64,000 nt of DNA from a virus. The stretch is from the UHGV virus genome UHGV-0072281; one strand, given 5' to 3'. A program made the position numbers and the translations under genes. This document shows positions 1-64,000 of the stretch, piece after piece (positions within the stretch are counted from its first letter, which is position 1; the number at the start of each line of letters is the position of its first letter). Under the pieces are notes generated by a model. It searched no databases, had not been told where the DNA came from, and worked only from the letters and a program-made list of their open reading frames with translations.

Positions 1-44
1 TTAAGAAATACGTAGCTACGGTTAATTAATTTAAGGAGTCTGTC

Positions 45-455
45 ATGAAAACGTTTATCAAAACTTTACTCGTTGCTGTAACTGTTCTGTTCTCTCTTAA
101 CGTAGCAGCAAAAACAGTAAAACTACCGGCGGGTATCAAATACGTCAACAGTACCGATGAATTCTACTGCACAGAAATTGACGGTCTGTATTGCCAGACA
201 AAGAATTTGTTTGAATACAAAGGTAACAGATATGTTTTCGTTGTTGAGCAAGGCGGTGCCTGGTGCTACGACAGCCCTATGTCGGTACTCAACCTGGAAA
301 CTGGGAAAGCACAGAAAATTGAATACAAAGACAACCAATTGTGTTCAGGCGAAAACAAACCGTTCTTCAAAATCAAAAATGGTGTCCCGACTGTAGGTAT
401 TATCGACACTTCTGGAGCACCAATCGTTGTAGCTCAGGACAAACTTAAAATCTAA
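45..455 (+). CDS. small secreted protein (N-terminal signal peptide, 4 Cys), function unknown
   Basis: ORF with AAGGAG RBS upstream; N-terminus MKTFIKTLLVAVTVLFSLNVAA is signal-peptide-like. Confidence 0.5.
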   Translation: MKTFIKTLLVAVTVLFSLNVAAKTVKLPAGIKYVNSTDEFYCTEIDGLYCQTKNLFEYKGNRYVFVVEQGGAWCYDSPMSVLNLETGKAQKIEYKDNQLCSGENKPFFKIKNGVPTVGIIDTSGAPIVVAQDKLKI

Positions 456-465
456 GGAGTAAACC

Positions 466-855
466 ATGCGTCTTATCTGCGCTTTGTTGGCGTTTTTCTC
501 AATCGGAGTTATGGCTTCTACACACATCGACGATTTATTACTTACCCCGGCAACGAACACAGACTATCACTACAACCCACCGGGTTTTGAAGTCTGCGAA
601 GGCGATGCAGGCGAATGCCAAGAAGTTGGCGCAGATGGACGCTATATACTCGTAAAAGCAGACGGAGGAACAACCTGCCCTGCGGGTTATTATTTCGTAC
701 TTGACTCTGTAGCAAAAGAGGTACTTCCTGTAACGACCAAAACGTGTGACCCCACGGTTGTATTAACCCTTGCGAAAAGCAAATCACGTGACCGTCATCT
801 TATCGTCATCGAAGAACGCGGTGAGATGTTAGGCGCTATCGAATTAGATTACTGA
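466..855 (+). CDS. small secreted protein, function unknown
   Basis: RBS TAAGGAG; hydrophobic N-terminus MRLICALLAFFSIGVMAS; terminator hairpin follows. Confidence 0.5.
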   Translation: MRLICALLAFFSIGVMASTHIDDLLLTPATNTDYHYNPPGFEVCEGDAGECQEVGADGRYILVKADGGTTCPAGYYFVLDSVAKEVLPVTTKTCDPTVVLTLAKSKSRDRHLIVIEERGEMLGAIELDY

Positions 856-866
856 TGTGTAGTCTT

Positions 867-905
867 GACCCCGGTTCGTGCCGATTCGTCCGGGGTCCTT
901 TTTAC
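867..905 (+). terminator. rho-independent terminator (gaccccgg...ccggggtc + T-run)
   Basis: inverted repeat followed by CTTTTTA, read from sequence. Confidence 0.5.
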
Positions 906-933
906 GACTTGTTTTACCTAAAGGAGAATTAAA

Positions 934-1410
934 ATGCGTTTGTCTAATGTTTATCAAGCAGCCCAATTCCATCATGAACTGACGGCTAAGCCTGAGTATA
1001 TTCGCCACAACTTAACGGTGGCTTGGAAACTGTTATTGATTGCTGATGCTGCACGACACAACGACCAGGAAACCATTATCAAAACCGTGCGTACTTTACG
1101 CCCTATTGACCTGGAAACAATTTGGTCGTTTGACTTAACTCGAATTTATCATCGTCGCTTTAATGCGGCGGTGGATGCGATACGTCCTTATTTCCACTAT
1201 TTGCAAGCAACATCAGACTGTGGTCCATCCTTAGAGTGGGTCTTGGTACAAAGCGTATGGAGCGATTACATTTATCTCCTATCTTTAGAGACGGGTGAAT
1301 GCATTATCGCTAACGAGGTATTCTCAACCAACGCCGAAATGTATCGTTCCCACGCTACTATCCAGGGTGTCTCACAGCCTATCTTATCACTCACGCACTT
1401 AGGGCTGTGA
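934..1410 (+). CDS. hypothetical protein
   Basis: 158-aa ORF with RBS AAAGGAG; followed by terminator. Confidence 0.5.
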   Translation: MRLSNVYQAAQFHHELTAKPEYIRHNLTVAWKLLLIADAARHNDQETIIKTVRTLRPIDLETIWSFDLTRIYHRRFNAAVDAIRPYFHYLQATSDCGPSLEWVLVQSVWSDYIYLLSLETGECIIANEVFSTNAEMYRSHATIQGVSQPILSLTHLGL

Positions 1411-1418
1411 TTAGCCCG

Positions 1419-1446
1419 GCCCCGCTGTGTACGGGGCTTCTTTTTT
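1419..1446 (+). terminator. rho-independent terminator (gccccg-loop-cggggc + TTCTTTTTT)
   Basis: GC stem plus U-tract read directly. Confidence 0.6.
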
Positions 1447-1464
1447 GCCAAAGGAAACTGAAAC

Positions 1465-2073
1465 ATGAACGAAATTACTTTGGTTCGTTTTATCGAAGCG
1501 ATGCGACTAAACGAAGCTAATCCTCACTCTCCGTTATTCATCGATTTAATGGAGGAAGAAGTCGAAGGGTTCTTAGCGTACCCGCGTTTGAAAGCGTATT
1601 TCGAACGTAAAACACCAACCGCTTACGAGAAGTTGATGTACGCGTTAGACAACCGTACTACGCTGAACACCACACCGTTTAAAGCGCTGGAAGCAATAGA
1701 CCCTACCGGGGGTGCAGGTATCCCACAACGTGTTGTGTTCTACTACATCGACAACGGCCGTATTAAAGCCGACGTTGTAAACTGGATCTCCGAAGGGGAA
1801 ATCCCAGAAACGCGTACTTTTAACCTCTGTCCGGTAGAAGAAGGTTGGGTCGCAGGAACGCATTATTCCTATCCGTATCAAAGCATCAAATCACCTTATC
1901 TGTATCCGGTGTATTTAGATGACGTTACGCCAGGAAAATGTATTCCCGTTACCAATCTGATTTGCTTACTGACGATGGAAGTTGTTGCGTCAGACGCAGG
2001 CCAGGCTTGGGTTGAGCAATCGAAAAATATCCAAAACTGGCAGCAGATGGGTTACAAACTCTACCAGCCGTAA
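1465..2073 (+). CDS. hypothetical protein
   Basis: 202-aa ORF; no recognisable motifs (no Mre11 phosphoesterase motifs). Confidence 0.5.
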   Translation: MNEITLVRFIEAMRLNEANPHSPLFIDLMEEEVEGFLAYPRLKAYFERKTPTAYEKLMYALDNRTTLNTTPFKALEAIDPTGGAGIPQRVVFYYIDNGRIKADVVNWISEGEIPETRTFNLCPVEEGWVAGTHYSYPYQSIKSPYLYPVYLDDVTPGKCIPVTNLICLLTMEVVASDAGQAWVEQSKNIQNWQQMGYKLYQP

Positions 2074-2079
2074 TACCAC

Positions 2080-2121
2080 GAGAGAACCTTCGGGTTCTCT
2101 CCCTTCTCTTTTATTTTTTTT
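2080..2121 (+). terminator. rho-independent terminator (gagagaacc ttcg ggttctctc + long T-run)
   Basis: perfect 9-bp stem, tetraloop, poly-T. Confidence 0.65.
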
Positions 2122-2146
2122 TCTTTTTACACCACGCTCCGTGAAT

Positions 2147-4663
2147 ATGGAGGTGGACATGTTAAAAGTTGAACGTATTGTACTTAAAGGATTTACCGGA
2201 ATGGGGTTACACGAAATCGAAACCTTCGATTTTACTATCCATTCCCCGACCACCATTATCCTCGGTGGTAACGGCTGCGGTAAGACCAGTTTACTGTCCG
2301 TGTTTCTACCTATCGCACCTTCGAAATCCGAATTCCGTGACGGGGGTTCTTACACCAACATCTGTTTGGTTAACGACCATCGTTACAAGTTTAAGGTTGC
2401 GCGTAAAGGCAACTCACTGGTTTGCGATATCGAGAACCTGACGACGGGTACCAAAATCGTCGAACAAGGTAATGCGAAAGTGTATAACTCTCGTGTAGAA
2501 GAAATCACGGGTATTACAAAAGAGATTAAAGAGTTACTGAACGGAGAAGTGCTTTTAACGGATGCAGGAACGGAACTGCGTCGTAAGTGGTTCTACCGTT
2601 TAAGTACGTCAGACTTAACTTACGCGTTAGGTTTTTATCAACGTTTACGAAAAAACCTGACGATGTTAAACGGCGGTGTTGAAATCACCAGCCGCAAGAT
2701 TGCAGAGTTGCGCACTCGCGTGATTGATAACGAGGAAGAACGTCAGCAGTTAGCAACACGGTTAAAAGCATTAGAAGTAGATTTACGTGAACTCAACAAA
2801 CAGATTGAACAACTGCCGGGTCTGAATCGTGACGTTACGGCGGCAACGATTCAATCGCTATTGCTTAAAATCGAAGCACCGATTAATGCTATCTTGGAAC
2901 ACCGTGGCGGATTACCTACGGAAGAACAGGTAGAGGAAGCACGACGCGTTGAAGCCACTGCCCGTGAAGCGGTGGTCTCTGCTGAAACAGAACTGTCCAT
3001 GCTAAACAAAGATTTGTCTTTGTTGATGGACGAGTCTACCCGCCAAGATTACCTGATGCGGAATCACGAGGGGTTAAAGAACACGGTTGCAAAACTGCGT
3101 GAGTTATTAAAGCAGTGGGACACCGAACATCTTTTCCCTGAACTGTTTGCGGAGACCGTTAATATCGACCAGCTTAAAGCAGCGACAGATGCGCGTGTCT
3201 GGGGACAACGTTTAGGAACAACGCTGGATGCTATTAAATCAACGGAACGGTTGAACGTACTGGAAGAGAAACTGTTGACCTTAGACCAAAACTCATCTGG
3301 GTTGCGTGACCGACTACAACGCGTTGAAAACGTATTGCAGAACCTCAACCACGAACGGAATCACTATTTGGAAACCGCCGAGGTTGATTGTCCGCAGTGT
3401 CAATTTAAATTCCGTCCGGGTGTGCGTCGTTCTTTGCCTGAATTGGAAGAAGCCATTCGTGGACAAATGGAGCAACGTAATACGTTACAGACTCAGCTTG
3501 ATTCCGTATTGCGAGACCGTACGGAATTAGAGTCGGACGTTAACTACATGCGTCAAGTACGAGAAATCGTTTTAACGTACTCGAAAGACCCGGTATTGAG
3601 TTTGTTCTTTAAACGTCTCCAGGAGCGGAATGTCTTTACGGATAACCGCAGTCAATTCGGCAGTCTGTGCGCGGAGTTTGATCATGAACTTTATTCCGCA
3701 ATTGAATACCACGAAACGAAACACCGTTTTGCTAAAGCGGAAAAAGAGTGGGCAAACGCAGTTGCAGCGGTAGGTAACGTTGATGGCGCTCTACAGCAGA
3801 AAATTGCCTTCCAGCAGGAGCGTTTGGGTAAGGCGACAGAAACGCTCTCAGAGCGCCGTAGAGAGCACGCAGTTGCTAATGATACCTTTTGTTATCTAAA
3901 CGAACTTAAAGCCACTGTAGACAATTTTAATGCGGTTTTTGAGCGTTTAGAGAACGATGTTAAGGTAACATTAACCAACACAGTGGTCGAAACGTTATTA
4001 AACGCCCGAGAAAACAAGTTGGATGCGTTCACCACAGCACGGGAACGGTACCGTCAGATGGAAAACGAACTCAACCAACTTACTGCGTTAGAAAAGGAGT
4101 TATCGGATTTACAAGCGCAGCAATTCAATAACAAACTGATGATTCAAGCGTTCTCGCCCGAGAAAGGGGTATTACGCAAATACTTCTACAACGCTATCGT
4201 GAGAATCACAGAATTAATGACGCGGTATATCGAACAAGTCTGGACCTACCCTATGCGGGTCATGCCGTGTGACTTAACCGACGGTGACTTAGACTACACG
4301 TTCCCAGTGCAGTTAAAAACCCATCCTGAACCGGTACCTGACGTGCGGAAAGGGTCGAAAGCGCAGCGGGCCATCTTTAATTTGATGTTTCGTTTAACCG
4401 CTTACAAAGCCCTGAAACTTCATCAGTATCCGCTACTGTTGGATGAACCGTCAGAAGGGATGGATGAGGAACACCGAAATAACCTCGTCGGGTTTATTAA
4501 AACCCTGGCGAATTCCGGTGAGTTCTCTCAGTTACTGGTGGTATCTCACGAAGCAGAAATTCATTCAAAACTTAACGAAGCCGCATACTGTGTTATTGAA
4601 CCTGAAGGTATAACACTGCCTGCGGTATACAACGAGGGAGTAAAAATTGTCTACGCAAACTGA
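2147..4663 (+). CDS. Rad50/SbcC-like SMC-family recombination ATPase (T4 gp46-like)
   Basis: Walker A GGNGCGKTSLL near N-terminus; long coiled-coil-like middle with CPQC zinc-hook motif (~3389-3400); C-terminal Walker B/D-loop LLLDEPSEGMD. ORF track start 1982 rejected: it overlaps the upstream terminator; in-frame ATG at 2147 or 2159 preferred. Confidence 0.75.
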   Translation: MEVDMLKVERIVLKGFTGMGLHEIETFDFTIHSPTTIILGGNGCGKTSLLSVFLPIAPSKSEFRDGGSYTNICLVNDHRYKFKVARKGNSLVCDIENLTTGTKIVEQGNAKVYNSRVEEITGITKEIKELLNGEVLLTDAGTELRRKWFYRLSTSDLTYALGFYQRLRKNLTMLNGGVEITSRKIAELRTRVIDNEEERQQLATRLKALEVDLRELNKQIEQLPGLNRDVTAATIQSLLLKIEAPINAILEHRGGLPTEEQVEEARRVEATAREAVVSAETELSMLNKDLSLLMDESTRQDYLMRNHEGLKNTVAKLRELLKQWDTEHLFPELFAETVNIDQLKAATDARVWGQRLGTTLDAIKSTERLNVLEEKLLTLDQNSSGLRDRLQRVENVLQNLNHERNHYLETAEVDCPQCQFKFRPGVRRSLPELEEAIRGQMEQRNTLQTQLDSVLRDRTELESDVNYMRQVREIVLTYSKDPVLSLFFKRLQERNVFTDNRSQFGSLCAEFDHELYSAIEYHETKHRFAKAEKEWANAVAAVGNVDGALQQKIAFQQERLGKATETLSERRREHAVANDTFCYLNELKATVDNFNAVFERLENDVKVTLTNTVVETLLNARENKLDAFTTARERYRQMENELNQLTALEKELSDLQAQQFNNKLMIQAFSPEKGVLRKYFYNAIVRITELMTRYIEQVWTYPMRVMPCDLTDGDLDYTFPVQLKTHPEPVPDVRKGSKAQRAIFNLMFRLTAYKALKLHQYPLLLDEPSEGMDEEHRNNLVGFIKTLANSGEFSQLLVVSHEAEIHSKLNEAAYCVIEPEGITLPAVYNEGVKIVYAN

Positions 4664-4847
4664 TTGGTGGCGTCAGTTACTAAGCGTTTTAGGCTTTAGC
4701 GTCATGGTGCTGGTTGCCATTCTGTACGTGCTATTTTGTATAACGGCGATTTTATGGGTGGTCTTAGCGTACGCGATTAGGCTCACCTGGGGTTCAATTT
4801 GGCACCAACGCGAATGTGAGTGGCGGTGTGTTGGAGGGAAGTCATGA
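4647..4847 (+). CDS. small membrane protein (66 aa, TTG start)
   Basis: hydrophobic core VLGFSVMVLVAILYVLFCITAILWVVLAYAI; GAGGGAG RBS; overlaps end of upstream gene. Confidence 0.35.
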   Translation: MSTQTDWWRQLLSVLGFSVMVLVAILYVLFCITAILWVVLAYAIRLTWGSIWHQRECEWRCVGGKS

Positions 4848-4954
4848 TTGAGGGTATTCTGTTAACACTTGGGTCGTTGTGGATTATTGGGAAATCCCTC
4901 AACTGGCTGATTAAAAAGCACGGATGGGCTTTCAAAGGCTCTACGTACAGTTAA
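4844..4954 (+). CDS. tiny membrane peptide (36 aa)
   Basis: hand-translated MIEGILLTLGSLWIIGKSLNWLIKKHGWAFKGSTYS; GGAGGG RBS 5 nt upstream; not in ORF track (too short). Confidence 0.25.
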   Translation: MIEGILLTLGSLWIIGKSLNWLIKKHGWAFKGSTYS

Positions 4955-4960
4955 GTTAGA

Positions 4961-4993
4961 ACCCCCTCCTGGGTAACTGGGAGGGTGTTTTAC
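4961..4993 (+). terminator. hairpin terminator (ccctcc...ggaggg + TTTTAC)
   Basis: inverted repeat read from sequence. Confidence 0.4.
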
Positions 4994-5005
4994 GAGGGAA
5001 GAACT

Positions 5006-5134
5006 ATGACTGTTGTCAATACTACCAATGCTGCAATCGGCGCTTTATATAACGCGGAACTAACATGGGGTGCGGGTTTTATTACCGTACTGCTTCTCGC
5101 CGCAGCCGCTTTTATCATTGGACGTTGGTTTTAA
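5006..5134 (+). CDS. tiny membrane peptide (42 aa)
   Basis: hand-translated MTVVNTTNAAIGALYNAELTWGAGFITVLLLAAAAFIIGRWF; GAGGGAA RBS. Confidence 0.25.
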   Translation: MTVVNTTNAAIGALYNAELTWGAGFITVLLLAAAAFIIGRWF

Positions 5135-5166
5135 TTTCATCTTTTTGCGTCTGTAAGGTCTGATAA

Positions 5167-5610
5167 ATGGAAATTTATTTGTTGAACGCACATTCTAAAA
5201 TCGGTGAGCAGCAAGCGAAAGATTTACTCGCACTCCATTACCGTTACTTAGATCACCAAGCAACGATGCTGAAAATCAAAACCGCTGTACCGAAATTAAA
5301 CGTGCGTCAACTGATCGAAGGCAACTGTGTTGTTCTGATTTATATCGACGATGTTGCGGTGGGTTATTGCAGTTACCGTAATCGCAACGGGGTACTCAAA
5401 ATTCGTTCGTTATACGTGCTGCCCGATTACCGTCAGCGTGGGGTAATGAAAGAAATCTTCAAAGCGATAGCCACTGATGAAACATTCGGTGAAATTGCAA
5501 TTGGGATGTACACGAAGTGCAAAGAAGCGAAAGAGTATTTCATTCGTCGTGGCTACAAAGCAACCTATTCTCACGATAAAGAATGGGTGGAATTCAGTAA
5601 AACTTTCTAA
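5167..5610 (+). CDS. GNAT-family N-acetyltransferase (putative)
   Basis: motif-A-like YVLPDYRQRGVMKEIF after a beta-strand-like VGYCSY segment; size 147 aa typical for GNAT. Confidence 0.5.
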   Translation: MEIYLLNAHSKIGEQQAKDLLALHYRYLDHQATMLKIKTAVPKLNVRQLIEGNCVVLIYIDDVAVGYCSYRNRNGVLKIRSLYVLPDYRQRGVMKEIFKAIATDETFGEIAIGMYTKCKEAKEYFIRRGYKATYSHDKEWVEFSKTF

Positions 5611-5676
5611 AACAATAAAGGCTCTCTTGACGTTCCTCACTATGAGTGTGAGAATTTTACGTCAGGAGAGCTACTT

Positions 5677-5913
5677 ATGTTAAACAGTTTCGGTGTAGGT
5701 GGAATGGATACAAGCATTTGCTGGAAAGAATACGAACGTGCAAATGCATTTCTCCAGCATCCCAACGTGGGTAAGATCGGTCAGGTGTGTTTTGGTAAAC
5801 CTGCACTGACAGCCTGTATTCAAGGTGCGTTAGGAACGCTGCCACCTGAATCACCTTTCGAGCCTAAGGAGAATCCAGATGTTACCAGGAACCCAAACCC
5901 CGTATCTATTTAG
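5677..5913 (+). CDS. hypothetical small protein
   Basis: 78-aa ORF; overlaps next ORF. Confidence 0.3.
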   Translation: MLNSFGVGGMDTSICWKEYERANAFLQHPNVGKIGQVCFGKPALTACIQGALGTLPPESPFEPKENPDVTRNPNPVSI

Positions 5914-6253
5914 TGAACCACTGGATAACAGCGACATCTTACAAATCTGTTATCAGTGTCACGAAATCGGTGGTAGTGAACTTACGCGGGTTAATAAACT
6001 GCTGTGGCTGATTCCAGAAATCGAATTACCGTTCGTTAAACCGAGTTTGTGGCGTCGTGGTGCGTGTCGCGAAGCGTATATGCTGTCAAAGTTTAACATT
6101 AATCTGGAGAAGGTCTGGGAGAAGATGAACGACGGCCAAACCAGAGAACAGATTACTCACACGCTGGAATTGCACCTTGCCATGAAACGCCTCGGTCTCG
6201 AACACGAAGGACTGGAGTCCGTTATCAGTCAATGGGTGAAAAGGAATCGTTAA
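5879..6253 (+). CDS. hypothetical protein
   Basis: 124-aa ORF, start uncertain. Confidence 0.4.
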   Translation: MLPGTQTPYLFSEPLDNSDILQICYQCHEIGGSELTRVNKLLWLIPEIELPFVKPSLWRRGACREAYMLSKFNINLEKVWEKMNDGQTREQITHTLELHLAMKRLGLEHEGLESVISQWVKRNR

Positions 6254-6326
6254 TGTCTAAAACGTATATAGCGATTTTGGTTGAGTTGGCGATTGGTGGA
6301 ACGCGGTTTATCCCTGTGCATCAATT

Positions 6327-6851
6327 ATGCTTACCTCACTCGGTAAGACCGTTATGCTAACGATACTTCCAGAATCGGTTATTGACAACGACCTGTTTAA
6401 CGCCCCTGAGCGCTTCAAGGTCGTTACGATAAATTGTGTAGGGGCAATGGGTCGGGGTATCGCTTTAGCGTGCAGAGAACGCTATCCTGGGCTTTATCAG
6501 GACTACCGAGAACGTTGCTTCGCTAACGAGATACGAATAGGGAATGTGTACGTTTATCCCGAGGAAAACTGCATTCTCTTACCAACTAAAACACATTGGA
6601 AACTGAAATCCCAGGTTTCTTATGTTATCGCGGGTATCACCGCGTTGGCAGATGCCGCAGAAAACTTAGAGGGTGGGGTGGCTTTACCGCCGTTAGGGAT
6701 GGCCAACGGTTGGTTGACAAAAGCTGAATGTCAACAAATCTTTTTGTTTATCGAAAAGAAACTCGTACCGAGGAGACAACAATACTGTTTCTATTTACCT
6801 GATCCGCTTTACCAAGAAGCAAAACCTTTAATTCCAAACCTTTTTAAATAG
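6327..6851 (+). CDS. macrodomain protein, TARG1/DarG-like (ADP-ribose-processing hydrolase)
   Basis: NDLFNAP...INCVGAMGRGIALA...LLPTKTHWKLK...LPPLGMANGW matches, from memory, the TARG1/DarG pattern GDLF..P...MGAGIA...ITKK..HK...MPRIGCGLD; alternative in-frame start at 6354. Confidence 0.6.
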   Translation: MLTSLGKTVMLTILPESVIDNDLFNAPERFKVVTINCVGAMGRGIALACRERYPGLYQDYRERCFANEIRIGNVYVYPEENCILLPTKTHWKLKSQVSYVIAGITALADAAENLEGGVALPPLGMANGWLTKAECQQIFLFIEKKLVPRRQQYCFYLPDPLYQEAKPLIPNLFK

Positions 6852-6858
6852 ATATTAT
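6849..6858 (+). promoter_or_regulatory. recurring motif TAGATATTAT (copy 1), candidate phage promoter element
   Basis: same 10-mer at 16321-16330 and near-identical CAGATATTAT at 25421-25430, each just upstream of a gene start. Confidence 0.2.
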
Positions 6859-6951
6859 CATTAGGGCACACAACAAAGGAGTACCAGCTGTCCGCGCCGT
6901 GATTTCGTTCTACGGAATACGGAAATGTATAAATCCAACTGGAGAACTAGT

Positions 6952-7638
6952 ATGTTTCGTATCTTCTTTCTTTTACTGGTAACACTTTTCGCGTTTAACG
7001 CATACGCATCCAAATCCGCGCCCAGTACCAAACACCATCGTGAATTCGAAATGATTCAAGACCGTTTCGAACGGGTAAAACCGTTGATTGTGGAAATCTC
7101 TCGAAAGCAGGGTGTTGATCCTAATTTGATGACCACGCTAATCTATCGAGAGTCACGGTTTAATCCGAAAGCGTATAATCGAACGTCTAAAGCGCACAGT
7201 CTGGTTCAGATGCTGCCGAGCACAAAGCGTAATTTGCTAAAACTCTACGGTGCCGAAATCGGACTTAGCCGCAATGCAGATTTGTACAATCCTCGTAATG
7301 CGGTGCTATTGGCTTCCGTCTACGTTAAACATTTAGAAAAGGGGTTAACTAAACGACTCAAACGCAAGCCCACTATTGCAGAAATAGCATTGGCTTATCA
7401 CTGGGGTGAAAGCGGTGCACACGCCAGGATTAAAAGCAAGTCTCGGGCAGCACAACGAGAAATGGCGAGCTTTATGAAAGATGCAACGTTCTACAGTGCA
7501 AAAATCAACAAGCCTGTAGCATCTCGTCAGCTTGCGTTTGCGAAGAAACCAGAACGCCAGATTCAGTTAGCAGAAGTTAACCGAATTTGGGATACGATAA
7601 ACACCAGTTTTCCATTTAAACAAGGAGTCACCCTTTGA
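6952..7638 (+). CDS. secreted soluble lytic transglycosylase (SLT-domain, endolysin-like)
   Basis: signal-peptide-like MFRIFFLLLVTLFAFNAYAS; SLT-like motifs ESRFNPKA...SKAHSLVQMLPST; start moved to 6952 (GGAG RBS) instead of 6925. Confidence 0.55.
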   Translation: MFRIFFLLLVTLFAFNAYASKSAPSTKHHREFEMIQDRFERVKPLIVEISRKQGVDPNLMTTLIYRESRFNPKAYNRTSKAHSLVQMLPSTKRNLLKLYGAEIGLSRNADLYNPRNAVLLASVYVKHLEKGLTKRLKRKPTIAEIALAYHWGESGAHARIKSKSRAAQREMASFMKDATFYSAKINKPVASRQLAFAKKPERQIQLAEVNRIWDTINTSFPFKQGVTL

Positions 7639-8144
7639 GCATCGTTGTAACCGATTGGTATAAAGGTATCACTAAGGCTACCCAAATTACTGCCCAGGAC
7701 GTGTACAGTATCGTTCGTAGCAGTAGCGAAGACCAGATAAAGTCCGACGAAGACTTTGCAACGCGTCATGAGTTTTACGATGCCCTTAAAACGGCTTTCG
7801 GTGATGACGAAGAAGAAGGCTTAGAGTTTGACTGGAACGTCAACCTTGCCTTGTTGTGGATTTGCGGATTACGTCCGAGTGTGAAAGACACGGAGCAAGG
7901 GAAAGTTCTGTTGTGGCACTACACCGGTAAATACAATCCGAACCAGGTCTTTAAAGAAGCGTATATGGAAGCCACTGTAGAGTTACAGAATCTGCTGTTG
8001 GGTGAGAACACCTACTGTCAACGCAGCTTCCTGACGATTCTGGAGAAACTGGCGTCTACACACAAAATCTGGCGTCAGGCAGATGCCCCTGAACACATCT
8101 TCGTTCTGGAATTTGCTGTGATTCCAAACCAGCCGTTCTTTTAA
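7635..8144 (+). CDS. hypothetical protein
   Basis: 169-aa ORF overlapping upstream stop by 4 nt (coupled). Confidence 0.5.
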   Translation: MSIVVTDWYKGITKATQITAQDVYSIVRSSSEDQIKSDEDFATRHEFYDALKTAFGDDEEEGLEFDWNVNLALLWICGLRPSVKDTEQGKVLLWHYTGKYNPNQVFKEAYMEATVELQNLLLGENTYCQRSFLTILEKLASTHKIWRQADAPEHIFVLEFAVIPNQPFF

Positions 8145-8150
8145 TACTTG

Positions 8151-8188
8151 CCCCTAATCCGATTGGATTAGGGGTACTTTTATTTATT
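8151..8188 (+). terminator. rho-independent terminator (cccctaatcc gatt ggattagggg + T-rich)
   Basis: perfect 10-bp stem. Confidence 0.6.
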
Positions 8189-8207
8189 CCCCTAAAGGAG
8201 AAAAGGT

Positions 8208-8687
8208 ATGTTGAAGTTTATCTGGCGTTACCCAACCCGATTTTGGTTCGTGGTATTAGAGGTAATCACCGTTCTACTGTTAGTGACATTCGTAAACGCC
8301 CCTACGAAACAAATGGTGATTTTCTGTGTATTCGTCGCTATACCGTTGTGGGTATTTGCAAAGATTATTAAGTTTTACATGATAAGCTGGGCGAACTACA
8401 CCTGTCCATTTAAACCCAGAGAAATCATGAACTGGTTGATGTATATCGAAGACCGTTTACCCGCTCAGTCTAAAACGTTAGGCTGGCAATCGATGTTGGA
8501 TATTGCGCTAGAAACAAACGCAAAATTCCCTGGGTCAAAGAATCCTTATTTGCTGCTGGCTGTTATTGTTGCCCAGCAGAAACGTGCAGGCGAACGTTGG
8601 TTACCGAAAGAAGCGAAAGAGTATATTCGTAAACATCCGAAGGCTTTCTATTCCGTAGGTCAATGGCGTAACCTCCCACTCTTTTAA
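8208..8687 (+). CDS. membrane protein with two N-terminal TM helices (holin-like topology, unproven)
   Basis: hydrophobic segments FWFVVLEVITVLLLVTFV and MVIFCVFVAIPLWVFAKII. Confidence 0.45.
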   Translation: MLKFIWRYPTRFWFVVLEVITVLLLVTFVNAPTKQMVIFCVFVAIPLWVFAKIIKFYMISWANYTCPFKPREIMNWLMYIEDRLPAQSKTLGWQSMLDIALETNAKFPGSKNPYLLLAVIVAQQKRAGERWLPKEAKEYIRKHPKAFYSVGQWRNLPLF

Positions 8688-8740
8688 CTTTTTTACAAAA
8701 CCCTTAGTTGATTTGAATAAACCTAAAGAGGACTATTAAA

Positions 8741-9676
8741 ATGACTTTTCCATCTGAAGTAATTTACGAACTGGCTAACACACTACGTCGTCACTATAGC
8801 GCCAAGATGATGCAAACCCATGTGGGTGCGACCGCTGACTTTTTGCGCGGCCATTTCCTGGGCAATAACCCGCCATCTATTACACAGGAAACGGTTTTCT
8901 CTATCGATCGTGCCTCCTTAATTCTTCCAATCGACCACGCCATTGCGGTTCAAGAAGGGAATACGTTCAACTTCTCTATGGGAATGCGACGTTCGTCTAT
9001 CGCCGTTAACTCAAACATGGGAAATAACCAGTCTTTCGTACAGAACACGCACTCTGCAGAACACGGTAACTGGTTCGTTGTTGTAGAACAAGGCGTGAAT
9101 CAGTATGACGTTGTTGCAGCTCGCGATGAATCTTTCTTTGAGCTGGGACAGATTTCTCGCCGTCGTGAAATTGCGCTTGACCTACGTCAAGGTAATATCG
9201 GATTAAGTGGGACCAGTGTCTATTTCATCCTGAGCAGTTGGGCACATGTAAGTTATGTGCTGAAAAATGCCAGTCCGACGTTCCACGCAACGACGGTAGA
9301 ATTTCGTGGCCTTGAGATAGAATATCGTGACGAAGAAGAAACGGTACCTGGCACAGAGGTCGCCATTTGTGAAAACTACGATGATCTGAAATCTGTGCTT
9401 GTTAAGCGTGATGTTTTCGAATCGTTAAACTTGGATTTCCCCGGCGATGAAAATGAAATATCCGTAGCTGACCTGGTAGAAACATTGTGTCAGAAAGACC
9501 AAGCTAACGAAATTAGCGACGAAGAAGCAGAACTCTTCCAAGTTCAACAACTCATCAGCAAGGTTATCGGCGGTCAGGAAATTGTTGACACCCTTATGGC
9601 TTTACCACCGAAGAAACGTACTCAAAAGTACATTCGTGAACTGGTTCTTGAAAACCTGGGTCAAGCCAAAAAGTAA
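8741..9676 (+). CDS. hypothetical protein, paralog family A (long member)
   Basis: N-terminus MTFPSEVIYELANTLRRH and C-terminal SGTSVYFILSSWAHV resemble the next gene. Confidence 0.55.
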   Translation: MTFPSEVIYELANTLRRHYSAKMMQTHVGATADFLRGHFLGNNPPSITQETVFSIDRASLILPIDHAIAVQEGNTFNFSMGMRRSSIAVNSNMGNNQSFVQNTHSAEHGNWFVVVEQGVNQYDVVAARDESFFELGQISRRREIALDLRQGNIGLSGTSVYFILSSWAHVSYVLKNASPTFHATTVEFRGLEIEYRDEEETVPGTEVAICENYDDLKSVLVKRDVFESLNLDFPGDENEISVADLVETLCQKDQANEISDEEAELFQVQQLISKVIGGQEIVDTLMALPPKKRTQKYIRELVLENLGQAKK

Positions 9677-9684
9677 TTTAAATC

Positions 9685-9718
9685 CCCTACTCCCGGAGGA
9701 GTAGGGTTAATTCTTTTT
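9685..9718 (+). terminator. terminator hairpin ccctactcc-cgga-ggagtaggg + T-run
   Basis: same stem recurs at 10298 and 29620. Confidence 0.6.
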
Positions 9719-9737
9719 CCATCTTAGGAGTATTAAA

Positions 9738-10286
9738 ATGTTTCCATCATCTGAATATTTAACCCACCTGGCTTACGGTATTCGTCGAGGTTCTGTTTTC
9801 CGTACACGTTTAAAGGACGTAAATTTCCTGGCTAATTTCTTATTTAACCATTTGGGAGATGGAACTAACGTTTACAAAAAGATCACCACAACACAACTTT
9901 ATTCCCTTATAGCGGCGTCTGAAATTGTACCTACAGATATTTGGCGATTCAAGCGTTATAACGGAGATATTACGATCAGTTTTCTTGATCATTCTCCTAT
10001 TACCGTTGAAATCGTCGAACGCGTTGATATTAATAGTGAAGTGTCTGGTTGGAAGATTCTGTTTGATTGTGGCAATCGTTATGCGGTACTTGGCTCCTCT
10101 GATGAACGTGACTTCCCATTCGACAAACCCTACTACTACCTCAGCGAAGATGATTTCCCGGATAAAGAATCCAATATCTTTTTAAACGGGGATACCGTTT
10201 ACTTCATTTTTCGTACTTGGAACGATGTTGCTGCTATGATTGCTCAAGGTGTCATCGATTACCGTAAACTAGAAGTCGACATTTAA
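9738..10286 (+). CDS. hypothetical protein, paralog family A (short member)
   Basis: MFPSSEYLTHLAYGIRRG... and GDTVYFIFRTWNDV parallel the upstream gene. Confidence 0.55.
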   Translation: MFPSSEYLTHLAYGIRRGSVFRTRLKDVNFLANFLFNHLGDGTNVYKKITTTQLYSLIAASEIVPTDIWRFKRYNGDITISFLDHSPITVEIVERVDINSEVSGWKILFDCGNRYAVLGSSDERDFPFDKPYYYLSEDDFPDKESNIFLNGDTVYFIFRTWNDVAAMIAQGVIDYRKLEVDI

Positions 10287-10297
10287 AATAAAAGCTA

Positions 10298-10332
10298 CCC
10301 TACTCCTTTTCGGGAGTAGGGTAATTTCTTTT
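10298..10332. terminator. bidirectional terminator between convergent genes (ccctactcc ttttcg ggagtaggg)
   Basis: hairpin flanked by T-rich on both strands; lies between + gene end 10286 and - gene end 10331. Confidence 0.6.
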
Positions 10333-10954
10333 AGTTAACTAACCCGTTAGCTTTAAGAATCTCTAACATCTGGTTGTTTAACTCTTTTAATTTTTTGTTT
10401 TCGTTTGTCAACGAAATAACTTGTTCCGACAACGGAATAGCCTCTCGAATTTTCTTTTTCCGAGCCGCTTCCATTTGTAGGTGTTGCTCCTCCGTCACCT
10501 TCCCTTCATACTCCATGGTCGTGATTTCGACTTTCGGGTCGATACCCAACGTACGGGTGAGAATATCCGAAACGTCTTTAGTCATCACCGACACATCTAC
10601 ATAATCCGGTACAAACGATAAGTCCACCACCATCACATTACGCTGGTACGCGATTCCCGATAAACCGGGACACGATTCTACGTAAGTGTCGGGGATATAA
10701 ACGACTTGACCATCGCGTGATTTAAACGTAAGTATTGACGCGTTAACAGTGGCATCAGCAAGATATTCTTCTCGCTCCAACCCAACGGGCTTGTAATACT
10801 CGTTGTAAACATCAATATTCTGACGTACTAAATCTGGGAAGGTACGTGATGCCTCCACCGTGAAGATAACCGTTTCGGCTAACGTAAACGGTGTTTTTAC
10901 CTTAAATAAACCCGTTGTATTAACGGGAACCAAAAGAGGTAAACGCGTAGCCAT
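10331..10954 (-). CDS. hypothetical protein
   Basis: 207-aa minus-strand ORF immediately downstream of the 458-aa minus gene. Confidence 0.5.
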   Translation of the reverse strand: MATRLPLLVPVNTTGLFKVKTPFTLAETVIFTVEASRTFPDLVRQNIDVYNEYYKPVGLEREEYLADATVNASILTFKSRDGQVVYIPDTYVESCPGLSGIAYQRNVMVVDLSFVPDYVDVSVMTKDVSDILTRTLGIDPKVEITTMEYEGKVTEEQHLQMEAARKKKIREAIPLSEQVISLTNENKKLKELNNQMLEILKANGLVN

Positions 10955-10957
10955 TCA

Positions 10958-12331
10958 TTACTCCTCGTCGATTTCAGTATACCATTTCGCTTTACGAGAC
11001 AGTATGCGATATTCGACGTTATCGTATTCAAACACCCAGAAGTAGTTATCTGGATCGGCTTCATCAACGAGTTTCACGACGTCCAGACTGGTCTGATACG
11101 GATGGTATTCTTCCGCTGCTATTAACGCCTGGAAGAACAACGCTAACCACTCTGTGGTGGATTTCGACATTCGTGCAATGTCTGGGTTTGTTGTTGCAAT
11201 CAGTGCGTAGTCTGGTAACGTTTCGTGTAAGGTATTCTTACGAGTGTCGTTTTCAGGACCACTGATAACCACCATGTTCAGTGATTTATACACAGTAGGT
11301 AAATCGGTAACATCCGTTGTCGGTTTGCTTACCGTATTACTATTTCTTTCTGCAACAGACTGATCAGACCATTCCCCAAACTTTGTAATGGCTTTGACCC
11401 AGAAATCATATGGAAGGATGGGGGAATAGAGAGCCGCCACGTCTTCCTCATTCGGTATACCACGGATTTTCCACCCCGGAACCATTGTGAATTTCGTAGT
11501 GGTAAAGATCTCAGGGAATACCTTCACCCCAATCGGAACCGTAAAGCTGGAGTTTGCAAGAATATGTTCACGCAACGCTTGCTTTATTTTCGTTGGGTTT
11601 TTTCCTGCACGTCCGTAAATGATAACCGACATTGGAACAACCAGTGTTGACTCGTAGTTTTCTTGGTCATGCCAGGTGTAGTAGTTAGTTTGGATGGCAG
11701 TATACGGGAACCCTGCCATTAACTCGTTGATTTTCTTATGGTGTTCGGTAAGGTTAAACCCTTCCATCGCTTTTTCAACGACTGACTTTGTGGCCAAGAA
11801 TGTGTCGATTGGCTCAATCGGCATCTGTACTTCGATTTCAAAACCCGTGTAGTCCTGGTCGAAGTCTTCATCCGAGAACCAAACTATGATTTGGTTATCT
11901 ACATCAGTGTCATCTTGTACTTGATCTGCTGTTGCTTCATATTTCCAGCTCACCCAACGTGGGAACCAGTTACTGTTCGTCTGGATCATCGCACCGGACT
12001 GAACACCGGAAATGGTTGTTTGGAATTGGCCTAATAATAGGCGCTGGAATTCAAGTTCGTCATTTCTCAGATTCCCCAAGATGGCTTGCTGGTAAATCCA
12101 TTGAGAAACGGTTAGAATATGATCAGAAAACTCGGCTGGAACAACAACCGTCTGTTTTTCTCGTTTAGACGTAAATGTCACCAACTGCACTTGCAGATTG
12201 GATTTAGTAAACGTCTGTTTACTCTTCGCGTACGAGAGGGTCAGATCAGACAGCTCACCTACCGGAGCGGTGACGCCGTCCTGATTGTCAAACAGAGCCG
12301 GTATCTGAATAAAACCTTGTAAGTCTAACAT
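10958..12331 (-). CDS. hypothetical protein (possible virion/structural)
   Basis: start placed at internal Met (MLDLQGF, codon at 12329-12331) with GGAG RBS; track start 12391 would overlap the divergent gene. Confidence 0.5.
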   Translation of the reverse strand: MLDLQGFIQIPALFDNQDGVTAPVGELSDLTLSYAKSKQTFTKSNLQVQLVTFTSKREKQTVVVPAEFSDHILTVSQWIYQQAILGNLRNDELEFQRLLLGQFQTTISGVQSGAMIQTNSNWFPRWVSWKYEATADQVQDDTDVDNQIIVWFSDEDFDQDYTGFEIEVQMPIEPIDTFLATKSVVEKAMEGFNLTEHHKKINELMAGFPYTAIQTNYYTWHDQENYESTLVVPMSVIIYGRAGKNPTKIKQALREHILANSSFTVPIGVKVFPEIFTTTKFTMVPGWKIRGIPNEEDVAALYSPILPYDFWVKAITKFGEWSDQSVAERNSNTVSKPTTDVTDLPTVYKSLNMVVISGPENDTRKNTLHETLPDYALIATTNPDIARMSKSTTEWLALFFQALIAAEEYHPYQTSLDVVKLVDEADPDNYFWVFEYDNVEYRILSRKAKWYTEIDEE

Positions 12332-12356
12332 AATTAAAAATACTCCGAGGTGAGCA

Positions 12357-12860
12357 ATGGGTTCATTTCTTAAAGTGCTTCCGTTCTTCATTCAGATGTT
12401 GATGGAAGCATTTAAACCAGGAGAAGGAGAAAACGTATCAAGAGCAAACAAGATAATGACTTTAATCATCACGGTCTTGTTATCCTACTCGGCTTTCGTC
12501 TCCTATGCGTACGTAGTGCAGTTTCACAAGCTCGTTACAGTACAATCGCATGATCAATACATGTCGCAATCTTACCAAGAGATGAAGCAAGATCGTGACA
12601 AACTGAAAGATGATAATGGTAGATTATACGACAAGCTCTTTATTTGCCTCGGCCAGAAACCGCCATATGAAAGCGGGTACAGCTCGGTAAAAGAAGACGT
12701 CTCTGCCAAAGATTTAACACCTAAGAAACCAGAAACTCCTGTTAGCCCAGCTTCAACACCAGAACAACGCAAAGAAGCTTCGGCACGACCTGTTGGTAGT
12801 CAAGACGCTAACAGTTTCCGTCAGGAGATCATAAAGACGTTATCGTCACCTAAGGAGTAA
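12357..12860 (+). CDS. membrane protein with one TM helix, coiled-coil and Pro-rich tail (i-spanin-like architecture, speculative)
   Basis: TM IMTLIITVLLSYSAFVSYAYVV, then charged helical segment, then PKKPETPVSPASTPEQ. Confidence 0.4.
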   Translation: MGSFLKVLPFFIQMLMEAFKPGEGENVSRANKIMTLIITVLLSYSAFVSYAYVVQFHKLVTVQSHDQYMSQSYQEMKQDRDKLKDDNGRLYDKLFICLGQKPPYESGYSSVKEDVSAKDLTPKKPETPVSPASTPEQRKEASARPVGSQDANSFRQEIIKTLSSPKE

Positions 12861-12863
12861 CTG

Positions 12864-13319
12864 ATGAAATCGCTGTTATTCATCATGATTTTGTGCGTGG
12901 GTTTGGTGAGTAATAGCTATGGAGAACCCGGTAAACGGTCATCCTATACTGCGTTACAGCCTCCGCCAGCGCCACCTATCATGTTAAATTGGAAAATTGA
13001 TAAAGACGCGATGCGGGAATATGTTGCGGATGTGAATACATACGCTTATTACGTTTATCTCTACACACGAAACTTAAATCAGCAAGCAGTCAAACGCGGG
13101 TGGAATCCACCGATGTTAGCACCTATCTGCGAACGGTTTGAAATTCCTAAATTACATTCCGTTCCAGAAAAGATGCTATTAGACGAGAAAGCGTTAACGC
13201 CACAAGAAATCAGTCGGGATTTATCACGTAAACTGAATTCGTTGTTGTGGAATTATCGCTCTGACCGGCAAGCTTTATTAGACGCCTACGATCAGTATCT
13301 GACAACGTGTTTGAACTGA
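12864..13319 (+). CDS. secreted/periplasmic protein
   Basis: signal-peptide-like MKSLLFIMILCVGLVSNSYG; no canonical lipobox. Confidence 0.45.
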   Translation: MKSLLFIMILCVGLVSNSYGEPGKRSSYTALQPPPAPPIMLNWKIDKDAMREYVADVNTYAYYVYLYTRNLNQQAVKRGWNPPMLAPICERFEIPKLHSVPEKMLLDEKALTPQEISRDLSRKLNSLLWNYRSDRQALLDAYDQYLTTCLN

Positions 13320-13324
13320 CAACG

Positions 13325-13368
13325 CCTCCTGTATCCTTCGGGGTACAGGAGGTATTTTCTTTTTAACG
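13325..13368 (+). terminator. rho-independent terminator (cctcctgtatcc ttcg gggtacaggagg + T-run)
   Basis: 12-bp stem with one mismatch, then ATTTTCTTTTT. Confidence 0.6.
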
Positions 13369-13406
13369 TTTAACCCCCTTCTAATGTATAGAGAAAGGAG
13401 CTTAAC

Positions 13407-14141
13407 ATGACATACCCGAAAACGATTCAACCCACCTTACCGACGCTGGTAATTGGTGCTGACGCAGAAACCAAATCACTGCGTCCTGATGCGTATTTGT
13501 TAACCACAGGCTTAGTTGCCTTTGACGTACCGACTTTAAAAATGGTAGGGTCGTCGTATATGCGTATTGATCCTAACGACCCTAAAGCAAAAGCTGTGTT
13601 CCACGAAGACCCGCAAACCGTGGGGTGGTGGGAAGGTAAAGGAGAACCTGAATACGCACCGTCTCGTGAAGCCTACACGGAAGCATGGGGTGGTACAACT
13701 CCTATGCCGGAAGCGCTGTGGGCAATGCGGAAGTGGTTAGACGAAATCACCGGCAAACACAATTTCGTTATTACCATGCGTGGGCCAGATTTCGATTCTC
13801 CAATTTTCATGAACGCGTTCGCACAATGTGACGTCCCTCCAGGTAAGTTCCGTAAGTTTAGTGCGTTAGACAGCGACCGCACCGCAGAGCGTTTAGCGCT
13901 GGCGTTTGGTTTTGAGCCTGACTTGACCGTTGAGCAAGTTTACTGGACGCGGGGTAAACCGGCATTTGAACACCATGCTTTGTGGGACGCTGCGAAAGAA
14001 GCGTACACCACCGCACGTATTTATCACCTTGCACTGATTACCCGCGAGTATGGGTACGAACGTGCTAAAGCCTGTCACGAAGAACTGAAAACCGGTGAGT
14101 ATATTCCACCACAGATTCGTGATCAGTTAACCAGGGATTAA
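13407..14141 (+). CDS. DnaQ-like DEDDh 3'-5' exonuclease
   Basis: Exo I-like LVIGADAET, Exo II-like GPDFDSPIF, Exo III HHALWDA (H-x-A-x-x-D). Confidence 0.55.
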   Translation: MTYPKTIQPTLPTLVIGADAETKSLRPDAYLLTTGLVAFDVPTLKMVGSSYMRIDPNDPKAKAVFHEDPQTVGWWEGKGEPEYAPSREAYTEAWGGTTPMPEALWAMRKWLDEITGKHNFVITMRGPDFDSPIFMNAFAQCDVPPGKFRKFSALDSDRTAERLALAFGFEPDLTVEQVYWTRGKPAFEHHALWDAAKEAYTTARIYHLALITREYGYERAKACHEELKTGEYIPPQIRDQLTRD

Positions 14142-14143
14142 GA

Positions 14144-15655
14144 ATGAAGAACGTTGATGTTGCTGTACTTTATACCGACGGTAGCCATTTAACCTCACCG
14201 ATGGGAACAGGCGGTGGGATTCACGGCTACCTGTTTAACAAGGAAGAGATTGTTGACGGTGGCGTTTATCGCCACCCTACCATTCCCGAAGGGATTACGA
14301 CCTCTGGTTATCGTCAGATTAACAAAGAGGAAAAACTTCCTGCGTTACCAGACTCCGTTGAGTTTGTGGACTGCGTTATTCCAGTACCGAAACACCACCA
14401 CTCCGATGTTGCAGAGATTGTTGCTTTTTTAACCGTTTTCGAAAAAGCACCATTCGTTGCAAAAAACTACGTTATCTATATCGACGCGTCTTACGTTGTG
14501 AATACGTTTAACGATTGGATTGACGGTTGGGCTAAGCGGGACTGGCGACGGGCTGATGGAACCCCTATCGCGAACCTTGAGCTGGTTCAACGGATGTGGG
14601 AAATTAAGAAACGTCTGAAGAGAGAAGGGAAAGGGATTCGTGTTCTTAAAATCAAAGGACACTCTGGTCACTACGGTAACGAACGAGCTGACGGGCTGGC
14701 ACGAAAAGGATCATCCATCTCTGCGCACGGAGAAGGTTTAGATTATCAGGCGTACTGGTCAGCAGATGAAATCCCGGAAGAACAGCAGGAAGAAATCGTC
14801 AGTGAAGGCGTTAACGTTGCCGCGTTTCCTGATATTTGCGTAACTAAGTTCTGTTACCCGATGGTAAATGAGCAGCACCCTACAGTTAAAGTAAACGGTG
14901 AAAATCTCTATTACATGTTCGGGGGTAACCACGCAAAACAGAAGGACGATATTGTCTTCGTTGGGAAATACATTCCTGATGCGCAGTTTTGTGTGATGTT
15001 TACACGTGAGCCGTGGACGAACGTTTACGATTTGGTTAACACCCACGCTGCTAAAGCCTGGGAGGGCGTACCACGTTTGCGTCAGTTTGACCCTATCGCT
15101 GTTGTGTTCAACCTGTTCGTAAAACGTAAGAAGTTTGCGGAAGCAGCGGCTAACGGTATCCCGGTTGACAAAATGCACTTTAGCGAAGACAAAAACCTGT
15201 GGATGTACGAAGACTTGTCTATCAGTCGTATTCTGCGTCCCGCGTTATTGTCATACCGCTGCGTAACCATTCGTGATGAACTGGCAGAGTGGCTGCGTGA
15301 CTGTTTGGAAGGCAAATCGAACGTTGTCTTAAATGACATTACCGATTTGCTTTATGACGAAAAAGGTAAACCCACCAAAGACTTTTACCGAAACGTGGAT
15401 AAAGGGTTTGACGTTTCCATTAAAATTCCTAACGGGAAGGTTGACGTTAAAACTATTCTGACGCGTGCTATCGACATACCGACACGTACGGAAATCAACC
15501 GTATTAAAGAACCAAACGGGCGATTCTACATTGCTGTACGTCGTCCAGAACGTCAGTATATTGAATACGCGTTAGTGTATATCGGTGAGAAGTATCATGG
15601 TCTGTGGTGTGGTTATTATTCAAACAAACGAATATTGACCGATAAGGAACTTTGA
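14144..15655 (+). CDS. RNase HI-like domain (N-terminal ~190 aa) fused to ~300-aa domain of unknown function
   Basis: LYTDGS (Asp), AEIVAF (Glu), IDASYVV (Asp), KGHSGHYGNERADGLA matches RNase HI KGHAGHPENERCDELA. Confidence 0.65.
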   Translation: MKNVDVAVLYTDGSHLTSPMGTGGGIHGYLFNKEEIVDGGVYRHPTIPEGITTSGYRQINKEEKLPALPDSVEFVDCVIPVPKHHHSDVAEIVAFLTVFEKAPFVAKNYVIYIDASYVVNTFNDWIDGWAKRDWRRADGTPIANLELVQRMWEIKKRLKREGKGIRVLKIKGHSGHYGNERADGLARKGSSISAHGEGLDYQAYWSADEIPEEQQEEIVSEGVNVAAFPDICVTKFCYPMVNEQHPTVKVNGENLYYMFGGNHAKQKDDIVFVGKYIPDAQFCVMFTREPWTNVYDLVNTHAAKAWEGVPRLRQFDPIAVVFNLFVKRKKFAEAAANGIPVDKMHFSEDKNLWMYEDLSISRILRPALLSYRCVTIRDELAEWLRDCLEGKSNVVLNDITDLLYDEKGKPTKDFYRNVDKGFDVSIKIPNGKVDVKTILTRAIDIPTRTEINRIKEPNGRFYIAVRRPERQYIEYALVYIGEKYHGLWCGYYSNKRILTDKEL

Positions 15656-16323
15656 TGCTGATTGTTTTTAGTCAAGCGTTATCGATGGCACCGAGTTATA
15701 TCCAGATACGCTTTTCAGCAATTGCGCGTCAGCAGTGGGGCTTTAAAGCCCCCTATTCTGACGATCACTATACACTCGGTGAAGTAGCACTTGAACTTGC
15801 TTTACGTTCATTGTGGGAAATCATTGCATTATACAATGCAGGTTGTGATATACCGAAAGATTGTTTCCCACAGCGGGTGATTGCACAAAGCACTACGAAC
15901 ACTTACGGTAATCCGGCATTGGTAGAAGAGTGCTTAGGCTACGCTAACCAATCCGGGGAACTGCAACACAACTTTAATCTGGTGATTAACAAAGTCTGGA
16001 GTGAGTTGGAAAGCTACCCTGAAAAGATTATCTGGTTTGATCGTAACCAATTCGTTAAGGAGGCGGCCAGTAAACGACCCGTACGTTTAGTTGCCTTAAA
16101 GCCCACCGACCTTGATTTGAAACAAACGTATCCCTTCCCGGAAGAAATTCGACTTTCTCCAGAAACCGTAGGACACACTATTTTCAAACAAGGTGACGCC
16201 TGGATACTTCCTCACGATCTAGACCGTTTCCTGCTCAACTCCGATCAGATTCACTCCGGCTATGATTCTCTCGTGAAAGAGTTTCACATCGATCCCTATT
16301 TCGCTAAAAATTTTCTTAGATAG
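15652..16323 (+). CDS. hypothetical protein
   Basis: 223-aa ORF, coupled overlap with upstream gene. Confidence 0.5.
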   Translation: MMLIVFSQALSMAPSYIQIRFSAIARQQWGFKAPYSDDHYTLGEVALELALRSLWEIIALYNAGCDIPKDCFPQRVIAQSTTNTYGNPALVEECLGYANQSGELQHNFNLVINKVWSELESYPEKIIWFDRNQFVKEAASKRPVRLVALKPTDLDLKQTYPFPEEIRLSPETVGHTIFKQGDAWILPHDLDRFLLNSDQIHSGYDSLVKEFHIDPYFAKNFLR

Positions 16324-16330
16324 ATATTAT
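16321..16330 (+). promoter_or_regulatory. recurring motif TAGATATTAT (copy 2)
   Basis: overlaps stop codon of upstream gene, about 30 bp before next ATG. Confidence 0.2.
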
Positions 16331-16360
16331 TCAGGTGTAGAACCCTCGGAGTTAATCACC

Positions 16361-17098
16361 ATGTTGAAAGTTTATGTCCCTCAATTACAACGTATTAATC
16401 CCTCGTTGTTCGAGGGATTCTTTTATAAATTTTGGCCACAATACTTCAATGAACATTTGAAGGACCCGAGGTGGTCAACCGCACAAGGAGAATTCTTTTA
16501 TACCGCACAGACTGCCTGCACAAACGTCTTTACTCGTCTCATCGCTGAGGTTATTGACGCTGTCAACACCAACCGAAACTTTGACCTTCGTGACGTCGTA
16601 ATAGATCTCTCAGCGATCTTCGATAACTACGATTGCGATGACGCAGTATTCGAACATTTCTCCTCTGAAGATGTGTGGGAGGCCGTTTATCAATGGCTAG
16701 AATACTACGTGAATTTTCTACTTTCCTCGAACATGTTAGAAAATTACAATAAAGCACTCTTTCCCATTTATAACGACTTAGTGAACGTTAAACTGACAAA
16801 GAATCTCGTTGGTTTTTGGTATTCGACCTACGACGCTGAAAGCAGATTGTGGGAAAAAGAAATGATCGCTTACGGCATCGAGCGCGGCGATTATGATGAA
16901 TTATATCGATGTTATTGGCCGTTCAATCATTACGAAAAAGGGTGTCAAGGCGATCCGTATTTGTGGTCTTTTTATTTCTGTAATCAGACTGGTGTTATTT
17001 ATCTTGAAGACACCGGTGTACGAATCCCTAACGGTACTGATGTAACATACTGCCAATTACGTAAAGACCGGGCTGACGCCATTTATCAGGATTATTAA
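16361..17098 (+). CDS. hypothetical protein
   Basis: 245-aa ORF. Confidence 0.5.
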   Translation: MLKVYVPQLQRINPSLFEGFFYKFWPQYFNEHLKDPRWSTAQGEFFYTAQTACTNVFTRLIAEVIDAVNTNRNFDLRDVVIDLSAIFDNYDCDDAVFEHFSSEDVWEAVYQWLEYYVNFLLSSNMLENYNKALFPIYNDLVNVKLTKNLVGFWYSTYDAESRLWEKEMIAYGIERGDYDELYRCYWPFNHYEKGCQGDPYLWSFYFCNQTGVIYLEDTGVRIPNGTDVTYCQLRKDRADAIYQDY

Positions 17099-17099
17099 C

Positions 17100-17642
17100 A
17101 TGAAATTACTTATCGATTTTTCCCTGAGTTTGTCACGCGACAGGCTAAATAAAATACTTACTGAAATGCGAAGTAAAGTGACGTTAGAATTGCACGATGC
17201 GATAGCGGTATACGAGAGAAAGCTAACGAAAGAGAACAACGGGGAGACCGTGGTGATCTTAGACGCTAAAGCGATGGTGGATTTTCTGGTGGACGTTTTA
17301 GAAAGGCGGATACACGCAGTGATAGAACGACCCTACCTGGTTCGTGTAACCGACCCAGACACTACGGTAGATTCGATACTGGAAAAAGCATTCGTTGACG
17401 CAGCACACTATTTACAAAATCATTCCCCGGACGATTTCGAAACGATTTACGTTGGTGTTATACAGCAACAGAATGCTGAAACCAATATAGTCGATACTGT
17501 GTGTTGGAGCGATATTCTTACTAATGAAACCATGTCTCGCATTCGAGATATCTTTATTGAAAATTTGGCATTAGTAAAAAGGGTGTGTAGTTCCGAGATT
17601 ATTTATTTATCATCGAAATACGAAAAATCTAAAGGAGTATAA
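17100..17642 (+). CDS. hypothetical protein
   Basis: 180-aa ORF. Confidence 0.5.
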   Translation: MKLLIDFSLSLSRDRLNKILTEMRSKVTLELHDAIAVYERKLTKENNGETVVILDAKAMVDFLVDVLERRIHAVIERPYLVRVTDPDTTVDSILEKAFVDAAHYLQNHSPDDFETIYVGVIQQQNAETNIVDTVCWSDILTNETMSRIRDIFIENLALVKRVCSSEIIYLSSKYEKSKGV

Positions 17643-17644
17643 TC

Positions 17645-18169
17645 GTGGATATTTTAATTCAACTTCGTAAGAAAACAACCGTCGTTACACCGATTGGGTT
17701 AGAGGAGAAAATCTCTGGCGCGGTTGCACGCAAGCTCTGTGGTGCTCACGGCTTTAGCAGTCATCAGGAACAGGTCGTTACTGCCGCCACATTACACAAC
17801 TTACGACACACAGTACATTACTGTCTAGTTGACAATGTTACTATCACTATTGATGGCGACGCAACTGCTGACCAACTGCGTCGTGAAATTGACCACAAAA
17901 TCGGCGTTTATAAAAGACGTTTCGATCGCGCCTGCGCACGTTTAACTGACGACGAAGCACTATGGAAACGTTTGAAACTTGAAATTGAGTACGCGGCACA
18001 ACGTTACGGGATTGGCGGTACCGAACCGTTGCTGACTGAACAAGAAATCATGTTAGCAATTGAAGTTTACATCACCGTTTGTCTCGCTATCCTGAAAGAG
18101 ACCAACTACGAAATTACAAAAGCGTTGTTAAACACCGCAGATGGACTATCCCCAATTTTAGGACAGTAA
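17645..18169 (+). CDS. hypothetical protein (GTG start)
   Basis: 174-aa ORF with AAGGAG RBS. Confidence 0.5.
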   Translation: MDILIQLRKKTTVVTPIGLEEKISGAVARKLCGAHGFSSHQEQVVTAATLHNLRHTVHYCLVDNVTITIDGDATADQLRREIDHKIGVYKRRFDRACARLTDDEALWKRLKLEIEYAAQRYGIGGTEPLLTEQEIMLAIEVYITVCLAILKETNYEITKALLNTADGLSPILGQ

Positions 18170-18170
18170 A

Positions 18171-18656
18171 ATGAACGTAAACGCAATCATTAATCTTTCT
18201 AATAGCGATATTATCCACGAGTTTCTAAACCACTGCGATCGGACGGAACAATCTATCCGTAACATGTTGGCACCGAAAACTGTGGATGCTATCTGGATGG
18301 CTTCGCAAGTAGCGAGTGTTGTTGCGGGCAGATATCGCGTATCCTTAGTGATGTGTCTGGACAATTTCTTCAACCAACCGGGACGTATTACCCAGACAGG
18401 TATCGGTAGAAGACTTTATGATGTTCGCATCGGAGCTTTCCATTCGATGATCACCGACTGGCACAACGGATACATGCCTGGTGCAATTATACCGTATACC
18501 GAACCAGAATGGCGTCGCTTTTATAGCCAAATCTTGGGTAATGAAAGCACGATTCATGAGATGATGACTATTATCAGTGCTGACCAAAGCCAACTTGCAT
18601 ACCAGCTATGGGAGTGGCTAAAAGCTAATTATCCTGATTACGTCAAAATCGACTAA
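18171..18656 (+). CDS. hypothetical protein
   Basis: 161-aa ORF; terminator follows. Confidence 0.5.
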   Translation: MNVNAIINLSNSDIIHEFLNHCDRTEQSIRNMLAPKTVDAIWMASQVASVVAGRYRVSLVMCLDNFFNQPGRITQTGIGRRLYDVRIGAFHSMITDWHNGYMPGAIIPYTEPEWRRFYSQILGNESTIHEMMTIISADQSQLAYQLWEWLKANYPDYVKID

Positions 18657-18662
18657 TACACA

Positions 18663-18694
18663 CCCTAGCTTCGGCTAGGGTTACTTTATATTTA
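18663..18694 (+). terminator. rho-independent terminator (ccctagc ttcg gctaggg + T-rich)
   Basis: 7-bp stem, TTCG loop. Confidence 0.55.
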
Positions 18695-18715
18695 ACCATT
18701 TTAGGAGAATATACC

Positions 18716-19648
18716 ATGTATTTGTACAAAAGTAAAAAAGTAAAAGGTATTAAAGACTGCCTTAGACAAATGGGGAGTCAGCATCTAGAAAATGTCATGG
18801 AAGAAAATCAAACAAAAGAAAATCCTGTCTCGAAATGGATAAAAAAGAATCGTAATCATCTAACCAATAGCTTTATACCGTATAATGAAGATTTAGGTCT
18901 CAAAGATCCACGTTCCCTTCACGCTCAAACATTGGCAATTGGATGGCTATACGGTGGTTCTTCCTTAATATCCGATCGAGCACTTAGAGAACTTGTTTTT
19001 GAGACTGAGATGCCCAGTAAATTCCCTGAAGAGTGGTTAGACTTTATACCTACTTGGACTGTAGCAATCGATGTAGGTAAAGAAGATGAGACTTTCTTTC
19101 TCGGCTATCGAAAAAATGGGAAGAGAAGGTTTATTATAATTGCTACAAATACTGATTACGGGTTAACAGAAGGCGTTACCACGATTGCCACTTGTTCGTT
19201 AGAGCTTCGTAGTGCAGGAAACGGACTTGTGGAAATCGACTATGCCGACGGTGTGGAGAACGAACAAGAAAAGATGCTATGGTTATCTCTGGCCAAAGCC
19301 GCCACATCGATGATATTTCTGTGCACCCTAATCCCACCTAATCTCAAAGCGTCTTACAATGACGTTAAGTTCAAAGAAATCAAAAAGAACGGCAGTATTA
19401 GCTACGAAGTCAAACCACGTGAACGTGATGTTAAAGTGGATATCACACCAGGACAAGTAAAATATCTGAAAGGATTCAACACCGACTTGAAAGCCATGCA
19501 AGGTATCAAACACGCTAAAGCTGCGCACATTCGTCGTGCCCACTGGCGTAGATACTGGGTTGGCCCAAGAAACGGTGAAAGAAAAAGAAAACTTTGCTGG
19601 ATTCCACCGACATTTGTTCGCGGCTACGTACCCCACACGCAAGACTAG
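18716..19648 (+). CDS. hypothetical protein, paralog family B, conserved basic C-terminal HIRRAHWRR motif
   Basis: C-terminus KAAHIRRAHWRRYWVGP...W.PP.F; internal LGWLYGG..ISD segment shared with next gene. Confidence 0.55.
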   Translation: MYLYKSKKVKGIKDCLRQMGSQHLENVMEENQTKENPVSKWIKKNRNHLTNSFIPYNEDLGLKDPRSLHAQTLAIGWLYGGSSLISDRALRELVFETEMPSKFPEEWLDFIPTWTVAIDVGKEDETFFLGYRKNGKRRFIIIATNTDYGLTEGVTTIATCSLELRSAGNGLVEIDYADGVENEQEKMLWLSLAKAATSMIFLCTLIPPNLKASYNDVKFKEIKKNGSISYEVKPRERDVKVDITPGQVKYLKGFNTDLKAMQGIKHAKAAHIRRAHWRRYWVGPRNGERKRKLCWIPPTFVRGYVPHTQD

Positions 19649-19658
19649 GAGAATTATA

Positions 19659-20543
19659 ATGTTAAGACGCAGAATTTATGGAGACACGCTTCGACGTATT
19701 AGTGAAGCTATAGAGACTGCACACAAAGACTTGTTTGGTCTGAAAGAAGATCGTTTTCTAACGTTTGTCAGGGAACACAAGAGGCAACTTCCCGTAACCT
19801 TTCTGCCCGTTAACGACCCAACGTACCGTGTGTTCGGCACCACCAAACAGGTGCCGTATTCTATCCGTCAATCGTTAGGTTTGGGCTGGCAATACGCAGG
19901 TATTGAAATTATCTCTGATAACGAGTTGATGGCGTTACTTGCAGACACTGAACGTTTAACGGATATTCCGTACGCGTGGATTGAAGCCATCCCTTCGTTC
20001 ACCTTTTCCGTGACTGTCAAGATTAACGAACTTCCTGCTACACTCTTTATCGGTCGTCGTAAATTCGAAGGTGAAGAAGTATTGTTCGTTTTACGATGGG
20101 TGGAGATAAATCAGCGGCACTGTTGGACAACCAAGATTTATCGGTTCAACAGAAAGGCAGATGACTTTGTTAGTTTAGAGCCTTACTTTGCTAACGAGTC
20201 AAAGGACGAGGAACTTCTGGATGAGGTACATATCGGTTTATATCTTTCCTCGCGGGTGAAGAAATCAGAACGCGAGCGACGGGAATACCGTGGTAGAACG
20301 ACACGTTACGTACCTGATACAGAAATCCTTCCACGCAGAGAACCTGTCGTTGTTGACGTAAGTCCAGTACAACGCGAAGACTTAGAGAAACAACGCAGGG
20401 AAGGCAGGAGAATCTGTTTAACGCCGCATCGCGCAGCACACATACGCAGGGCACATTGGAAACGGGTCTGGTGTGGGCCAATGACAGGCCCACGCTGGCA
20501 GGAGTGGCGATGGATTGCACCCGCCTTTATTTCCGGATTTTAG
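19659..20543 (+). CDS. hypothetical protein, paralog family B
   Basis: C-terminus RAAHIRRAHWKRVWCGP...W.AP.F; start moved to internal ATG 19659 with AGGAG RBS (track start 19536 overlaps upstream gene). Confidence 0.55.
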   Translation: MLRRRIYGDTLRRISEAIETAHKDLFGLKEDRFLTFVREHKRQLPVTFLPVNDPTYRVFGTTKQVPYSIRQSLGLGWQYAGIEIISDNELMALLADTERLTDIPYAWIEAIPSFTFSVTVKINELPATLFIGRRKFEGEEVLFVLRWVEINQRHCWTTKIYRFNRKADDFVSLEPYFANESKDEELLDEVHIGLYLSSRVKKSERERREYRGRTTRYVPDTEILPRREPVVVDVSPVQREDLEKQRREGRRICLTPHRAAHIRRAHWKRVWCGPMTGPRWQEWRWIAPAFISGF

Positions 20544-20560
20544 CGTGAAAATAAAGATTA

Positions 20561-20607
20561 CCCCTAGACCTTGTGGTCTAGGGGTAGCTTTTACTTTTTA
20601 TTTTTTG
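20561..20607. terminator. bidirectional terminator (cccctagacc ttgt ggtctagggg + T-run) between convergent genes
   Basis: perfect 10-bp stem; T-run overlaps stop of minus gene. Confidence 0.6.
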
Positions 20608-21353
20608 TTTGCCTTCAGAGCTTTCAGGCGTTCAGCCGTCACGTTCAGACATTCAATCAATTCGTTCACCTGTTTCATGAACAAACCAAACAGTTCAACC
20701 CAATCGGATGCAAAGTCTAACATCGCTGTCAGTTCTTTTGCCACGTTAGGATGAATGTTTTGTTCAGACAGAATCGTTGCAGAGGCTTTAATAGACTCGA
20801 TGGATTTGTCGATGTTCGTACGAAGTTTCTTCGTGATTTCAACGTTCAGTGCTTTTGCGCGGTTAAACGCAATATCGATCTCCGTAGCACTGTGGTACGT
20901 TTTCTCAATCGGGCGCTGGTCAATAACGTTGTTGGTGTAAGACTTAGCCAACTGGTTAACCAGGTCTTTCGGATTCACGTTACGTAACGGAATGTTAACG
21001 TTTTTATAACGGAAACCGATAGGTAATGACAGTACGCCCACATCATGTGTAAGGGCGGAAAGTTGCAACTCAACAGGTAAAAGGACACCGTCGTAGATCT
21101 TCTGTAGGGAACTCCACACCGATTCTAAGCGGTTAATGTGATCCATTACATAGGTATTGAAGCCTGGCGGTACAATAACCAACATGCCTGCAAAGTGTAA
21201 GAATTTTTCCTGTTGCATCCACTTGGAAACGTCTGACATGTCGTCGTAAGTGGTTAATGCAATCTCTTGTTGAGGGCCACTGAACCCTTTGGGTAAGATT
21301 GCAGACGCTTTAGCGGCAAAGCTAGTTAACGCTGCAAGTGGATTTACGTTCAT
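20598..21353 (-). CDS. hypothetical protein
   Basis: 251-aa minus-strand ORF, divergent from the recombinase operon. Confidence 0.5.
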   Translation of the reverse strand: MNVNPLAALTSFAAKASAILPKGFSGPQQEIALTTYDDMSDVSKWMQQEKFLHFAGMLVIVPPGFNTYVMDHINRLESVWSSLQKIYDGVLLPVELQLSALTHDVGVLSLPIGFRYKNVNIPLRNVNPKDLVNQLAKSYTNNVIDQRPIEKTYHSATEIDIAFNRAKALNVEITKKLRTNIDKSIESIKASATILSEQNIHPNVAKELTAMLDFASDWVELFGLFMKQVNELIECLNVTAERLKALKANKK

Positions 21354-21450
21354 TTAAAACCTCGGATTATAAGTCAGGGTTACATAGTAAAGTCTTTTTA
21401 CAGTTCATCCTGAACTTATGACCGAGATTATCTCACAAAGGTAAAGCTCG

Positions 21451-21750
21451 ATGAAAATCAAATTACTGACTCGAAACACCACGCCTCGTCTGGAACCGGA
21501 AATCTATCTTACCCCGGTGAAAAAAGACAAAGAAGGTAAGCCTATTCAAGTAGGTAAGATTCTTAGCGTGACCTCTTTACCTAACGGTAAGCGCGTGATG
21601 GAATTAGAAATCGACGAGCGCAACAAACGTCGTTTCGAGTCTATTGAGAACCCCTATCCTGAAAAATCGGAAGAAGTCACCGAGTGGGCAGAGACCTACT
21701 TTGAATTCTGGCACAAACGTCGCCTTCTTCTTCCGACCAAGAATCGTTAA
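21451..21750 (+). CDS. hypothetical small protein
   Basis: 99-aa ORF preceding the recombinase. Confidence 0.45.
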   Translation: MKIKLLTRNTTPRLEPEIYLTPVKKDKEGKPIQVGKILSVTSLPNGKRVMELEIDERNKRRFESIENPYPEKSEEVTEWAETYFEFWHKRRLLLPTKNR

Positions 21751-21765
21751 TTATTGGAGCGCTAA

Positions 21766-23262
21766 ATGGCAGGCCCAACTAAGCAAGTTATCGGTGAAGT
21801 AATTCGTCCTCGTTTTAACGTTTATACCATCATGGACCACGCCTTAGGCAACTACGAAAGAGGCGAAGATGGTTTATACTACCTTAACGGTGGTTTTGCC
21901 CACATCATGGGTTTCGCGGGTCGTGGTAACACCTTCAAATCCACACTGTTGGATTTCTGTATCTTCCAAATCCTGCAACGCTATAAAGCAGAGTGGGGTT
22001 CGAAATACGATACCGAAGTGTCTGCTGCCCTCGATCGCTTAGAGACCGGTTATATTTCTGCCATGCACGCCAACGGTATTGACGATGGAACTTCGGTACT
22101 GGAACTTATTCACGAAGGTCGTTATAACCTCGTTGGTTCTGACGTGATGCCCGGGGAACAGTATTACAGTGACTATATTCGTGATGAAGTGGAAAAACGC
22201 TTCAAGCAGTATATGTCTGGTAAAACGCGTGTAACGCCGTTCCTTGACCCGGTTCGTCGTAAGCAAAAAGAAATCCTTGACCCGTGGCTGTATTCTATCG
22301 ACTCCCTGTCGGAGTGGCACTCGTCTTCTCTGGAAGACAAGCACGCTAAAACGGATATCGGTGATTCCGATCAGAACATCCTCAACGCCCACGACGCCTT
22401 ACAGAAATCGAACATGATGAGCCGTTGGCCGTCTGCGTTTGCCCGTGGTGGTTTCTACATGGGCTTTGTTGCACAGATGGCCGATGACTCCGGTAAGGCG
22501 ATGGCGGGCGGTCGTCAAGGGCAGAAAGCAAACGCGAAACTGCTGGACGATGCGAACGACGATCTCAAATTCGCAGGGATTCCTCGTCGTCAGTTAAGCT
22601 TCCTGACTAACTCGTTTATTGTTGCGACAAAATCAGGCGAGCTGAAAAAAGACCAGAGTTATAACGCCCAGACCGGTGTTAACGAAGAACTTTACCCAAC
22701 CGCACGTTCAAAAGCCATGAACGCATCGGTTAACGACCTGAAAGTTATCACCTTTACGCAGTACCGTGCTAAAGGTGGACACACGGGTGTGAAGTTCCAG
22801 ATGATCTTCTCGCAAGAGATGGGTCTACTGTACCACCTGAGCCTGTGGCATTACCTGAGTGACACTCTGAAAAAATCCGAATTTGGATTTACATCCAGCG
22901 GTAGCGGTGGTTCCATTAAAGAACTCCAGATTCTTCCTGGAGTTAAATTCCAGCGTACGACGATTCGCGACATGATCGACGATAACCCGAAACTGCGTCG
23001 GGCGTTAGAAATCACGGCCGCGATTGCGTACATGCAGAACAACTACCATCGTTTAGAGGTTAAATACCACCTCACGATGGAAGAAATCTACAAACTCATT
23101 GATGAAAAATGGGATTGGAATGAGATTCTGGAGAACACCGTAGAATACTGGATGTTTAAAGACCAAGAAACGAAAGGTGGTAAACGCACGTTAACTGCCC
23201 GTACGATTCTGGGTATGGTCGTGGACGGCCTGGAACCGAAGTTCCTCACCAAAAAGAAATAA
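21766..23262 (+). CDS. UvsX/RecA-like recombinase (divergent)
   Basis: unusual P-loop FAGRGNTFKS parallels T4 UvsX AGPSKSFKS (recalled); Walker-B-like LYSIDSLS; DIGDSD and AMAGGRQ parallel RecA EIGDSHMG and UvsX MGGGTG. Confidence 0.6.
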   Translation: MAGPTKQVIGEVIRPRFNVYTIMDHALGNYERGEDGLYYLNGGFAHIMGFAGRGNTFKSTLLDFCIFQILQRYKAEWGSKYDTEVSAALDRLETGYISAMHANGIDDGTSVLELIHEGRYNLVGSDVMPGEQYYSDYIRDEVEKRFKQYMSGKTRVTPFLDPVRRKQKEILDPWLYSIDSLSEWHSSSLEDKHAKTDIGDSDQNILNAHDALQKSNMMSRWPSAFARGGFYMGFVAQMADDSGKAMAGGRQGQKANAKLLDDANDDLKFAGIPRRQLSFLTNSFIVATKSGELKKDQSYNAQTGVNEELYPTARSKAMNASVNDLKVITFTQYRAKGGHTGVKFQMIFSQEMGLLYHLSLWHYLSDTLKKSEFGFTSSGSGGSIKELQILPGVKFQRTTIRDMIDDNPKLRRALEITAAIAYMQNNYHRLEVKYHLTMEEIYKLIDEKWDWNEILENTVEYWMFKDQETKGGKRTLTARTILGMVVDGLEPKFLTKKK

Positions 23263-23270
23263 AAGCGTTA

Positions 23271-23291
23271 GGGTAGGGGATTACCCTACCC
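23271..23291 (+). other. intergenic stem-loop (gggtaggg gatta ccctaccc) without U-tract, directly before RBS
   Basis: read from sequence; may be processing/stability element or weak terminator. Confidence 0.3.
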
Positions 23292-23307
23292 TAGCTAAGG
23301 AGTCGTT

Positions 23308-23607
23308 ATGCGTTATCAAACGGAGATTGTGGAGCGCTTAAGCGAAGGTTTAGCCAGCGTCAGTCTGGAAACAGCAGCGGCATTTCGTGAGACTTTCGCT
23401 ACTTTCTTTCCCGATCGTGAATCTTTTTGTTTAAAGGTCGGTGAATATTATTCCAAGTTACTCGAACACTACGGTTACCCGCCGGTGAAATTCGACGTAC
23501 CTGAAAACACCGACGACATCAGTTATTGGATTGAAACCCTCGAAGCAGGGACACTTTCCAACTTGCGTAAGGCGGTAGAAAATGAAACTCGATCCAGCGC
23601 GGCGTAA
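23308..23607 (+). CDS. hypothetical small protein
   Basis: 99-aa ORF with AAGGAG RBS. Confidence 0.5.
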   Translation: MRYQTEIVERLSEGLASVSLETAAAFRETFATFFPDRESFCLKVGEYYSKLLEHYGYPPVKFDVPENTDDISYWIETLEAGTLSNLRKAVENETRSSAA

Positions 23608-24250
23608 AAAAGCAGAAGCTTACGCCTTACAAATCTTAAACCTGGTTGACCCCTCTGGGATTAACGCAGAGGCAGCAAAGAAAGCTTTTGCTCGAATGAC
23701 AGACGAACAGTTTAATCGTCTTCGTGAAGGGCTACCGATTTACAACCCGGTTGGCAGTAAAGTTAAAATAGACCACATGCGAAACGTTGAGCTATGTCGC
23801 GTTTTAGGTCTGAACCTGGAACAGCGGTTGTGGTTAACTGAGCCGAAAACGGGTGTTTTCCATCGTACCCGCTACCCACATCTGGTATTGCGCTTGCCTG
23901 CGCGTCGACAAACGCAGATGCAAGAAAAGAAAATGGCAGTAGCGAAGAACGACAAAGTTCGTGATAAACTCTCCGGTCAGGTTGTGGGTCCTTCTAAAGC
24001 ATCAGGTGTATCTTTCCCAGAAGCGTACATCATGTACTCGGATGGCCACGACTGGACACTGAAAGAGTTTCTGTGGGCGCGTGGGGGTAACGAAGCGTTA
24101 CAACGTGCGTTCTATCAATCGTTACGTCAAACCGGTAAGGGACGTATTGACCTACCAGGGGCAGAACGTACCAGTTCAAAAGCAACACGTACCTGGTCTG
24201 CGTATCTGAAAGCGATGCACATTGGTAACAACATAGGCCATCCGTCATGA
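23582..24250 (+). CDS. hypothetical protein
   Basis: 222-aa ORF, overlaps upstream by 26 nt. Confidence 0.45.
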   Translation: MKLDPARRKKAEAYALQILNLVDPSGINAEAAKKAFARMTDEQFNRLREGLPIYNPVGSKVKIDHMRNVELCRVLGLNLEQRLWLTEPKTGVFHRTRYPHLVLRLPARRQTQMQEKKMAVAKNDKVRDKLSGQVVGPSKASGVSFPEAYIMYSDGHDWTLKEFLWARGGNEALQRAFYQSLRQTGKGRIDLPGAERTSSKATRTWSAYLKAMHIGNNIGHPS

Positions 24251-24969
24251 GATTTTCTCGACGTTTTTTGATTGATATCGATGCGTTGTTTGACACCCGA
24301 ATCGGTTGGGTCAAAGCCATCAAACCTGAAAGATTGGAAATTATGGATTACGACGTTTATCGTCGTCGTTTTACGGAGGAATGGGCGACTGTCTTGGGGT
24401 TTGAGAATTGGAAAGAGGAGTATCAGAAACGCGATAAACGCGCGTTGATGAATGCGGAACCCACCGAACTGTTGTTGACGATGAAGAACGAATTCGAATG
24501 TATGTTACTCGAAATCGAGATGCATTCGCCTATCGAAAAACCGACACTGACGATCAACACCTGGCCGTATACTGACCTTACTGACCAAGAAATGCAAACG
24601 TTCTTGCAGATGTTCCGTATCTATTACGATATGGTGCAGGTTGAGTTAGTGTCGTGGCCGCATTCGGAGCTTACGCCAGGTCGTTTAGCGACAGCTTGGG
24701 ATTGTTGGATAATGTACGATTGGTTCGAGTGGATTGAACTCAATGCGAAACATCTGAAAAAGCCTATCCCTAGCTTTACCATTACGCACCCTGCCCTGCT
24801 AACGCCGGAACTTACAAAAGAGACGGTAGAGCAGCTTAAACGCGATGGTGTGAATCCGTTCAAGGAACACATCCGGTTTATGGCAGAGTGGGTCGGTGTC
24901 GACCCACGTGATTCTGCGTTATTTAGTCTGGCTCGTCCGAAGAAGGACGCGCAAACGCCGCAGTCATAA
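24247..24969 (+). CDS. hypothetical protein
   Basis: 240-aa ORF, ATGA coupling. Confidence 0.5.
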   Translation: MRFSRRFLIDIDALFDTRIGWVKAIKPERLEIMDYDVYRRRFTEEWATVLGFENWKEEYQKRDKRALMNAEPTELLLTMKNEFECMLLEIEMHSPIEKPTLTINTWPYTDLTDQEMQTFLQMFRIYYDMVQVELVSWPHSELTPGRLATAWDCWIMYDWFEWIELNAKHLKKPIPSFTITHPALLTPELTKETVEQLKRDGVNPFKEHIRFMAEWVGVDPRDSALFSLARPKKDAQTPQS

Positions 24970-25387
24970 TGGACTTCACGTCAATTTGTTCGCCAACCGG
25001 AGCCAACTCCCCTTCCGAGATTTCTACGTTAGGAATGTCTGGAAGGGTGGGTTGGTAACCATTATTTTCATCAGGTTCTTCGTCGTGACGTTTTATTTTC
25101 ACGTTACCGCGTTGCATCAGAATTGTATTCAGTGCGTTAGCCAAGTCTTGGTTCGCCTCACTGTTTTTCTGGGCAGCGGCAACACGTCGTTTAGAAATGA
25201 TCTGCTTATCTAGGTCGTTTAATAACGTCCCGATACGATCCACGGTCTTTAAGTCTTTGTGAGCATTAGGATCGTCTAAGATTAGATTGACAATTCTGAC
25301 ACGGGCTTGTTGCGTTTGGCGGAGAAGCGATTCTTCGTCGTCTACTTCACCATCTAACGCCTGGTATTTCACTTCTTCTTCAGCCAT
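24923..25387 (-). CDS. acidic hypothetical protein
   Basis: 154-aa ORF with strong GAGGTGG RBS on minus strand; 3' end overlaps convergent + gene by about 47 nt. Confidence 0.45.
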   Translation of the reverse strand: MAEEEVKYQALDGEVDDEESLLRQTQQARVRIVNLILDDPNAHKDLKTVDRIGTLLNDLDKQIISKRRVAAAQKNSEANQDLANALNTILMQRGNVKIKRHDEEPDENNGYQPTLPDIPNVEISEGELAPVGEQIDVKSIMTAAFARPSSDEPD

Positions 25388-25420
25388 TTAAAACCACCTC
25401 ATTTTCAAAAAGAAGTCAGA

Positions 25421-25430
25421 CAGATATTAT
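25421..25430 (+). promoter_or_regulatory. recurring motif CAGATATTAT (copy 3) in divergent intergenic region
   Basis: same core AGATATTAT as copies at 6849 and 16321. Confidence 0.2.
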
Positions 25431-25459
25431 TTACGTGAGACATTCTTTCGGAGTGAATT

Positions 25460-26008
25460 ATGTTTACAGGATTAATAACACGTTTTAAGAAACGTCTACA
25501 GCAAAAGCGTTTACAGGCTCTCAGAGAGTCTCTAAGGCAGGAGTTTCATAAGAACATCCATAACCCCTGCGCGAGAACGTTTAGCGGCTTACGGTTGCTT
25601 ACGTTGCCTATAAACGTAGATACCGAACCCTACCACCCCAGCTTACGTGGTAATCTCGAGTTACGTATCGCTAATCTCGATATTCTTTACCAACGTCTTG
25701 CTTTTTATATCAACGAATACCAACGCACGATTAATGGAACCTCTATCGAGTGGTTATCATTGCCAGAGTCGTTAAGTAAACAAAAAGACTCATCAGAAAA
25801 CCGCTGGTTAGACACTTATTTTGGGACGTCCAATCCGGCGGTTGCCTATTATAAGCTAACGCAGTTACTCGAGCTTATCGAACCTTACGAAGACATTTTC
25901 TTAAAGCCCAAGACCGATGAAGATCGGGCATTGGTAAATCACTGTGCACATTTGTTTCGTGAAATGGAGGTACTCATCGAACACTACCTTTTAAACCGAC
26001 CTGTTTAA
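25460..26008 (+). CDS. hypothetical protein
   Basis: 182-aa ORF. Confidence 0.5.
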   Translation: MFTGLITRFKKRLQQKRLQALRESLRQEFHKNIHNPCARTFSGLRLLTLPINVDTEPYHPSLRGNLELRIANLDILYQRLAFYINEYQRTINGTSIEWLSLPESLSKQKDSSENRWLDTYFGTSNPAVAYYKLTQLLELIEPYEDIFLKPKTDEDRALVNHCAHLFREMEVLIEHYLLNRPV

Positions 26009-26038
26009 TAATCAGTTAACCCCTTGTAACAAGGTGAA

Positions 26039-26854
26039 GTGATGGATAACGAAGCAAAAGCAAAACTGCAACGAGACGAAGAAGAACGTGCGGGTAAACC
26101 GTTGCAAAAACTTTACTGGGAATATAAAACTCAGATTGGGTGGGAACCTAAAGATTATAAGCTTGCAGTTGCAAGACACATCCTGTCCCCTGATTTCCGC
26201 ACACGTTCGAAGGCCGTTCTCGAAGATCGAGTACAACGCATCTCAACGAAACTTACCTCAGGTAACAACCGTGACTTACCAGTTGACCTTACGTGGCGAG
26301 GTTTCACGGAAGGGTTAGTGATTACCGGGGTGGAATCGTTGAGAATCTGTATAACGACTTACCGTGGACGTTTCCAGACAAAAACCATTTCTGAAGTTAC
26401 CACACGAGTGCGTGACGATCTTATCCGCTACGATTTTGAAGACTGTAACGAGAAACCGACTGCCAGTGCTAGTACGGAACTGAATCGTTTCTTCCGAGAT
26501 TGTGCGGGGACAGCAAAGACGATGGAGCACCCCCTTTCGAGACTCCTGTGGACAATCTTTGCGAATATCAAAATGACTTCGGATTGGTGGCATCGACTTT
26601 CAACGAACTATGTTAATAATCCAGAGAACTGTCTTCCTATCGCTTCTAAACGCAACGACATGCGGCACAATATGCAGCACAACATGCGACTGAAAAAGAA
26701 GCTGTCTTGGAAATGGTTTATGAGGATACTCAAGGCAATTGATGTGAAGAAATTCGATATTCTGTTGACGTTAAAACGCAAGAACGACAACAAGATTTAC
26801 GAAGTCGTTCACACGGTTGACCTCGAGGCTTATCAATTTCGGAGTACAGAATGA
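26039..26854 (+). CDS. hypothetical protein
   Basis: 271-aa ORF. Confidence 0.5.
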   Translation: MMDNEAKAKLQRDEEERAGKPLQKLYWEYKTQIGWEPKDYKLAVARHILSPDFRTRSKAVLEDRVQRISTKLTSGNNRDLPVDLTWRGFTEGLVITGVESLRICITTYRGRFQTKTISEVTTRVRDDLIRYDFEDCNEKPTASASTELNRFFRDCAGTAKTMEHPLSRLLWTIFANIKMTSDWWHRLSTNYVNNPENCLPIASKRNDMRHNMQHNMRLKKKLSWKWFMRILKAIDVKKFDILLTLKRKNDNKIYEVVHTVDLEAYQFRSTE

Positions 26855-28125
26855 AACTCGATCAGATAACCAGCCAGATTAACAAAGGTCAATCGGCTAT
26901 CGATAACTCGGTTAATACCGCGAAGAATGCGGTTAACCGAGTACAGTCTACGGTAGAGAACGCCGAACGTGGCATTCAGAATACCGTAGATAAAGTCAGC
27001 CAGCTTTCCGATCGTGCCGGTGAAACCTTTAACAAACTCATCAGCGGTGGAAGTGAACTGACCTCAAAAATCGGTAACCTATTCGGCGGTAGTGACATTG
27101 CCAGCGTGGGGGGTACCAAAACAGCAGGCAGCTCCACCTCCGGTGTTTCCCCAGGACAAAAAGTTCCTGGGTTTGCTTCTAACACTAAAGAGACACTACC
27201 TGTTCTCGATCCGCAGAAGCGTGATGTTTCAGAACCTTTCAAAAAGGTTAATGAGGAAGGGCTTAAAGCACTAGGGTATCTGTCACCCGGTGACTCAGGA
27301 AGTTTACTGGGCAAAGGTTGGGACAGCATTTCGTCGCTGAGTGATTCTCTTCTATCAGGAATTGGTACTGACTTCTCCTCCGTGAAGAAGCGTCTCGAAG
27401 GAACGCTGAATATCGCAGGTCAACTGGCTAAGCTTCCTTCAGAAATCAGTCATGAAGTCAACAACTTTATGTCTGAAGTCAACAGTATGCGTTACCAGAT
27501 AACCTCGGTTATTGATGACGTACAACACACGTTTGACAGCTATAAAGACCTTGACGATTTCTTAGCCATCGACAACTTGATTAACAGTTTCAAAGGCAGC
27601 GACAGTTTTTCAGCGTTAGACATTAACACGTCGTCTGCTTTGATCTACGGTCTGTCTACGAAACTTAACAGTTACGGATTGCCTGCAAAAATCGACCCGA
27701 TGATTCAGGCTATCAGTGACGATCAAGCAAAAGAGGCGCTTTACGGGGAGCTGATGATTCAAGCTGCTGCTACCGGTAACTTGGACTCAACAGAATATTA
27801 CCTGAACAAACTTCAGGAAGGTCAGGGCAAACAGATTGCGGAAACCGTGATTCAAAACATCATGGCTAACTTGCGTGTGGAAACCGGTACGAGTTTTAGT
27901 ACGTACGGTACACGAATGTTAGCGTTGTTTAAAGCACTGGATGCCAAATGGGATAAAACGAAAAACGTTACTCCTGAAACCACCGAACTGAAACTTTATA
28001 CTTACGCAGGCGCTAACGCGATACAAGCGCTGATGACCACCGAAAAACGTAACTACGTTTTAGCGGCAGGTAGTGTAAGTTATCAGTCTACCGATGAAAT
28101 CGTGGAAGGCTACTTTGCAATCTAA
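26851..28125 (+). CDS. hypothetical protein with N-terminal helical region and Gly/Ser-rich linker (possibly virion-associated)
   Basis: 424-aa ORF; composition only. Confidence 0.5.
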   Translation: MKLDQITSQINKGQSAIDNSVNTAKNAVNRVQSTVENAERGIQNTVDKVSQLSDRAGETFNKLISGGSELTSKIGNLFGGSDIASVGGTKTAGSSTSGVSPGQKVPGFASNTKETLPVLDPQKRDVSEPFKKVNEEGLKALGYLSPGDSGSLLGKGWDSISSLSDSLLSGIGTDFSSVKKRLEGTLNIAGQLAKLPSEISHEVNNFMSEVNSMRYQITSVIDDVQHTFDSYKDLDDFLAIDNLINSFKGSDSFSALDINTSSALIYGLSTKLNSYGLPAKIDPMIQAISDDQAKEALYGELMIQAAATGNLDSTEYYLNKLQEGQGKQIAETVIQNIMANLRVETGTSFSTYGTRMLALFKALDAKWDKTKNVTPETTELKLYTYAGANAIQALMTTEKRNYVLAAGSVSYQSTDEIVEGYFAI

Positions 28126-28135
28126 GAGGCCGGAT

Positions 28136-28957
28136 ATGTCCGAACCACAATTACTGCGCTCCGTATTAAAGAAAATCAAAAGTCAAAGTGAAGACATTCA
28201 ATCACTGGCTTTAACGCTCGGTTATGCACCGGGTGACTTACGTTCTAAATCCTACGTGAACGCGTCAAGCATTGTACTCACGCCTGATGAGCGCCTTGCT
28301 TATGTCCTATACCTGAGACGGTTAGGCTATGTTTGTGCTTTACCTGAACAACTCCCGTTTACCGATGGGGTGAACCACATCAACTTTTACTCCAACGGTC
28401 GTACTACCGTGGGTAAGATGATCAGTAACTTCTACGCGAAACCCGACGGGTCAAAATTTGACACGATACACGGTCAGTTCCTGACGTTAGAAGGTTACTA
28501 TCACTACTTGCGTATCGTTGACTACATGTTACACATGGGTTACTCGATTAAAACGATGGGACGTCTGGAGACTGAGTTTCCTGATATTCTTCGTTTACGT
28601 ACGTTAACAGGTACTGAGTGTATTCAGTTAGGTCGTCGATTAAAAGCGGCAATTTACGGGAAAACGGATTACCGTCCCGGTGAGTTTAGTAGCTACGCGA
28701 CTGGCGCATTTAAGAATGCACTGCTGCGTAAGTTGCACCAGTTGCAATACGACGGGTCTTGTTTAGGTAATACCCTGTCTTACTGCCATTCGATGAATCT
28801 TCCGTTCTTGCATTATTACGTCATGAACGGTCGGGTGATTACACCACCACATTCTGAATGGCTTCCTAATCTGGTGGTTTCTATTATTGAAAACATCGAC
28901 TATAACGACTCGACGTTCGATATTACGGACGTCAGTGAACGTATGGGATTAATCTAA
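28136..28957 (+). CDS. hypothetical protein
   Basis: start at internal ATG 28136 with RBS; track start 28094 overlaps upstream gene. Confidence 0.5.
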   Translation: MSEPQLLRSVLKKIKSQSEDIQSLALTLGYAPGDLRSKSYVNASSIVLTPDERLAYVLYLRRLGYVCALPEQLPFTDGVNHINFYSNGRTTVGKMISNFYAKPDGSKFDTIHGQFLTLEGYYHYLRIVDYMLHMGYSIKTMGRLETEFPDILRLRTLTGTECIQLGRRLKAAIYGKTDYRPGEFSSYATGAFKNALLRKLHQLQYDGSCLGNTLSYCHSMNLPFLHYYVMNGRVITPPHSEWLPNLVVSIIENIDYNDSTFDITDVSERMGLI

Positions 28958-29616
28958 TGGGATTGTTCGATACCCTAGCGCGGCTGGATAAAGCGCAGGA
29001 AGAAGAAATCATTCGTGTTGCTGGTGAGTCCATTAAACACGAAGTCGAAAAGGAATACTGCGTTTGGGTAAAACCTACGCAAGCGGGATGGGATTGGCTC
29101 CACGCACAAGAAGCCAAGATGTTCATGGACATTCTCATGCCGATAGAAGGTGGGCGTCGTCGTATCCGTATTAAAGAAGACGGTACGGCACAGCTAACGC
29201 TTAAACGTAAATTCCAGGACGGAAAGGTTGAAGAGAATTCGGATATCGGTATTAGTTCTGCACTCTCTTTTTACAAAGACGGTTATTTGGCACACCTGGT
29301 GAAACGTATTCACTTAGAGCCGGGTGAATTAGCCGATAAAGGGGCTAAGCATTGGGATATTGATATTTTCACTATCACCACCGGACACCCTGCAATTGAA
29401 GTTTCAGCTGACTTTAACGATCTTATCACCGAGATGCGTAGTAGTACCAGCGTTGGTGACTGGGTGAAAGTTGAACTGGAAGTCGAACGTTACGAGATTG
29501 CAGATGTTCTGTCTGTGATTCCGTTTGAGTTTGACGGCCATATTCCGGCTACGCCGAAAGATCCTGAAGACCAAGAATATCTTCGTGATTACTGGGATTC
29601 AGTTACCCGTATGTAA
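28957..29616 (+). CDS. hypothetical protein
   Basis: 219-aa ORF. Confidence 0.5.
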   Translation: MGLFDTLARLDKAQEEEIIRVAGESIKHEVEKEYCVWVKPTQAGWDWLHAQEAKMFMDILMPIEGGRRRIRIKEDGTAQLTLKRKFQDGKVEENSDIGISSALSFYKDGYLAHLVKRIHLEPGELADKGAKHWDIDIFTITTGHPAIEVSADFNDLITEMRSSTSVGDWVKVELEVERYEIADVLSVIPFEFDGHIPATPKDPEDQEYLRDYWDSVTRM

Positions 29617-29619
29617 CAC

Positions 29620-29660
29620 CTACCCTACTCCTAGACAGGAGTAGGGTATTTTCATTTTTT
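29620..29660 (+). terminator. terminator hairpin taccctactcc tagaca ggagtagggta + T-run
   Basis: third copy of the ccctactcc/ggagtaggg stem family. Confidence 0.6.
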
Positions 29661-29680
29661 ACCCTAAAGGAGAATTTACC

Positions 29681-30034
29681 ATGCAAGCTCAGTTTTTTAA
29701 TACCCCCAACGGGTTCGGTTTTAGATTCCCTGAATTTGTTATTGAAGTACCACTCACACGTGGTGTGCTATTAAAACTACGCACCGTACTGGCCAACTTC
29801 TCAGGAAAGACTGTGGAAATTCGTGTGTGGGAAGGTTCGGAAAATCCTGACGGTGTTATGTTTGTCGATTACAATTGGATTAAAAGAACTGGTTTTCCGC
29901 TTGTACGAATTGTTGAGGCTGTTCATGGTTTACCCTTCCACAGTCTGCTGGGAAATATAACATTACCTGAAACCGGCAATTATTCTTCCCCTGCTGATGA
30001 TGAATACCAAATTCATCTTGTTTTGTTGAAATAA
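29681..30034 (+). CDS. hypothetical protein
   Basis: 117-aa ORF after CCTAAAGGAG leader. Confidence 0.5.
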   Translation: MQAQFFNTPNGFGFRFPEFVIEVPLTRGVLLKLRTVLANFSGKTVEIRVWEGSENPDGVMFVDYNWIKRTGFPLVRIVEAVHGLPFHSLLGNITLPETGNYSSPADDEYQIHLVLLK

Positions 30035-30094
30035 TTTTTACAGTTGGGAACAAACTTATGTCTCCCAAGGCTACGTTTAAGCGGAGAAACAATT

Positions 30095-30637
30095 ATGCGT
30101 GGATATATTCTCGATCTTGCAATTTCTGTAGAAGAACTTGTGGAAAAACTCGGCGGTACTGGTCGCGGACTTCATGAGAAGACCAAAAGCATAGCCTATC
30201 TTCTCGAACCAAAATACGAACGGAAACTCCACATGATTGCCTCCGTTCGCAACAAATCCAACCACAGGAGAATTCTCCCCGATCGCATAGACGTCTATGA
30301 ACAGGCTGTGGAAGAAACGAGGCTCTATTTAGAAGATCTGATCAGAAAAATTGAAGAACGGAAACGTCGATATGAAACGGAAATAAATTCGGCGGAAATA
30401 AATACTCGCTATCTAACACGTGAAGAGGCGTGGAGAAAACTAGCAGACGAGATCGAACGTCATGATAAGGATGTGGCGCGTATGGGGGAGTATGCCAGGA
30501 CAACGGGTATAGACCCGGCTACTGCGAAAGAGAAGAAATGGTCTGATTTGACTGTAGTAGAAAAGATAGGTTGGGGTGCCGGTATTGCAATCATGGGAGC
30601 TGCGGTTGCGTACCTTAAAATAAAGTCTCGTGACTAA
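30095..30637 (+). CDS. coiled-coil protein with C-terminal TM anchor
   Basis: charged helical N-terminal part; C-terminal IGWGAGIAIMGAAVAYLKI; start at internal ATG with GGAG RBS. Confidence 0.45.
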   Translation: MRGYILDLAISVEELVEKLGGTGRGLHEKTKSIAYLLEPKYERKLHMIASVRNKSNHRRILPDRIDVYEQAVEETRLYLEDLIRKIEERKRRYETEINSAEINTRYLTREEAWRKLADEIERHDKDVARMGEYARTTGIDPATAKEKKWSDLTVVEKIGWGAGIAIMGAAVAYLKIKSRD

Positions 30638-30651
30638 ATCGGGTATCGGAA

Positions 30652-31197
30652 ATGAAACAAAAACAGTTAACTGATCACGTTAATGCGTTTAAACACTTTC
30701 TGGATAACGCGGGTATAAAACCTGGCGAACAGGCAGACGCATGGACTGCACGTCTATACGGAAGTATCGGCAAAGTCTGTGAATCCACGACAACACACGA
30801 CGGATTGTTTGTTGCTAAAGCAGTAGGCATTGCCTTGTGGGATATTGCCGCTTTAGTTTACGTGATGAATAACGGGGATTTACGCCCCCTTGAAAAATCG
30901 TTACACCGACTACTGGCCATTAAGAAATGGAAAAATGAACATCCTGAGTCAATCGCGGTTACGTTGATACCAGAAGCGGTACTTGCTATCAAAGCGGTAC
31001 GCAGTTGTACCGCCCGTGCACAAATGGAGCGTCGATTACATCTCACGACGCTCTTTTATCAATTGGCCAGAATTGTAAAAATGAACGGCCTAATCTTCGA
31101 CCGGGTTCTACAGAACGGACGTATAAGTTGGACAGAAGAACTAAGTAGTTCTCCGTTCTATACAAAACTAAAACTTAAAGACATTTTGAAGGGTTAA
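30652..31197 (+). CDS. hypothetical protein
   Basis: 181-aa ORF. Confidence 0.5.
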   Translation: MKQKQLTDHVNAFKHFLDNAGIKPGEQADAWTARLYGSIGKVCESTTTHDGLFVAKAVGIALWDIAALVYVMNNGDLRPLEKSLHRLLAIKKWKNEHPESIAVTLIPEAVLAIKAVRSCTARAQMERRLHLTTLFYQLARIVKMNGLIFDRVLQNGRISWTEELSSSPFYTKLKLKDILKG

Positions 31198-31198
31198 C

Positions 31199-31507
31199 AT
31201 GGAAAACTATTCAGGTTGGGCAATTTCGCAGTGCATTGGCTATTCTTTACGTTCTTTAGTGCGTACACTTTATAACAAAAACTCGGGCGAAGCTATTACA
31301 CCGCAGTTATTGGGCAAATTGGAAGTCGAAGTTAACTATAAACTAAAACAGTTACTCGATAATCACGTAAGAACAATGCGTTGGGAGTTCTTGCTACGTG
31401 GTAAGAAGCCTTCAATTACCGTTGTAGCAGAAGGCAGTGAAATCGTTCTCCAATCCAACGCAGACCTGTTTGAAATTTTAACTGAACTCGAAAAGGACAA
31501 AATCTAA
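31199..31507 (+). CDS. hypothetical protein
   Basis: 102-aa ORF. Confidence 0.45.
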   Translation: MENYSGWAISQCIGYSLRSLVRTLYNKNSGEAITPQLLGKLEVEVNYKLKQLLDNHVRTMRWEFLLRGKKPSITVVAEGSEIVLQSNADLFEILTELEKDKI

Positions 31508-31827
31508 TGACTGTGAACGACAATATAAAGAAAAAGATTGACGAGATTATAAGCGTCAGTTTAGATAGAATCGAGTTAATTCCCGAGACTAAGGAAATCA
31601 AATACTACGTTCCCGCAGACGAACTATTTCCAGGTCTTCTTAGAATCTCACCAAAAAAGGTTGAAGAGGCTAAACGCCAATTCGAAGTTCGTGGCCTTAA
31701 GGTTGACATTGTTAACAAAAAACATTTTCATGTAACGTATAGCCAGGAAAACATTATTTTTAGTCCTGAGCAAGCGCAACGTAATTTAGATATTTTAACG
31801 AAACGAATGGGGAATAATAACAAATGA
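31507..31827 (+). CDS. hypothetical protein
   Basis: 106-aa ORF. Confidence 0.45.
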
Positions 31828-32864
31828 AACAGTATTTAGCGTTAATGCAAGACATTCTGGATAACGGCGTTGTCAAAAAAGACCGTACAGGTGTAGGGAC
31901 ACTTTCTGTATTTGGTCGCCAACTACGTTTTGACCTGAAAGAAGGTTTCCCATTAGTTACTACGAAAAAGGTTCACCTGAAAAGTATCATTCATGAACTG
32001 TTGTGGTTCTTAAACGGTGACACTAACGTGAAGTACCTGCAAGAGAATGGGGTAAGAATCTGGAACGAGTGGGCGAATGAAGAAGGGGAATTAGGCCCTG
32101 TCTACGGGCAGCAGTGGCGGGAATGGATGGATACCAAACTGGTTTATCTTTGGGACGAGCGTAGCAAAGACGTATTGAGAGAACGAGGATATCGCTACAT
32201 TGGGACTATCGCAAAGGACGATCCTGAAGAAAGTATCGTTATTTATCGCAAATCTCACGACCAGATCAGTAAAGTTATTCAACAACTTCGTGAAGACCCA
32301 GATTCACGACGCATTATTGTTAGTGCCTGGAACGTAGGTGATCTGGACGATATGGCACTTAACCCATGCCATAATTACTTCCAATTCTACACAACAGAAA
32401 TGACGTTGCTTGAACGACTGGATTGGTACGAAGTAAACGAACCGGAAAAATTTGCGAACGCACCACTTATTACTCACGAAGATATCGATAGCGAAGAACG
32501 ACTTCACGAAATTTTAGATCGTGAGGGCATTCCACGCCGTAAGCTTTCATGTTTTTACATGATGCGGAGCAACGATTACCTACTCGGCGCACCGTTTAAC
32601 GTCGCTTCTTACGCGTTGTTAACCCACATGATTGCTCAACAACTCAATATGGTTCCAGACGAGTTGGTTTATAGTGGCGTAGATGTTCATCTTTACTCTA
32701 ACCATCTGGAGCAGGCAAAACTTCAACTTACACGCGAACCTTACCCGCTACCTAAACTGGTTATCAAACGTAAACCTGATTCTATCTTCGATTACAAATA
32801 CGAAGACTTCGAATTGGTTGGGTATCAATCACACGACACAATTAAAGCTCCCATAGCTGTCTAA
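31824..32864 (+). CDS. thyA: thymidylate synthase (ThyA-type) with two internal insertions
   Basis: near-identical blocks to E. coli ThyA as recalled: [56 protein letters not shown] (catalytic Cys), [29 protein letters not shown]; 346 aa vs about 264. Confidence 0.9.
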
Positions 32865-32871
32865 GGGGTAC

Positions 32872-33168
32872 ATGATGATTAATGAGAAAACGCACGCAGA
32901 GTTAACTTCTTTCGGTATTAGTCGATTAGCTGAACTAAAAACTATCACCGAACGTGCCGGAATAGCATTGCAGGCCAAAGGTAAGTTTGATCAAGCTGAT
33001 ATCGAAATCTTAGAGAAGATTTCGGCAACGTTAAAAGACTTACGTGTATTGAATATTCTTGTTGGTAAATTGGGTGGTCTAAGTAACAAGAAATTGGCCG
33101 AAATACACGGGGTGACGCCAAGCCGAATATCTCAAATCATCAGCAAGGCCAAACGAGATTTTCAATAA
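32872..33168 (+). CDS. small sigma-70 region-4-like / GerE-type HTH protein
   Basis: C-terminal LRVLNILVGKLGGLSNKKLAEIHGVTPSRISQIISKAKRDF resembles sigma70 region 4.2 (L..RE..VL..RFG...TLEEVG..FGVTRERIRQIE.KALRKL). Confidence 0.45.
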   Translation: MMINEKTHAELTSFGISRLAELKTITERAGIALQAKGKFDQADIEILEKISATLKDLRVLNILVGKLGGLSNKKLAEIHGVTPSRISQIISKAKRDFQ

Positions 33169-33202
33169 AGTTATTTCGCTTGTAATTAAAAGGAACAATG
33201 AA

Positions 33203-33649
33203 ATGTCTAAAACTCATGTTAACTATAACATCGTAGTAGAAGAATTATCAAAAGGTTTAACTGATCTGGATTCTAAAGATAATCCATTTACCGATCGTTA
33301 TGGACCTAAAGCTTTATCTGAATTCCGTACTATTCGATATGGTACAGGTAGACAGACGGGGCTTACAGACTTCGGTGTCGAGTTAGCTAAGAACCATAAA
33401 GGGAAGGTATTATTCGTTAATCCAAAAGGGTTCTTAGAGGACGATGTGTTATTCCGTTTGGGTCTCGAAGACTTACCGGAGAATATCACGCAAATCATTG
33501 GCTATCAAATGGGTACAGAAAAAGAAAAATACAGCCTTGTTATTGTAGACAACGCTGGGGTTTTCTTTAATATTTTCCGTTACATGAAATTCTTCCGCTT
33601 ACTAGCAAACTCAGTAACTAAAGACGTCGTAATACATTTAATGGGTTAA
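33203..33649 (+). CDS. hypothetical protein
   Basis: 148-aa ORF. Confidence 0.5.
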   Translation: MSKTHVNYNIVVEELSKGLTDLDSKDNPFTDRYGPKALSEFRTIRYGTGRQTGLTDFGVELAKNHKGKVLFVNPKGFLEDDVLFRLGLEDLPENITQIIGYQMGTEKEKYSLVIVDNAGVFFNIFRYMKFFRLLANSVTKDVVIHLMG

Positions 33650-33666
33650 TCGATGAGGTTGGTTGT

Positions 33667-33837
33667 ATGGAAGAATTAGAGACAGTTTCCTGTTACATTC
33701 CTAGAAGACGCGTTATAAAAGAATGTTACATCGATAAAATTTTAATCTCTCGTATCAAGAAAGGTCCACGAAAACATCGAACCAAGAAAGTGTTTATTTA
33801 TAAACACTTCGAAAAGGTTCTAATCCGACCTTACTGA
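33667..33837 (+). CDS. tiny basic protein with KKGPRKHR motif (paralog 1 of 3)
   Basis: hand-translated MEELETVSCYIPRRRVIKECYIDKILISRIKKGPRKHRTKKVFIYKHFEKVLIRPY; GAGG RBS. Confidence 0.35.
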   Translation: MEELETVSCYIPRRRVIKECYIDKILISRIKKGPRKHRTKKVFIYKHFEKVLIRPY

Positions 33838-33865
33838 TTAAATTAACTCATGGAGTAAATTTGTT

Positions 33866-34063
33866 ATGCTGAACGATGTTCTTAGTTTCTCGATAATGTA
33901 TTTCGAACCGAAGAAATTCCGTACCATTGTTACACGTTGTCGGAAAGGGCCGCGTAAAGGACGTAAACGTTTCCAAGTAATTCAACTTTCTTATTCTGCG
34001 CTCCTTGAAGCTAACCCATTCGAGATGAAACCTAATGAAGAAACCGGATTTACTCAACATTGA
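33866..34063 (+). CDS. small basic protein with RKGPRKGRKR motif (paralog 2 of 3)
   Basis: IVTRCRKGPRKGRKRFQV aligns with ILISRIKKGPRKHRTKKVF of the preceding ORF. Confidence 0.4.
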   Translation: MLNDVLSFSIMYFEPKKFRTIVTRCRKGPRKGRKRFQVIQLSYSALLEANPFEMKPNEETGFTQH

Positions 34064-34274
34064 TTACGTGATCGGCGGTATAATCCTCGTCGGATATGCC
34101 CGCAAACGTAAAGGGCCCGGCAGCAACAAATTCTTCGGTAAACGTGTTGTAAAATCAATGGCATGTCTCAGACCGCAGAAATATTGGCCCCTAATGTACT
34201 TCAATAGTATGCACGATGCGGCCGACAAACGTATGGCTCTGTGTATAAGAAAATTAGAGGGTAAAAATGACTGA
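34035..34274 (+). CDS. small basic protein with RKRKGPGS motif (paralog 3 of 3)
   Basis: ILVGYARKRKGPGSNKFFGKRVV shares the [KR]KGP[RG] core. Confidence 0.4.
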   Translation: MKKPDLLNIDYVIGGIILVGYARKRKGPGSNKFFGKRVVKSMACLRPQKYWPLMYFNSMHDAADKRMALCIRKLEGKND

Positions 34275-34410
34275 AGAAGTTAAAGTAGAAACCATTAAAG
34301 AATCTGACGAATTTGCAATCCCTGGCTTAGACCCGGAAACAACCGTAGAGAAGGGTGCTGACCCAACTACGGAAGACGATAACTGCTCAGGCGGGGCTTG
34401 CAAAATTTAA
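34267..34410 (+). CDS. tiny acidic peptide (47 aa) ending CSGGACKI
   Basis: hand-translated; GAGGG RBS 6 nt upstream; followed by terminator. Confidence 0.3.
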   Translation: MTEEVKVETIKESDEFAIPGLDPETTVEKGADPTTEDDNCSGGACKI

Positions 34411-34418
34411 CAGTTCAT

Positions 34419-34458
34419 GGGGTGCTTATGTAGCACCCCTAATCCTTATTCTTTTTGT
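34419..34458 (+). terminator. rho-independent terminator (ggggtgct tatgt agcacccc + T-rich)
   Basis: 8-bp stem. Confidence 0.5.
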
Positions 34459-34478
34459 TAATCTAATGGAGTTTTAAA

Positions 34479-35309
34479 ATGGGCGAACGTTTTGACATCA
34501 ACACTATTTACAACATCGTGGTTAATCCTGGTCAACACCTGGAAGAAGTTAACGCACAACTGCGTGCTCTGAATGAAAAAGCAATGCAGTTCGATGCTAT
34601 TTACACAATTGGTGTAAATCCTGGCACCAACCGTGTTCGTGTAGAAGGTAAACGCCACACCGGTAATCAAGAACTGGATATCGAAACGATCGAAGCACCG
34701 ATTAAACTTACAGGTGCCGAATATAACGGTACAGTAATGCACACCGTATCGGTTCCGGTCTACTCTATCGAGAACTGTGTAGAACGTGTTAAAGGTTGGT
34801 CTAAAGAACGTGGTATTCTCGACAACGGTAAACTGGAAACACAAATCACAAAGTTCTTTGAAGAGTTTGGTGAAATCGCAACAGGTATCAGCAAAAACAA
34901 ACCTGAACTGATCATGGACGGTATCGGCGATGCGTTAGTGGTTCTGGTGAACATTCTGGAACTGGGTAAAGAATACCATGACGAATACTTAACAACGGCC
35001 GATATTATTAGTAGCGGTTTAACTATGCAACTTCGTGATGTTGCAAATGTTGAAGCTTGTGCAAACGATCATAAATTCCCACATCGAAAATACCTGGAAG
35101 CAACTAAATCTTTTTCCACGTCTTTCTTAAATACTAACAAAGACGATAACCTGTTCGATCATGGTTTGTATTGCCTTGCTTGTCTCGCGCTGTATTACAA
35201 ACTGGACATTCGCCATTGTTTCTCTTTAGCCTGGCATGAAATCAAAGACCGTAAAGGTTACCTGAACGCCGACGGCATCTTTGTAAAAGATGCAGACTTG
35301 GCGAAATAA
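34479..35309 (+). CDS. MazG-like nucleotide pyrophosphohydrolase domain (C-terminal) with N-terminal extension
   Basis: FFEEFGEIATGI...DGIGDALVVLVNILE...WHEIKDRKG fits the all-alpha NTP-PPase EExxE...D..GD...L...K.R pattern. Confidence 0.5.
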   Translation: MGERFDINTIYNIVVNPGQHLEEVNAQLRALNEKAMQFDAIYTIGVNPGTNRVRVEGKRHTGNQELDIETIEAPIKLTGAEYNGTVMHTVSVPVYSIENCVERVKGWSKERGILDNGKLETQITKFFEEFGEIATGISKNKPELIMDGIGDALVVLVNILELGKEYHDEYLTTADIISSGLTMQLRDVANVEACANDHKFPHRKYLEATKSFSTSFLNTNKDDNLFDHGLYCLACLALYYKLDIRHCFSLAWHEIKDRKGYLNADGIFVKDADLAK

Positions 35310-35317
35310 ATAAAAGT

Positions 35318-35370
35318 ACCTACCTCCTTTCGGAGGTAGGTTAACTTTCTTATTTTTTTTTCTTTTTTTT
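35318..35370. terminator. bidirectional terminator (acctacctcc tttcg ggaggtaggt + long T-run), repeat copy 1
   Basis: near-identical element at 59033-59074; sits between convergent gene ends. Confidence 0.65.
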
Positions 35371-35932
35371 AAGCGCCAGGAACAATTCCAGAAGAGATAT
35401 ACGTCAAACCGTCAAGTTCGGTGACTTTAATCAACTTCGAAATGTCCTTACCGTCAGACGGCAGCTCTGTTAAGTACACCTCCAGCCGACCTGTCCACGC
35501 CAAAGATCTCCCATTCATGATAATGATAGTTTTATCTTTGCTGTCTGGTGCAGCTGTTGGGTTCTCAACTTCGTCGTCGGTAATCTGTAAATTGTACTTA
35601 TTGCGGAAAAGTTGTAGTACCTCAGATACCGTAGTCGCATTAACACCCGCAACAGAAACTACAAAGTCACCTAAGAGGTGCTCTAAATCCAATCGACGAT
35701 AAATAACGTCGATTTTACCAAATGTTTTCTGCTCGATGATACCCTGGACGCTAAGTTGAGTATTTAATCGTGTAAATTGAGTTTCTGGTGTTTCTACCGC
35801 AGGAATATGTGACGGCGTGCCAAAATCCAACTTATCGATTGTAATACCTTTATCTACCAAACCTGGATTCTTTTTTACTAATAACTCATAAACCAGTTGT
35901 TTTCCTGATTTACCTAATAGCGTATTAGCCAT
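35369..35932 (-). CDS. hypothetical protein (virion-module gene)
   Basis: 187-aa ORF in minus-strand block. Confidence 0.5.
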   Translation of the reverse strand: MANTLLGKSGKQLVYELLVKKNPGLVDKGITIDKLDFGTPSHIPAVETPETQFTRLNTQLSVQGIIEQKTFGKIDVIYRRLDLEHLLGDFVVSVAGVNATTVSEVLQLFRNKYNLQITDDEVENPTAAPDSKDKTIIIMNGRSLAWTGRLEVYLTELPSDGKDISKLIKVTELDGLTYISSGIVPGA

Positions 35933-35957
35933 TGCCTTCCCTCAGACTTTAATAACG

Positions 35958-38159
35958 TTATCGCGCTTGCGGTAGGAAGATGTTCGCGATTTGTCGTGCC
36001 GGGATAACATCCAACGCAGCGTTGATGAAACTCCCCTGCGACCACGCAGATGCCCAGTTCTGCGCCCAGATAGAAGCGTTAATCTTAGCGCGGGCGATAC
36101 CGTTAGTACGTTCGTACAACGTAGCACCACCTAAACACGCCATAAACTCACTGAACTTGTTATCGTCATCCCAGACCTTAGTGTCGGTCACAATCGGCAT
36201 GTACATGACGCGAGTCAAATCACGAATAGTAACAGAAATATCGCAGGACAGTGGAACACTATCACCAGGACGCCAACCTAGACCACCTACACCGAACTGT
36301 AAGGACATCGACGTTACCATTGCATTACGGAACGAGAAACGTCCTTGAGAGTAACACTCTAAGTAAAACGGATGGGTAAAGGTTTGTTTACCGGTTGCGA
36401 TCGGACACACTGCTGCAATCCAAAACGAGAGCGGGACTAACAAATCCTGGAAAATGTCCAGGTCGTTACCCGACCAACAACGTAAAGGAATGGTTAAAGT
36501 AATGTCATCTCCCGATGCGTCAGAACTATCCCAGACTTCTGGGAAGTCTATCACTGAGGAGTTGTACAACGACATTATCCCCGTCAAATGTAGGGTGTCT
36601 GCAACGCCTCGCATCGCTGACTTAATACCGGAAACTAAAGCATCGACCGCACTAAAACCGGTTTGACCGCCAGACAGGTTAACTTCCAGCGAACGTGCTT
36701 TTGCTGTTGCGGAGTTTACCATCCCGGAAATTTCAGGTTCTTTCGTGGAGTTAGAGAACGAACGCGAAACGGTGTCTTTACCGTCAATACGCCAAGTAAC
36801 CCACTGTGAACCGTTCTTAATCTCCGACAAGACGTTATCGCCAACGTCTGCAACCATATCGGTAAACTCTTTAAAGAACGTTCCTACTTTGGATTCATCT
36901 TTACCTTTGTTCATCCAATCTTGAACTTCAGCAATATCTCCTTCGGTAAGATCTTCTGGATTCTTTTCATCCAACGTAGAGTTCAGCTGCTTAGCTGCCG
37001 CTGCACGTTTCTCCATAGCCTGACGGGTTTTCTCCTGCTCTGACTGAATCTCTGCTGCTCGCTGCTGTAATTCAGTAGCAGTCCCCCCGACCACCAAGCT
37101 ATTACTCATCTGGCCAATCAATTGGTCTTCCTGAGTATCAATGTCCTGTATAGAGGAGGCATACCCACCCTTTTCACTTCTGGCAACTTTCTCCAAGTCG
37201 TATAACGAAACTTCAAATCCTTCTGCTTTCTGTCGTACACGATCGCTATAAGTAGCATTATAGTAAAACGCGCGCAAACGACTGGCAAACAACTCTTCAT
37301 CGTCGCCGGATTCTACACGAATCATATCGATGGTTTTAGCCTGATAGTTCGCCAAGGTCTGGTAACGGTTAATCATTCGGTAAATGTCAAACTCACCATT
37401 CGCTTTCCAGACTTCTGGTAAGGATTTATACCACTCTTCACGATCTTTATGGTAGCTATTTTCTTTGCTTTCGGTATCGTAACCCAACGCAAAAGTCCCT
37501 AACACACCCGTTGGCACTAAACGACGATAAATTAGCTGGGTGTTCAGGATGTTTTGCACAGCGCGTAAATACAGATGCATTGCGGGCTTAACGTAATAGT
37601 ATCTTGACGTTTCTTTATTCAGTGCTGCCGAAAGAATCCTCGGTGTAATCAGAATCACCGCGAATGCTACAGTACCAACCGTCGCCCAAATAGCGGCCGC
37701 ACCGATATACGAAGCTGCTGTTCGAATAATTCCTGGATAGTCACCTGTACGTGCGAGGTATGCCAGGTTAGAATCGTACATGTTCGCAAAGAACGAAGCC
37801 ATACCCAGATACTTCGGCTTACCGAAACGACAATGAACGTAAAATGAGTTTTGGCTAATGCTTTCGTAGTAATACGTCCCTAAACGATAAGACCCTGCGG
37901 CTGAGGAGTTATAAAAGGATTCACTACCGCTCTTAGTCGCATCGGGTTGTGCAAACGCGCCTGTTGAGGAAGGGTCTGCAAAAAGTGTAAACTGGGGCGG
38001 ACTATTAATCGCTTTACTGCCACCGACTGTGGTGTCTTCAAACGACAACATACCACCGGAATAGCGGCGCAAGGCCAGGAAACGTTCATCTCGACCATCG
38101 ACTGCGCCATTAAATAGGTTTTTGACCCAGCTTGAGTCGTTAACTGTTCTAGCGTCCAC
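35958..38159 (-). CDS. hypothetical large protein (733 aa, probably structural)
   Basis: long ORF directly downstream of the giant gene on the same strand. Confidence 0.55.
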   Translation of the reverse strand: MDARTVNDSSWVKNLFNGAVDGRDERFLALRRYSGGMLSFEDTTVGGSKAINSPPQFTLFADPSSTGAFAQPDATKSGSESFYNSSAAGSYRLGTYYYESISQNSFYVHCRFGKPKYLGMASFFANMYDSNLAYLARTGDYPGIIRTAASYIGAAAIWATVGTVAFAVILITPRILSAALNKETSRYYYVKPAMHLYLRAVQNILNTQLIYRRLVPTGVLGTFALGYDTESKENSYHKDREEWYKSLPEVWKANGEFDIYRMINRYQTLANYQAKTIDMIRVESGDDEELFASRLRAFYYNATYSDRVRQKAEGFEVSLYDLEKVARSEKGGYASSIQDIDTQEDQLIGQMSNSLVVGGTATELQQRAAEIQSEQEKTRQAMEKRAAAAKQLNSTLDEKNPEDLTEGDIAEVQDWMNKGKDESKVGTFFKEFTDMVADVGDNVLSEIKNGSQWVTWRIDGKDTVSRSFSNSTKEPEISGMVNSATAKARSLEVNLSGGQTGFSAVDALVSGIKSAMRGVADTLHLTGIMSLYNSSVIDFPEVWDSSDASGDDITLTIPLRCWSGNDLDIFQDLLVPLSFWIAAVCPIATGKQTFTHPFYLECYSQGRFSFRNAMVTSMSLQFGVGGLGWRPGDSVPLSCDISVTIRDLTRVMYMPIVTDTKVWDDDNKFSEFMACLGGATLYERTNGIARAKINASIWAQNWASAWSQGSFINAALDVIPARQIANIFLPQAR

Positions 38160-38204
38160 TTTCTACCTCTTTAAGATGGGGGTGGTTTCCCACCCCCGTG
38201 TTTA

Positions 38205-41200
38205 TTAACCCGCACGTCTAACGTTAAGCTGTCGTGCTGGCTGTTCAACGGACATTTGTCGTGATGCTGAGCCTGCTGGTGCCATAGGTTGGGTCGATAC
38301 GGTGTTTTGTACCGGCTGCGGACGTTGTTTAAGAATCGTGACAATCTCTCTGAGATACCCCGCCGATTCTTTCGCAACAGCCAACTGCTGGACACTAATC
38401 GGATCACCGCTACTGAGTGTAGGCCCGTTTTGTGCATCAGAAGTAACCGCAGGTGCCGGTTTACTCGTTGCTGCTACGCGCTGCACAGCGCCTTCTTTCA
38501 CCTTCTCGACATCTTCTTCAGGCAACCCTTCGTTTCTAGCTCCAGCCGCAACGGTCTCCGCAATCGTAGAGGCGTCGCCGCCAGCACTACTACCGCCAGG
38601 TGACGGTACTGCCGGACCACCACTGGTTGCAGCTTTGACATTGTCTGCACCCATCGCACCTTTCTCTGCTAACGCATCGTCACGACGCGCAGCATTCGAT
38701 GCGGGCAAGTTATCCGTCGCTCCAGAAATTGATGGATCGTTAGCTGCTCCTGCTGCTACCGCTGGAGAGGAGGCAACCGCAGGCGTTAGCCCTTTCACCA
38801 TGTCTTTCGTTGAAGCTGGGTTAGCCGCAATTTCGTTTGTCGCCACAGCACCCATACGGCGGTTCAGTTCATTAATAACTTCGCCAACAGTACGAATACG
38901 AACAATCTGTTCGCCTCGCATTTCGTAGAAGACTCCCTTATTACCTCTAAGGATTTGAGGAGTAATACCTTCTGCTTTGTCGGCTGGCATGTTCGGATTC
39001 TGCCGCCATGCATTAAGGAACTTCTTACCACCGCCTGGACCCAAGAAGTGATACAGATACGCAACAGCCGGGGGCGGTTCTACACCACCCAGGTCTTTCT
39101 GCGCCTGCATGATATTATCACGAATAAACTGTACCCCGAGGATGGTATTTGCCCACGGGTCATACTGGTTTACTTGCGGAATACCGTACCGACGAGAATA
39201 CCCCTTCATCATTCCAGACCACGTACTGTCGATGAACTGGAACAACCCTGCTGCTGACGCACCTGGGTTCTTGACGCCGTATCTGAAACCAGATTCAGCT
39301 TTCGCCATCGCAATCGCAATCGCAGGCGGAACACCTAAGGTATTTGCGACATCTGCAATCATTGCTTTAACGCCTTCTACGTTAGGTGTCTTACCACTAC
39401 CCAGTTTACTGATTGGATATTTCTCAGCCAAGGTTTTGTAATCACCTTCTTTGACGTCCCCGAGTTTAATCCCGGATTGGCCCGTAGAGAACTTCGCGTA
39501 ATTGCTGATCCCCATCTCACCCACAACTTGAGATAAGTCACCCGGTGTACCGTAAGACGACCCACCGTTTGGCAAGTACCCATCGTTAGACGCTGTACCC
39601 CAATCAACGACACCTTTAAAGCGTTCTTTGCCATCTTCGTCGGTTTGGTACATTCTCGTCGCACGATCGGCTTTCTGCCACTTCGCACGTTTACCTGCTG
39701 CGGGAGTAGAGCGCAGGGTGTTACGAACAGCCAGGTCAGGTTCTTTTGACAGTTCTTTCAGGTTGGCAAGTTCAGTAGCAACAGAACCTGCATCAGTGTT
39801 TGCTTCCTCGCCTAGCGGGTTGAATGGAATCTCCCACACGGACTGTCGAATACCGCCCTTCATGTTGTAAGCGCCACGAATCATCAACGCCAATTCGTAC
39901 ATGAACCCACCGGATACTTTCAATTCGGTAGGGTCTGCTTGCGGAATGTAACGTTTCAGACCAACGACGTAGGTCATATACGCCGGTAAGAAACGGTTGT
40001 AGAACCAGTTCTTACAACGCTCCTCTTTAGGACCACCTATCAAGTCAGGCGAGATAACCGCAATGGCTTCTTTCCAGTTGCCTTTATAGGTACAGTTCTT
40101 CACATCAATGTCTTTCAACACGTTCTTCTCTAACAACGTGAAAAGATTACGCGTTGTTTGGTTGATAGTAACCGCACCGTAGGTTTTCCACCTGACCGAT
40201 TCCAGGTCTTCCAAATCGCTTTTCTTCGGTAATGAATGCCAGTCAACTTGGATTTGAACCTGCTCAGTCCCGTCTTCCCATCCTTCAACCTTCGCAACTT
40301 TCTCGTTACGTTCAGCATCCGCATTCGCCAATACCTGACTGGTTTCAGCAACGGACGCAATTTTGTGGCCTTCGACAGCGTCACGCATACCTGAACGTTG
40401 TTTCCGTTTGTCGTCAGTACGCATGTTGATTGACCGCCACACACGTTCCTGTGCTTCGACAACCTCTTCCCCTGACAAGAACTCTGCCGGAGTAAAGGTA
40501 ACGAAATCCCACGCTTTAGAGAACCAACCCTGGTTAACTTTACGCGGGTCAGTCAACGAACGGAATTCCGCAGAATCTTTACCCATCTTCATTTTGTTGT
40601 AGAGGGTAATCATATCCGCTTTCGACACTTTCTTCGGATCACCAACATCTGCCAAAGCGATATCGTTATCCATAGACTTCAGTGCTGAAATCCAACGGAG
40701 GTAAATCGGTGCGAAACGTTGTAACATAAACGCAGTAAATGCTAACATCTCACCACGTTCTTCCAAGTTTACACCAAACCCTTCTGCGAGTTTCTTCACG
40801 TCTTCGGAAGACAAGCCACGTAATTGTGCTTCACCCCCTTCGGTATACGAGACGTAAGGTTTCAAAGCGTCTTCTAAATAACGGGCTTTCATACCGTCTT
40901 CAGAAGACCACTGGTCGTAGTCACGGAAACCGTATTGTGCCAGACGCATATAGTCGAGGTACTGCGCTTTCACACGGGTAGCGCATTTATACGCCCAATA
41001 ACCCAGACCAGCGGCAGTCGCACCGATCACAATTGCAGGCCAACCCACCGCAGCTACCACCGTAGATGCAGCCGAGGCTACCGCAGTCACCGCCGGAACC
41101 GCTAAACGCTGTACGGCAAACTTACCAACATTCCACGCTGCTTTACCGAGGAACCCGGTAGGTTTAAAAATACCCCACTTCGCAACTTTACCCAGTATGG

Positions 41201-44200
41201 AACCCACCGTACCTAAGATACTCACGATTGGTCCTACCAACGGTAGCCCTTTGAGGAAGTCCATCACCCCGCCTTTACGTCCTTTCTGTTCGGCGGATTT
41301 CTTGGCTTTCTCTTCTTCCTTAGAACGTCTACGACGACGGAAGAATTGGAAGTAGTCGCGTTTTTCATCATTGGCTGCCGGTTTGTTACGTTGTCCGAAC
41401 TTACTGAACATCGTACGAATCAAGCCATCAGGCGCACCAGCACGTTCCGCAGAGTCGCGCATGGTGTTAAACCAGGACATTTCCTGGAGGTTAACCATCC
41501 GGTTTAAACGTTCCAGTAATGCTGAACCAACACTTTTCGCTTTCTGCTTACCTTTGTTGATAACGCGTCCTGCGCTATCCGTTGCGGTTTCGAAATCCTC
41601 TTTCGCTGCGTTAATCACGCGTGTTGGAGAAACCTTACCACGGGCGTATAAGTGTTGACGGTAAAACTCAGCAACGTCATCGTCACGGCCTGCTAAACGA
41701 GACTCCGTCCGATAGCGAGTACCGATATCGTAGCGTGGATCGCGGAAGCTATCTACCGTTTCGCCAAAGCGTCCACGGAAACGGTCAAACCAGCCTTTAC
41801 CCGCAGCACCCCAACGAGACAGTCTATCACCAACTCCCTGACGGAAACGTGAGAATCGGTCACGTTGTCTGCCTCGCCAATCCCGGAAATTCTGGAAATA
41901 GTCTTTAAACCCGTCGCGGAAATCCTTAACGCGGTTAAGCATCCCTTTGATAGATTTCGACCCAACGTTTTTCTCCAGTTGCTCCGTCCAGGATTCATCT
42001 TCAGGCTCACCATCTAAACGACGGTTAAGGAGTTTATAGATGCGAATCAGGATATGGTTGGTCTTACGGCCATTCGACCAGGAGAACATGCTGAAACCGC
42101 CGCCAGAACCCCCATCCTTACGATTCTGCCACCACCGGGTAAGCGGGTTGTCGGTCGCTAACTCTTTGAATTTCTCAAAGCCACGTTTTGCATTGTTCCA
42201 CAAACGAGCGGGCATTCCCGTTACACGGGAAATCATGCTTTGTAAACGTGTTTTCTCACTGCCTTCAGGAATCTCGTTAAGCCACTCACGTGCTTTCTCG
42301 AAGATAGACGCTGCTCTTGGTGAGATTAGACCAATAAGTTTCTTCGGTAAGTTAACGGCTTTGTTTACCGCTGTACCTGCTTTACCGGAGATATACTGGA
42401 ACAGGGCCTGGAGTTTACCGCCTTTATAGAAGCGCAGTTTACCCGCAGCCGCTAAGTCCGCCGCTGCGAGAATCAAGTTCCCGGCTTCGTCAACAATATC
42501 ACGACCCAGCTTAATGTCGTCTAACGAGCTGAGTTGTACCAGCTTGTTGGTTTTAGGGTCAGCCTGATAATACTCACCTGCCTCTAAACGGCTTCCTTGT
42601 AAAACAACATTGCCTTTCTCGTCGTAGATGTCTCGAACACCAAGAACGCCTTTCCCGAACGCTACTGCTGAATTCCAGCCTGTGGACAGCGTACCAGTAA
42701 CTAAACCTTTCAGTCGTTCAAAAACACCTGGACCGTCAGAAGACCCACCGGAGAATTTCCCACGGATAAAACTGCCCAGTGACTGTAAACGCCCTTTCCC
42801 TCTCAGGAACATGTTCTTCGCAAAACGACCAGCGCCCGTACCGGTGTCCCAAAGTACACCCGCCCAACGACGGAACAGCCCACTTTCACCAAGCACAATG
42901 CGCTTACGTTTGCGTTTGTTACCGGTACTACCCGCGTCTTCAGATGCGTCACCCTCACCGTCACGACCACCACCTAAGCTTGCCAACAGAATACCTTCTT
43001 CATCCATGTTCTTGACATGTTTCAGAATTTCCTGCACGGTGTTGGATTCGGATTTGTTACGGATAGCATCAACGATTCTATCAAACTGTTGCTCTAAACC
43101 CGCATTAGTGTCAGGCCGTTCGCTTAACAGTTCAACAAAGTTGGTGGATTTTTCACCGTAGAGGACAGCAGCAAGTTGTCGTGCTGACAGCCCACGGCCA
43201 CCACGTCCACCTTTACCTTTAACGGTGTCAATAGTCGACTCGTCACCGGTTACGGAAGCGTCTACACCCAAACGACGTAAGTAGTCACCTAGCGCAGAAC
43301 CGTTTTTCAGTTTGCGCTGGATTTCTTGCTCACGGGTTAACGAACGACCAGAGCGAGTTTTCCCCATGGCCAGGTCGTTGTATAGCGTATACGGATCGTT
43401 AATGTCTTTATCTACATCAAACCGATCGTTCTTCGCATCGTACTTAAAGATACCTGCGTCACGTAACGCATTCTCGCCGTAGATAATTGAGGCTTCGTCT
43501 ACCGTGTTTTGACGTGCACGAATTGTTGACTGAATAGCTGAAATCTTACCAGCAATCTCGTTGCTCAGTTCGTGATGACCGCCTGCCAGTTCTGAAGACC
43601 GTGCTTCTAAGACCGCCTGAATCGCTTCTACCGCGTTCGCATTCATGTAACGATACATGTGCATCGGGTCTTTCAGCAGACTGCCTACGTCGAATGCCTT
43701 ACCTTCAGACGCACGGGATTCGATATAGTCCGCCAGCGCCTGGCGAGTTTTCGAATCCAGAGTTTTGTCTTTGTCGATAAAGTCAACGGTTTCGTTAATG
43801 TACTGCTGTAAACGTTTACGCTGTTCGTCATTAGCAACTGCCTTACGTACGCGATTGCCAATAACTTTACGATCCACCATACCTCGCGTGGTCAGGTCAT
43901 AAACCTGATCGTGGTGTTCGCCATATCCACGACGAATAGATTTGTTAATCTCCGTCAGCAAGGTCGGGATGACTTCCGTGATGCTAAGATATGCTTTACG
44001 GTCGAACTTCGCTGCTGCTGATAACGCCTCTGCTGAACGTTCTTCTAAAGCTAATCCCTCACGACGCAGCGGTGTCACTAACCCCATCTCGTGCATTAAA
44101 CGGAAGACAGTGGCCAATGGACCATCTATCTCACCAGCAATCGCTGAGTTAGAGATAGAAGATAAGTTACCGAACCCGTAGCGTGCCAACTGAAGCCGTT

Positions 44201-45338
44201 TCATGACTTCTGGGTTCTTTTCTAACTCACTGCGTGTCCAGTTCTGTAAACGTTCTACTTGCGGTTGTAAGAATCGTTTTGCTAACCAACCACCGGCAAA
44301 CCCTACGACTTTACCTCGGCTATTCGTACGACGACGTTCTGGCGACAGTGAAGAACTGTCTTCCATGTCGAAGTCGTCTTCCTGACCCATTGACAGAACT
44401 TGTTCTAATAGCCCACGTCCGTCACTGAAGATATTCGAAATCTTTTTCTTCGCGTTCTCACGGATTTGTTCAACGAACGAATCTGCGTAACGTAAGGGGT
44501 TCATCCATTCGGCAGCTTTACGTTTTACGTTAGCCCAACGAATTTCAGAGAATTCCTCTTTTGCATAATCCGGCAACGCGGTGTTTTTAACAATCGCTTC
44601 AAGTGCCGGAGTGTTACGGCTAAACTCGTCCTGTTTAAGTTTAGCAATATCTTGCAACGCGAATAACGTACGGTATTGCAGCTCTAGCTGTTTACGCTGA
44701 ACGTTAAGCATCACCCCACGACTTAAACTGGTCGTCAGGTTAACGTCTTTCGCAATACCGATAACCGTCTGGAACAGCGCATCGGACTTCATGTCCTTGA
44801 TGGTGTCACGAAGACGGTCTTCTACCATCCCTTCCTGAACTTCACGTTGCTGTTCAGGTGTTTGTGGGGTACCCGCAAAAACAGTGTCTAACTCACGATC
44901 CATTAATGCCTGTTTAGGATCGTAATTCCCGTAATCGTACTGGTCGCTTTTCGCCCATTTATCGATCTTACGGGTTACACTGTCAGGCAAATACCGTTTT
45001 AGGGTTGGGCCTAATTGACGAGCTTGTGCCTTCACCACGCGGGAGGTCTTTTCAATCTCGTCTTTCGTATGGGCCAGAATGTCTTGACCTGCGGCTTTGA
45101 CGTTCTTATAACCTTCATAAGCGTCAGACGCCGGTTTTGGCATTCCTTTTAAAATGACCTGATCACGTTTATTTTCGGGCCAGATAGTCGACAATGCCGA
45201 CTTACGGGCAGCACGAAATGTGTCCATGACCGGGTTACGCGATTGGTCTTGTTGACGAGGGGGCTCATCAAAATCGTCCCAGTCGTCCATGTTATCAAGA
45301 TCGATTTCATCGAAATCGTCTTTACCTTTTTTAGCCAT
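38205..45338 (-). CDS. giant virion-type protein (2377 aa) with lytic transglycosylase (SLT) domain, TM segments and low-complexity regions
   Basis: SLT motif AKAESGFRYGVKNPGASAAGLFQFIDSTW (about 38900-39330); hydrophobic block LPLVGPIVSILGTVGSILG...AIVIGATAAGLGYWAY (about 40980-41290); acidic N-terminus DDFDEIDLDNMDDWDDFDE; Arg-rich repeats; Ala/Pro/Ser-rich C-terminus. Confidence 0.7.
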   Translation of the reverse strand: MAKKGKDDFDEIDLDNMDDWDDFDEPPRQQDQSRNPVMDTFRAARKSALSTIWPENKRDQVILKGMPKPASDAYEGYKNVKAAGQDILAHTKDEIEKTSRVVKAQARQLGPTLKRYLPDSVTRKIDKWAKSDQYDYGNYDPKQALMDRELDTVFAGTPQTPEQQREVQEGMVEDRLRDTIKDMKSDALFQTVIGIAKDVNLTTSLSRGVMLNVQRKQLELQYRTLFALQDIAKLKQDEFSRNTPALEAIVKNTALPDYAKEEFSEIRWANVKRKAAEWMNPLRYADSFVEQIRENAKKKISNIFSDGRGLLEQVLSMGQEDDFDMEDSSSLSPERRRTNSRGKVVGFAGGWLAKRFLQPQVERLQNWTRSELEKNPEVMKRLQLARYGFGNLSSISNSAIAGEIDGPLATVFRLMHEMGLVTPLRREGLALEERSAEALSAAAKFDRKAYLSITEVIPTLLTEINKSIRRGYGEHHDQVYDLTTRGMVDRKVIGNRVRKAVANDEQRKRLQQYINETVDFIDKDKTLDSKTRQALADYIESRASEGKAFDVGSLLKDPMHMYRYMNANAVEAIQAVLEARSSELAGGHHELSNEIAGKISAIQSTIRARQNTVDEASIIYGENALRDAGIFKYDAKNDRFDVDKDINDPYTLYNDLAMGKTRSGRSLTREQEIQRKLKNGSALGDYLRRLGVDASVTGDESTIDTVKGKGGRGGRGLSARQLAAVLYGEKSTNFVELLSERPDTNAGLEQQFDRIVDAIRNKSESNTVQEILKHVKNMDEEGILLASLGGGRDGEGDASEDAGSTGNKRKRKRIVLGESGLFRRWAGVLWDTGTGAGRFAKNMFLRGKGRLQSLGSFIRGKFSGGSSDGPGVFERLKGLVTGTLSTGWNSAVAFGKGVLGVRDIYDEKGNVVLQGSRLEAGEYYQADPKTNKLVQLSSLDDIKLGRDIVDEAGNLILAAADLAAAGKLRFYKGGKLQALFQYISGKAGTAVNKAVNLPKKLIGLISPRAASIFEKAREWLNEIPEGSEKTRLQSMISRVTGMPARLWNNAKRGFEKFKELATDNPLTRWWQNRKDGGSGGGFSMFSWSNGRKTNHILIRIYKLLNRRLDGEPEDESWTEQLEKNVGSKSIKGMLNRVKDFRDGFKDYFQNFRDWRGRQRDRFSRFRQGVGDRLSRWGAAGKGWFDRFRGRFGETVDSFRDPRYDIGTRYRTESRLAGRDDDVAEFYRQHLYARGKVSPTRVINAAKEDFETATDSAGRVINKGKQKAKSVGSALLERLNRMVNLQEMSWFNTMRDSAERAGAPDGLIRTMFSKFGQRNKPAANDEKRDYFQFFRRRRRSKEEEKAKKSAEQKGRKGGVMDFLKGLPLVGPIVSILGTVGSILGKVAKWGIFKPTGFLGKAAWNVGKFAVQRLAVPAVTAVASAASTVVAAVGWPAIVIGATAAGLGYWAYKCATRVKAQYLDYMRLAQYGFRDYDQWSSEDGMKARYLEDALKPYVSYTEGGEAQLRGLSSEDVKKLAEGFGVNLEERGEMLAFTAFMLQRFAPIYLRWISALKSMDNDIALADVGDPKKVSKADMITLYNKMKMGKDSAEFRSLTDPRKVNQGWFSKAWDFVTFTPAEFLSGEEVVEAQERVWRSINMRTDDKRKQRSGMRDAVEGHKIASVAETSQVLANADAERNEKVAKVEGWEDGTEQVQIQVDWHSLPKKSDLEDLESVRWKTYGAVTINQTTRNLFTLLEKNVLKDIDVKNCTYKGNWKEAIAVISPDLIGGPKEERCKNWFYNRFLPAYMTYVVGLKRYIPQADPTELKVSGGFMYELALMIRGAYNMKGGIRQSVWEIPFNPLGEEANTDAGSVATELANLKELSKEPDLAVRNTLRSTPAAGKRAKWQKADRATRMYQTDEDGKERFKGVVDWGTASNDGYLPNGGSSYGTPGDLSQVVGEMGISNYAKFSTGQSGIKLGDVKEGDYKTLAEKYPISKLGSGKTPNVEGVKAMIADVANTLGVPPAIAIAMAKAESGFRYGVKNPGASAAGLFQFIDSTWSGMMKGYSRRYGIPQVNQYDPWANTILGVQFIRDNIMQAQKDLGGVEPPPAVAYLYHFLGPGGGKKFLNAWRQNPNMPADKAEGITPQILRGNKGVFYEMRGEQIVRIRTVGEVINELNRRMGAVATNEIAANPASTKDMVKGLTPAVASSPAVAAGAANDPSISGATDNLPASNAARRDDALAEKGAMGADNVKAATSGGPAVPSPGGSSAGGDASTIAETVAAGARNEGLPEEDVEKVKEGAVQRVAATSKPAPAVTSDAQNGPTLSSGDPISVQQLAVAKESAGYLREIVTILKQRPQPVQNTVSTQPMAPAGSASRQMSVEQPARQLNVRRAG

Positions 45339-45367
45339 AACGTTTAATCCGTATCAGGAGATTTAGC

Positions 45368-46993
45368 GTGAATAAACTTAATTGGGTTGACTTTTATCTG
45401 CTCAATGTAAACAAGTCTCTTGTGTCGCGATTACGACCCGTCACGACCACAGATACTTTTCAAGGGTTGACAAAAAACTTTCACCCTGAAGGGTTGTACT
45501 CCACGGAGATATTCGGTCTTACGGGAAGTGAAGCCCGAGACTCAATGTTTTCTTACATTGATATTAAATTAGATATCATTTCGCCGACGGTGTGTTTGGC
45601 GTTATTCCAACTAAAACAACTCTACGAAGAAATTTGTTCTGGAAAACGCTACGCAACCTGGAGCGAAAAAGAAAAAGATTTTGAACCGGCTTTGCCTGGC
45701 GACGCTGGCGCAGATACCGGTTTTAACTTTTTCCTTAGTCACTACAACGACTTAAAACCCGGACGTAACGAATCGTTACAACGTGACGAAACGGTGGATT
45801 TCTTCGAGAAGTTCCGTCCCGTGAGTCTTAGCCGCTATGTTCTCGTATTACCCGCGGGTTTACGTGATTTGGTGGTTAGACAAGACGGTAGGGAACAGGA
45901 AGAGGAAATCGGTGGGTTATATCGTCGTTTGATTTCTTTGGCCAGGGCGATTCCTGACCGCGCTACACGGGTTGAATTAACGAACCCTGTACGATGGAAA
46001 CTCCAACAAACCTTTAACGAAATCTGGATGTACTTCTTTAACATCCAGGACGGTAAAGGTGGCTTCCAACGTCGTAAAGTGACGTCGCGTAAACTGATGA
46101 ACGGGACACGTAACGTATTGTCCTCATTCTCCACAGGCTCTAAATGCATGGGGCGTGAGGATGCGATTCGACCGACCGACACCAAAATTGGTTTGTATCA
46201 GGGTCTGAAAGCGTTGCTACCTGTTGCGCAATACCAGATACGTGAACGTTACCTCGGTAACATTCGTGCTGGCGATGGCAACCTTTATGGCGTAAACACC
46301 AAAACGCTTAAACGCGAGTTCTTGGAGGTTGGGGGTCGTGTTTACGACACCTTTACCACAGACGACGGTATCGAAACATTAATTAACCGGATGGAAGCTC
46401 GCGAGCTTCGTCATCAACCGTTAATGATTAACGATACCCATTACGTCGCGCTGGTCTACCAAGACAACAAACATTTTAAGGTGTTCTACGATATCGACGA
46501 ACTGCCTAAAACGTTTGACCGTAAAAACGTCCACGGAATGACCCTGGTAGAATTACTCTACTTATCGGGTTACGAACTGTGGAACAATTATTTCGGTTTC
46601 GTTACACGTTATCCCGTCACCGGTCGAGGCTCGACGTACTCATCGACCATAAGATTGGAGACCACCACGTCATCTTTATACCTAAAAGAACTGGAGGATG
46701 ACTGGGAGACTGAAAAGCCACACGGAGCTATCAGTTATCCTGACAGGACGGTTCCGACCTTTGTCGAGTCGATGGCACCGCACCCGTCACGATTGGGTGG
46801 CTTAGGGGGTGACTACGATGGTGACACCGGTTCACTTAACGCGCCTATGTCGCAAGAAGCACTCGAGGAAAACCGTAACTGGATACACTCGAAGAACTAC
46901 TGGTTCGATTCTGACGGGAATTTCAAAATCAATCCTGTCAACAACGTGATTAAACGTGCGACGCAAGCGTTATTAAAGAATCCAAAAGGCTAA
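45368..46993 (+). CDS. multisubunit RNA polymerase beta-prime-like subunit, N-terminal part (split beta-prime; GTG start)
   Basis: blocks parallel E. coli beta-prime as recalled: HPEGLYSTEIFG (ERDGLFCARIFGP), VLVLPAGLRDLVVRQDGRE..GGLYRRLISL (VLPVLPPDLRP..DLNDLYRRVINR), GKGGFQRRKV (GKQGRFRQNLLGKRV), GGDYDGDTGSLNAPM (NADFDGDQMAVHVPL); zinc-ribbon cysteines absent. Confidence 0.75.
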   Translation: MNKLNWVDFYLLNVNKSLVSRLRPVTTTDTFQGLTKNFHPEGLYSTEIFGLTGSEARDSMFSYIDIKLDIISPTVCLALFQLKQLYEEICSGKRYATWSEKEKDFEPALPGDAGADTGFNFFLSHYNDLKPGRNESLQRDETVDFFEKFRPVSLSRYVLVLPAGLRDLVVRQDGREQEEEIGGLYRRLISLARAIPDRATRVELTNPVRWKLQQTFNEIWMYFFNIQDGKGGFQRRKVTSRKLMNGTRNVLSSFSTGSKCMGREDAIRPTDTKIGLYQGLKALLPVAQYQIRERYLGNIRAGDGNLYGVNTKTLKREFLEVGGRVYDTFTTDDGIETLINRMEARELRHQPLMINDTHYVALVYQDNKHFKVFYDIDELPKTFDRKNVHGMTLVELLYLSGYELWNNYFGFVTRYPVTGRGSTYSSTIRLETTTSSLYLKELEDDWETEKPHGAISYPDRTVPTFVESMAPHPSRLGGLGGDYDGDTGSLNAPMSQEALEENRNWIHSKNYWFDSDGNFKINPVNNVIKRATQALLKNPKG

Positions 46994-46996
46994 TCA

Positions 46997-49900
46997 ATGT
47001 TGCTCATTAAACAGTTTAACCAACGCTTCTCTGTGCGTAAAACAGACGAGTTTGGTAATCCGAGGATTATCCCGCTCGAGAAGCTCCAGATACCACGAGG
47101 CTCTATACTGCACGTCGTGGATCTCGATCAGGTGGTCTTAGCGCCACCTGCTACGCTGGAAATCATCCAGCCGTTGGAAAAACCTGCACAAATTCGCCAC
47201 CACTTTAAACTTCCCGAAGAAGGGATCAGTGGGCATCCACGTAACAAACCTGTGCAGGGGCAAGAACGTGCTATCTTTGCGTACCATCGCGCAAACCGTC
47301 CAATTCGTCGTCTGACTTCAGACGACCTGATTCGTAAAGACTTAAAAGTTCTCCTTATTGAGAACTATACACCGATGTTATCGCACTACTATTATCCAGA
47401 CACTCAACTAGCCTGGTACGATAGACTGCGTAACATCCAGCTGTTAATGACTAACCAGTTCAAATACGACACGCAAGAATACATGCGTCAGAACTACTTC
47501 GTGATTGTGCTGGGGTCAACGTTACCGTCTTTCCAGAAGTTCCAAACGACGTATAACGATCGTGTTAAAAGCAAGATTGAAAAGTTCCAGGACTTTAACC
47601 TGCTGTGGTTATTGGAACTGTTCGCTTGGGCATACGGTAAACAGTCTGATTCTCTGTTTGCAGGAATGGACTTAACGCAACTGTCTCGAATGAACTTCAT
47701 CTTCACCCACAACAGCGGCTTTACGTCGATGAACATGGGTGTCGTGGAGAAGATGCGTAAATCGTCCGGTGGTCGTTTAAGTGACGATCAGATGGCCAGG
47801 ATGTTCTATCGTACGTTAGTGCGTGTAATGACACAAGCACCGTCTAATGCGTACGAAGCTGAATTCCTGACACCGGAAGGTGATGAACGTATCTTTGTTA
47901 AGGACATCGAAGAGGATGCCGTTGACGTCGTTGACGATACAGACGTTGTTAACGACGCTGTGGTTGAATCGGATAACGCTTTCGATGAAAAAGAAGACCT
48001 CGTTATTGAGGAGCCGAAAGAAGACGTTAAGCCGACGACTATCGTTATCGAAAAAACGATTGCTCACGATGACATTATCAAACAGGAAGCGCAGAAACTG
48101 GCTGAGGCGGGCCGCTTAAGCTCCAAAGCGTATCAGTTCCTGTCTGATTCGACCAAACGTTTCGTTCAGTTACCAAACCCGTACAACCCGAAAGAGACTT
48201 ACGGTGAAGCATTAACCATTCACGAAAAAGACATTGCCGTGAAAGCGGAACCGAAGAAAGTCCAGCGACTGGTTACGGATGAAGGTTGGGCAGAAAACGT
48301 TACCGACCAAATGGTGAAACAATACAACCAGACCATGATGAGTAAAGACGTACTGGCAGCAGTCGCCAGTTCTCAACGTCTTGGTTTGGCTATTCACAAC
48401 CACACGATCGAGAAAGAGATTTCCGTTACGGGAACTATCGAACACCACACCCTGCGTGTTCAACCGATTGGCGGTGAACCGACGACGGTACGTTTCTCTA
48501 TCCCTGGCTTAACTGAAGATGGTACCTGGGTAGCGAACGGTGTTGAATACACCATGCGTCGTCAGCGTGTAGACGTTCCGATTCGTAAGGTCGCCCCAGA
48601 CACCGTAGCGTTAACTACCGCTTACGGTAAAAACTTCGTACGTCGTAGTGACAAAGTCGCAAACGACTACGGCCGTTGGTTAACGAACGCGATTATCACG
48701 CGTGCCGTAGACCCGACCAACACGGAGATCACCGACGCACGACTCGCGAACGTTTTCGATCCTACTGAGAAACTTCCTCGTCAGTATACGGAGATTGCAC
48801 GTCGTATCGCCAGCTTTAATGCAGGCGGGTATATGTGGAATTTCGATTATAAAGAAGCGGTTAACTTCTTTAATGACGAACAGCTTACTGACGCAAACAA
48901 CGTTGAGATGTTACCGGTTGCGAAACGTCCACGCAGTGAAGTTATTGTGGTGATGGATACCAAGTCCATGCTCTATACCGTTAAGGGTAAAGAGTGTACA
49001 CCGCTGGGCACCATCTCTGAAGTGCTTGGTTTCAGTAGCCAGAAAGCGCCAAGAGAGATGACCGAGCTTTCACTGATGGGCAAATCGCTCTCACTGGGCT
49101 TCATCTTCTCGTTCTATTTAGGTCTGCAAGGGATGCTTAAACATTTCGGCATTCAGTACGAAATCGTCCCCGTTGGCCAACGTGTAGATAAGAGCACGTA
49201 CGATTCTATTATTCGTCTCCAGGACAGTAAGTTCCTGGTAACGTGTGATAACGATCAGCAACGAATGATTCTACACGGTCTGGATAAGTACCTGAAACAC
49301 CTGGTAGCTTATACCGAGTCCGAAGTCGACCGCGAAGACATTTACCTGAACTTAATACGTGATGCAGATGGGCTAACTCCACGCTACATCAACGAGCTGA
49401 AACAAATGCGGGCCGCGTTTGTTGATGACATGCACGCACGTATCCTCAGGAAAATGGGTGAACCGGAAACCTTTATCGGGCTATTGGAACGTTCTAACGA
49501 ACTGTTACAAACCGACCACTCTTTACCGGAGATTAACGGTGATGAGATGATGTTCTTAGGGAACCAACGTATTTCCTACCACATCTACACTGCGATGGTC
49601 AGGGCGATGCGTAACTACAACAACGCACCGAACAGTAACCGTAAGTTCGAACTTACTCAGGACATGATTTGGGGCGCAATTAACTCCGACCCGTCTGTTC
49701 TGTTAGCGCCGGGTGCTAACCCTATCCAGTCGATTAAAGAGAAAGACGTTATCACCATGGGTGGTACGGGTGGCCGTAACCGTAAAACAATGGTTTATCA
49801 CACGCGTGAGTTCCAACCGAGTGACCTGGGTATTGTTTCCGGTAACACGGTGGATAACGGTGATGTAGGTATTACTGCTTTCGCCACTAACAACCCACGT

Positions 49901-51163
49901 TTCGATACCGTTGACGGCACAACCTATAAACGGGATGAAAAGAACCTGAAACCGAGCGATACTCTGTCATTTATAGATGGTCTCGTACCAGATACCCTGA
50001 TGGACGACGCTAAACGTCAAAACTTCGTTGGGATTCAGTTAGGTTCTGCCACCAGTTGTAACGGCGCTACCACTACCCCTTATCGTACCGAACAGGAGAA
50101 ATTTGTCGCTCACCGTACGTCGGTGAAACACGCACGCGTTATTGATAAAGCAGGTAAAATCACCGGTCTGTCTAAAGACCATATCGAAATTACGTACGAA
50201 GATGGAAGTAAAGAAGCCTTTCCTCTAGGGCGCTGGTTCGGCCCCCACGAAGGTACCTTCTATCCGCACACCCTGGTGACTCGCTGGAAAGCCGGTGACA
50301 AACTCCCGGCCGGGGCAGTCATCACTTATAACGAGCAACACTTTGAACCCGATATCTACGACCCTACTCAGGTTTCCTGGAAAAACGGGGTGCTGGCTAC
50401 CGTCGCTTTAATCGAGGCTGAAGAAGTAATCGAAGACTCCAATGCTATTTCTGAACGGTTCGCGAAGAAAATGGTTGGGCAGGTTACTAAGCTGAAAGAA
50501 GTGGTGATTAACAGCAACCAGATGCTCCTGGAAATCGTTAACGAAGGGGAACACGTTGACGTCGACACAATCCTATGCACATTTACTGACGACCTTACGG
50601 GGGATATGAGTACCTTTAGTAAGGAAGCAGCACAAACGTTGCAAAGTTTAAGTTCGTACGCACCTCGTGCTGGGGTTCGTGGTATCGTGGATAAAATCGA
50701 AGTCGTGTATCACGGTGAAACCGAAGACATGACGCCTTCACTGGCAGAACTGGTACGCAAATACGATCGTATTCGTCGTAAAGCAGCGTTGGCTGTTAAT
50801 CGTGGCGATCCGGTATCAGGGAGTGTTAATGGGGATTACCGTGTAGAGGGTGTACCGTTAGCCTTTAACTCGCTTTGTGTTCGATTCTTTATTACGCACG
50901 AAGTTGAAATGGCCGCAGCGGATAAGATGGTTATTGCTAACCAGCTGAAAACCACTGTACAAGAAGTGATGTACGGGGAAAACAAAACAGAAGATGGCGA
51001 CGACATTGACATTTTGTTCGGTCGCGATTCTGTCGACGCACGTATCGTAGGTTCTATCCAACGAATCGGTACCGCAAATGCTGTGGGTGAACAAGCAGGG
51101 ATTCTTATCGGTCGTATTCTCGACGGCGAGTCCGTGCCTGAGTTACCAGCGACGCTTAAATAA
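46997..51163 (+). CDS. large hypothetical protein (1388 aa) co-transcribed with beta-prime-N; possibly another RNAP subunit or virion protein
   Basis: starts 4 nt after beta-prime-N stop; no unambiguous RNAP motif found by eye. Confidence 0.55.
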   Translation: MLLIKQFNQRFSVRKTDEFGNPRIIPLEKLQIPRGSILHVVDLDQVVLAPPATLEIIQPLEKPAQIRHHFKLPEEGISGHPRNKPVQGQERAIFAYHRANRPIRRLTSDDLIRKDLKVLLIENYTPMLSHYYYPDTQLAWYDRLRNIQLLMTNQFKYDTQEYMRQNYFVIVLGSTLPSFQKFQTTYNDRVKSKIEKFQDFNLLWLLELFAWAYGKQSDSLFAGMDLTQLSRMNFIFTHNSGFTSMNMGVVEKMRKSSGGRLSDDQMARMFYRTLVRVMTQAPSNAYEAEFLTPEGDERIFVKDIEEDAVDVVDDTDVVNDAVVESDNAFDEKEDLVIEEPKEDVKPTTIVIEKTIAHDDIIKQEAQKLAEAGRLSSKAYQFLSDSTKRFVQLPNPYNPKETYGEALTIHEKDIAVKAEPKKVQRLVTDEGWAENVTDQMVKQYNQTMMSKDVLAAVASSQRLGLAIHNHTIEKEISVTGTIEHHTLRVQPIGGEPTTVRFSIPGLTEDGTWVANGVEYTMRRQRVDVPIRKVAPDTVALTTAYGKNFVRRSDKVANDYGRWLTNAIITRAVDPTNTEITDARLANVFDPTEKLPRQYTEIARRIASFNAGGYMWNFDYKEAVNFFNDEQLTDANNVEMLPVAKRPRSEVIVVMDTKSMLYTVKGKECTPLGTISEVLGFSSQKAPREMTELSLMGKSLSLGFIFSFYLGLQGMLKHFGIQYEIVPVGQRVDKSTYDSIIRLQDSKFLVTCDNDQQRMILHGLDKYLKHLVAYTESEVDREDIYLNLIRDADGLTPRYINELKQMRAAFVDDMHARILRKMGEPETFIGLLERSNELLQTDHSLPEINGDEMMFLGNQRISYHIYTAMVRAMRNYNNAPNSNRKFELTQDMIWGAINSDPSVLLAPGANPIQSIKEKDVITMGGTGGRNRKTMVYHTREFQPSDLGIVSGNTVDNGDVGITAFATNNPRFDTVDGTTYKRDEKNLKPSDTLSFIDGLVPDTLMDDAKRQNFVGIQLGSATSCNGATTTPYRTEQEKFVAHRTSVKHARVIDKAGKITGLSKDHIEITYEDGSKEAFPLGRWFGPHEGTFYPHTLVTRWKAGDKLPAGAVITYNEQHFEPDIYDPTQVSWKNGVLATVALIEAEEVIEDSNAISERFAKKMVGQVTKLKEVVINSNQMLLEIVNEGEHVDVDTILCTFTDDLTGDMSTFSKEAAQTLQSLSSYAPRAGVRGIVDKIEVVYHGETEDMTPSLAELVRKYDRIRRKAALAVNRGDPVSGSVNGDYRVEGVPLAFNSLCVRFFITHEVEMAAADKMVIANQLKTTVQEVMYGENKTEDGDDIDILFGRDSVDARIVGSIQRIGTANAVGEQAGILIGRILDGESVPELPATLK

Positions 51164-51169
51164 TCTCAA

Positions 51170-51189
51170 GGGGTGGGTCGCTCCCACCC
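51170..51189 (+). other. stem-loop (ggggtggg tcgct cccaccc) without U-tract after the large gene
   Basis: read from sequence. Confidence 0.3.
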
Positions 51190-51210
51190 TGATAAACTCC
51201 GGAGTAGAGA

Positions 51211-51504
51211 ATGTCTATTTTAGATAAAATCAAACAGCGACACGGTATTCCGACTGGGAAAAATATTACCCAGCAAAGCGTGGAGGGCTATAGCCCTATC
51301 CAACGTACTAACTACGTGTCTTTGGGCAACACGGTTGAACTGGCGACCGAAATCGTGCACGGGTTGATTCGTGGCAATTCTGGAATGTCTGACCGTATCG
51401 GCGATCAGAAACTGCTGAAACGCGATATCGCTGACCTGGTGGGAGCTCGTTTGTACACGAAGCTTCAGGATGCCGTCACCACCAATAATGAGGTTAAACA
51501 ATGA
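51211..51504 (+). CDS. hypothetical small protein
   Basis: 97-aa ORF. Confidence 0.45.
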   Translation: MSILDKIKQRHGIPTGKNITQQSVEGYSPIQRTNYVSLGNTVELATEIVHGLIRGNSGMSDRIGDQKLLKRDIADLVGARLYTKLQDAVTTNNEVKQ

Positions 51505-52961
51505 TCAGTTTATACTCGCTGAACGCAGTTACCAACGCCATGAAGCTGTGCAAACAGCACAACATTCAACTCGGCACCGAGGTTGACTCTCCGGTTGATC
51601 TGTTAAACCGTGCGGTAGACCCATCGCGTGTTTTCGATACCACCATTACTGACGAACAGTTCTTCCAGGAACTGCCAGCAATCACTCAGCTGAAACGTCC
51701 GACGGAGGCAACGTCAGAAGCGTCCGTTATCCGTGACGGTGCCATTGAGCCAGAAGCGCTGCGTGTTGACGATCATGAAACTACGCTGTTCGAACTGAAG
51801 AACATGGCAATTCAACGCTGCAACGGGATGCTTGATTTCGCCCGTAACGTGGTACAGCCGTTCGTTCAGTTGGTTATTCAGAACAACGTTATCGACGAAG
51901 TTAAACCGTTGGTAGAAGACTGGAACCTGATTCCGGTGGGTATCGACAGCTGTGTTGATTCTCCAGTTGTCCAGGCACTGGTTCAGGAAATCGCTAACCC
52001 GATGGGTAACGGGACGACTTACGACCCGATTAATTTCGACGTTCCAACCAACATCGAAATCCCAGAAACGGGTGTTAAGGCGTACGACGAATTAGTACGT
52101 AGCCTGCTTAACGATTTGGATATTAGTATTTACGATGCGGCTAAACTGATCCTGGCCGGTAACAACACCGTACCAGTTGCAAGCAACGCACCGATGATTC
52201 TGAAAGAGCGTGTGCTGGTTCTGCTGCTGTCTTCCTACTACATCGAACGTCCTTGGCCTGACTCAGGCGTCGACGCGTTGAAGTGGAAAGCTGAAATGGG
52301 TCGTGCTTACTACACCTCTATCGGCTGGGTTTACGGTTTCGAAAGAGAAATCCTGAACCGTGTCGCGACAGGTAACATCATCTACAGCTACGACACCGAT
52401 AAGAAAGACGTGTATATCTGTCAGGAAACGATGGATGACTACCTGTCTAAAGGTGGTATCGTTGAAGGTCTGCTGGGCGCTATTTATCTGATGGACGAAG
52501 GCGACTATAACGTTTCTGCGCGCGTTCCTGCACTGTTGGAAAACCAGAATACTTACGTCGATGCTTATAACCGTCGTGCGATTATTACGCAGAAGAAAAA
52601 CGAGCAGGACTGGGTAACACGTAACCGTCAGTCACTGAAAACAGCATTCTCTCTGGCTATCGACCAGCTTGACCAGGGATACTTCGATAACGGAGAAGAC
52701 CAGCGTACGCGTGAAGATGTGAAGCGTTGGGTCATGGCAAGTTGCGACACCTTCTTTAGCAATGCTGATGACGACATCACGCTCTTTATTATCCAAACCG
52801 CGTGTAACGACGTGTTCCGCGTATGGGAAATTGGCCCACTGATGCGGACGATTCACCAGGCGATGTTGGATAATCAAGACCCGTCACAAGCAGCAACCAG
52901 TTGGATGATTGACTACGTTCTGGACTGGATTTCAGGTTCTGTGTTTGTTGACAAACTCTAA
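51501..52961 (+). CDS. hypothetical protein (486 aa)
   Basis: ATGA-coupled ORF. Confidence 0.55.
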   Translation: MISLYSLNAVTNAMKLCKQHNIQLGTEVDSPVDLLNRAVDPSRVFDTTITDEQFFQELPAITQLKRPTEATSEASVIRDGAIEPEALRVDDHETTLFELKNMAIQRCNGMLDFARNVVQPFVQLVIQNNVIDEVKPLVEDWNLIPVGIDSCVDSPVVQALVQEIANPMGNGTTYDPINFDVPTNIEIPETGVKAYDELVRSLLNDLDISIYDAAKLILAGNNTVPVASNAPMILKERVLVLLLSSYYIERPWPDSGVDALKWKAEMGRAYYTSIGWVYGFEREILNRVATGNIIYSYDTDKKDVYICQETMDDYLSKGGIVEGLLGAIYLMDEGDYNVSARVPALLENQNTYVDAYNRRAIITQKKNEQDWVTRNRQSLKTAFSLAIDQLDQGYFDNGEDQRTREDVKRWVMASCDTFFSNADDDITLFIIQTACNDVFRVWEIGPLMRTIHQAMLDNQDPSQAATSWMIDYVLDWISGSVFVDKL

Positions 52962-52972
52962 TGCAATAGGAG

Positions 52973-53707
52973 GTGATCGTGAGTGCGATTGAAACAGCCC
53001 GTCGTGATCCCACTAAGATTCATGCGGACTTGGTAAATAACGGCACGGTCACCACTACCAAAGGGGGATGTTACATTTACATCCCCGTTGGGTTTGTGGC
53101 GAAAGAGTTGGCGGTTATTTCTTCTACGGTAACGATTGTAGGTATTTTTGCTATCTCAACGGACCGTAAAACTTACGGGGTTTCCAGTGTCACTACACTG
53201 ATTGAGATTACCCCAACGGCGTTTGAAGAGATTGACGTCTTTGGCGTCCCTTATTACGAATTTCGTTTTGACCCCGGCACAGTGGTTTTCCCCAACCGCA
53301 ATTTACAGGTGTTGTCCGCACCGATATACAACATTGCGTCGTATATTTACGACTTTGGTAACCGTCCTTTCTGGTTTACCGCTTACGACGATGCTGAACT
53401 ATTAGCACCGGATAAGGTAAAGCGATGGAACGGTTTTACTGTATTTGCCGATCAGATTACCGCTGACGTTTATGCTGCACACACGCAGCGTAAAGTGGGT
53501 GATCCAAAAACGTTTTTCCGTTATACCTTGAAAAAAGACAGTGACTTAAACAACCCTGTCCAATTCATCCCGCTACGTAGTGGGTCTCTTAACAAAACGT
53601 CGAGACTGGCGAAGCTTGCTGACGTAGAACTGAAACGTGGTATTCGTTCTGCGCTACAAGTTGACCCAGTACGTGCCGAACCGCTCGAAGATTTGTTTAT
53701 GAGGTAA
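52973..53707 (+). CDS. hypothetical protein (GTG start)
   Basis: AGGAGGTG RBS upstream. Confidence 0.5.
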   Translation: MIVSAIETARRDPTKIHADLVNNGTVTTTKGGCYIYIPVGFVAKELAVISSTVTIVGIFAISTDRKTYGVSSVTTLIEITPTAFEEIDVFGVPYYEFRFDPGTVVFPNRNLQVLSAPIYNIASYIYDFGNRPFWFTAYDDAELLAPDKVKRWNGFTVFADQITADVYAAHTQRKVGDPKTFFRYTLKKDSDLNNPVQFIPLRSGSLNKTSRLAKLADVELKRGIRSALQVDPVRAEPLEDLFMR

Positions 53708-53738
53708 TTTACCTTTTTACTTTCACTCGGGGAAAACA

Positions 53739-54542
53739 ATGGACAACTTGACCCTACGTTACAATTGCGTAGCGTTAGCCGGTGTTAATGCTCCAGCCAC
53801 TCTGGAGAAAGACGCGGATGGTTATTACCGCGTATTATTGGGTGCTCTGAATATTTTTAACTCGGAAGGGATTTTCTACGCCTATAACGAGTCTAAGCAC
53901 GTATTCGAGCGCTCTAACATTTTCATGCGTAAAGTAAAAGCCGGTAACCTGTTCGGGGAAGAAGACCACCCTGCACCGCAACCGGGAATGACCGAAGCGC
54001 AGTGGATTGACCGTAACGAATGGATTGAGACGAAAAACGTCTGTATGCACATTCGTGAAGTCGAAGTTATTCCAACCGATCAGACCTGTAACGGTTTGCC
54101 AGTAATGGAAATCTGGGGCTGGATTAAACCGAACCGCGAACGTGGTCCGTATCTGGCAGAAGCGTTAGAGAATCCACATCAAAACGTTTGCTTCTCTCTG
54201 CGTGCTATCGTACGTGAAGGGTATGTTGGTGGGGTGAAAACGCGTCGCCTGGATCGTCTGGTCACCTTCGACTGGGTTATCGAAGATGGGCTTCAGATTT
54301 GCAACAAATACTCCGCAATTCAGCGTGGTAGCAAAGTGGCTCAGGAATCTACCCGTGTACTGCTGGACCGCCGTGTGTCGCTTCAGGCGCTGGAAGACAT
54401 CCTGCGTAACCCAAGCACCACTTCAGCTATCGCAACGGAATCTCGTCGCGGTGAAGTCCGTGCTTTAGCTCAGGAGTATCTGGCAATTGCCAACAAACGC
54501 ACCAACCTGCGGGTTATGGGCTTAGGGAACGGGAAGTGGTAA
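53739..54542 (+). CDS. hypothetical protein
   Basis: 267-aa ORF. Confidence 0.5.
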   Translation: MDNLTLRYNCVALAGVNAPATLEKDADGYYRVLLGALNIFNSEGIFYAYNESKHVFERSNIFMRKVKAGNLFGEEDHPAPQPGMTEAQWIDRNEWIETKNVCMHIREVEVIPTDQTCNGLPVMEIWGWIKPNRERGPYLAEALENPHQNVCFSLRAIVREGYVGGVKTRRLDRLVTFDWVIEDGLQICNKYSAIQRGSKVAQESTRVLLDRRVSLQALEDILRNPSTTSAIATESRRGEVRALAQEYLAIANKRTNLRVMGLGNGKW

Positions 54543-55181
54543 ATGGCTGATAATGTCGAACCTTCGCTGGTAAAGTGGTTGGAGCAACAGTTGCCACGTA
54601 CCGCGAAAAAAGTTTCGTTGAAAAAACTGGATACTGCTCCACTCCATATCAGCGATAAAAAAATCCCGGTCTTTACGCCCAGGATTCCTCATAGCGTTTA
54701 CAGCGACGAAGACAAAACGGTTCCCCGTATTTGTTGTTCAGTCGATTTAGAAAAATGTTTGCGCGGCGTTCGACGTTACTTCGTACCGAGTCCTTATGAG
54801 GACATGAGACACCGTTACTATCTTCATGCATTTGATGAGCGTGACGTTGTTCAACCATCGGTAGAACTCTCAAGTGAACCTTTCCGTGCGAACGAGGTTT
54901 GGATTGTTCCACATCGTTTATCGAACTGGGAAATCAAACCCTCCGTTATCGGTGAGTTGCGCCTAGTTCGATTAGCAGATAACGGATATAAACACACACT
55001 CGCTGTTGCATTACACGAAGACGTTCGTCTAAACAGTAACCAGCTGTTAAAGGCAGGTAAGTTTTACGAAATCACGGTGACTATCTCTGAACGGGAACCG
55101 TTGATTGTTGTTAGTGATGCGGTAGAAATCTCGCGTGGTATTTTTGACGCTGCGTTAAACGAATACACTGTAACTCCATAA
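54543..55181 (+). CDS. hypothetical protein
   Basis: 212-aa ORF. Confidence 0.5.
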   Translation: MADNVEPSLVKWLEQQLPRTAKKVSLKKLDTAPLHISDKKIPVFTPRIPHSVYSDEDKTVPRICCSVDLEKCLRGVRRYFVPSPYEDMRHRYYLHAFDERDVVQPSVELSSEPFRANEVWIVPHRLSNWEIKPSVIGELRLVRLADNGYKHTLAVALHEDVRLNSNQLLKAGKFYEITVTISEREPLIVVSDAVEISRGIFDAALNEYTVTP

Positions 55182-55230
55182 TCGCCCAGTTCATGGTCTG
55201 CAACCCGAATTTGTCGATTGTGAGGGAAGC

Positions 55231-55530
55231 ATGAAAGTGGTTAACATTGCCATACCTCCGACTTTGCAAACTTTAACGCCTGAGGAATTGAAAGCGCTAA
55301 CAATCTTTGCCGTCCAAGGACGTGCAGGAAAGGAAGTGCTTTCCGAAATACTCGCTGAACGTTTCGACACCAAACGTAAAGTAAACAACATTGTCGCAGG
55401 TATTTCACAACAAGATATCGCAAAGTTTTATTGCGACGTCCGTAAAGCTGGAACCGAAATCGACTTTACGCGTACGTATCTCTTGTTAACTGAACCTTGT
55501 CGGTTCATTCTTTCGATTAAGCAGACTTAA
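55231..55530 (+). CDS. hypothetical small protein
   Basis: 99-aa ORF. Confidence 0.45.
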   Translation: MKVVNIAIPPTLQTLTPEELKALTIFAVQGRAGKEVLSEILAERFDTKRKVNNIVAGISQQDIAKFYCDVRKAGTEIDFTRTYLLLTEPCRFILSIKQT

Positions 55531-55587
55531 TTTTTACAATTTCTACCGTTTACTGTGTCGGAGGAAAATTACAAAGGATAACCAAAT

Positions 55588-56139
55588 ATGTTTAATTTAG
55601 ACAGCGACGGCGTTTTCGCAAACTGGCGTGGTTACGTTTTGGAACACCACCTTAAAGGAATGAGTATAGAAGAATTTCACGGAATGCCAGAGTTGCATCG
55701 TCGTGCTTTGATGCGGGAAATCTATTTAAACGACCCGGATCTTTTTTATAAACTAGACCCGATACCCGAGGCCGTTAAAATCCTCGAAACAGTAGAAAGT
55801 CTGGGAGAATGCTGGGCGATTTTAACGTCAGGTTCAGAGGATCATTTCGATCACGACCGTGTTGTAGAAAGCAAAAAATTATTCTTCGAAAAACACTTCG
55901 GTGTCCCTGGCCATAAAGTCATCGTTACAACTTCCTCTGCGGAGAAAGCGTCCTACGCAGATAAGGGAAGATTGCTAGTTGACGATTATGGACGTAATTG
56001 CCGTGAGTGGGTGTTAAAGGGCGGGGCCGCAATTTATACGCGGACGAACGAACCTGAGGTCGATGCGATTTGCCGACAAATCAGGACGTTTGCAGAAAGT
56101 CCCTTAGAATACTCAGGTCAAATTTTGTGCGTGCAGTAA
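55588..56139 (+). CDS. HAD-superfamily 5'(3')-deoxyribonucleotidase-like protein
   Basis: N-terminal FNLDSDGVF (DxDGV motif I) and LLVDDYGRN (DD motif IV). Confidence 0.45.
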   Translation: MFNLDSDGVFANWRGYVLEHHLKGMSIEEFHGMPELHRRALMREIYLNDPDLFYKLDPIPEAVKILETVESLGECWAILTSGSEDHFDHDRVVESKKLFFEKHFGVPGHKVIVTTSSAEKASYADKGRLLVDDYGRNCREWVLKGGAAIYTRTNEPEVDAICRQIRTFAESPLEYSGQILCVQ

Positions 56140-56148
56140 AAACCTTTC

Positions 56149-56189
56149 GGGTAGTCTATCCAGTGGATAGACTACCCTACCTATTTTTA
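56149..56189 (+). terminator. rho-independent terminator (gggtagtctatcc agt ggatagactaccc + T-run)
   Basis: 13-bp perfect stem. Confidence 0.65.
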
Positions 56190-56282
56190 ACCCTATTGAA
56201 AAATATCTCAGATATATATTACTTAGGTGAGCGTTGTAGAATTACACGCTATTCGACTTGTTAACCTAAAGGAGTATTAAAG

Positions 56283-56672
56283 ATGAAAAACGAATTATTC
56301 AAAGACCCGTTTGTTGTATTACTGATTTCTACTCGTGCTATCATGCGTCCAGATGACCTGGAACGATTAATTACAGACGAAGCTTATCTGTGCGAGCAGC
56401 GTGACAAACTACTGAACAAAGAATGTCCAGATGAGTTAATCGAACCTTTTGTACGTATCATTCGCGATGAAGAATGGCGTAAGAAAAATCAACTGTCTGA
56501 AAACATCGCCGTATCAGTTGGATGTCTGTTTATGGTTTTTAAGTTCGACAAAGACATCTGGTACCTCTTTACTGACGAAGAACGCAAAGTCTTAATGGAC
56601 GATCTTCAACTTGCCACAAAACGTGTTAACAAATTCGTCGCTAACCGTACGCAGGTAAATCTGGAAAGATAA
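56283..56672 (+). CDS. hypothetical protein, paralog family C
   Basis: 129 aa; FKDPFVVLLISTR parallels CRDPFTLWLLCSLR in the next gene. Confidence 0.5.
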   Translation: MKNELFKDPFVVLLISTRAIMRPDDLERLITDEAYLCEQRDKLLNKECPDELIEPFVRIIRDEEWRKKNQLSENIAVSVGCLFMVFKFDKDIWYLFTDEERKVLMDDLQLATKRVNKFVANRTQVNLER

Positions 56673-56673
56673 A

Positions 56674-57063
56674 ATGAAATGGTCAAAAGAACTTATCGAG
56701 GTCTGTCGTGACCCGTTCACACTGTGGTTGCTGTGCAGCCTACGACGTGACGACAGATTCTATACTTTCGTCAAAGACCCTCAAGCGTTAGTCAATCACG
56801 TAAAACGTGAGGAGACGCGTTTAGAGACGCTTAAAGAGGAAAGTAATACCCTAGAACCAGCTGATGCGTTTTATGTCCGTATGATGTCTCCTACGTGGCG
56901 TAAAACACATCGGTTAAAGGCACCGACGTTAGCAGACATGGTACAAGAACTTGCCCGTGCGGTGAGTTCTGACCATCTGCTCTATCGGAATATCATTCAA
57001 CAACCTGACAGTTGGCACGACTTACGTCTGATGTTAATCCGCTGTCAGTTCACTTTCTCCTAA
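56674..57063 (+). CDS. hypothetical protein, paralog family C
   Basis: 129 aa, same length and N-terminal motif as upstream gene. Confidence 0.5.
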   Translation: MKWSKELIEVCRDPFTLWLLCSLRRDDRFYTFVKDPQALVNHVKREETRLETLKEESNTLEPADAFYVRMMSPTWRKTHRLKAPTLADMVQELARAVSSDHLLYRNIIQQPDSWHDLRLMLIRCQFTFS

Positions 57064-57084
57064 TCGACATGTAAGGTTTTATAA

Positions 57085-57756
57085 ATGGAAGCTATCGAAA
57101 TTAACAAATTCTGGGAACAAGTCATTGCTCAATTCCGCGATTTCTATCGCTACACAGACAGCGCCCACCGTATCGACCACATCCAGTCAGTGAAGTCTAA
57201 TGCCATCCGCATTGCTTATCTGCTGGGTGAGTCTAAGCACCTTAAAAATATCCTGGTCGCTGTTGCGGCACATGACATATTCTCAACTAAAGCCGATCGT
57301 GCTTCACATCACATCAAAGCCTTCAACTACGTTCTGGATTCTGCGCCGATTCTAAAACGTCGCTTTAAGCTTACCTGTGATGACATTACCGAGATAGCTT
57401 ACGCGGTACTAGAACATCGCAGTTCACACAAAGGCGGGTACAACTCTATTGTATCTGAAATTGTCGCGGCTGCGGACCGTGGTATCCCTTCTATCGATGA
57501 AGTGAAAAATTACATGTACCGCTCTTACTTATACGCACGTGACCATGGAAAATCCGTTACCGATTCGAAGTTCCATGCGATTCGTCACGTACAAGAAAAG
57601 TTCGGTCGTAATGGCAAATCTCGCGTTCCAGAGTGGTACGAGAAACTCTTCGCGAAAGAGATTCTGGAACGTCAAGAGTACGTAGAGATGCTCGGCCTCG
57701 AGCACTTTACTTTTGAAATCACCAACGACTTAGAAAGTCGTATCCAAAACCAGTAA
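57085..57756 (+). CDS. HD-domain phosphohydrolase (putative)
   Basis: HRIDH ... VAVAAHDIF consistent with the H...HD metal-binding motif. Confidence 0.45.
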   Translation: MEAIEINKFWEQVIAQFRDFYRYTDSAHRIDHIQSVKSNAIRIAYLLGESKHLKNILVAVAAHDIFSTKADRASHHIKAFNYVLDSAPILKRRFKLTCDDITEIAYAVLEHRSSHKGGYNSIVSEIVAAADRGIPSIDEVKNYMYRSYLYARDHGKSVTDSKFHAIRHVQEKFGRNGKSRVPEWYEKLFAKEILERQEYVEMLGLEHFTFEITNDLESRIQNQ

Positions 57757-57777
57757 TAACTTGAAGGAATAAAACCA

Positions 57778-58260
57778 ATGGCTAAAGTAACTTCTATCAA
57801 AGACCTGGCTGCAATGATTGATGCACTGGAAACTCCAGCAATGACCATGAACGACGACCTGGTGGTCAACGCTGACCCTATGGTAAAAATTTATGAAGAA
57901 ACGCTGCCGGTTATCAAAGTTAACGATACTGACTATCGCTTAACGCTGAAAGACGCCGACGCGGTTCGTCAACACGATGCTAACTTCCTGGAAGTGTACG
58001 GGAAAGTCGCTTCTGGTCTGATTGTGGAAAAAGCGAAAGCCGATGCTGAGATGGCCGCGATGAACATCACCACCGAAATCGGTAACGCATCGTTCTCCAC
58101 GGTGTTCTCTCGCCCGACCGGGGACACCATCAGCCAGAAAGAATGGGCTGCATCCATCGGTTTCGGTTACGGTGTGCCGAAGTCTAAAGCACTGGAAGGC
58201 AAGCTTCGTAAGCAATTCGCTGCGGACATGATGGCTTCCGATGACGAAGACGACGAATAA
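57778..58260 (+). CDS. hypothetical protein with acidic C-terminal tail (SDDEDDE)
   Basis: 160-aa ORF with GGAAT RBS region. Confidence 0.5.
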   Translation: MAKVTSIKDLAAMIDALETPAMTMNDDLVVNADPMVKIYEETLPVIKVNDTDYRLTLKDADAVRQHDANFLEVYGKVASGLIVEKAKADAEMAAMNITTEIGNASFSTVFSRPTGDTISQKEWAASIGFGYGVPKSKALEGKLRKQFAADMMASDDEDDE

Positions 58261-58416
58261 GGTTGCGATACTCGGAGGGAAGGTAAAACATACCTATATC
58301 CCTCCTACACCGATTAACCCTACGGCCTGGCAGAATCCGCTCTCCAGAACGTTAGGGTTACCTAAACCGATTGACGGTTTGGTGTATCTGTCGCATCGAC
58401 GGAGAAAATAAAAGTT

Positions 58417-58448
58417 AAGGCGGTTTTATGACCGCCTTATTTTTTTTG
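58417..58448 (+). terminator. rho-independent terminator (aaggcggt tttatg accgcctt + TTTTTTTT)
   Basis: 8-bp stem with U-tract. Confidence 0.65.
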
Positions 58449-58465
58449 ATCTCGGGAGATATAAA

Positions 58466-59026
58466 ATGTCAAACCCTAACCTTTTTGGTGGGCCTGTTAC
58501 GCCAGGACATCAGATTGTCGACGATGTAAAACCGTTACCTAACGTCATGACGCGTACTGAGGTTATTAATCGCCTAAACCAAATCGGTGAAGTCTTTACG
58601 TTGTCAATGAAATCTGTGTTGGAAGATGCGTTCCCACACATTGCAGGCTGGCCTGCTGAAACCATCCCCCACACCATCAACGGATATCAACGTTTCCTAA
58701 CTGAAATCAGATCAACGGCTTCAGGTAACGTTATCGCCGGTTTTGTTATTCGTTTCAAACAGTTACTGTTAATTGAATTCGGTAAAGATGTTATCGATTC
58801 CCTTGAACGTGAACTGGTTTCGTTACACGACAACGAAATCGTACGTAACGAAAAAGGTGAGGGTTCCAACGAATTAACGCTGTGGAAACTCGCTTATCCT
58901 GACGATATCACCAACAGCCCACCGACCACTTACGATTTAATTTCAACCTTCCTGTTGTTGATGCAAATGAAAAACTTAATCATCCGTGCATCCGCATCGA
59001 AAGTCCTAGGAACGGAAGAAAAATAA
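58466..59026 (+). CDS. hypothetical protein
   Basis: 186-aa ORF. Confidence 0.5.
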   Translation: MSNPNLFGGPVTPGHQIVDDVKPLPNVMTRTEVINRLNQIGEVFTLSMKSVLEDAFPHIAGWPAETIPHTINGYQRFLTEIRSTASGNVIAGFVIRFKQLLLIEFGKDVIDSLERELVSLHDNEIVRNEKGEGSNELTLWKLAYPDDITNSPPTTYDLISTFLLLMQMKNLIIRASASKVLGTEEK

Positions 59027-59032
59027 AAAAGT

Positions 59033-59074
59033 ACCTACCTCCTTTACGGAGGTAGGTAAACTTATTTTTTTCTT
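59033..59074. terminator. bidirectional terminator (acctacctcc tttac ggaggtaggt + T-run), repeat copy 2
   Basis: about 45-bp near-identical copy of the 35318 element. Confidence 0.65.
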
Positions 59075-59948
59075 AACGAAGCTGATTGGCCATCTGCTCG
59101 TCGGACACAGAACGATAACCGCCAGCCGTAGCATCGACGTCTGGGTTGATACCGTCGGTCTGTTGAGACGGAGTGAGCCACAGTTTGCGCTCGTAAGGAC
59201 GCAGACCGTACAGTTTCATACGTTCCAGTTCCTTCTGCGCTGCCTGCATCGGGCCCCAACCTGTCCATTGCTGGGAGGTAAAGGTGATGGACAGTTCGTT
59301 AGTTTGCGGACCGGTGTTCGGGTCACGTTCACCGATATCCTGACCGTTAGACTCAGGAGCCATGTTGGTCAGCCACCATGCGTTCTGCGGTTTACGTTGA
59401 TACGCATCCGGTTCGAAGTACAGCACAGTCATGCTGTACATATCCGGCAGGTGGTCAGGAACGTTCGGGTTGATTGCCGCCAGACCAGGGTGGCCTGTGT
59501 GCGGGTCACAAACACCGTATACCAGCCACGCCCAGAGCATGTTCTGATACACTTTACCCAACTTATCCGGGGTAGTGTGCGTAACAGAAGACAGAGCTTC
59601 CGTTACCAGACCAGCTTCATACTGGACGCGGTTGTTACGACCCTGTTGGGTCTGCACGTACTCAGCACTCAGGGATTTATCCAAACCGGTAATCGTGGTG
59701 TGAACCTCGATAAACGATTTGATTGCCTGACGCCACAGTTGTGGGTTCGGCATGTAATCAACCCAGCGAGGGAATTCCATCACGCGGGCGATTACGTTAC
59801 GACGCAGACGGTGGGCGTTGGTAACAAACTTACCAACCTGCCCGACCGGACCGTTTTGACCCGAGCTGAACGGGTTGACCATGTCGTACTGACCACCGTC
59901 AACATGCAAGCCCTGGTCAGGTAAAATCATGCGTTCTTTGATGGACAT
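59073..59948 (-). CDS. virion structural protein (candidate tail tube; speculative)
   Basis: 291-aa ORF immediately downstream of the 685-aa gene on the same strand. Confidence 0.45.
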   Translation of the reverse strand: MSIKERMILPDQGLHVDGGQYDMVNPFSSGQNGPVGQVGKFVTNAHRLRRNVIARVMEFPRWVDYMPNPQLWRQAIKSFIEVHTTITGLDKSLSAEYVQTQQGRNNRVQYEAGLVTEALSSVTHTTPDKLGKVYQNMLWAWLVYGVCDPHTGHPGLAAINPNVPDHLPDMYSMTVLYFEPDAYQRKPQNAWWLTNMAPESNGQDIGERDPNTGPQTNELSITFTSQQWTGWGPMQAAQKELERMKLYGLRPYERKLWLTPSQQTDGINPDVDATAGGYRSVSDEQMANQLR

Positions 59949-59951
59949 CTA

Positions 59952-62009
59952 TTAGCTCTCCGTACTGTCGCGACGATAAACTTTGATCGTCGTGTTGAAC
60001 TGCGTCAACAGTACACCGCCTTCAGCTTTAATGTCCAGCGTGATGGAATAGCCGTTAGCTTTGTCATCCGCTGTCATGTACGCACTCGGAGTAATGTTGG
60101 CAATACTATCCAGGCGACCTTCCAAACGCTCGGTGATTTTGTTCTCAATCATTTTCGCGCGTTCGTCGTCCGTCATACGGCTCTCACCGGACATATCTGC
60201 CCAAACTTGATCACTGACACGATAAACGTAGGTCATGATGAAGTTAAACAGTGCGTTATTCAGCACTGAACGTTCTTCGCTATAGATGGACTGAAGTGCT
60301 GGGATGAACAAACGATAGTAGTCGCGGGAACGTGCAGTAACCAGAGACACATCCCAGTCGGATGCGTAAATCTCGTTACCTTTCCACGGCATACTCAGAT
60401 CGTACAGATCTTCGATAATCGTCTCTTCACCACGGCTGAAGCGATAAGCAGGTTTAGCGCGACCTTCACCGGAACCCAAATACTTCGAGAAGAAGTTCGC
60501 GATGCTGTAACACATCGGAACCGGTTTCTTGTAAGAGGAGTTACGGATGTAGGCGTCCTGACCACAAATCATCCCACGGCACGCTGGGGTACCGTAATAA
60601 GACGATTCAGGTACAGACGTGATCATTTCGATCAGCGCTGTTTTCACGTTCTCTTCCGTTTGCAGATCGTTACGACCTTGATTGTAAACGTGGGTGCAAA
60701 GAGTCAGGAACGTGTTACGAGAACGACCGATGAAGTTCGTCAGGGCTTTCTTGGTATCCATGCTGAAGCCGGAGTCCCAGAAGCAACCCAGAGAGTATTT
60801 CAGTTCGTTATCGTAGCGGACTTTACCGCCGTCCGGGAACAGAGACATTTCACGGCGAACCAGTTCGTCGTAAACATCGTTGTTCATGGTCCCGTTACTA
60901 CCGCCTTGCAGGTAGTGGATATTCGAAGCAGAGAAAACAATTTTACCTACTTCTTCAGACGGGTTAACTTGTAAACCGTCGTAGAGCTGACCGGTTAAGT
61001 CAACGCCACCGAAAATATCGACCATATACGGATCGGTAATTGCCGGTTTTGCGTTTTGAATCTTAGATTGGGCCAGTTTCAGCACCGTTTCCAGGTTTTC
61101 ACGGTAGATGTAAAACTCTTCGAACGGGCCGTAATCCGGCAGACCACCGATATCCGGCATCGTCTGACGATACGCATCTGGAACGACGACTTCGAAGTCC
61201 AGCTGGGTGCTCATCGGCTGATAGTATGCATCGGGCTTGAAGCTAACATTGATGCTGCTAAGACCTTTGAGGGTCTTCCAAATCACCGGTGATGTTACCC
61301 CTGCTAAGGTCTCGAACCATTGCAGTGCGTACATACGTCCGCCTACATTCGTCTGATAAGCAGACGCAATAGACGGGCTGGATTTTTCGTTCAGCGGAAC
61401 CAGTTTGAAACCAAATCCGTTGACATCAGAACCCGCGTACGGACCTTTGATATCAAAAATCGGATAGAGTTTTGATTTCGCCTGAGTCTCGGTATCAGTC
61501 ATCGTACCTTCGGTGACGGTGCCCGCTTTTACGTTGCTGACATCATCGATGACGGACAGACGGAAGACGATTTTCAGACCGTCTACCTGTTCTCTGACTT
61601 TCGGCTTACCGCTTACGTCGTACTGAATCACGCCGTTCTCACGCTCATAAGCGGGAACTTTCGTTTCCAGTACGTCAGCAACCAGACGGATAGCTGCGGT
61701 TTTCGCATCATCCGGTACCAGGCGCTGATACATGCAATCGTTACCGTTAGCGTTGAACATCGCCTGGAAAGGTGTGTTAAACGTCGCGTAATCGCCACGC
61801 AGGTCGAACAGATCGCGACCAAGCAGAGACAATGCATTATCCCCGGATAACGGGAACGCCTCGTCGTCTACCCCGCGTGAAGCAAAGGTGAAGATCAGCG
61901 GCTTATGAATCGGATCACCCGTGGGGGTCCGAACAAGCTCAGGGACAGAATTGTCCTGCCACCCCTGCTTGTTATTCAACGGCGCGCCGTTTCGTGGAAT
62001 AAAACTCAT
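59952..62009 (-). CDS. virion structural protein (candidate tail sheath or major capsid; speculative)
   Basis: 685-aa ORF; size and pairing with a 291-aa downstream gene resemble a sheath-tube pair. Confidence 0.5.
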   Translation of the reverse strand: MSFIPRNGAPLNNKQGWQDNSVPELVRTPTGDPIHKPLIFTFASRGVDDEAFPLSGDNALSLLGRDLFDLRGDYATFNTPFQAMFNANGNDCMYQRLVPDDAKTAAIRLVADVLETKVPAYERENGVIQYDVSGKPKVREQVDGLKIVFRLSVIDDVSNVKAGTVTEGTMTDTETQAKSKLYPIFDIKGPYAGSDVNGFGFKLVPLNEKSSPSIASAYQTNVGGRMYALQWFETLAGVTSPVIWKTLKGLSSINVSFKPDAYYQPMSTQLDFEVVVPDAYRQTMPDIGGLPDYGPFEEFYIYRENLETVLKLAQSKIQNAKPAITDPYMVDIFGGVDLTGQLYDGLQVNPSEEVGKIVFSASNIHYLQGGSNGTMNNDVYDELVRREMSLFPDGGKVRYDNELKYSLGCFWDSGFSMDTKKALTNFIGRSRNTFLTLCTHVYNQGRNDLQTEENVKTALIEMITSVPESSYYGTPACRGMICGQDAYIRNSSYKKPVPMCYSIANFFSKYLGSGEGRAKPAYRFSRGEETIIEDLYDLSMPWKGNEIYASDWDVSLVTARSRDYYRLFIPALQSIYSEERSVLNNALFNFIMTYVYRVSDQVWADMSGESRMTDDERAKMIENKITERLEGRLDSIANITPSAYMTADDKANGYSITLDIKAEGGVLLTQFNTTIKVYRRDSTES

Positions 62010-62071
62010 GGAACGTCTCCATATTCAGTCTTTAAGACCTTGAAAAAGGGTCATACTAAGGTATCATACTC

Positions 62072-62977
62072 ATGGCACTCAAAAACGCTTACAACGGCAC
62101 TCCCTTTAATACCATAGACCTTACCCGCTTACACGCGGACTTGGAATTGGCTCGTAAGGTTAACCAAACTGTTGCTCAGTCTGAAGAAGTCCATTACGTT
62201 ATCGAAACAGCCGATGTAAAACCGTTCCCGTTACCTATCGTCATTGGTGATGACGTGTACGTTGACGCACGAACTTTTACGACGCTCGATAAAAACGGCG
62301 AGTTAAAAATTCGTAACCCCATTGAGCACCAATTACGTCTAGACGAAGCACGTTGGGAATTAGTGTGGAAACGGAACAATGATAAGCTCGGTGCGTTGAT
62401 GGCCCGAATGTCTTATCACCATGAGATCTTCAGCAGGTGGATTAGCGATGCGATTGAACACACCTATGCACTTGCTCCATATCAAAGCGGTCAAGTCAAG
62501 GCACTCGCAGCGCTGTTTTCCGTAGGACAGTTCTATAACAACTTCGAAGATGAAGTAAAAATGCTGCGTATGCAGCAGCAGTTGGAACGTGAACTGCGAC
62601 TCTCGCCACAGTTTTTCGAAACCGTCACCGGTAATACCGAGTTTCTGTTCCCGCGTAATATCGGTGAATTCGTTGAGATGGTTAAAGCAGCGGGTATCCC
62701 GCGTCTTAATGAACTGAGCGTGGTTAGCTTGCAGTCAATGCTGGCGACCAGCTTAGGCAGCTACATCAGCTACGACCGCCAGTTGGTGACCAGCGCCATC
62801 GAATATCCGCCATCGCTGTTTGTGATTGTCCGCACCTGTTTAGAAAACTCGGTGTTCAACCGTTCACGTTTGGGTGGGCTGATTAAGAAATGTGACGTGG
62901 CAAAACGTAAAGATGCGTTTACTATCGCTTACGATACATTACTGAACCAGAATACCAAACCCTTAAATATCCAGTAA
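62072..62977 (+). CDS. hypothetical protein
   Basis: 301-aa ORF divergent from the structural gene. Confidence 0.5.
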   Translation: MALKNAYNGTPFNTIDLTRLHADLELARKVNQTVAQSEEVHYVIETADVKPFPLPIVIGDDVYVDARTFTTLDKNGELKIRNPIEHQLRLDEARWELVWKRNNDKLGALMARMSYHHEIFSRWISDAIEHTYALAPYQSGQVKALAALFSVGQFYNNFEDEVKMLRMQQQLERELRLSPQFFETVTGNTEFLFPRNIGEFVEMVKAAGIPRLNELSVVSLQSMLATSLGSYISYDRQLVTSAIEYPPSLFVIVRTCLENSVFNRSRLGGLIKKCDVAKRKDAFTIAYDTLLNQNTKPLNIQ

Positions 62978-62987
62978 GAGGTCCACT

Positions 62988-64000
62988 ATGGAGAACTGGC
63001 TGGTCGCCCACGCCATCCAAAAAGCGTGGCAGCGTCCATATCTCGACGGGGTGTTGAACATTGCACCCTTCCGTCTTTCACCCAAGACCGGGGCGATCGG
63101 CTTTTTCAAACACGGTCGGACACCGGTAGCGCTACCGAAAGAAAATACCTGGTGGCACGCATTCGCTATTGATAAACTTCACGTAAACTGGGGGAACTTA
63201 GCCATTCCCCTAAACCGCTGGAAGAAACTTTCAACGTGTGTGAACGGCTTCAGTACCTGGATGCTGGTCTACAACGAGAACGGAGTTTCGATCCCCTCTG
63301 AGTATGTCTACTTTTACCGCACCAGCACTGGGATGGTTTACATGGCTATCCCACAATCCGATCGCTATAGCTGGTTAGAAGAAGACATCTGCTACCTGCG
63401 AATTTATCCGGGTTACAGTGGGGGTGAAAACGCGCCGTACATTAACCCAACCACCGTTGAGTATTTCTCACCGCCCAACCGCGAACAGGTTCAGAGAGTC
63501 GTCGATCGGTATAACCTACTTAAGCAACAGAATAAAGGTTACGTTGAGTTCTGGTTAAACGGTGAATTAATCGACTCACCGAAAACGCAAGACATTAAAG
63601 TCTGGGACGATATCGACATTCGTGTTGATGGACGTGTACGCCGCATCGTTGAATTCCGTTGTGGTGACTTACCGACGTTTATGTCTACGCTCGACAGCAA
63701 GCGTAAGTATTTGCTCCACATTCCGAAAAAAGACGGGATTTGGATTTTCAACAACGACGCCGAAATTCAGCTGTTCTGGAAAGGTCGCGGTCGTTATTAC
63801 CATCGTCATCGACACCAAGCGATGCGTCAGCTAACGTGGAACGATTTGGCTATCCCGACTGAACGTATTGCAAAATACCGTAATGTCTTTAACGAGTCTA
63901 TCACCGACTTAGATGAACTGGTCATTCGTCTTATTATCCGTGACGACTATCTCGACATTACGCCGCTGTATAACTCGTCCCACGTCCACGATTTGTATCG
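62988..64000 (+). CDS. hypothetical protein, 3'-truncated by window end
   Basis: hand-translated open frame from ATG 62988 (AAGAGG RBS) to the window edge, no stop. Confidence 0.45.
   Translation, partial: MENWLVAHAIQKAWQRPYLDGVLNIAPFRLSPKTGAIGFFKHGRTPVALPKENTWWHAFAIDKLHVNWGNLAIPLNRWKKLSTCVNGFSTWMLVYNENGVSIPSEYVYFYRTSTGMVYMAIPQSDRYSWLEEDICYLRIYPGYSGGENAPYINPTTVEYFSPPNREQVQRVVDRYNLLKQQNKGYVEFWLNGELIDSPKTQDIKVWDDIDIRVDGRVRRIVEFRCGDLPTFMSTLDSKRKYLLHIPKKDGIWIFNNDAEIQLFWKGRGRYYHRHRHQAMRQLTWNDLAIPTERIAKYRNVFNESITDLDELVIRLIIRDDYLDITPLYNSSHVHDLY

Follow-up and report, generated by a model that had tools for sequence, protein, structure and literature searches.

In phage T4, gp46 and gp47 are essential and feed recombination-dependent replication via UvsX (PMC5105663). 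Among jumbo phages SbcCD is practically universal (PMC7824862). The proteins of T4 and SPN3US show no similarity by BLASTP (PMC5105663), and in SPN3US and the relatives of phiKZ the genes for SbcC and SbcD have been described as "drastically separated" (Thomas et al. 2016, PMC5105663). SPN3US gp186 is essential, amber mutants being lethal (PMC5105663). The phiKZ165 gene belongs to the core set, shows a phenotype when knocked down (PMC12571901), and allows no transposon insertions (PMC12676376). The small hydrophobic ORF of SPN3US, gp187, has already been noted (PMC5105663). For phiKZ-like phages, an arrangement in which no SbcD gene adjoins SbcC is normal, has been published, and, as such, is already known.

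We examined an SbcC-like gene near the left end of a 64-kb window, by which we mean the whole stretch of DNA analyzed (64,000 nucleotides). The window derives from a Chimalliviridae jumbo phage (phiKZ/SPN3US/Asesino-like), the family in which Erskinevirus and Seoulvirus are placed, and its host is probably Salmonella. Also present are PhiKZ_VTX, Peptidase_S80, tail sheath and tail tube genes, an RNAP beta subunit, and a UvsX-like recombinase (21766-23262; phrog_97). The gene is one unbroken ORF that ends at 4663 and, when opened at 2147, encodes 838 aa. Its features are listed below, with residue numbers referring to this 838-aa version and motif conservation drawn from 18 homologs of 38-87% identity.

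2149-2153, + strand: GGAGG Shine-Dalgarno sequence, 5 nt ahead of the ATG at 2159 (direct sequence reading)
2159-4663, + strand: SbcC/Rad50-like ABC ATPase coding sequence, 834 aa; homolog of SPN3US gp186 and phiKZ gp165
2264-2287, + strand: Walker A P-loop GGNGCGKT, residues 40-47; G40, N42, G43, G45, and K46 invariant in the 18 homologs
3389-3400, + strand: CPQC zinc-hook motif, C415-P-Q-C418, at the protein midpoint
4352-4366, + strand: divergent ABC signature, G-S737-K-A-Q740; S737 and Q740 invariant in the 18 homologs
4433-4465, + strand: Walker B LLLDE (763-767) and D-loop SEGMD (769-773); L765, D766, E767, P768, and D773 invariant
4544-4549, + strand: H-loop S800-H801, invariant in the 18 homologs and aligned to PfRad50

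Translation probably starts at the ATG at 2159, and not at 2147, because a GGAGG motif precedes the former, all homologs have the N-terminus MLKVERI, and 834 aa is the length in most public gene calls. The ORF matched phrog_77 ("SbcC-like subunit of palindrome specific endonuclease"; E=4e-91). A split match to Pfam SMC_N covered residues 8-812 (profile positions 2-208/220; E=1.3e-8) with a score of 35 bits, just under the 40-bit gathering cut-off, and PF02463 is precomputed for nearly all of the homologs. When a profile of the 18 homologs was searched against the PDB, Rad50 ATPase heads came out on top (P. furiosus 3qku, E=2.6e-7), with both the N- and C-terminal lobes of PfRad50 aligning. The nearest isolate is Erwinia phage Asesino (gp207, 69% identity), and identity to Salmonella phage SPN3US gp186 is 57%, over the full length; phiKZ gp165 aligns end to end at 24% identity (E=2e-65). 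Megablast of positions 1-8000 of the window against the phage collection returned no match.

The Walker A, zinc-hook, and Walker B/D-loop motifs, on which an earlier note on this DNA had based its description of a Rad50/SbcC-like ATPase, were all found and are conserved in the 18 homologs. In the hook region, C415, P416, and C418, together with F422, P424, and G425, are invariant within an otherwise poorly conserved arm, and phiKZ gp165 keeps a CPSC hook even at its low overall identity. CPQC is no chance CxxC, because it is invariant in the homologs, is kept in phiKZ gp165, and lies in a protein with only nine cysteines in total. In the signature, both glycines of SGG(Q/E) are replaced clade-wide (K/T/A and A/G), and Q740 aligns with, and occupies the same position as, the glutamate of PfRad50 SGGE. 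The Walker B and D-loop residues align with LILDEPTPYLD of PfRad50. By composition only, residues ~100-650 are poor in proline and glycine and consist of 50-60% E/K/R/Q/L/A. The N- and C-terminal halves make up one ABC ATPase head, and the ~600 residues between the lobes would be expected to double back on themselves into an antiparallel coiled coil whose apex bears CPQC. The hook of Rad50 and SbcC links two protomers via a shared Zn2+, and the hook of this protein would be expected to bind zinc.

The earlier note had also stated that no Mre11/SbcD gene adjoins SbcC and had suggested that the partner might be encoded elsewhere, and our searches bear out both points. Tblastn of SPN3US SbcD against the 64-kb window yielded nothing (best E=2.5), and none of the scanned window ORFs of at least 100 aa matched Pfam Metallophos. 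As that profile is insensitive for this SbcD clade (SPN3US gp27 scores only 15 bits), SbcD was excluded from the window with a clade-specific SbcD-family HMM; its best score among 669 six-frame ORFs of 40 aa or longer was 6.6 bits (E=0.12), and its positive control scored 557 bits. We also looked for a canonical Mre11/SbcD gene just upstream of the window start, and found none in the 7.9 kb that precede the window on the source contig.

An intact SbcD gene was, instead, found in a sibling genome (IMGVR_UViG_3300045988_078609; 224,831 bp) from the same metagenome as the source contig (JGI 3300045988 Ga0495776_071432; incomplete, 200,862 bp), on which SbcC occupies 130,161-132,677. The SbcC of the sibling (130,793-133,306) is 99% identical, and its flanks share 97.8% nucleotide identity over 7,660 bp. 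The last gene of the window is 100% identical in the sibling (73,907-74,809), which is collinear to the window's right end. The sibling's SbcD gene lies at 43,661-44,839, on the strand of SbcC and 86 kb downstream of it. By synteny with this 97.8%-identical relative, the SbcD of the window strain would lie ~28 kb to the right of the window's end and ~19 kb past that of the source contig. Scanning the metagenome with an SbcD alignment recovered 11 loci; the source contig is not among them because it stops that far short of the expected position. Exact matches to the SbcD homologs P0003, P0004, and P0007 lay in other samples. Far separation of the two genes was found in every relative examined: SbcC and SbcD lie at 21,020 and 168,891 in SPN3US, 21,690 and 170,896 in Asesino, and 55,066 and 169,093 in phiKZ. 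In SPN3US-like genomes SbcD follows SbcC on the same strand at a downstream distance of ~86-95 kb, and in phiKZ the two genes are 113 kb apart. Homologs of SbcC were present in 288 phage records and those of SbcD in 290, with nearly identical genus counts.

The nuclease subunit would be a canonical SbcD/Mre11-type phosphoesterase, homologous to SPN3US gp27 and phiKZ gp65. The sibling SbcD, which is 99.7% identical to P0004, matched phrog_100 (SbcD-like; E=8e-63) and, in a profile search, T. maritima Mre11 over its full length (3qg5_C; E=4e-9). Its AF2 model (pLDDT 92) has the Mre11 fold, with a nuclease domain, a capping domain, and C-terminal helices. Foldseek gave E. coli SbcD as the best match (7yzo_A; E=4.5e-14), with human and archaeal Mre11 lower, and a TM-score with T. 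maritima Mre11 (3thn) of 0.73 when target-normalized and 0.61 when query-normalized. Phosphoesterase motifs I (DxH; D22/H24), II (GD; G57/D58), IV (H180), and V (GHxH-type; H212/H214) are invariant or nearly so among 26 sequences. Motif III, G97-T-P-S100-H101-D102, keeps the histidine and aspartate, has an invariant serine in place of asparagine, and carries two inserted residues when compared with T. maritima Mre11.

The immediate surroundings of the SbcC gene comprise the following features.

1465-2073, + strand: conserved ORF upstream of SbcC, 202 aa, phrog_9964; not an Mre11/SbcD
2080-2127, + strand: terminator-like hairpin between that ORF and SbcC; 9-bp stem, TTCG loop, then a T-rich run
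4647-4847, + strand: small hydrophobic ORF, 66 aa, TTG start; counterpart of SPN3US gp187; phrog_16515, E=5e-6
4844-4954, + strand: second small ORF of 36 aa, joined to the preceding ORF by an ATGA overlap
4964-4985, + strand: terminator-like hairpin closing the unit of SbcC and the small ORFs; 9 pairs, 6 of them GC, then TGTTTT

The ORF at 1465-2073 is the direct upstream neighbor of SbcC throughout SPN3US-like and Erskinevirus phages, a conserved position that would suit a highly diverged Mre11-type nuclease. The earlier note had reported no phosphoesterase motifs in it, however, and sequence, homologs, and fold searches agree: the protein contains only two histidines and none of the five motifs sought (D-x-H, GD, GNHD, and GHxH are all absent), and its nine homologs share one invariant histidine but no invariant aspartate. 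An AF2 model (pLDDT 73) retrieved neither a metallophosphoesterase nor any other match from the PDB (best E=0.12) and only uncharacterized jumbo-phage proteins from BFVD, while Pfam gave nothing above noise. Further, a terminator-like hairpin separates this ORF from SbcC, and no such ORF adjoins phiKZ165. With motifs, invariant aspartate, and fold match all missing, we ruled this ORF out as a diverged Mre11, an identity to which we give next to no credence. Alternatively, SbcC could work with a nuclease other than Mre11/SbcD, either the exonuclease at 13407-14141, which the earlier note had called DnaQ and put forward as a candidate partner, or the RNase-H-domain protein at 14144-15655. The former is a DEDD-type, Rv2179c-like 3'-5' exonuclease (Pfam E=3e-12; phrog_255) and adjoins the latter, which is phiKZ155-like. 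Both nuclease-fold genes lie ~9-10 kb downstream of SbcC on the same strand, and in no relative does SbcC adjoin SbcD. Nevertheless, we consider such a pairing highly improbable, and the earlier proposal found no support: a canonical SbcD is found with SbcC in essentially all records (288 versus 290), as it is in the sibling genome, so that this genome type needs no substitute partner, and the C-terminal helices of SbcD correspond in alignment to the part of T. maritima Mre11 that binds Rad50. In addition, the DEDD exonuclease is connected to SbcC by neither linkage nor co-variation, and the RNase-H-domain protein is a homolog of phiKZ155, which has an essential, nuclease-independent role of its own (PMC12571901).

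The downstream ORFs raise a different question, namely whether SbcC acts in part apart from its nuclease. The ORF at 4647-4847 overlaps the 3' end of SbcC by 17 nt, has a KD19 of 2.93, and is conserved in Asesino, SPLA3, and the 87% clade; that at 4844-4954 has counterparts in Asesino, SPLA3, and L039 (MIEGI.LT...GWAF.G). The two hairpins are consensus matches only, and terminator-like sites are no more numerous than shuffled expectation; a sigma-70 promoter scan was uninformative for this phage, because phages of this kind are transcribed by RNA polymerases that they encode themselves. It is conceivable, but unlikely, that in nucleus-forming SPN3US-like and Erskinevirus-like phages SbcC is transcribed, between terminator-like hairpins, in one discrete unit with two small hydrophobic proteins whose translation is coupled and which possibly tether the end-processing complex to a membrane or the phage-nucleus boundary. 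If this were true, the localization or role of SbcC would be partly independent of the distant SbcD, whose motif III (GTPSHD) is atypical too. Another reading, which we regard as very unlikely, holds that SbcC is a nuclease-free, SMC-like DNA tether or organizer in the phage nucleus, maybe anchored by the small hydrophobic proteins, and that the separation of the genes reflects functional uncoupling from SbcD. [quoted passage not shown] However, the SbcC and SbcD genes strictly co-occur, the ATPase motifs, apart from the divergent signature, and the hook are conserved as in bona fide Rad50/SbcC, and phiKZ165 lacks the adjoining small ORFs. Related genes are also generally scattered in these genomes, the RNAP subunits included (PMC5105663).

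We conclude that the ORF at 2159-4663 very probably encodes, as judged from sequence, an ordinary, intact DNA-end-processing ATPase of the Rad50/SbcC type in a phiKZ-like giant phage, with its SbcD encoded at a distance. In a phage Mre11-Rad50-like (SbcCD) complex it would supply the Rad50/SbcC-type subunit, which is presumed to contact SbcD. By analogy with T4 gp46/47, the complex may resect DNA ends in an ATP-dependent manner and feed the UvsX-like recombinase, leading to recombination-dependent replication and repair. Scattering of functionally linked genes, SbcC and SbcD among them, is typical of this phage family. Apart from getting the annotation right, little hangs on the finding, which illustrates how a 64-kb window can make a subunit look like an "orphan" when its partner is just far off, as is normal in phiKZ-like genomes. 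The questions that the literature poses for SPN3US and phiKZ concern (i) the site of SbcCD relative to the phage nucleus, (ii) the role of the small hydrophobic ORFs, and (iii) the enzymology of the divergent signature and motif III.

With E. coli SbcCD and the archaeal and eukaryotic Mre11-Rad50 complexes, the system shares a split ABC head, a central CxxC hook, and a partner of the Mre11 fold. It differs from E. coli in gene order, the genes there forming a single sbcDC operon, and from these model complexes in its signature (SKAQ, not SGGQ/E) and in motif III of the partner (GTPSHD, not GNHD); because of these two substitutions, enzymatic details of SbcC and SbcD may differ from those of the models. 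Like T4, this genome type has its own Rad50/Mre11-type pair, as well as a UvsX-like recombinase, in this case within the window; in T4, by contrast, the two genes are clustered, and gp46 is a protein of ~560 aa with an arm shorter by ~300 residues. The closest systems are SPN3US gp186/gp27 and phiKZ gp165/gp65, the core SbcCD of Chimalliviridae, which are orthologs with a common motif set that includes the CPxC hook. The genomic pattern is likewise shared, with some 90-150 kb between SbcC and SbcD on one strand; a small hydrophobic ORF follows SbcC as in SPN3US (gp187), and a conserved neighbor precedes it as in SPN3US and Asesino. The sequence has diverged from the SPN3US and phiKZ systems and the genome type is ~225 kb as against 240-246 kb, but there is no difference in kind.

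The ORF at 2147-4663, here SbcC, is contained in a longer ORF at 1982-4663. It matched PHROG 77 ("SbcC-like subunit of palindrome specific endonuclease", E=4e-91) and gave a split match to Pfam SMC_N over both protein ends (residues 8-812, E=1.3e-8; 35 bits against a cut-off of 40). By tblastn it was 69% identical to gp207 of Erwinia phage Asesino and 57% identical to gp186 of Salmonella phage SPN3US, with matches in 288 records of the phage collection; phiKZ gp165 aligned with it end to end (24% identity, E=2e-65). The motifs, in the numbering of the 838-aa product, were as follows.

Residues 40-47: Walker A, GGNGCGKT
Residues 415-418: hook, CPQC, in the exact middle of the protein
S737-K-A-Q740: signature-like motif
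Residues 763-767: Walker B, LLLDE
Residues 769-773: D-loop, SEGMD
S800-H801: H-loop

Across an alignment of 18 homologs (38-87% identity), C415, P416, C418 and the F-x-P-G that follows were invariant and the flanking arm was poorly conserved; phiKZ gp165 retains the hook as CPSC. Because these motifs are present, the hook is conserved, phiKZ gp165 aligns throughout and the top PDB matches of the family profile are Rad50 ATPase heads (3qku, E=2.6e-7), the earlier note was correct in describing an intact Rad50/SbcC-like protein. Its choice of ATG 2147 probably sets the start 12 nt too early: ATG 2159 is preceded, at a spacing of 5 nt, by GGAGG (2149-2153), every homolog starts with MLKVERI, and the product is 834 aa in most public gene calls. 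Translation thus probably begins at 2159 and yields 834 aa. The surroundings of the gene are listed here.

2080-2127: terminator-like hairpin and T-run, upstream of SbcC
4647-4847: small hydrophobic ORF, 66 aa, TTG start, overlapping SbcC by 17 nt
4844-4954: small hydrophobic ORF, 36 aa, ATGA overlap with the preceding ORF
Within 4647-5134, after the first two: third small hydrophobic ORF, 42 aa
4964-4985: second terminator-like hairpin, closing the unit of SbcC and the first two small ORFs
5167-5610: GNAT acetyltransferase
6327-6851: macro-domain/Appr-1-p-processing-like protein
6925-7638: SLT lytic transglycosylase

The first two small ORFs are kept in Asesino, in the SPN3US-like phage SPLA3 and in the 87%-identity clade (locus L039), and counterparts are absent beside phiKZ165. 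The accessory genes at 5167-7638 follow the same order as in Asesino and SPN3US.

No Mre11-type nuclease adjoins SbcC, as the earlier note had stated. The SPN3US SbcD homolog (gp27) found no match in the window by tblastn (best E=2.5); an SbcD-family HMM built from 26 sequences, which scored 557 bits on its positive control, reached at most 6.6 bits (E=0.12) among 669 six-frame window ORFs of at least 40 aa; and Metallophos was absent from Pfam scans of window ORFs of at least 100 aa. The possibility that the upstream ORF at 1465-2073 is a diverged Mre11, which would have supplied an adjacent partner, was ruled out. This ORF (phrog_9964), a conserved neighbour of SbcC, has two His and no phosphoesterase motif, and no Asp is invariant across 9 homologs; the AF2 model (pLDDT 73) found no PDB fold match, and its structural matches were only uncharacterised jumbo-phage proteins, e.g., from Erwinia phage Kwan.

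A partner was found in a sibling genome. The window derives from contig Ga0495776_071432 (200,862 bp; SbcC at 130,161-132,677) of JGI metagenome 3300045988, and the same sample yielded IMGVR_UViG_3300045988_078609 (224,831 bp; IMG/VR), whose SbcC is 99% identical and in which the DNA around SbcC shares 97.8% identity with window 1-7660. The protein of the last window gene (62072-62977) is 100% identical in the sibling and collinear in position; from SbcC to this gene the window is ~1.4 kb longer. Downstream of SbcC, on the same strand, the sibling has an SbcD homolog at a distance of 85,954 bp from the SbcC stop; measured from where the counterpart of the last window gene starts, it lies 29,970 bp further along. 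Transferred to window coordinates, the start of this SbcD would fall near 92,000, ~28 kb beyond the window and ~19 kb beyond the source contig. Compared with sibling genomes of ~225 kb, that contig is evidently incomplete and appears ~24 kb short; SbcD is expected within the stretch that it lacks.

In the sibling, the SbcD ORF is intact (382 aa) and 99.7% identical to its cluster representative (P0004). It matched phrog_100, "SbcD-like" (E=8e-63), and its alignment with T. maritima Mre11 (3qg5_C, E=4e-9) covered the whole of that protein. In a Foldseek search its AF2 model (pLDDT 92) came closest to the SbcD subunit of the E. coli SbcCD head complex (7yzo_A, E=4.5e-14); Mre11 proteins from bacteria, archaea and human ranked next. 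The earlier suggestion that the partner is encoded elsewhere thus held, whereas its alternative, that SbcC works with the DnaQ exonuclease at 13407, is unsupported. "DnaQ-like" is fair for the fold of this ORF (13407-14141), a DEDD-type Rv2179c-like 3'-5' exonuclease, but nothing ties it to SbcC, and a canonical SbcD exists. The exonuclease gene is directly upstream of one for an RNase-H-domain protein (14144-15655, 503 aa), a homolog of phiKZ155 (25% identity, E=7e-33), which is reported to be essential for phiKZ replication via a nuclease-independent function (PMC12571901).

The window belongs to the genome of a phiKZ-like jumbo phage, in agreement with its genes for PhiKZ_VTX, an S80 prohead protease, tail sheath and tube, an RNAP beta subunit, a UvsX-like recombinase and the phiKZ155-like protein; the genera of Asesino and SPN3US both belong to Chimalliviridae. 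A 2377-aa ORF (38205-45338, minus strand) has an SLT domain around residue 2000 and is similar to the tail-associated lysin of the phiKZ181 type. Contigs of this clade (~223-229 kb) occur in WGS assemblies (CYGL01000001.1, QZLY01000003.1, SKEP01000003.1 and JACXXQ010000002.1), and two proteins from such contigs (P0169, P0171) are named as hypothetical proteins of Salmonella enterica. Salmonella is thus the probable host, and sequenced isolates may harbour the phage persistently, e.g., in a carrier state.

SbcC is intact and its hook is conserved, this genome type encodes an intact partner with the Mre11 fold, and the window includes a gene for a UvsX-like recombinase. A mechanism can be proposed by analogy with what is established for Mre11-Rad50, SbcCD and T4 gp46/47. 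In it, two SbcC protomers would be joined at the Zn hook and at ATP-sandwiched heads, and an SbcD dimer would dock via its C-terminal helices onto the base of the coiled coil. The complex would resect DNA ends, presumably inside the phage nucleus, and so feed recombination-dependent replication and repair.

Homologs of SbcD occurred in 290 records of the phage collection and those of SbcC in 288; their counts per genus were nearly the same, and all genomes checked had the two genes at a great distance from each other.

SPN3US: SbcC and SbcD at 21,020 and 168,891
Asesino: SbcC and SbcD at 21,690 and 170,896
pEa_SNUABM_29: ~93 kb between SbcC and SbcD
phiKZ: ORF65 at 55,066 and ORF165 at 169,093
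Two further IMG/VR genomes: SbcD ~86-87 kb downstream of SbcC

Such separation is not unusual in phiKZ-like phages; it is already published for this family, Thomas et al. (PMC5105663) having described SbcC and SbcD as widely separated in SPN3US and relatives of phiKZ. Iyer et al. 2021 (PMC7824862) regard the SbcC-SbcD pair as practically universal among jumbo phages. SPN3US gp186, reported with the same motif set, a long inter-lobe region and a small transmembrane ORF downstream, is essential, as judged by amber mutants (Thomas et al., PMC5105663), and phiKZ165 is listed among the core genes and gives a phenotype when knocked down (PMC12571901); it tolerates no transposon insertions (PMC12676376). 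Relative to model Rad50/SbcC complexes, the ABC signature of SbcC is SKAQ instead of SGGQ/E; in SbcD, motif III (residues 97-102) is G-T-P-S-H-D, invariant in 26 phiKZ-like family sequences, and differs from the G-N-H-D of Mre11/SbcD in having Ser for the metal-ligand Asn and a 2-residue insertion. Both departures are family-wide in phiKZ-like phages rather than peculiarities of this locus.

What the first reader, a model, noticed from the sequence alone, without database searches (positions are those of the whole stretch)
6327..6851. Phage-encoded TARG1/DarG-type macrodomain: candidate eraser of ADP-ribosylation (possible anti-DarT or anti-ART counter-defence)
The 174-aa protein matches the TARG1/DarG macrodomain pattern, including the MG(R/A)GIA phosphate-binding loop and a lysine-containing TK..K segment at the position of the TARG1 catalytic lysine. 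Macrodomains of this class remove ADP-ribose from proteins or from thymidine in DNA. In a lytic phage this is a plausible counter to host ADP-ribosyltransferase defences such as DarT. It sits in a cluster with a GNAT acetyltransferase and three tiny membrane peptides.
Basis: partly seen in the sequence, partly recalled or inferred. Interest (0 to 1): 0.7.

Follow-up and report, generated by a model that had tools for sequence, protein, structure and literature searches.

The report
Jumbo-phage AdfM anti-DarT macrodomain
This gene encodes a small stand-alone enzyme of the DarG type, which most likely strips ADP-ribose off phage DNA to defeat the bacterial DarTG2 defence; the same family (AdfM) was described experimentally in related nucleus-forming jumbo phages in 2025-2026, so this is a new member of a known kind.

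Summary
The ORF is real. Its start is probably ATG 6354 (165 aa), not 6327. It is a confident macrodomain (AlphaFold2 mean pLDDT 94.5). Its closest solved relatives, by sequence and by fold, are the DarG macrodomains of Thermus aquaticus and M. tuberculosis, ahead of TARG1. The DarG catalytic Asn and Lys (N27 and K79 here) are invariant across 25 homologues. The protein lacks DarG's C-terminal DarT-binding domain, and no DarT-like protein was found among the 40 other window ORFs scanned against Pfam, so it is an orphan antitoxin-like enzyme.

The window comes from an undescribed phiKZ-like (chimallivirus) jumbo phage, with split RNA polymerase beta subunits, an S80 prohead protease, and gene order matching Seoulvirus, Machinavirus and Erskinevirus. 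The protein is 62% identical over its full length, in the same genomic position, to Erwinia phage Asesino gp217. It is 34% identical to PhiKZ gp104. Both are AdfM ("anti-DarT factor macro", Morgan et al., Cell Rep 2026). PhiKZ AdfM was shown to remove DarT2 ADP-ribose from thymidine in ssDNA, to enter the phage nucleus and to protect against DarTG2.

The idea is already published, so novelty is low: a new member of a known kind.

The parts
6354..6851 (+). AdfM-like stand-alone DarG2-type macrodomain CDS (165 aa, stop included); the longest ORF begins at 6327 (174 aa)
   Evidence: ORF. Homologues are 153-166 aa (21 of 24 are 161-166 aa) and all start at this Met. DarG hits. AF2 mean pLDDT 94.5. 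Foldseek top hits are DarG macrodomains. 62% identical to Asesino gp217 AdfM.
6432..6434 (+). Codon of Asn27, equivalent to TaqDarG N22 and PhiKZ AdfM N23 (active-site Asn)
   Evidence: Invariant in 25 homologues and in the alignment with DarG, PhiKZ and Asesino. N22A and N23A reduce activity (PMC5179494; PMC13309987).
6441..6464 (+). GAMGRGIA loop (residues 30-37), the phosphate/ADP-ribose-binding loop of the macrodomain
   Evidence: G30, A31, M32, G33, G35 and A37 are invariant. The loop aligns with GVMGKG(V/I)A of DarG.
6582..6599 (+). P-T-K-T-H-W segment (residues 77-82); Lys79 (6588..6590) is equivalent to catalytic K80 of TaqDarG and K78 of PhiKZ AdfM; Trp82 is equivalent to DarG W83
   Evidence: T78 and K79 are invariant. 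Alignments. K80A inactivates TaqDarG (PMC5179494).
6687..6713 (+). PPLGMANGW loop (residues 112-120), equivalent to the DarG G117-G121 loop that closes on ADP-ribose
   Evidence: P112, P113, L114, G115, N118, G119 and W120 are invariant. Aligned with PPLGAGNGG of DarG. Loop role from PMC5179494.
6253..6360 (+). Upstream 35-aa ORF whose TAA stop overlaps the ATG at 6354 (ATGCTAA); context only, function unknown
   Evidence: Sequence read directly. Small ORFs abut or overlap the macro gene in EC001 and Caitlin as well.
5167..5610 (+). GNAT acetyltransferase, a conserved neighbour in the same gene block; not shown to be functionally linked
   Evidence: Pfam PF00583 5.5e-08. GNAT at the same relative position in Asesino, EC001 and Caitlin.
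6925..7638 (+). SLT-domain lytic transglycosylase (endolysin), the conserved downstream neighbour; context only
   Evidence: Pfam PF01464 3.3e-14. Annotated as endolysin or transglycosylase downstream of the macro gene in EC001, Caitlin and Asesino.

Best explanation
The gene encodes an AdfM-family protein: an orphan, stand-alone copy of the macrodomain of the bacterial antitoxin DarG2, carried by a phiKZ-like (chimallivirus) jumbo phage.

Proposed mechanism (inferred from homologues): when a host DarTG2 system is triggered, DarT2 ADP-ribosylates thymidines in TNTC motifs of single-stranded phage DNA and blocks replication and packaging. The phage enzyme binds the ADP-ribose in its macrodomain pocket (GAMGRGIA and PPLGMANGW loops, Asn27) and uses Lys79 to cleave the thymidine-ribose bond, restoring clean DNA.

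By analogy with PhiKZ, PhiPA3 and Asesino AdfM, it is probably imported into the phage nucleus, where the DNA is.

- Shown here: fold, family, conservation of catalytic residues, orphan status, orthology and synteny with a named AdfM.
- Inferred, not shown here: enzyme activity, substrate, localisation and protection phenotype.
For: - Sequence: the best solved relatives are the DarG macrodomains 5m3i and 5m31 (E 1.7e-20 and 4.3e-18) and the DarTG complex 7omu (9.4e-11). Poa1p-type phosphatases reach only E about 0.05. PADLOC DarG 2.1e-31 and NCBIfam antitoxin_DarG 7.2e-31 agree.
- Fold: the AF2 model has pLDDT 94.5 and pTM 0.90. Foldseek against PDB ranks TaqDarG (E 5.5e-13, TM 0.78/0.84), MtbDarG and Thermosipho DarTG first, then TARG1.
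- Catalytic residues: N27, T78, K79 and both binding loops are invariant in 25 homologues. They align with TaqDarG N22 and K80 and with PhiKZ N23 and K78. Their roles are documented in PMC5179494 and PMC13309987.
- Orthology: 62% identity over the full length with Asesino gp217, which the AdfM paper names and shows to be nuclear. The gene order SMC - small ORFs - GNAT - macro - SLT endolysin - virion protein is the same.
- Relation to PhiKZ: gp104 AdfM matches only this ORF in the window (E 8e-24).
- Phage type: split RNAP beta subunits and Peptidase_S80 mark a phiKZ-like phage.
- Experimental basis in the family: PhiKZ AdfM de-ADP-ribosylates DarT2-modified oligonucleotide, rescues DarT2 toxicity, and its deletion costs 3-6 logs of titre on DarTG2 hosts (PMC13309987).
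Against: - No experiment exists on this protein.
- Identity to the only biochemically characterised AdfM (PhiKZ gp104) is just 34%.
- For the 62% orthologue (Asesino gp217), only localisation was shown.
- The host of this phage is unknown, as is whether that host carries DarTG2.
- The chimallin gene is not in the window, so nucleus formation is inferred from relatives.
- The position equivalent to DarG G119 is Ala here. It is also Ala in PhiKZ AdfM, so this is probably harmless.
- The Pfam Macro score is slightly below the gathering cut-off.
- Macrodomains of this class can also act on protein or nucleic-acid-end ADP-ribose (TARG1), so substrate range cannot be fixed from sequence.
Confidence: 0.85

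Rival explanations
1. It is a housekeeping-type ADP-ribose-1''-phosphate phosphatase or O-acetyl-ADP-ribose deacetylase (MacroD/Poa1p type). This is what legacy annotations imply ('Appr-1-p processing protein', 'phosphatase'). It would clear small-molecule NAD or tRNA-splicing by-products and would not act on DNA.
For: PHROG_335 is labelled 'phosphatase'. Many phage records annotate homologues as Appr-1-p processing or ADP-ribose 1''-phosphate phosphatase. Weak phmmer hits to yeast Poa1p (E 0.05-0.14).
Against: Similarity to DarG is 15-19 orders of magnitude stronger than to Poa1p. Foldseek ranks all DarG entries first. The DarG/TARG1-type catalytic Lys in PTK is invariant. The family member PhiKZ gp104 acts on DNA-linked ADP-ribose and gives a DarTG2-specific phenotype. 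The 'phosphatase' labels are transfers from the old A1pp domain name, not tests.
Confidence: 0.04
2. It is a broader or different eraser. It would remove ADP-ribose from proteins (TARG1-like, Glu/Asp-linked) or from RNA (for example CmdT-type mRNA ADP-ribosylation). It would do so to counter other host ADP-ribosyltransferase defences, or to reverse modifications made by a phage ART, either instead of or in addition to DarT2 marks.
For: TARG1 is the next-best structural class (E 5e-07, TM about 0.7-0.8) and shares the catalytic Lys. Other ADP-ribosylating defences exist and phage erasers against them are anticipated in the literature (PMC11825919 discussion).
Against: Only 17% identity to TARG1 against 30-32% to DarG. 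No ART, DarT or NADAR domain was found in 40 other ORFs of this window, so there is no sign of a phage-encoded partner here, although 64 kb is only about a quarter of such a genome. The PhiKZ AdfM deletion phenotype tracked DarTG2 only, among 12 clinical strains.
Confidence: 0.08
3. It is the antitoxin half of a phage-borne DarTG toxin-antitoxin module, used for example for superinfection exclusion or addiction.
For: Strong match to the DarG models of PADLOC and NCBIfam.
Against: The match covers only profile positions 7-151 of 338, and the score (107.7 bits) is far below the 250-bit equivalog cut-off. The protein ends at 165 aa, so it has no DarT-binding domain. Flanking ORFs have no Pfam DarT (DUF4433) or other ART hit. 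The same orphan arrangement is conserved in related phages.
Confidence: 0.02

Closest known systems
AdfM (anti-DarT factor macro) of chimalliviruses: PhiKZ gp104, PhiPA3 gp108, Goslar gp83, Asesino gp217 (Morgan et al., Cell Rep 2026, PMC13309987)
   Same: Stand-alone protein of about 160-166 aa, of DarG2 macrodomain type, encoded by a phiKZ-like jumbo phage. The catalytic Asn and Lys are conserved. 62% identical to and syntenic with Asesino gp217. 34% identical to PhiKZ gp104.
   Different: It comes from an undescribed phage: there is no megablast match in 50,697 phage records, and the best phage homologues are 60-63% identical. Activity, nuclear import and protection are untested for this protein. 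Its genomic neighbourhood differs from that of PhiKZ-like and Moabitevirus AdfMs.
DarG2 antitoxin of the DarTG2 toxin-antitoxin system (T. aquaticus, M. tuberculosis; PDB 5M31, 5M3E, 5M3I; Jankevicius et al. 2016, PMC5179494)
   Same: Closest solved sequence and fold. N22, K80, W83 and the ADP-ribose loops are conserved. The DarG macrodomain alone is sufficient as an antitoxin.
   Different: No C-terminal DarT-binding domain and no adjacent darT gene. It is phage-encoded. G119 is replaced by Ala.
T4 Tk.4, also named AdfM (HIDEN-SEQ preprint, bioRxiv 10.1101/2025.11.20.689424)
   Same: A phage-encoded stand-alone macrodomain needed for plating on DarTG2 E. coli. The counter-defence logic is the same.
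   Different: Barely similar in sequence (BLASTP E 0.001 over 45 residues). In the MAFFT alignment it lacks the PTK lysine at the aligned position. It is probably a separate macrodomain lineage in a phage that does not form a nucleus.
AdfN (T4 30.3 and other phage NADAR proteins; Johannesman et al. 2025, PMC11825919)
   Same: An orphan antitoxin-like ADP-ribosylglycohydrolase that cleans phage DNA.
   Different: It has an unrelated fold (NADAR) and is specific for guanosine-linked ADP-ribose made by DarT1. It does not counter DarTG2.
AdfA (RB69/T4 gp61.2) and AdfB (ICP1 Gp145)
   Same: Phage anti-DarT factors.
   Different: They act by binding DarT, not by enzymatic reversal, and have no macrodomain.
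Human TARG1 (C6orf130; PDB 4J5Q/4J5S)
   Same: Same macrodomain subclass, with an equivalent catalytic lysine.
   Different: 17% identity. It is known mainly as a protein (Glu-linked) de-ADP-ribosylase. It ranks below all DarG entries.

Membership tests
AdfM (chimallivirus anti-DarT factor macro) | Significant sequence homology and orthology to named AdfMs (PhiKZ gp104, Asesino gp217) | tested here: met
   BLASTP gives 62% identity over 164 aa, E 2e-75, against Asesino gp217, and 34%, E 2e-27, against PhiKZ gp104. gp104 hits only this ORF in the window. The gene order matches Asesino.
AdfM (chimallivirus anti-DarT factor macro) | Stand-alone DarG2-like macrodomain fold | tested here: met
   AF2 mean pLDDT 94.5. 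Foldseek top hits are 5m3e, 5m31 and 5m3i, with TM 0.75-0.84. Length is 165 aa.
AdfM (chimallivirus anti-DarT factor macro) | Active-site Asn and Lys (PhiKZ N23 and K78; TaqDarG N22 and K80) | tested here: met
   N27 and K79 are invariant in 25 homologues and aligned with the DarG and PhiKZ residues.
AdfM (chimallivirus anti-DarT factor macro) | Encoded by a nucleus-forming (Chimalliviridae) phage | tested here: inconclusive
   The window has split multisubunit RNAP beta genes and a phiKZ-type S80 protease, and is syntenic with Asesino, a demonstrated nucleus former. The chimallin gene itself lies outside the window, at the position of Asesino gp039.
AdfM (chimallivirus anti-DarT factor macro) | Removes DarT2-made ADP-ribose from thymidine in ssDNA and neutralises DarT2 toxicity | not testable with these tools
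   Shown only for PhiKZ gp104 (PMC13309987).
AdfM (chimallivirus anti-DarT factor macro) | Imported into the phage nucleus (PicA pathway) | not testable with these tools
   Shown for the PhiKZ, PhiPA3 and Asesino proteins. No import signal is defined that could be searched for.
DarG antitoxin (DarTG2 toxin-antitoxin system) | N-terminal macrodomain with catalytic lysine | tested here: met
DarG antitoxin (DarTG2 toxin-antitoxin system) | C-terminal DarT-binding domain (full-length protein of about 330-370 aa) | tested here: not met
   The protein is 165 aa. The NCBIfam DarG match covers profile positions 7-151 of 338 at 107.7 bits, against a 250-bit cut-off. The PADLOC match covers 6-146 of 329.
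DarG antitoxin (DarTG2 toxin-antitoxin system) | Adjacent darT toxin gene | tested here: not met
   No Pfam hit to DarT (DUF4433) or any ART in flanking ORFs or in 30 further window ORFs.
TARG1-type macrodomain | Fold plus catalytic Lys (K84) and Asp (D125) | tested here: inconclusive
   Fold match with E 5e-07 and 17% identity, ranked below DarG. The Lys equivalent is present. The Asp125 equivalent was not examined.
MacroD/Poa1p-type ADP-ribose-1''-phosphate phosphatase | Closest similarity to that subclass | tested here: not met
   Poa1p E 0.05-0.14 against DarG 1.7e-20. Poa1p ranks 16th or lower in Foldseek.
Pfam Macro domain PF01661 | Score at or above the gathering threshold (22 bits) | tested here: not met
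   20.8 bits, E 3.9e-4, covering profile positions 3-117 of 118. The more specific DarG models and the structure leave no doubt about the fold.

The most novel reading that the evidence does not exclude
In this enterobacterial chimallivirus clade the macrodomain may be more than a DarT2 eraser. It might work with the recurrently neighbouring GNAT acetyltransferase as a two-enzyme anti-defence module. Or it might have a widened substrate range (RNA- or protein-linked ADP-ribose, for example CmdT-type or other ART defences) inside the phage nucleus. GNAT-macro neighbourhoods occur in two chimallivirus clades with GNATs that show no detectable similarity by BLASTP. This could reflect convergence on a functional pairing.
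Probability: 0.07. Interest if true: 0.6.

Novelty: new member of a known kind. Interest (0 to 1): 0.25.

Why it matters
The finding adds an enterobacterial-type, previously unsequenced jumbo phage to the set of chimalliviruses that carry AdfM. It supports the published view that the phage nucleus is backed up by enzymatic counter-defences.

Practically, AdfM status predicts whether such jumbo phages can plate on DarTG2-carrying hosts. DarTG2 systems are documented in E. coli, including EPEC (PMC7003065 abstract; E. coli DarTG2 plasmids used). That is relevant for choosing therapeutic phages.

It also corrects the uninformative 'hypothetical protein' or 'Appr-1-p processing / phosphatase' labels carried by dozens of homologues in public phage records. 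It does not open a new question.

Tried and rejected
- Megablast of 5000..9000 against 50,697 phage records found nothing. The phage was therefore identified only at protein level.
- The sigma-70 promoter and intrinsic-terminator scan of 4500..7700 gave counts at or below the shuffled expectation. Chimallivirus promoters are not covered by that tool, so expression timing stays unknown.
- I tested whether the GNAT next to the macro gene in Serratia phage Yaphecito is an orthologue of the window GNAT. BLASTP found no significant similarity (E 0.02), so a conserved GNAT-macro operon is not established.
- I tested whether PhiKZ-like phages have a GNAT beside AdfM. The flanking PA7 proteins have no Pfam hit.
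- I tested similarity to T4 Tk.4, the other protein named AdfM. It is only marginal (E 0.001), so I do not treat them as one sequence family.
- I looked for a partner ADP-ribosyltransferase, DarT or NADAR among 40 other window ORFs. None was found at E <= 0.001-0.01.
- I rejected the 174-aa start at 6327: all 24 aligned homologues start at the second Met, and the 9 extra residues are matched only in the STsAS tblastn alignment.
- The look-up of the exact protein found it on ENA and other metagenome contigs (107 kb, and 0.2-1 Mb classes), but with no host information.

Full report
**1. The observation**

An open reading frame runs from 6327 to 6851 on the + strand (174 aa; sequence). One is G-A-M-G-R-G-I-A (nt 6441..6464). 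The other is P-T-K-T-H-W-K-L-K, with the Lys79 codon at 6588..6590.

The start is probably not 6327. The 24 aligned homologues from a 5.8-billion-protein search are 153-166 aa long (21 of them 161-166 aa), and all begin at the position of the second Met, ATG 6354. That ATG overlaps the TAA stop of a 35-aa upstream ORF (ATGCTAA). I therefore treat the product as 165 aa, encoded by 6354..6851, and number residues accordingly.

**2. What the protein is**

Sequence evidence:
- The generic Pfam Macro model scores just under its cut-off (20.8 against 22 bits, E 3.9e-4).
- More specific models are unambiguous: PADLOC DarG 2.1e-31, NCBIfam antitoxin_DarG 7.2e-31 and PHROG_335 3.5e-30.
- Against all PDB sequences, the best hits are the DarG macrodomains of M. 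tuberculosis (5m3i, E 1.7e-20) and Thermus aquaticus (5m31/5m3e, 4.3e-18). The Thermosipho DarTG complex (7omu, 9.4e-11) follows.
- Yeast Poa1p, an ADP-ribose-1''-phosphate phosphatase, reaches only E about 0.05.

Fold evidence:
- An AlphaFold2 model built on 25 homologues is very confident (mean pLDDT 94.5, pTM 0.90).
- Foldseek against the PDB ranks TaqDarG (E 5.5e-13, TM 0.78/0.84, 32% identity), MtbDarG and Thermosipho DarTG first.
- An uncharacterised Thermus protein comes next, and human TARG1 follows (E 5e-07, 17% identity).

Within the TARG1/DarG class the protein is specifically DarG-like.

**3. Catalytic residues**

In TaqDarG, K80 is equivalent to the TARG1 catalytic lysine, and K80A inactivates the enzyme. 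N22A has the next-strongest effect. T20, T79, G117, G119, N120 and G121 contact ADP-ribose, and W83 is proposed to stack on the thymine (PMC5179494).

In the window protein the aligned residues are as follows:

| TaqDarG | Window protein |
|---|---|
| T20 | T25 |
| N22 | N27 |
| T79 | T78 |
| K80 | K79 |
| H82 | H81 |
| W83 | W82 |
| G117 | G115 |
| G119 | A117 |
| N120 | N118 |
| G121 | G119 |

N27, T78, K79, G30-A31-M32-G33, G35, A37, P112-P113-L114-G115 and N118-G119-W120 are invariant across 25 homologues that go down to 34% identity. The only departure is Ala at the G119 position, and PhiKZ AdfM shares it.

**4. It is an orphan**

The DarG profile matches cover only positions 7-151 of 338 (NCBIfam) and 6-146 of 329 (PADLOC). 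The NCBIfam score (107.7 bits) is far below the 250-bit equivalog cut-off. DarG's C-terminal DarT-binding domain is therefore absent.

None of the flanking ORFs, and none of 30 further ORFs in the window, hits a DarT, ART or NADAR Pfam family. PhiKZ gp104 finds only this one macrodomain in the six-frame translation of the window.

**5. The genome context**

The window has no nucleotide-level match among 50,697 phage records. At protein level the gene has homologues in 241 records, almost all jumbo phages:
- Seoulvirus (SPN3US-like) phages of Salmonella and Escherichia, 60-63% identity.
- Erwinia Machinavirus, Wellington and others, about 54%.
- PhiKZ-like Pseudomonas phages, 34.5%.

The window carries phiKZ-like hallmarks:
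- Two adjacent split RNA polymerase beta-subunit genes (45368..46993 and 46997..51163).
- A UvsX-like recombinase and a tail sheath gene.
- A Peptidase_S80 prohead protease (53739..54542).

The local order is SMC-like ATPase (Pfam SMC_N), small ORFs, GNAT (5167..5610), small ORFs, macrodomain, SLT transglycosylase (6925..7638), and virion protein genes on the opposite strand. The same order is found in Escherichia phage EC001, Erwinia phage Caitlin and Erwinia phage Asesino.

Asesino is an experimentally demonstrated nucleus-forming chimallivirus (PMC11724907). Its chimallin, gp039, lies outside the region syntenic with this window. Nucleus formation by the present phage is therefore inferred, not seen.

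**6. Comparison with what is known**

The literature search found that this family has been characterised. Morgan et al. (Cell Rep 2026, PMC13309987) named the chimallivirus macrodomain protein AdfM (anti-DarT factor macro). They report that:
- PhiKZ gp104 removes ADP-ribose from a DarT2-modified oligonucleotide, and N23A reduces this activity.
- It fully rescues DarT2 toxicity in E. coli.
- AdfM deletions cost PhiKZ and PhiPA3 3-6 logs of titre on DarTG2-expressing hosts.
- Phage DNA becomes ADP-ribosylated without AdfM.
- AdfM from PhiKZ, PhiPA3 and Asesino localises to the phage nucleus.
- About half of chimalliviruses encode it.

Their Asesino AdfM is gp217. I fetched it (L003:16707-17207) and found 62% identity over 164 of 165 residues with no gaps (E 2e-75), in the same genomic position. 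Identity to PhiKZ gp104 is 34% (E 2e-27).

Independently, a preprint (bioRxiv 10.1101/2025.11.20.689424) gave the same name, AdfM, to T4 Tk.4, a macrodomain needed for plating on DarTG2 E. coli. That protein is only marginally similar to the window protein (E 0.001), and I regard it as a separate lineage.

Other anti-DarT factors differ more. AdfN is a NADAR enzyme specific for DarT1's guanosine marks (PMC11825919). AdfA and AdfB bind DarT and are not enzymes.

**7. Mechanism: what is shown and what is inferred**

Shown here:
- A DarG2-type macrodomain fold.
- A conserved catalytic Asn and Lys, and conserved ADP-ribose loops.
- No DarT-binding domain and no DarT partner found.
- Orthology and synteny with a named AdfM.
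- A phiKZ-like genome.

Inferred from the family:
- The enzyme hydrolyses the thymidine-ADP-ribose bond made by host DarT2 on single-stranded phage DNA.
- It acts inside the phage nucleus after PicA-dependent import.
- It thereby preserves replication and packaging on DarTG2 hosts.

I put this at about 0.85. The main residual alternatives are:
- A broader or different ADP-ribose substrate (0.08).
- A small-molecule 'Appr-1-p phosphatase' role, as legacy annotations say (0.04).
- Membership of a phage-borne TA pair (0.02).

**8. Novelty and verdict**

However, the biology is already published for this exact family, including a 62% orthologue. What is new is only the phage: an undescribed relative of Seoulvirus and Erskinevirus that is also present in metagenome assemblies. 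This is a new member of a known kind, and interest is low to moderate.

One loose thread remains. A GNAT acetyltransferase recurs near the macro gene. It is part of the conserved block in the Seoulvirus, Machinavirus and Erskinevirus clade. Independently, in a different neighbourhood, a GNAT directly overlaps the start of the macro gene in Serratia phage Yaphecito. That GNAT shows no detectable BLASTP similarity to the window's. PhiKZ-like phages lack it. This may be coincidence, because GNATs are common in jumbo phages. It is the only hint of anything beyond the published picture.

Noticed in passing
window 5167..5610; L003:14478-14969; L001:4070-4558; L002:4146-4625; L004:3032-3523: A GNAT acetyltransferase lies near the AdfM-like gene in the Seoulvirus, Machinavirus and Erskinevirus block. 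In Serratia phage Yaphecito, in a different neighbourhood, a GNAT with no detectable BLASTP similarity to the window's directly overlaps the start of the macro gene. PhiKZ-like PA7 has no GNAT there. This could be a functional pairing or a coincidence.
   Followed up: partly
window 6253..6360 and 6327..6354: A 35-aa ORF (MSKTYIAILVELAIGG...) ends in a TAA that overlaps the likely true start ATG 6354 of the macro gene (ATGCTAA), which suggests translational coupling. The longer 174-aa reading from 6327 is what gene callers chose on the metagenome contigs.
   Followed up: partly
window 1..64000: No megablast match to any of 50,697 GenBank phage records, and protein identities of only about 60% to the nearest phages. 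The exact protein is on ENA metagenome contig ERZ27239574 k119_33003 (107 kb) and on contigs in the 0.2-1 Mb class. This is an undescribed jumbo phage, probably with a complete genome in public assemblies.
   Followed up: partly
window 45368..46993, 46997..51163, 53739..54542: Two adjacent genes for split RNA polymerase beta-type subunits and a Peptidase_S80 prohead protease. These are hallmarks of phiKZ-like (chimallivirus) phages.
   Followed up: partly
window 31824..32864: The thymidylate synthase is 346 aa, but it matches the whole 266-position Pfam profile end to end. It therefore carries about 80 extra residues as internal insertion(s).
   Followed up: no
window 4647..4847, 4820..4954, 4985..5134, 4964..4985: Between the SMC-like gene and the GNAT are small ORFs. 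Two have strongly hydrophobic segments (66 aa and 42-49 aa) and a third is weaker. A terminator-like hairpin (9 bp stem, 6 GC pairs) sits at 4964..4985. Similar runs of tiny ORFs occupy the same place in EC001, Caitlin and Asesino.
   Followed up: no
window 1982..4663: The SMC/Rad50-like ATPase ORF is listed from a TTG at 1982 (893 aa). Homologues (2511-nt CDSs) and the metagenome gene call (834 aa) suggest a start inside the listed ORF, close to the in-frame ATG at 2144 that I used as query (839 aa).
   Followed up: no
L004 (Yaphecito), L005 (PA7), L001-L003: AdfM homologues sit in quite different gene neighbourhoods in different chimallivirus clades: next to the endolysin in the SPN3US-like group, next to an RNAP subunit, helicase and GNAT in Moabitevirus, and among hypothetical genes in PhiKZ-like phages. 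The window protein is about as similar to bacterial DarG cores (38-39% in the alignment) as to PhiKZ AdfM (30-34%). Whether this reflects one acquisition or several is open.
   Followed up: no
L007:6923-7390 (T4 tk.4): In a quick MAFFT alignment, T4 Tk.4, also named AdfM in a preprint, has no lysine at the position of the DarG PTK catalytic lysine. It may use a different catalytic arrangement, or the alignment may be unreliable at that divergence.
   Followed up: no

Follow-up and report, generated by a model that had tools for sequence, protein, structure and literature searches.

A predicted RNase H-clamp (Rhc) orthologue and a clade-specific neighbouring exonuclease in a putative Chimalliviridae jumbo phage

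The 503-aa product of the reading frame at 14144-15655 is very probably an orthologue of PhiKZ155 and of Goslar Rhc, the latter being part of a split DNA polymerase, and its gene follows that of a clade-specific partner exonuclease. The gene lies in a 64,000-nucleotide stretch of viral DNA (UHGV-0072281), referred to hereafter as the window. Both reading frames of interest run on the plus strand at the positions given in the initial annotation (244 aa and 503 aa), and its domain calls held: a DEDDh exonuclease (PF16473), then an RNase HI domain (PF00075) with an extension of about 300 aa that matches no Pfam, NCBIfam or PDB sequence. Coordinates are collected in Table 1.

Table 1. Features of the exonuclease-rhc locus and context genes of the window
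Feature	Coordinates	Strand	Basis or remark
Intrinsic terminator-like hairpin (13-bp stem, UUCG loop, T-run)	13324..13353	+	sequence
Ribosome-binding site AAGGAG	13395..13400	+	6 nt 5' of the exonuclease ATG; sequence
DEDDh 3'-5' exonuclease gene (predicted), 244 aa	13407..14141	+	Rv2179c-like PF16473, phrog_255
rhc (RNase H-clamp), 503 aa; predicted orthologue of PHIKZ155/Nlp2 and Goslar gp190	14144..15655	+	phrog_3265, BLASTP, synteny
Type-1 RNase H domain, residues 1-195	14144..14728	+	
Linker, residues 196-227, net charge -9	14729..14824	+	
C-terminal domain, residues ~228-503, compact alpha/beta	14825..15652	+	
Downstream gene, phrog_9472, function unknown	15655..16323	+	ATG overlaps the rhc TGA (TGATG)
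Context genes named in the text, three of them RNAP beta-type	1982-4663, 21766-23262, 23582-24250, 45368-51163, 31824-32864, 34479-35309, 59952-62009		

Judged from its sequence, the window is part of a Chimalliviridae jumbo phage that had not been sequenced before, kin to Asesino and SPN3US. The closest sequenced relatives are Erwinia phage Asesino and Salmonella phage SPN3US, with identities of 66% and 63%, respectively, for Rhc and of 63% and 67%, respectively, for the exonuclease, a divergence of about genus level. Both genera are classified in the Chimalliviridae, the nucleus-forming jumbo phages. The order of genes in the two relatives is identical to that of the window, starting at the virion structural gene and continuing past rhc into the genes downstream, and in each of them the rhc counterpart (SPN3US ACQ60_gp059, 'ribonuclease'; Asesino gp226, 'putative ribonuclease H') has an exonuclease gene upstream (gp060 and gp225, respectively). 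These records annotate the RNase H part alone, and their names for the exonuclease vary and include 'endodeoxyribonuclease'. The window also encodes an SbcC-like protein, a UvsX-like recombinase, several split multisubunit RNAP beta-type proteins, a thymidylate synthase, a MazG-like protein and a tail sheath, all of them typical of Chimalliviridae; the UvsX-like recombinase is the counterpart of phiKZ gp152/Nlp1.

The 503-aa protein belongs along its entire length to an established family. PHROG 3265 ('ribonuclease') covers residues 1-503 at 7e-168, and BLASTP matched PHIKZ155 at 7e-33 (25% identity across residues 5-493) and Goslar gp190 at 2e-26 (23% identity across residues 73-496). An opposite-strand virion structural gene, one or two small genes, rhc and, a few genes downstream, a UvsX-like gene follow one another in the window, phiKZ and Goslar alike, and because this order is shared the window gene is the positional orthologue of PHIKZ155 and Goslar gp190. 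The Goslar protein (gp190, HOV27_gp190) comes from the same phage family, has the same two-domain architecture and is nearly equal in size (508 vs 503 aa). Its gene occupies the same syntenic position, with the virion structural gene next to it on the opposite strand and the UvsX-like gene nearby, but is preceded by a 183-aa hypothetical gene where the window has the DEDDh exonuclease. PhiKZ155/Nlp2 and its PhiPA3 homologue are full-length homologues of the window protein; their gene belongs to the Chimalliviridae core and its synteny agrees with that of the window. phiKZ, unlike the window, has no exonuclease beside the gene. The 'novel accessory domain' of the initial annotation did not survive these comparisons, since the whole 503-aa architecture is PHROG 3265. 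Searches for a known C-terminal domain found none in Pfam, NCBIfam or PDB sequences; PHROG 3265 spans the protein.

It had also been suggested that the C-terminal region might be a separate gene, with the 503-aa frame arising by fusion of two genes through a frameshift or sequencing error. The missing Pfam match in the second half speaks for this and nothing else does. By tblastn, 176 phage genome records matched at least 80% of the protein without interruption. A profile of the C-terminal domain retrieved 840 cluster representatives (clustered at 50% identity), of which 456 matched at 1e-10 or better; almost all were 450-570 aa long with the clamp-like domain at the C-terminus. The unbroken architecture in the phage records and in hundreds of metagenomic cluster representatives, together with a structural model that is confident across both domains, rules out an artefact, the probability of which we consider negligible. 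The reverse situation was met in a few records of SPFM Salmonella phages (P0048-P0051), in which the product of the gene is aberrant or truncated (for example, a 319-aa 'hypothetical protein'). These anomalies probably reflect sequencing or assembly errors in those records.

The RNase H domain has retained everything expected of a type-1 enzyme. Pfam PF00075 was matched on residues 81-190 (E = 2.3e-20), and phmmer hit structures of RNase H1 from E. coli and human (about 1e-11), basic protrusion included. The KGHSGHYGNERAD motif was found, and D12, E91, D114, H173 and D183 were invariant or nearly so among 37 homologues; the RNase H fold, the DEDD(H) catalytic site and the basic protrusion are all present. 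Relative to the cellular enzymes (E. coli RNase HI and human RNase H1), the window protein has a family-specific insert of ~40 aa after the second strand and the 300-aa C-terminal extension, and it is without the hybrid-binding domain of eukaryotic RNase H1. Of the 182 family members with 400 aa or more, 163 had a complete D-E-D-H-D pentad, which indicates that RNase H catalysis is under strong purifying selection. Most exceptions were gaps caused by truncated N-termini or the aberrant gene products of the SPFM phages. By analogy with PhiKZ155, the window protein is predicted to cleave the RNA strand of RNA:DNA hybrids.

An AlphaFold2 model of the full-length protein (37-sequence alignment, pLDDT 88.1) was confident across both domains. 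The linker residues ~209-218 were of low confidence or disordered in this model, as were residues 209-220 in the model of the C-terminal part alone. Linker residue W205 is invariant in the closer homologues and variable in the wider family. The linker is strongly acidic in the window's clade, unlike the equivalent segment of phiKZ, and could mimic DNA, be autoinhibitory or play a part in import. Modelled alone, the C-terminal domain was compact (pLDDT 87.7, pTM 0.84). Its secondary structure reads, to us, as three to four alpha-beta-beta-beta units, and 20 positions are at least 80% Lys/Arg across homologues. Such repeats and conserved basic residues recall clamps and clamp-fold processivity factors. 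Structure prediction followed by a structural search, the check proposed in the initial annotation, yielded a compact domain whose nearest neighbours were sliding-clamp protomers, at weak scores (Z <=6.5, TM <=0.27). These neighbours comprise PCNA, 9-1-1, T4-type gp45 and the herpesvirus proteins UL42/UL44/PF-8. Taken by itself, the similarity found by the structure search is grey-zone evidence. Unlike sliding clamps, the clamp-like domain of the window is covalently fused to an enzyme, and ring formation is not implied.

Sequence searches placed the C-terminal domain in its own family. As a single sequence it matched no Pfam or NCBIfam family; its profile matched no known family among PDB sequences at E up to 10; Pfam searches with each member of its alignment at E up to 10 returned noise; and PHROGs at the same limit returned phrog_3265 and noise. 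No clamp family was matched in Pfam, PHROGs or PDB sequences at E up to 10. An hhalign comparison of the N-terminal and C-terminal halves of the domain detected no internal repeat. Clamp domains seldom retain their symmetry in sequence, and the missing repeat therefore does not count against a clamp fold. Used alone as query, the domain retrieved Goslar (3e-8), phiKZ (2e-4) and PhiPA3, matches that make it a homologue of the domain with which Goslar Rhc binds DNA and which derives from a clamp. Like UL42/UL44, the domain presumably acts as a polymerase accessory factor that operates without a clamp loader, to judge from the Goslar work.

The phiKZ-group phages have neither a classical sliding clamp nor a recognisable primase; their PolB has no fused 3'-5' exonuclease, and RNase H1 is present in all of them, with primer removal as its proposed role (Iyer et al. 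2021, PMC7824862). Gerovac et al. (Nature 2025, PMC12571901) count PhiKZ155 among the core proteins; an RNase HI domain at its N-terminus is followed by a well-folded C-terminal domain, and in vitro the protein proved a genuine RNase H. In the same study the protein was essential for genome amplification and nucleus maturation, it acted inside the phage nucleus and host genome degradation was not seen, and the catalytic mutant D102N still complemented (D102 aligns with D114 of the window protein). The essential role was independent of catalysis in phiKZ. The Goslar protein was named Rhc, for RNase H-clamp, by Rani et al. (bioRxiv 2 October 2026, PMC13648698). According to that preprint, Goslar Rhc binds DNAPC and is, as the third subunit, essential to a DNAPN-DNAPC-Rhc polymerase, and both its clamp-derived DNA-binding domain and its RNase H catalysis are needed. 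It is also said there to support late transcription, probably via R-loop resolution.

By orthology with these published experiments, the window's Rhc would be imported into the phage nucleus and, as reported for Goslar, would be the third subunit of a split DNA polymerase (DNAPN, DNAPC, Rhc), the other genes of which lie outside the window. The clamp-derived domain would bind DNA and keep the RNase H at the replisome. The RNase H would strip RNA from RNA:DNA hybrids such as primers and R-loops, and without Rhc genome amplification and nucleus maturation would be expected to stall. The exonuclease may, in our reading, act together with Rhc at 3' ends, where it would either trim RNA fragments left by RNase H or proofread DNA.

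A different role for the C-terminal domain was also considered, namely that it is mainly an adaptor for nuclear import, offering a surface to PicA/Imp1, or a licensing sensor, with an incidental likeness to clamps. gp155 (Nlp2) has been used as a nuclear cargo, the import of which needs Imp1 (Kokontis et al. preprint). Nlp2 requires Imp1/PicA for its import, by way of specific surface interfaces, and the two have been proposed to interact stably; moreover, the clamp similarity found here is in the grey zone and a sequence link to clamps was not found. We regard an adaptor as quite improbable. The structure search with our model and the preprint of Rani et al. agree in pointing to a clamp-derived domain. 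We had entertained the possibility that the clamp domain was new, and this was dropped, as the preprint already describes it. The RNase H-clamp fusion is thus an established concept, its architecture having been published in 2025 and its role in the October 2026 preprint, and the window adds an Rhc sequence to it. The structure search was blind to the preprint and gave the same clamp-like fold, which supports the assignment in a second, distant branch of the family.

The upstream protein is a predicted 3'-5' exonuclease with RNA or DNA as candidate substrates. PF16473 scored 47.2 bits (cut-off 27), and phrog_255 was matched at 1e-45. The ExoI DxE, ExoII D and ExoIII Hx4D motifs are present, and D19, E21, D130, H189 and D194 are invariant among homologues down to 30% identity. 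A phmmer search against PDB sequences gave nothing useful. Database names of the homologues conflict (endodeoxyribonuclease, exoribonuclease, exonuclease), and no assay was found behind any of them.

The arrangement of signals suggests that the two genes are expressed together. The very strong hairpin at 13324-13353 separates the phrog_8165 gene from the exonuclease gene and ends the preceding unit, so that the exonuclease gene opens a new transcription unit; no terminator lies between exonuclease and rhc. The exonuclease frame stops at TAA 14139-14141, the rhc ATG follows two bases on, and a GGGA element lies just 5' of this ATG within the exonuclease frame. The pair is probably co-transcribed and translationally coupled. 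The positions of stop and start on which the initial annotation based coupling are correct, and coupling itself is what such spacing would predict. The phrog_9472 gene is probably in the same operon, as its ATG overlaps the rhc stop. This gene was listed with a TTG start at 15652, and the in-frame ATG at 15655 is the likelier coupled start. A second hairpin with a UUCG loop, at 18662-18681, may together with the first bound an operon of ~5.3 kb. A further terminator-like hairpin (16397-16419, 9-bp stem and T-run) lies ~36 nt inside the ORF at 16361-17098 (phrog_8219); it is either an attenuator, or the true start codon of that ORF is further downstream.

The order and orientation of the pair are kept in SPN3US and CR5, where the genes overlap, in Asesino and in pVa-21, where a gap of 166 nt separates them, and by coordinates the genes are likewise adjacent in all further records inspected from the clade. 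Adjacency holds across several genera while the identity of the exonuclease drops from 67% to 34%. No exonuclease was found at the rhc position in phiKZ-type phages, Goslar or Xoo-sp14, and we therefore take it to be a clade-specific addition and not a core gene. A relocated copy was looked for and rejected: at E up to 0.01 nothing turned up elsewhere in these genomes, and for Goslar and phiKZ this held when the query was the jumbo-phage exonuclease that diverges most. The next relatives outside the SPN3US/Erwinia/CR5/pVa-21 clade were in small temperate Vibrio phages.

This distribution bears on the proposal of the initial annotation that the two proteins form a free-standing exonuclease-RNase H module for primer removal or host nucleic-acid degradation, with a novel accessory domain. 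Both nuclease domains are intact, the extension is without a sequence match in Pfam, NCBIfam or PDB, and the RNase H1 of phiKZ-group phages has been proposed to remove primers (PMC7824862). However, the architecture is that of an established family (phrog_3265, PhiKZ155, Rhc) and the orthologue acts in the phage nucleus as a polymerase subunit. The absence of the exonuclease from phiKZ, Goslar and Xoo-sp14 further means that exonuclease plus RNase H is not the conserved unit. Such a module is accordingly unlikely. The proposed link to replication, through removal of primers or RNA:DNA hybrids, remains reasonable; host degradation is unsupported and is rejected on the localisation of the phiKZ orthologue inside the phage nucleus and on its published phenotype, in which degradation of the host genome was not seen (PMC12571901). 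The partnership of exonuclease and RNase H is real but is confined to one clade and is not general to the family.

Within that clade the exonuclease might still be an unrelated accessory nuclease for nucleotide salvage, anti-defence or RNA turnover, its position beside rhc having no functional meaning. It is a non-core gene limited to the clade, with its next kin in small temperate Vibrio phages; the intergenic spacing varies, up to the gap in pVa-21; and a putative exonuclease of phage RAY, which may or may not be homologous to it, is cytoplasmic. On the other side, adjacency and orientation persist as identity falls, the two reading frames are abutting or overlapping in the window, in SPN3US and in CR5, and a terminator precedes the pair with none between. 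We consider an unrelated nuclease a possible explanation, short of an even chance. More speculative, and doubtful, is the proposal that exonuclease and Rhc associate physically in the SPN3US/Erskinevirus/Derbicusvirus/pVa-21 clade, which would make the exonuclease a fourth, accessory subunit of the non-canonical Chimalliviridae DNA polymerase, with the clamp-derived domain as the indispensable core of the family. If this were true, the exonuclease would supply 3'-5' proofreading or trimming of the RNA products of RNase H; the Chimalliviridae polymerase is reported to be without a fused exonuclease. Variants with the clamp-derived domain and without RNase H motifs would then mark that domain as the core.

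Such variants exist but are rare. Five representatives (P0070, P0071, P0079, P0129 and P0186) have retained the C-terminal domain together with the family-specific hairpin/insert segment at the N-terminus (hhalign E = 4e-5 over 38 columns), but show neither the basic protrusion nor a catalytic Asp or the KGH...NE.AD motif. One of them, P0071 (L005 533-2290), bears an added N-terminal Macro domain; its contig neighbours are those of the window (phrog_4682, UvsX and the RNAP beta protein phrog_3233), which makes it a positional orthologue of Rhc. Positional orthologues without catalytic motifs bear on the published disagreement, in which catalysis is dispensable in phiKZ and needed in Goslar. 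The remaining interest of the locus lies in these natural variants and in the clade-specific partnership with the exonuclease, and the exonuclease-rhc pair offers a candidate, open to testing, for an additional component of the replisome in the genetically tractable SPN3US-like phages. Two other representatives, P0117 (668 aa) and P0145 (675 aa), have an extra N-terminal DNA-binding domain of the I-TevI type before the RNase H domain; this module could be the remnant of a homing endonuclease or a mis-merged gene call.

Elsewhere in the window, the 2377-aa ORF at 38205-45338 (minus strand) matches the giant tail fibre family phrog_3201 and has a transglycosylase-like region near residues 1987-2247. 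GC content is raised across 38-44 kb (0.49-0.51 vs about 0.45). The adjacent and partly overlapping ORFs at 18716-19648 and 19536-20543 both match phrog_6160 (function unknown) and may be tandem paralogues.

Follow-up and report, generated by a model that had tools for sequence, protein, structure and literature searches.

Genomic context

The boundary between the open reading frame at 15652-16323 and the + strand gene at 16361-17098, which encodes a product of unknown function (phrog_8219), carries the 13-mer AGATAGATATTAT at positions 16318-16330. The 13-mer forms the core of an element that extends over 16306-16339 on the + strand and includes a tract of five A residues at 16306-16310. The predicted initiating G of the element, at 16337, precedes the ATG at 16361 by 24 nt, and the gene that follows would be the first of an early operon headed by this site (site 2 below). 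The core is an exact match (13/13) to the consensus of the corresponding sites in a complete relative, Salmonella phage SPN3US, and the whole element scores 25.7 bits against a matrix built from those sites.

Site 2 is part of a stretch of 64,000 nucleotides, which was analysed as a whole and is referred to here as the window. The window phage is uncultivated and of metagenomic origin, and the window is 100% identical to the IMG/VR contig IMGVR_UViG_3300014543_000002 (107 kb). Megablast detected only short stretches of 70-82% identity, in the Erwinia phages phiEaH2, Stratton and Asesino and in SPN3US-like Salmonella phages. At the protein level, a local tblastn search with 72 ORFs places the whole window in collinearity with the 166.7-230.1 kb region of SPN3US, at 25-89% identity. 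Of the five subunits that make up the virion RNA polymerase (vRNAP), four have homologues encoded in the window, all on the + strand: beta C-terminal (SPN3US gp218) at 23582-24250, with 85% identity to SPN3US 189763-190425; beta' N-terminal (gp240) at 45368-46993, with 86% identity to SPN3US 212357-213967; beta N-terminal (gp241) at 46997-51163, with 77% identity to SPN3US 213989-218188; and beta' C-terminal (gp244) at 52973-53707, with 86% identity to SPN3US 220017-220742. The second of these genes corresponds to phrog_2986, RNA polymerase beta subunit (E=7e-235), and the third to phrog_3148 (E=0), likewise an RNA polymerase beta family. The subunit assignments, including gp240 and gp241, with gp218 as vRNAP beta-C and gp244 as vRNAP beta'-C, follow the published account of SPN3US; the virion location of the enzyme was demonstrated in SPN3US itself (PMC5105663). 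The collinearity with SPN3US and the four vRNAP subunit homologues identify the window phage as a phiKZ-related jumbo phage of the SPN3US type. The window contains no tRNAs and has no match to Rfam.

The repeated element and its four sites

An earlier note on this DNA had singled out a recurring motif with the core AGATATTAT near gene starts. The copies it listed are all present on the + strand, TAGATATTAT at 6849-6858 and 16321-16330 and CAGATATTAT at 25421-25430, and both copies of TAGATATTAT do overlap a TAG stop codon, at 6849-6851 for ORF 6327-6851 and at 16321-16323 for ORF 15652-16323. The pattern YAGATATTAT is matched three times in the window, where 0.17 +/- 0.43 matches are expected, and a count of three was not attained in any of 100 dinucleotide-preserving shuffles. 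The recurring AGATATTAT motif is real. The seven-base core ATATTAY alone is not enriched in the window (14 found, 13.95 expected), and neither are the variants of AGATATTAT with one mismatch (17 found, 11.6 expected); the specificity must therefore sit in a longer element.

The extent of this element was read from the intergenic regions and the aligned contexts of the sites, which share the 13-mer as their unit. In full, the element is about 35 bp long and runs from an A-tract through TTTC and AGATAGATATTAT to a G that follows after six further bases. Counting from the predicted start places an invariant A, part of an A-rich tract, near -29; TTTC falls at about -23 to -20, AGATAG at -19 to -14 and ATATTAT at -13 to -7, and six weakly constrained bases then lead to the predicted initiating G. 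The window holds four copies, with cores at 6846, 16318, 25418 and 56210, all on the + strand and all at gene boundaries. Their starts, predicted from the register of the element to be at 6865, 16337, 25437 and 56229, are located 23-87 nt upstream of + strand genes. A scan allowing up to two mismatches returned only these four sites in the window. All four lie at gene boundaries, and the motif is thus not equally frequent inside coding regions, the outcome that the earlier note had named as evidence against a promoter. Sites 2-4 are intergenic save for the TAG overlap of site 2, and site 1 spans the final six bases of ORF 6327-6851.

The sites differ in their surroundings. Site 1 (6834-6867, + strand; core AAATAGATATTAT at 6846-6858; predicted initiating G at 6865; 23.6 bits) overlaps the TAG stop of the upstream frame and precedes a transglycosylase-like gene, which starts at 6952 or 6925 and matches phrog_4067 transglycosylase. 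Upstream of its core, CCAAACCTTTTT takes the place of the A5 tract and T-rich stretch of sites 2-4. Site 3 (25406-25439, + strand; core AGACAGATATTAT at 25418-25430; 37.4 bits) is found in a 72-bp divergent gap between a - strand gene (24923-25387) and a + strand gene (25460-26008), and its predicted initiating G at 25437 is 23 nt before the ATG at 25460. From this position in a divergent gap, the + strand transcript of the downstream genes is expected to start there. Site 4 (56198-56250, + strand; core AGATATATATTAC at 56210-56222) has its predicted initiating G at 56229, which precedes the ATG at 56283 by 54 nt; a predicted 5'-terminal RNA hairpin follows at 56230-56250, with a minimum free energy (MFE) of -7.4 kcal/mol. 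Just ahead of site 4, an intrinsic-terminator-like hairpin and T-run on the + strand (56149-56187), with a 13-bp stem containing seven GC pairs and followed by TACCTATTTT, closes the upstream operon.

The related AT-rich variants that had been noted before 56283 and before 21451 fared differently. The former corresponds to site 4, which has the top matrix score of the window (40.7 bits). The latter was not supported: the interval 21354-21450 contains no match of at least 8 bits to the SPN3US-trained matrix, and no site was found at the orthologous position in SPN3US (scan with up to two mismatches) or in phiEaH2 (matrix scan, at least 13 bits). This interval is a 97-bp divergent gap between a - strand gene and a + strand gene in which no shared motif was identified. 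Since it is devoid of an early-type motif, promoters of another class, middle or late, would be expected there.

The arrangement of the sites bears on whether the motif might act in RNA, as an AU-rich processing or cleavage site or in the translational coupling of adjacent genes. A role of this kind would suit a motif found between co-oriented genes, and sites 1 and 2 indeed overlap the upstream stop with no terminator in between. However, site 3 and the SPN3US copies at 7390, 15614, 28969 and 191602 occupy divergent gaps; there the preceding gene is encoded on the opposite strand, and no + strand RNA from an upstream + strand gene would reach the motif. Strong terminators immediately precede site 4 and several of the SPN3US copies, and the conserved element begins well ahead of any conserved RNA structure. 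An RNA-level role is the least probable of the alternatives we weighed. The motif is directional and located at gene boundaries, always facing the downstream gene, and at site 4 it is placed just after a strong terminator.

Conservation in related jumbo phages

In SPN3US, an unbiased k-mer scan identifies ATAGATATTAT as the most over-represented 11-mer, with 9 copies found against 0.06 expected, an enrichment that ranks beside those of ribosome-binding-site and terminator-stem words. Matches with up to two mismatches number 31 in this genome, and 23 + strand sites were curated from them. By the RefSeq annotation, 22 of the 23 are intergenic and every one faces a + strand gene, with a median of 54 nt between the predicted start and the start codon. 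In the information profile of these sites, an invariant A precedes the 13-mer by ten bases and TTTC adjoins it on the upstream side; the 13-mer itself has 1.1-2.0 bits per position and is followed by CT and, seven bases after the core, by a G with 1.8 bits. The single clearly intragenic site among the 23, at 25226 of NC_027402.1, is an exact 13/13 copy with 6N-G inside the gene 23886-25493, about 280 nt before the next gene, and is possibly an internal promoter.

A matrix trained on the 23 SPN3US sites only finds exactly four matches in the window, scoring 23.6-40.7 bits, against 9.6 bits for the next best match and a maximum of 12.6 bits across 30 random sequences. Applied to the collinear 72 kb of phiEaH2, the same matrix gives exactly four + strand matches, one for each site of the window. 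The G is the seventh base after the core in 22 of 23 SPN3US sites, 4 of 4 window sites and 4 of 4 phiEaH2 sites (30 of 31 in total).

The orthologues of site 1 are found at SPN3US 174954 and phiEaH2 98729, both of which likewise overlap the stop of the upstream gene; those of site 2 at SPN3US 184044 and phiEaH2 107609; those of site 3 at SPN3US 191602 and phiEaH2 116304, both of which have C at position 4 as in the window; and those of site 4 at SPN3US 223277 and phiEaH2 148034, with further copies kept in the IMG/VR relatives L137 and L138. The variants that distinguish individual sites recur in SPN3US: A at position 2 (site 1), C at position 4 (site 3) and the TATATTAC form (site 4). The predicted signal is shared site for site by Seoulvirus and Erskinevirus, and the site-2 orthologue is present in Machinavirus as well. 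One annotated feature of phiEaH2 (NC_019929.1) crosses this pattern: the coding sequence of gp142 at 115984-116877 (L142 27985-28878) runs across the site-3 orthologue at 116304 and covers the region where the window and SPN3US carry the divergent - strand gene. It is probably a mis-called ORF.

Alignment of site 2 across eight phages (the window, four IMG/VR relatives, phiEaH2, SPN3US and Huxley) contains 11 consecutive invariant columns, ATAGATATTAT at 16320-16330, as its only long invariant run. The G at 16337 is also invariant, and the mean column identity of the alignment is 64%. The protein encoded downstream of site 2 is only 29-40% identical in the GenBank relatives; the product of 16361-17098 shares 32% identity with its SPN3US orthologue, yet the predicted promoter core ATAGATATTAT is identical. 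The genes that directly follow the four sites belong to the less conserved genes of the window, with 32-52% protein identity to SPN3US. A related-locus search with the genes downstream of sites 1, 3 and 4 recovered the parent contig and, besides it, no more than one or two close relatives (77-99% identity). The conservation of sites 1 and 2 is partly confounded, as both overlap the end of the upstream coding sequence; the upstream gene has no terminator in either case, and read-through could also supply transcripts of the genes that follow. An exact-pattern scan of IMG/VR with AGATAGATATTATNNNNNNG gave, among the matches listed, mostly single and apparently chance occurrences in unrelated contigs.

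The SPN3US consensus AGATAGATATTATCT contains an imperfect inverted repeat, AGATA-N5-TATCT, such as might be expected of an operator for a phage DNA-binding regulator, a repressor or activator, overlapping other promoters rather than of a polymerase element. The repeat produces weak reverse-strand matches at SPN3US 15632 and 191620. Its right arm, the CT after the core, is not kept in the window, where the four sites read TC, TT, TT and CA at this position, and the palindrome is therefore not the feature that is conserved. The sites of all three phages, 4 in the window, 23 curated in SPN3US and 4 in phiEaH2, are uniformly on the + strand, and the few reverse-strand matches represent weaker overlaps or fall within coding sequence. 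The fixed spacing to a conserved G is more in keeping with a start signal that has a direction than with a symmetric operator, and the gaps of sites 2 and 3 (37 and 72 bp) hold no other conserved promoter-like element. We consider regulation through an operator extremely improbable.

The genes that follow the element in SPN3US agree with its proposed action as a promoter for the first genes. The motif heads the operons of gp22-gp23, gp34-gp35 and gp76-gp77, which hold all four assigned genes of the non-virion RNA polymerase (RNAP), with exact or near-exact copies at 15614 and 15707 (gp22-gp23), at 28969, 45 nt before gp34, and at 72486 and 72684 (gp76-gp77). The non-virion subunits gp35 and gp77 are named in PMC5105663 and were matched by gene order; gp34 and gp23 are, by elimination, the remaining non-virion 'RNA polymerase beta subunit' genes. 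Because the later enzyme must be expressed from early promoters, a motif with this function is predicted to head the non-virion RNAP operons, as is found here. These operons are outside the window, and the comparison accordingly rests on SPN3US. By the RefSeq annotation, no virion structural gene is directly downstream of the motif among the SPN3US sites, and no such site is directly upstream of the vRNAP genes of that phage. The genes faced by the four window sites are likewise not annotated as structural in SPN3US.

The two phages also differ in their complement of sites. SPN3US carries a promoter-like AGACAGATGTTAT at 167506, in the gap orthologous to window 856-933. One early promoter is thus not common to both phages, since this gap in the window has a terminator hairpin only.

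Comparison with known promoters

A close counterpart of the element is the early promoter consensus of Bacillus phage AR9, AAATATATATTAT-(6N)-G+1, which was first recognised as an over-represented motif, then mapped by dRNA-seq and primer extension, and assigned to vRNAP (PMC5312081). It too is a 13-mer, of the same length and in the same register, identical to AGATAGATATTAT at 11 of 13 positions and followed by the same 6-nt spacer and initiating G; two positions of the upstream half have G here in place of A or T. AR9 differs in its uracil-containing genome, its Gram-positive host, the absence of a phage nucleus and a copy number of about 41. According to the AR9 authors, transcription in phiKZ and phiR1-37 also starts 6 nt after the element (PMC5312081).

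Pseudomonas phage phiKZ belongs to the same lineage and possesses split beta/beta' virion and non-virion RNAPs. Its early element is AT-rich and highly conserved, has its centre near -10 and is preceded by an A/T-rich tract; the element described here shares this description, its register being counted from the predicted start. Sites were derived directly from the first 50 kb of the phiKZ genome, where TATATTAC-(6N)-G occurs at seven intergenic positions that have A-tracts upstream. One of these precedes PHIKZ054, a gene for which Wicke et al. report an early-promoter motif at the primary start site (PMC8244752). The class 2 site at 56210 (site 4) has the identical TATATTAC core. Copy numbers are similar, 28-32 in phiKZ against about 23 in SPN3US. 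The upstream half of the phiKZ element reads aaacag/aagat, in contrast to AGATAG here, and T is the last base of the dominant core here (ATATTAT). Mapping of the phiKZ promoters relied on dRNA-seq, primer extension and cappable-seq, whereas the window sites are predictions.

The late promoters of phiKZ (TATG) and AR9 (AACA-6N-TA/G) are phage-polymerase promoters of the same group as well, read by the non-virion RNAP. These motifs are very short, low in information and not findable bioinformatically (PMC7598289). The element described here, by contrast, is long and information-rich and heads the genes of the non-virion RNAP; on account of the latter, it must act before that enzyme exists.

The AT-rich part of the element also resembles the -10 hexamer of bacterial promoters, TATAAT, and the sites might be read as host sigma-70 promoters, either -10 or extended -10 in type, that serve the bacterial RNA polymerase. 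With respect to the conserved G, the presumed start, TATTAT occupies -12 to -7 and matches TATAAT at 5 of 6 positions in sites 1-3, the corresponding TATTAC of site 4 at 4 of 6, and this AT-rich segment is presumably melted in both systems. The class 1 sites have a G at -14, which is half of the TGn extended -10 motif. On these features some use of the sites by host RNAP is conceivable. The absence of a good -35 element, pointed out in the earlier note, was borne out: a weak sigma-70 match, TTTTCA-17-TATTAT (9/12), is present at 25421 in site 3, and the other three sites (1, 2 and 4) have no callable -35. The class 2 sites do not have the G at -14. Moreover, the element carries information at positions that sigma-70 does not read, namely AGATAG at -19 to -14, the invariant A near -29 and the G at +1. 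Elements of the same layout in AR9 and phiKZ are transcribed independently of host RNAP (PMC7598289, PMC5312081), and jumbo-phage vRNAP has no known sigma homologue (PMC13282480). Sigma-70-like matches are rarer in the window than in shuffled sequence, 24 against 32.2 +/- 5.6 at 6001-26000 and 15 against 22.0 +/- 4.9 at 45001-64000, which suggests that they are not selected for in the window. We regard recognition by the host polymerase as very improbable.

As a separate observation, the depletion of sigma-70-like matches in these two regions is what a phage with no reliance on host RNAP might show.

Classes of sites, leaders and terminators

The sites can be sorted into two sequence classes, class 1 with AGATAGATATTAT and class 2 with AGATATATATTAC-TTAGGT-G. 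Class 2 sites were recognised at 56229-56262 in the window, at 56294, 65413, 94239, 113986, 165687 and 223277 in SPN3US, and at 148034 in phiEaH2. All seven of the class 2 sites that were folded form a hairpin from +1 or +2, with stem sequences that differ between sites. The mean MFE of the first 26 nt is -7.1 kcal/mol for class 2 against -2.9 kcal/mol for class 1, and the z scores of class 2 range from -2.2 to -6.5. The class 2 sites of SPN3US further share a conserved AATCGACTATTA box near +22, just before the ribosome-binding site. That the early promoters of SPN3US-like phages form two functionally distinct classes is a tentative proposal, which we think unlikely on balance. If it were true, class 2 could mark messages that are immediate-early, specially stabilised or specially routed, and its hairpin could protect from 5'-end-dependent decay or serve as a tag that is recognised when messages leave the early infection vesicle. 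Another possibility under the same proposal is that a different virion-packaged specificity factor serves each class.

The leader that follows site 1 (6865-6951, 87 nt) is itself conserved in SPN3US and phiEaH2, across three genera, as GGGCAC..ACAAAGGAG..GTCCGCGCCGT, and continues with a hairpin that displays compensatory changes, beyond which AAGTATAAATCC precedes the start of the transglycosylase gene. This region may be a structured leader with a regulatory role, or it may act as a second promoter, one belonging to a later class.

The intrinsic terminators of the window share stem sequences, CCCTACTCC/GGAGTAGGG and TACCTACCTCC/GGAGGTAGGTA, and several of them are bidirectional. Shared-stem terminators are found at 9685-9706, 10296-10323, about 29625-29655, about 35325-35350 and 59032-59058, and their stems constitute the most over-represented 9- to 11-mers in the window.

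Proposed function and implications

The AGATATTAT motif is most likely a start signal used by the injected RNA polymerase of the phage for its first genes. The earlier note had favoured a phage-RNAP promoter or start-site motif over recognition by host sigma-70, and all of the computational evidence, from the vRNAP subunit homologues, context and direction to conservation and the layout shared with AR9 and phiKZ, sides with that choice. With high confidence, though from sequence comparison, we take the motif to be the core of predicted early promoters of an SPN3US-like jumbo phage, read by its own multisubunit vRNAP. Where and when transcription begins at these sites, and which polymerase carries it out, are inferred.

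Under this proposal, the co-injected vRNAP would bind the element after DNA ejection, melt the AT-rich -10-like segment and start at the G seven bases past the last T. Initiation would require neither host RNAP nor new protein synthesis. Rightward operons of fast-evolving early genes would then be transcribed up to hairpin terminators; in the relatives, such early operons include the genes of the non-virion RNAP, whose product would take over later transcription.

Promoters of this kind are already known from related giant phages, and the window sites add predicted members. According to a review, the early operons of every jumbo phage that encodes RNAP are preceded by such an AT-rich motif, with its centre near -10 (PMC7598289). 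In the promoter literature on SPN3US and phiEaH2 we found no published consensus for the clade, and the papers searched contain no measured start site, timing or polymerase dependence for any SPN3US-like phage; a full-text search for the string AGATATTAT returned unrelated papers only.

The finding fits the current picture of jumbo-phage transcription and leaves that picture unchanged. For an uncultivated jumbo phage of the SPN3US type, it supplies a precise consensus, predicted starts and the positions of four predicted promoters. The sites offer ready templates for vRNAP biochemistry, and the consensus lets the early operons in this clade be delimited from sequence alone.
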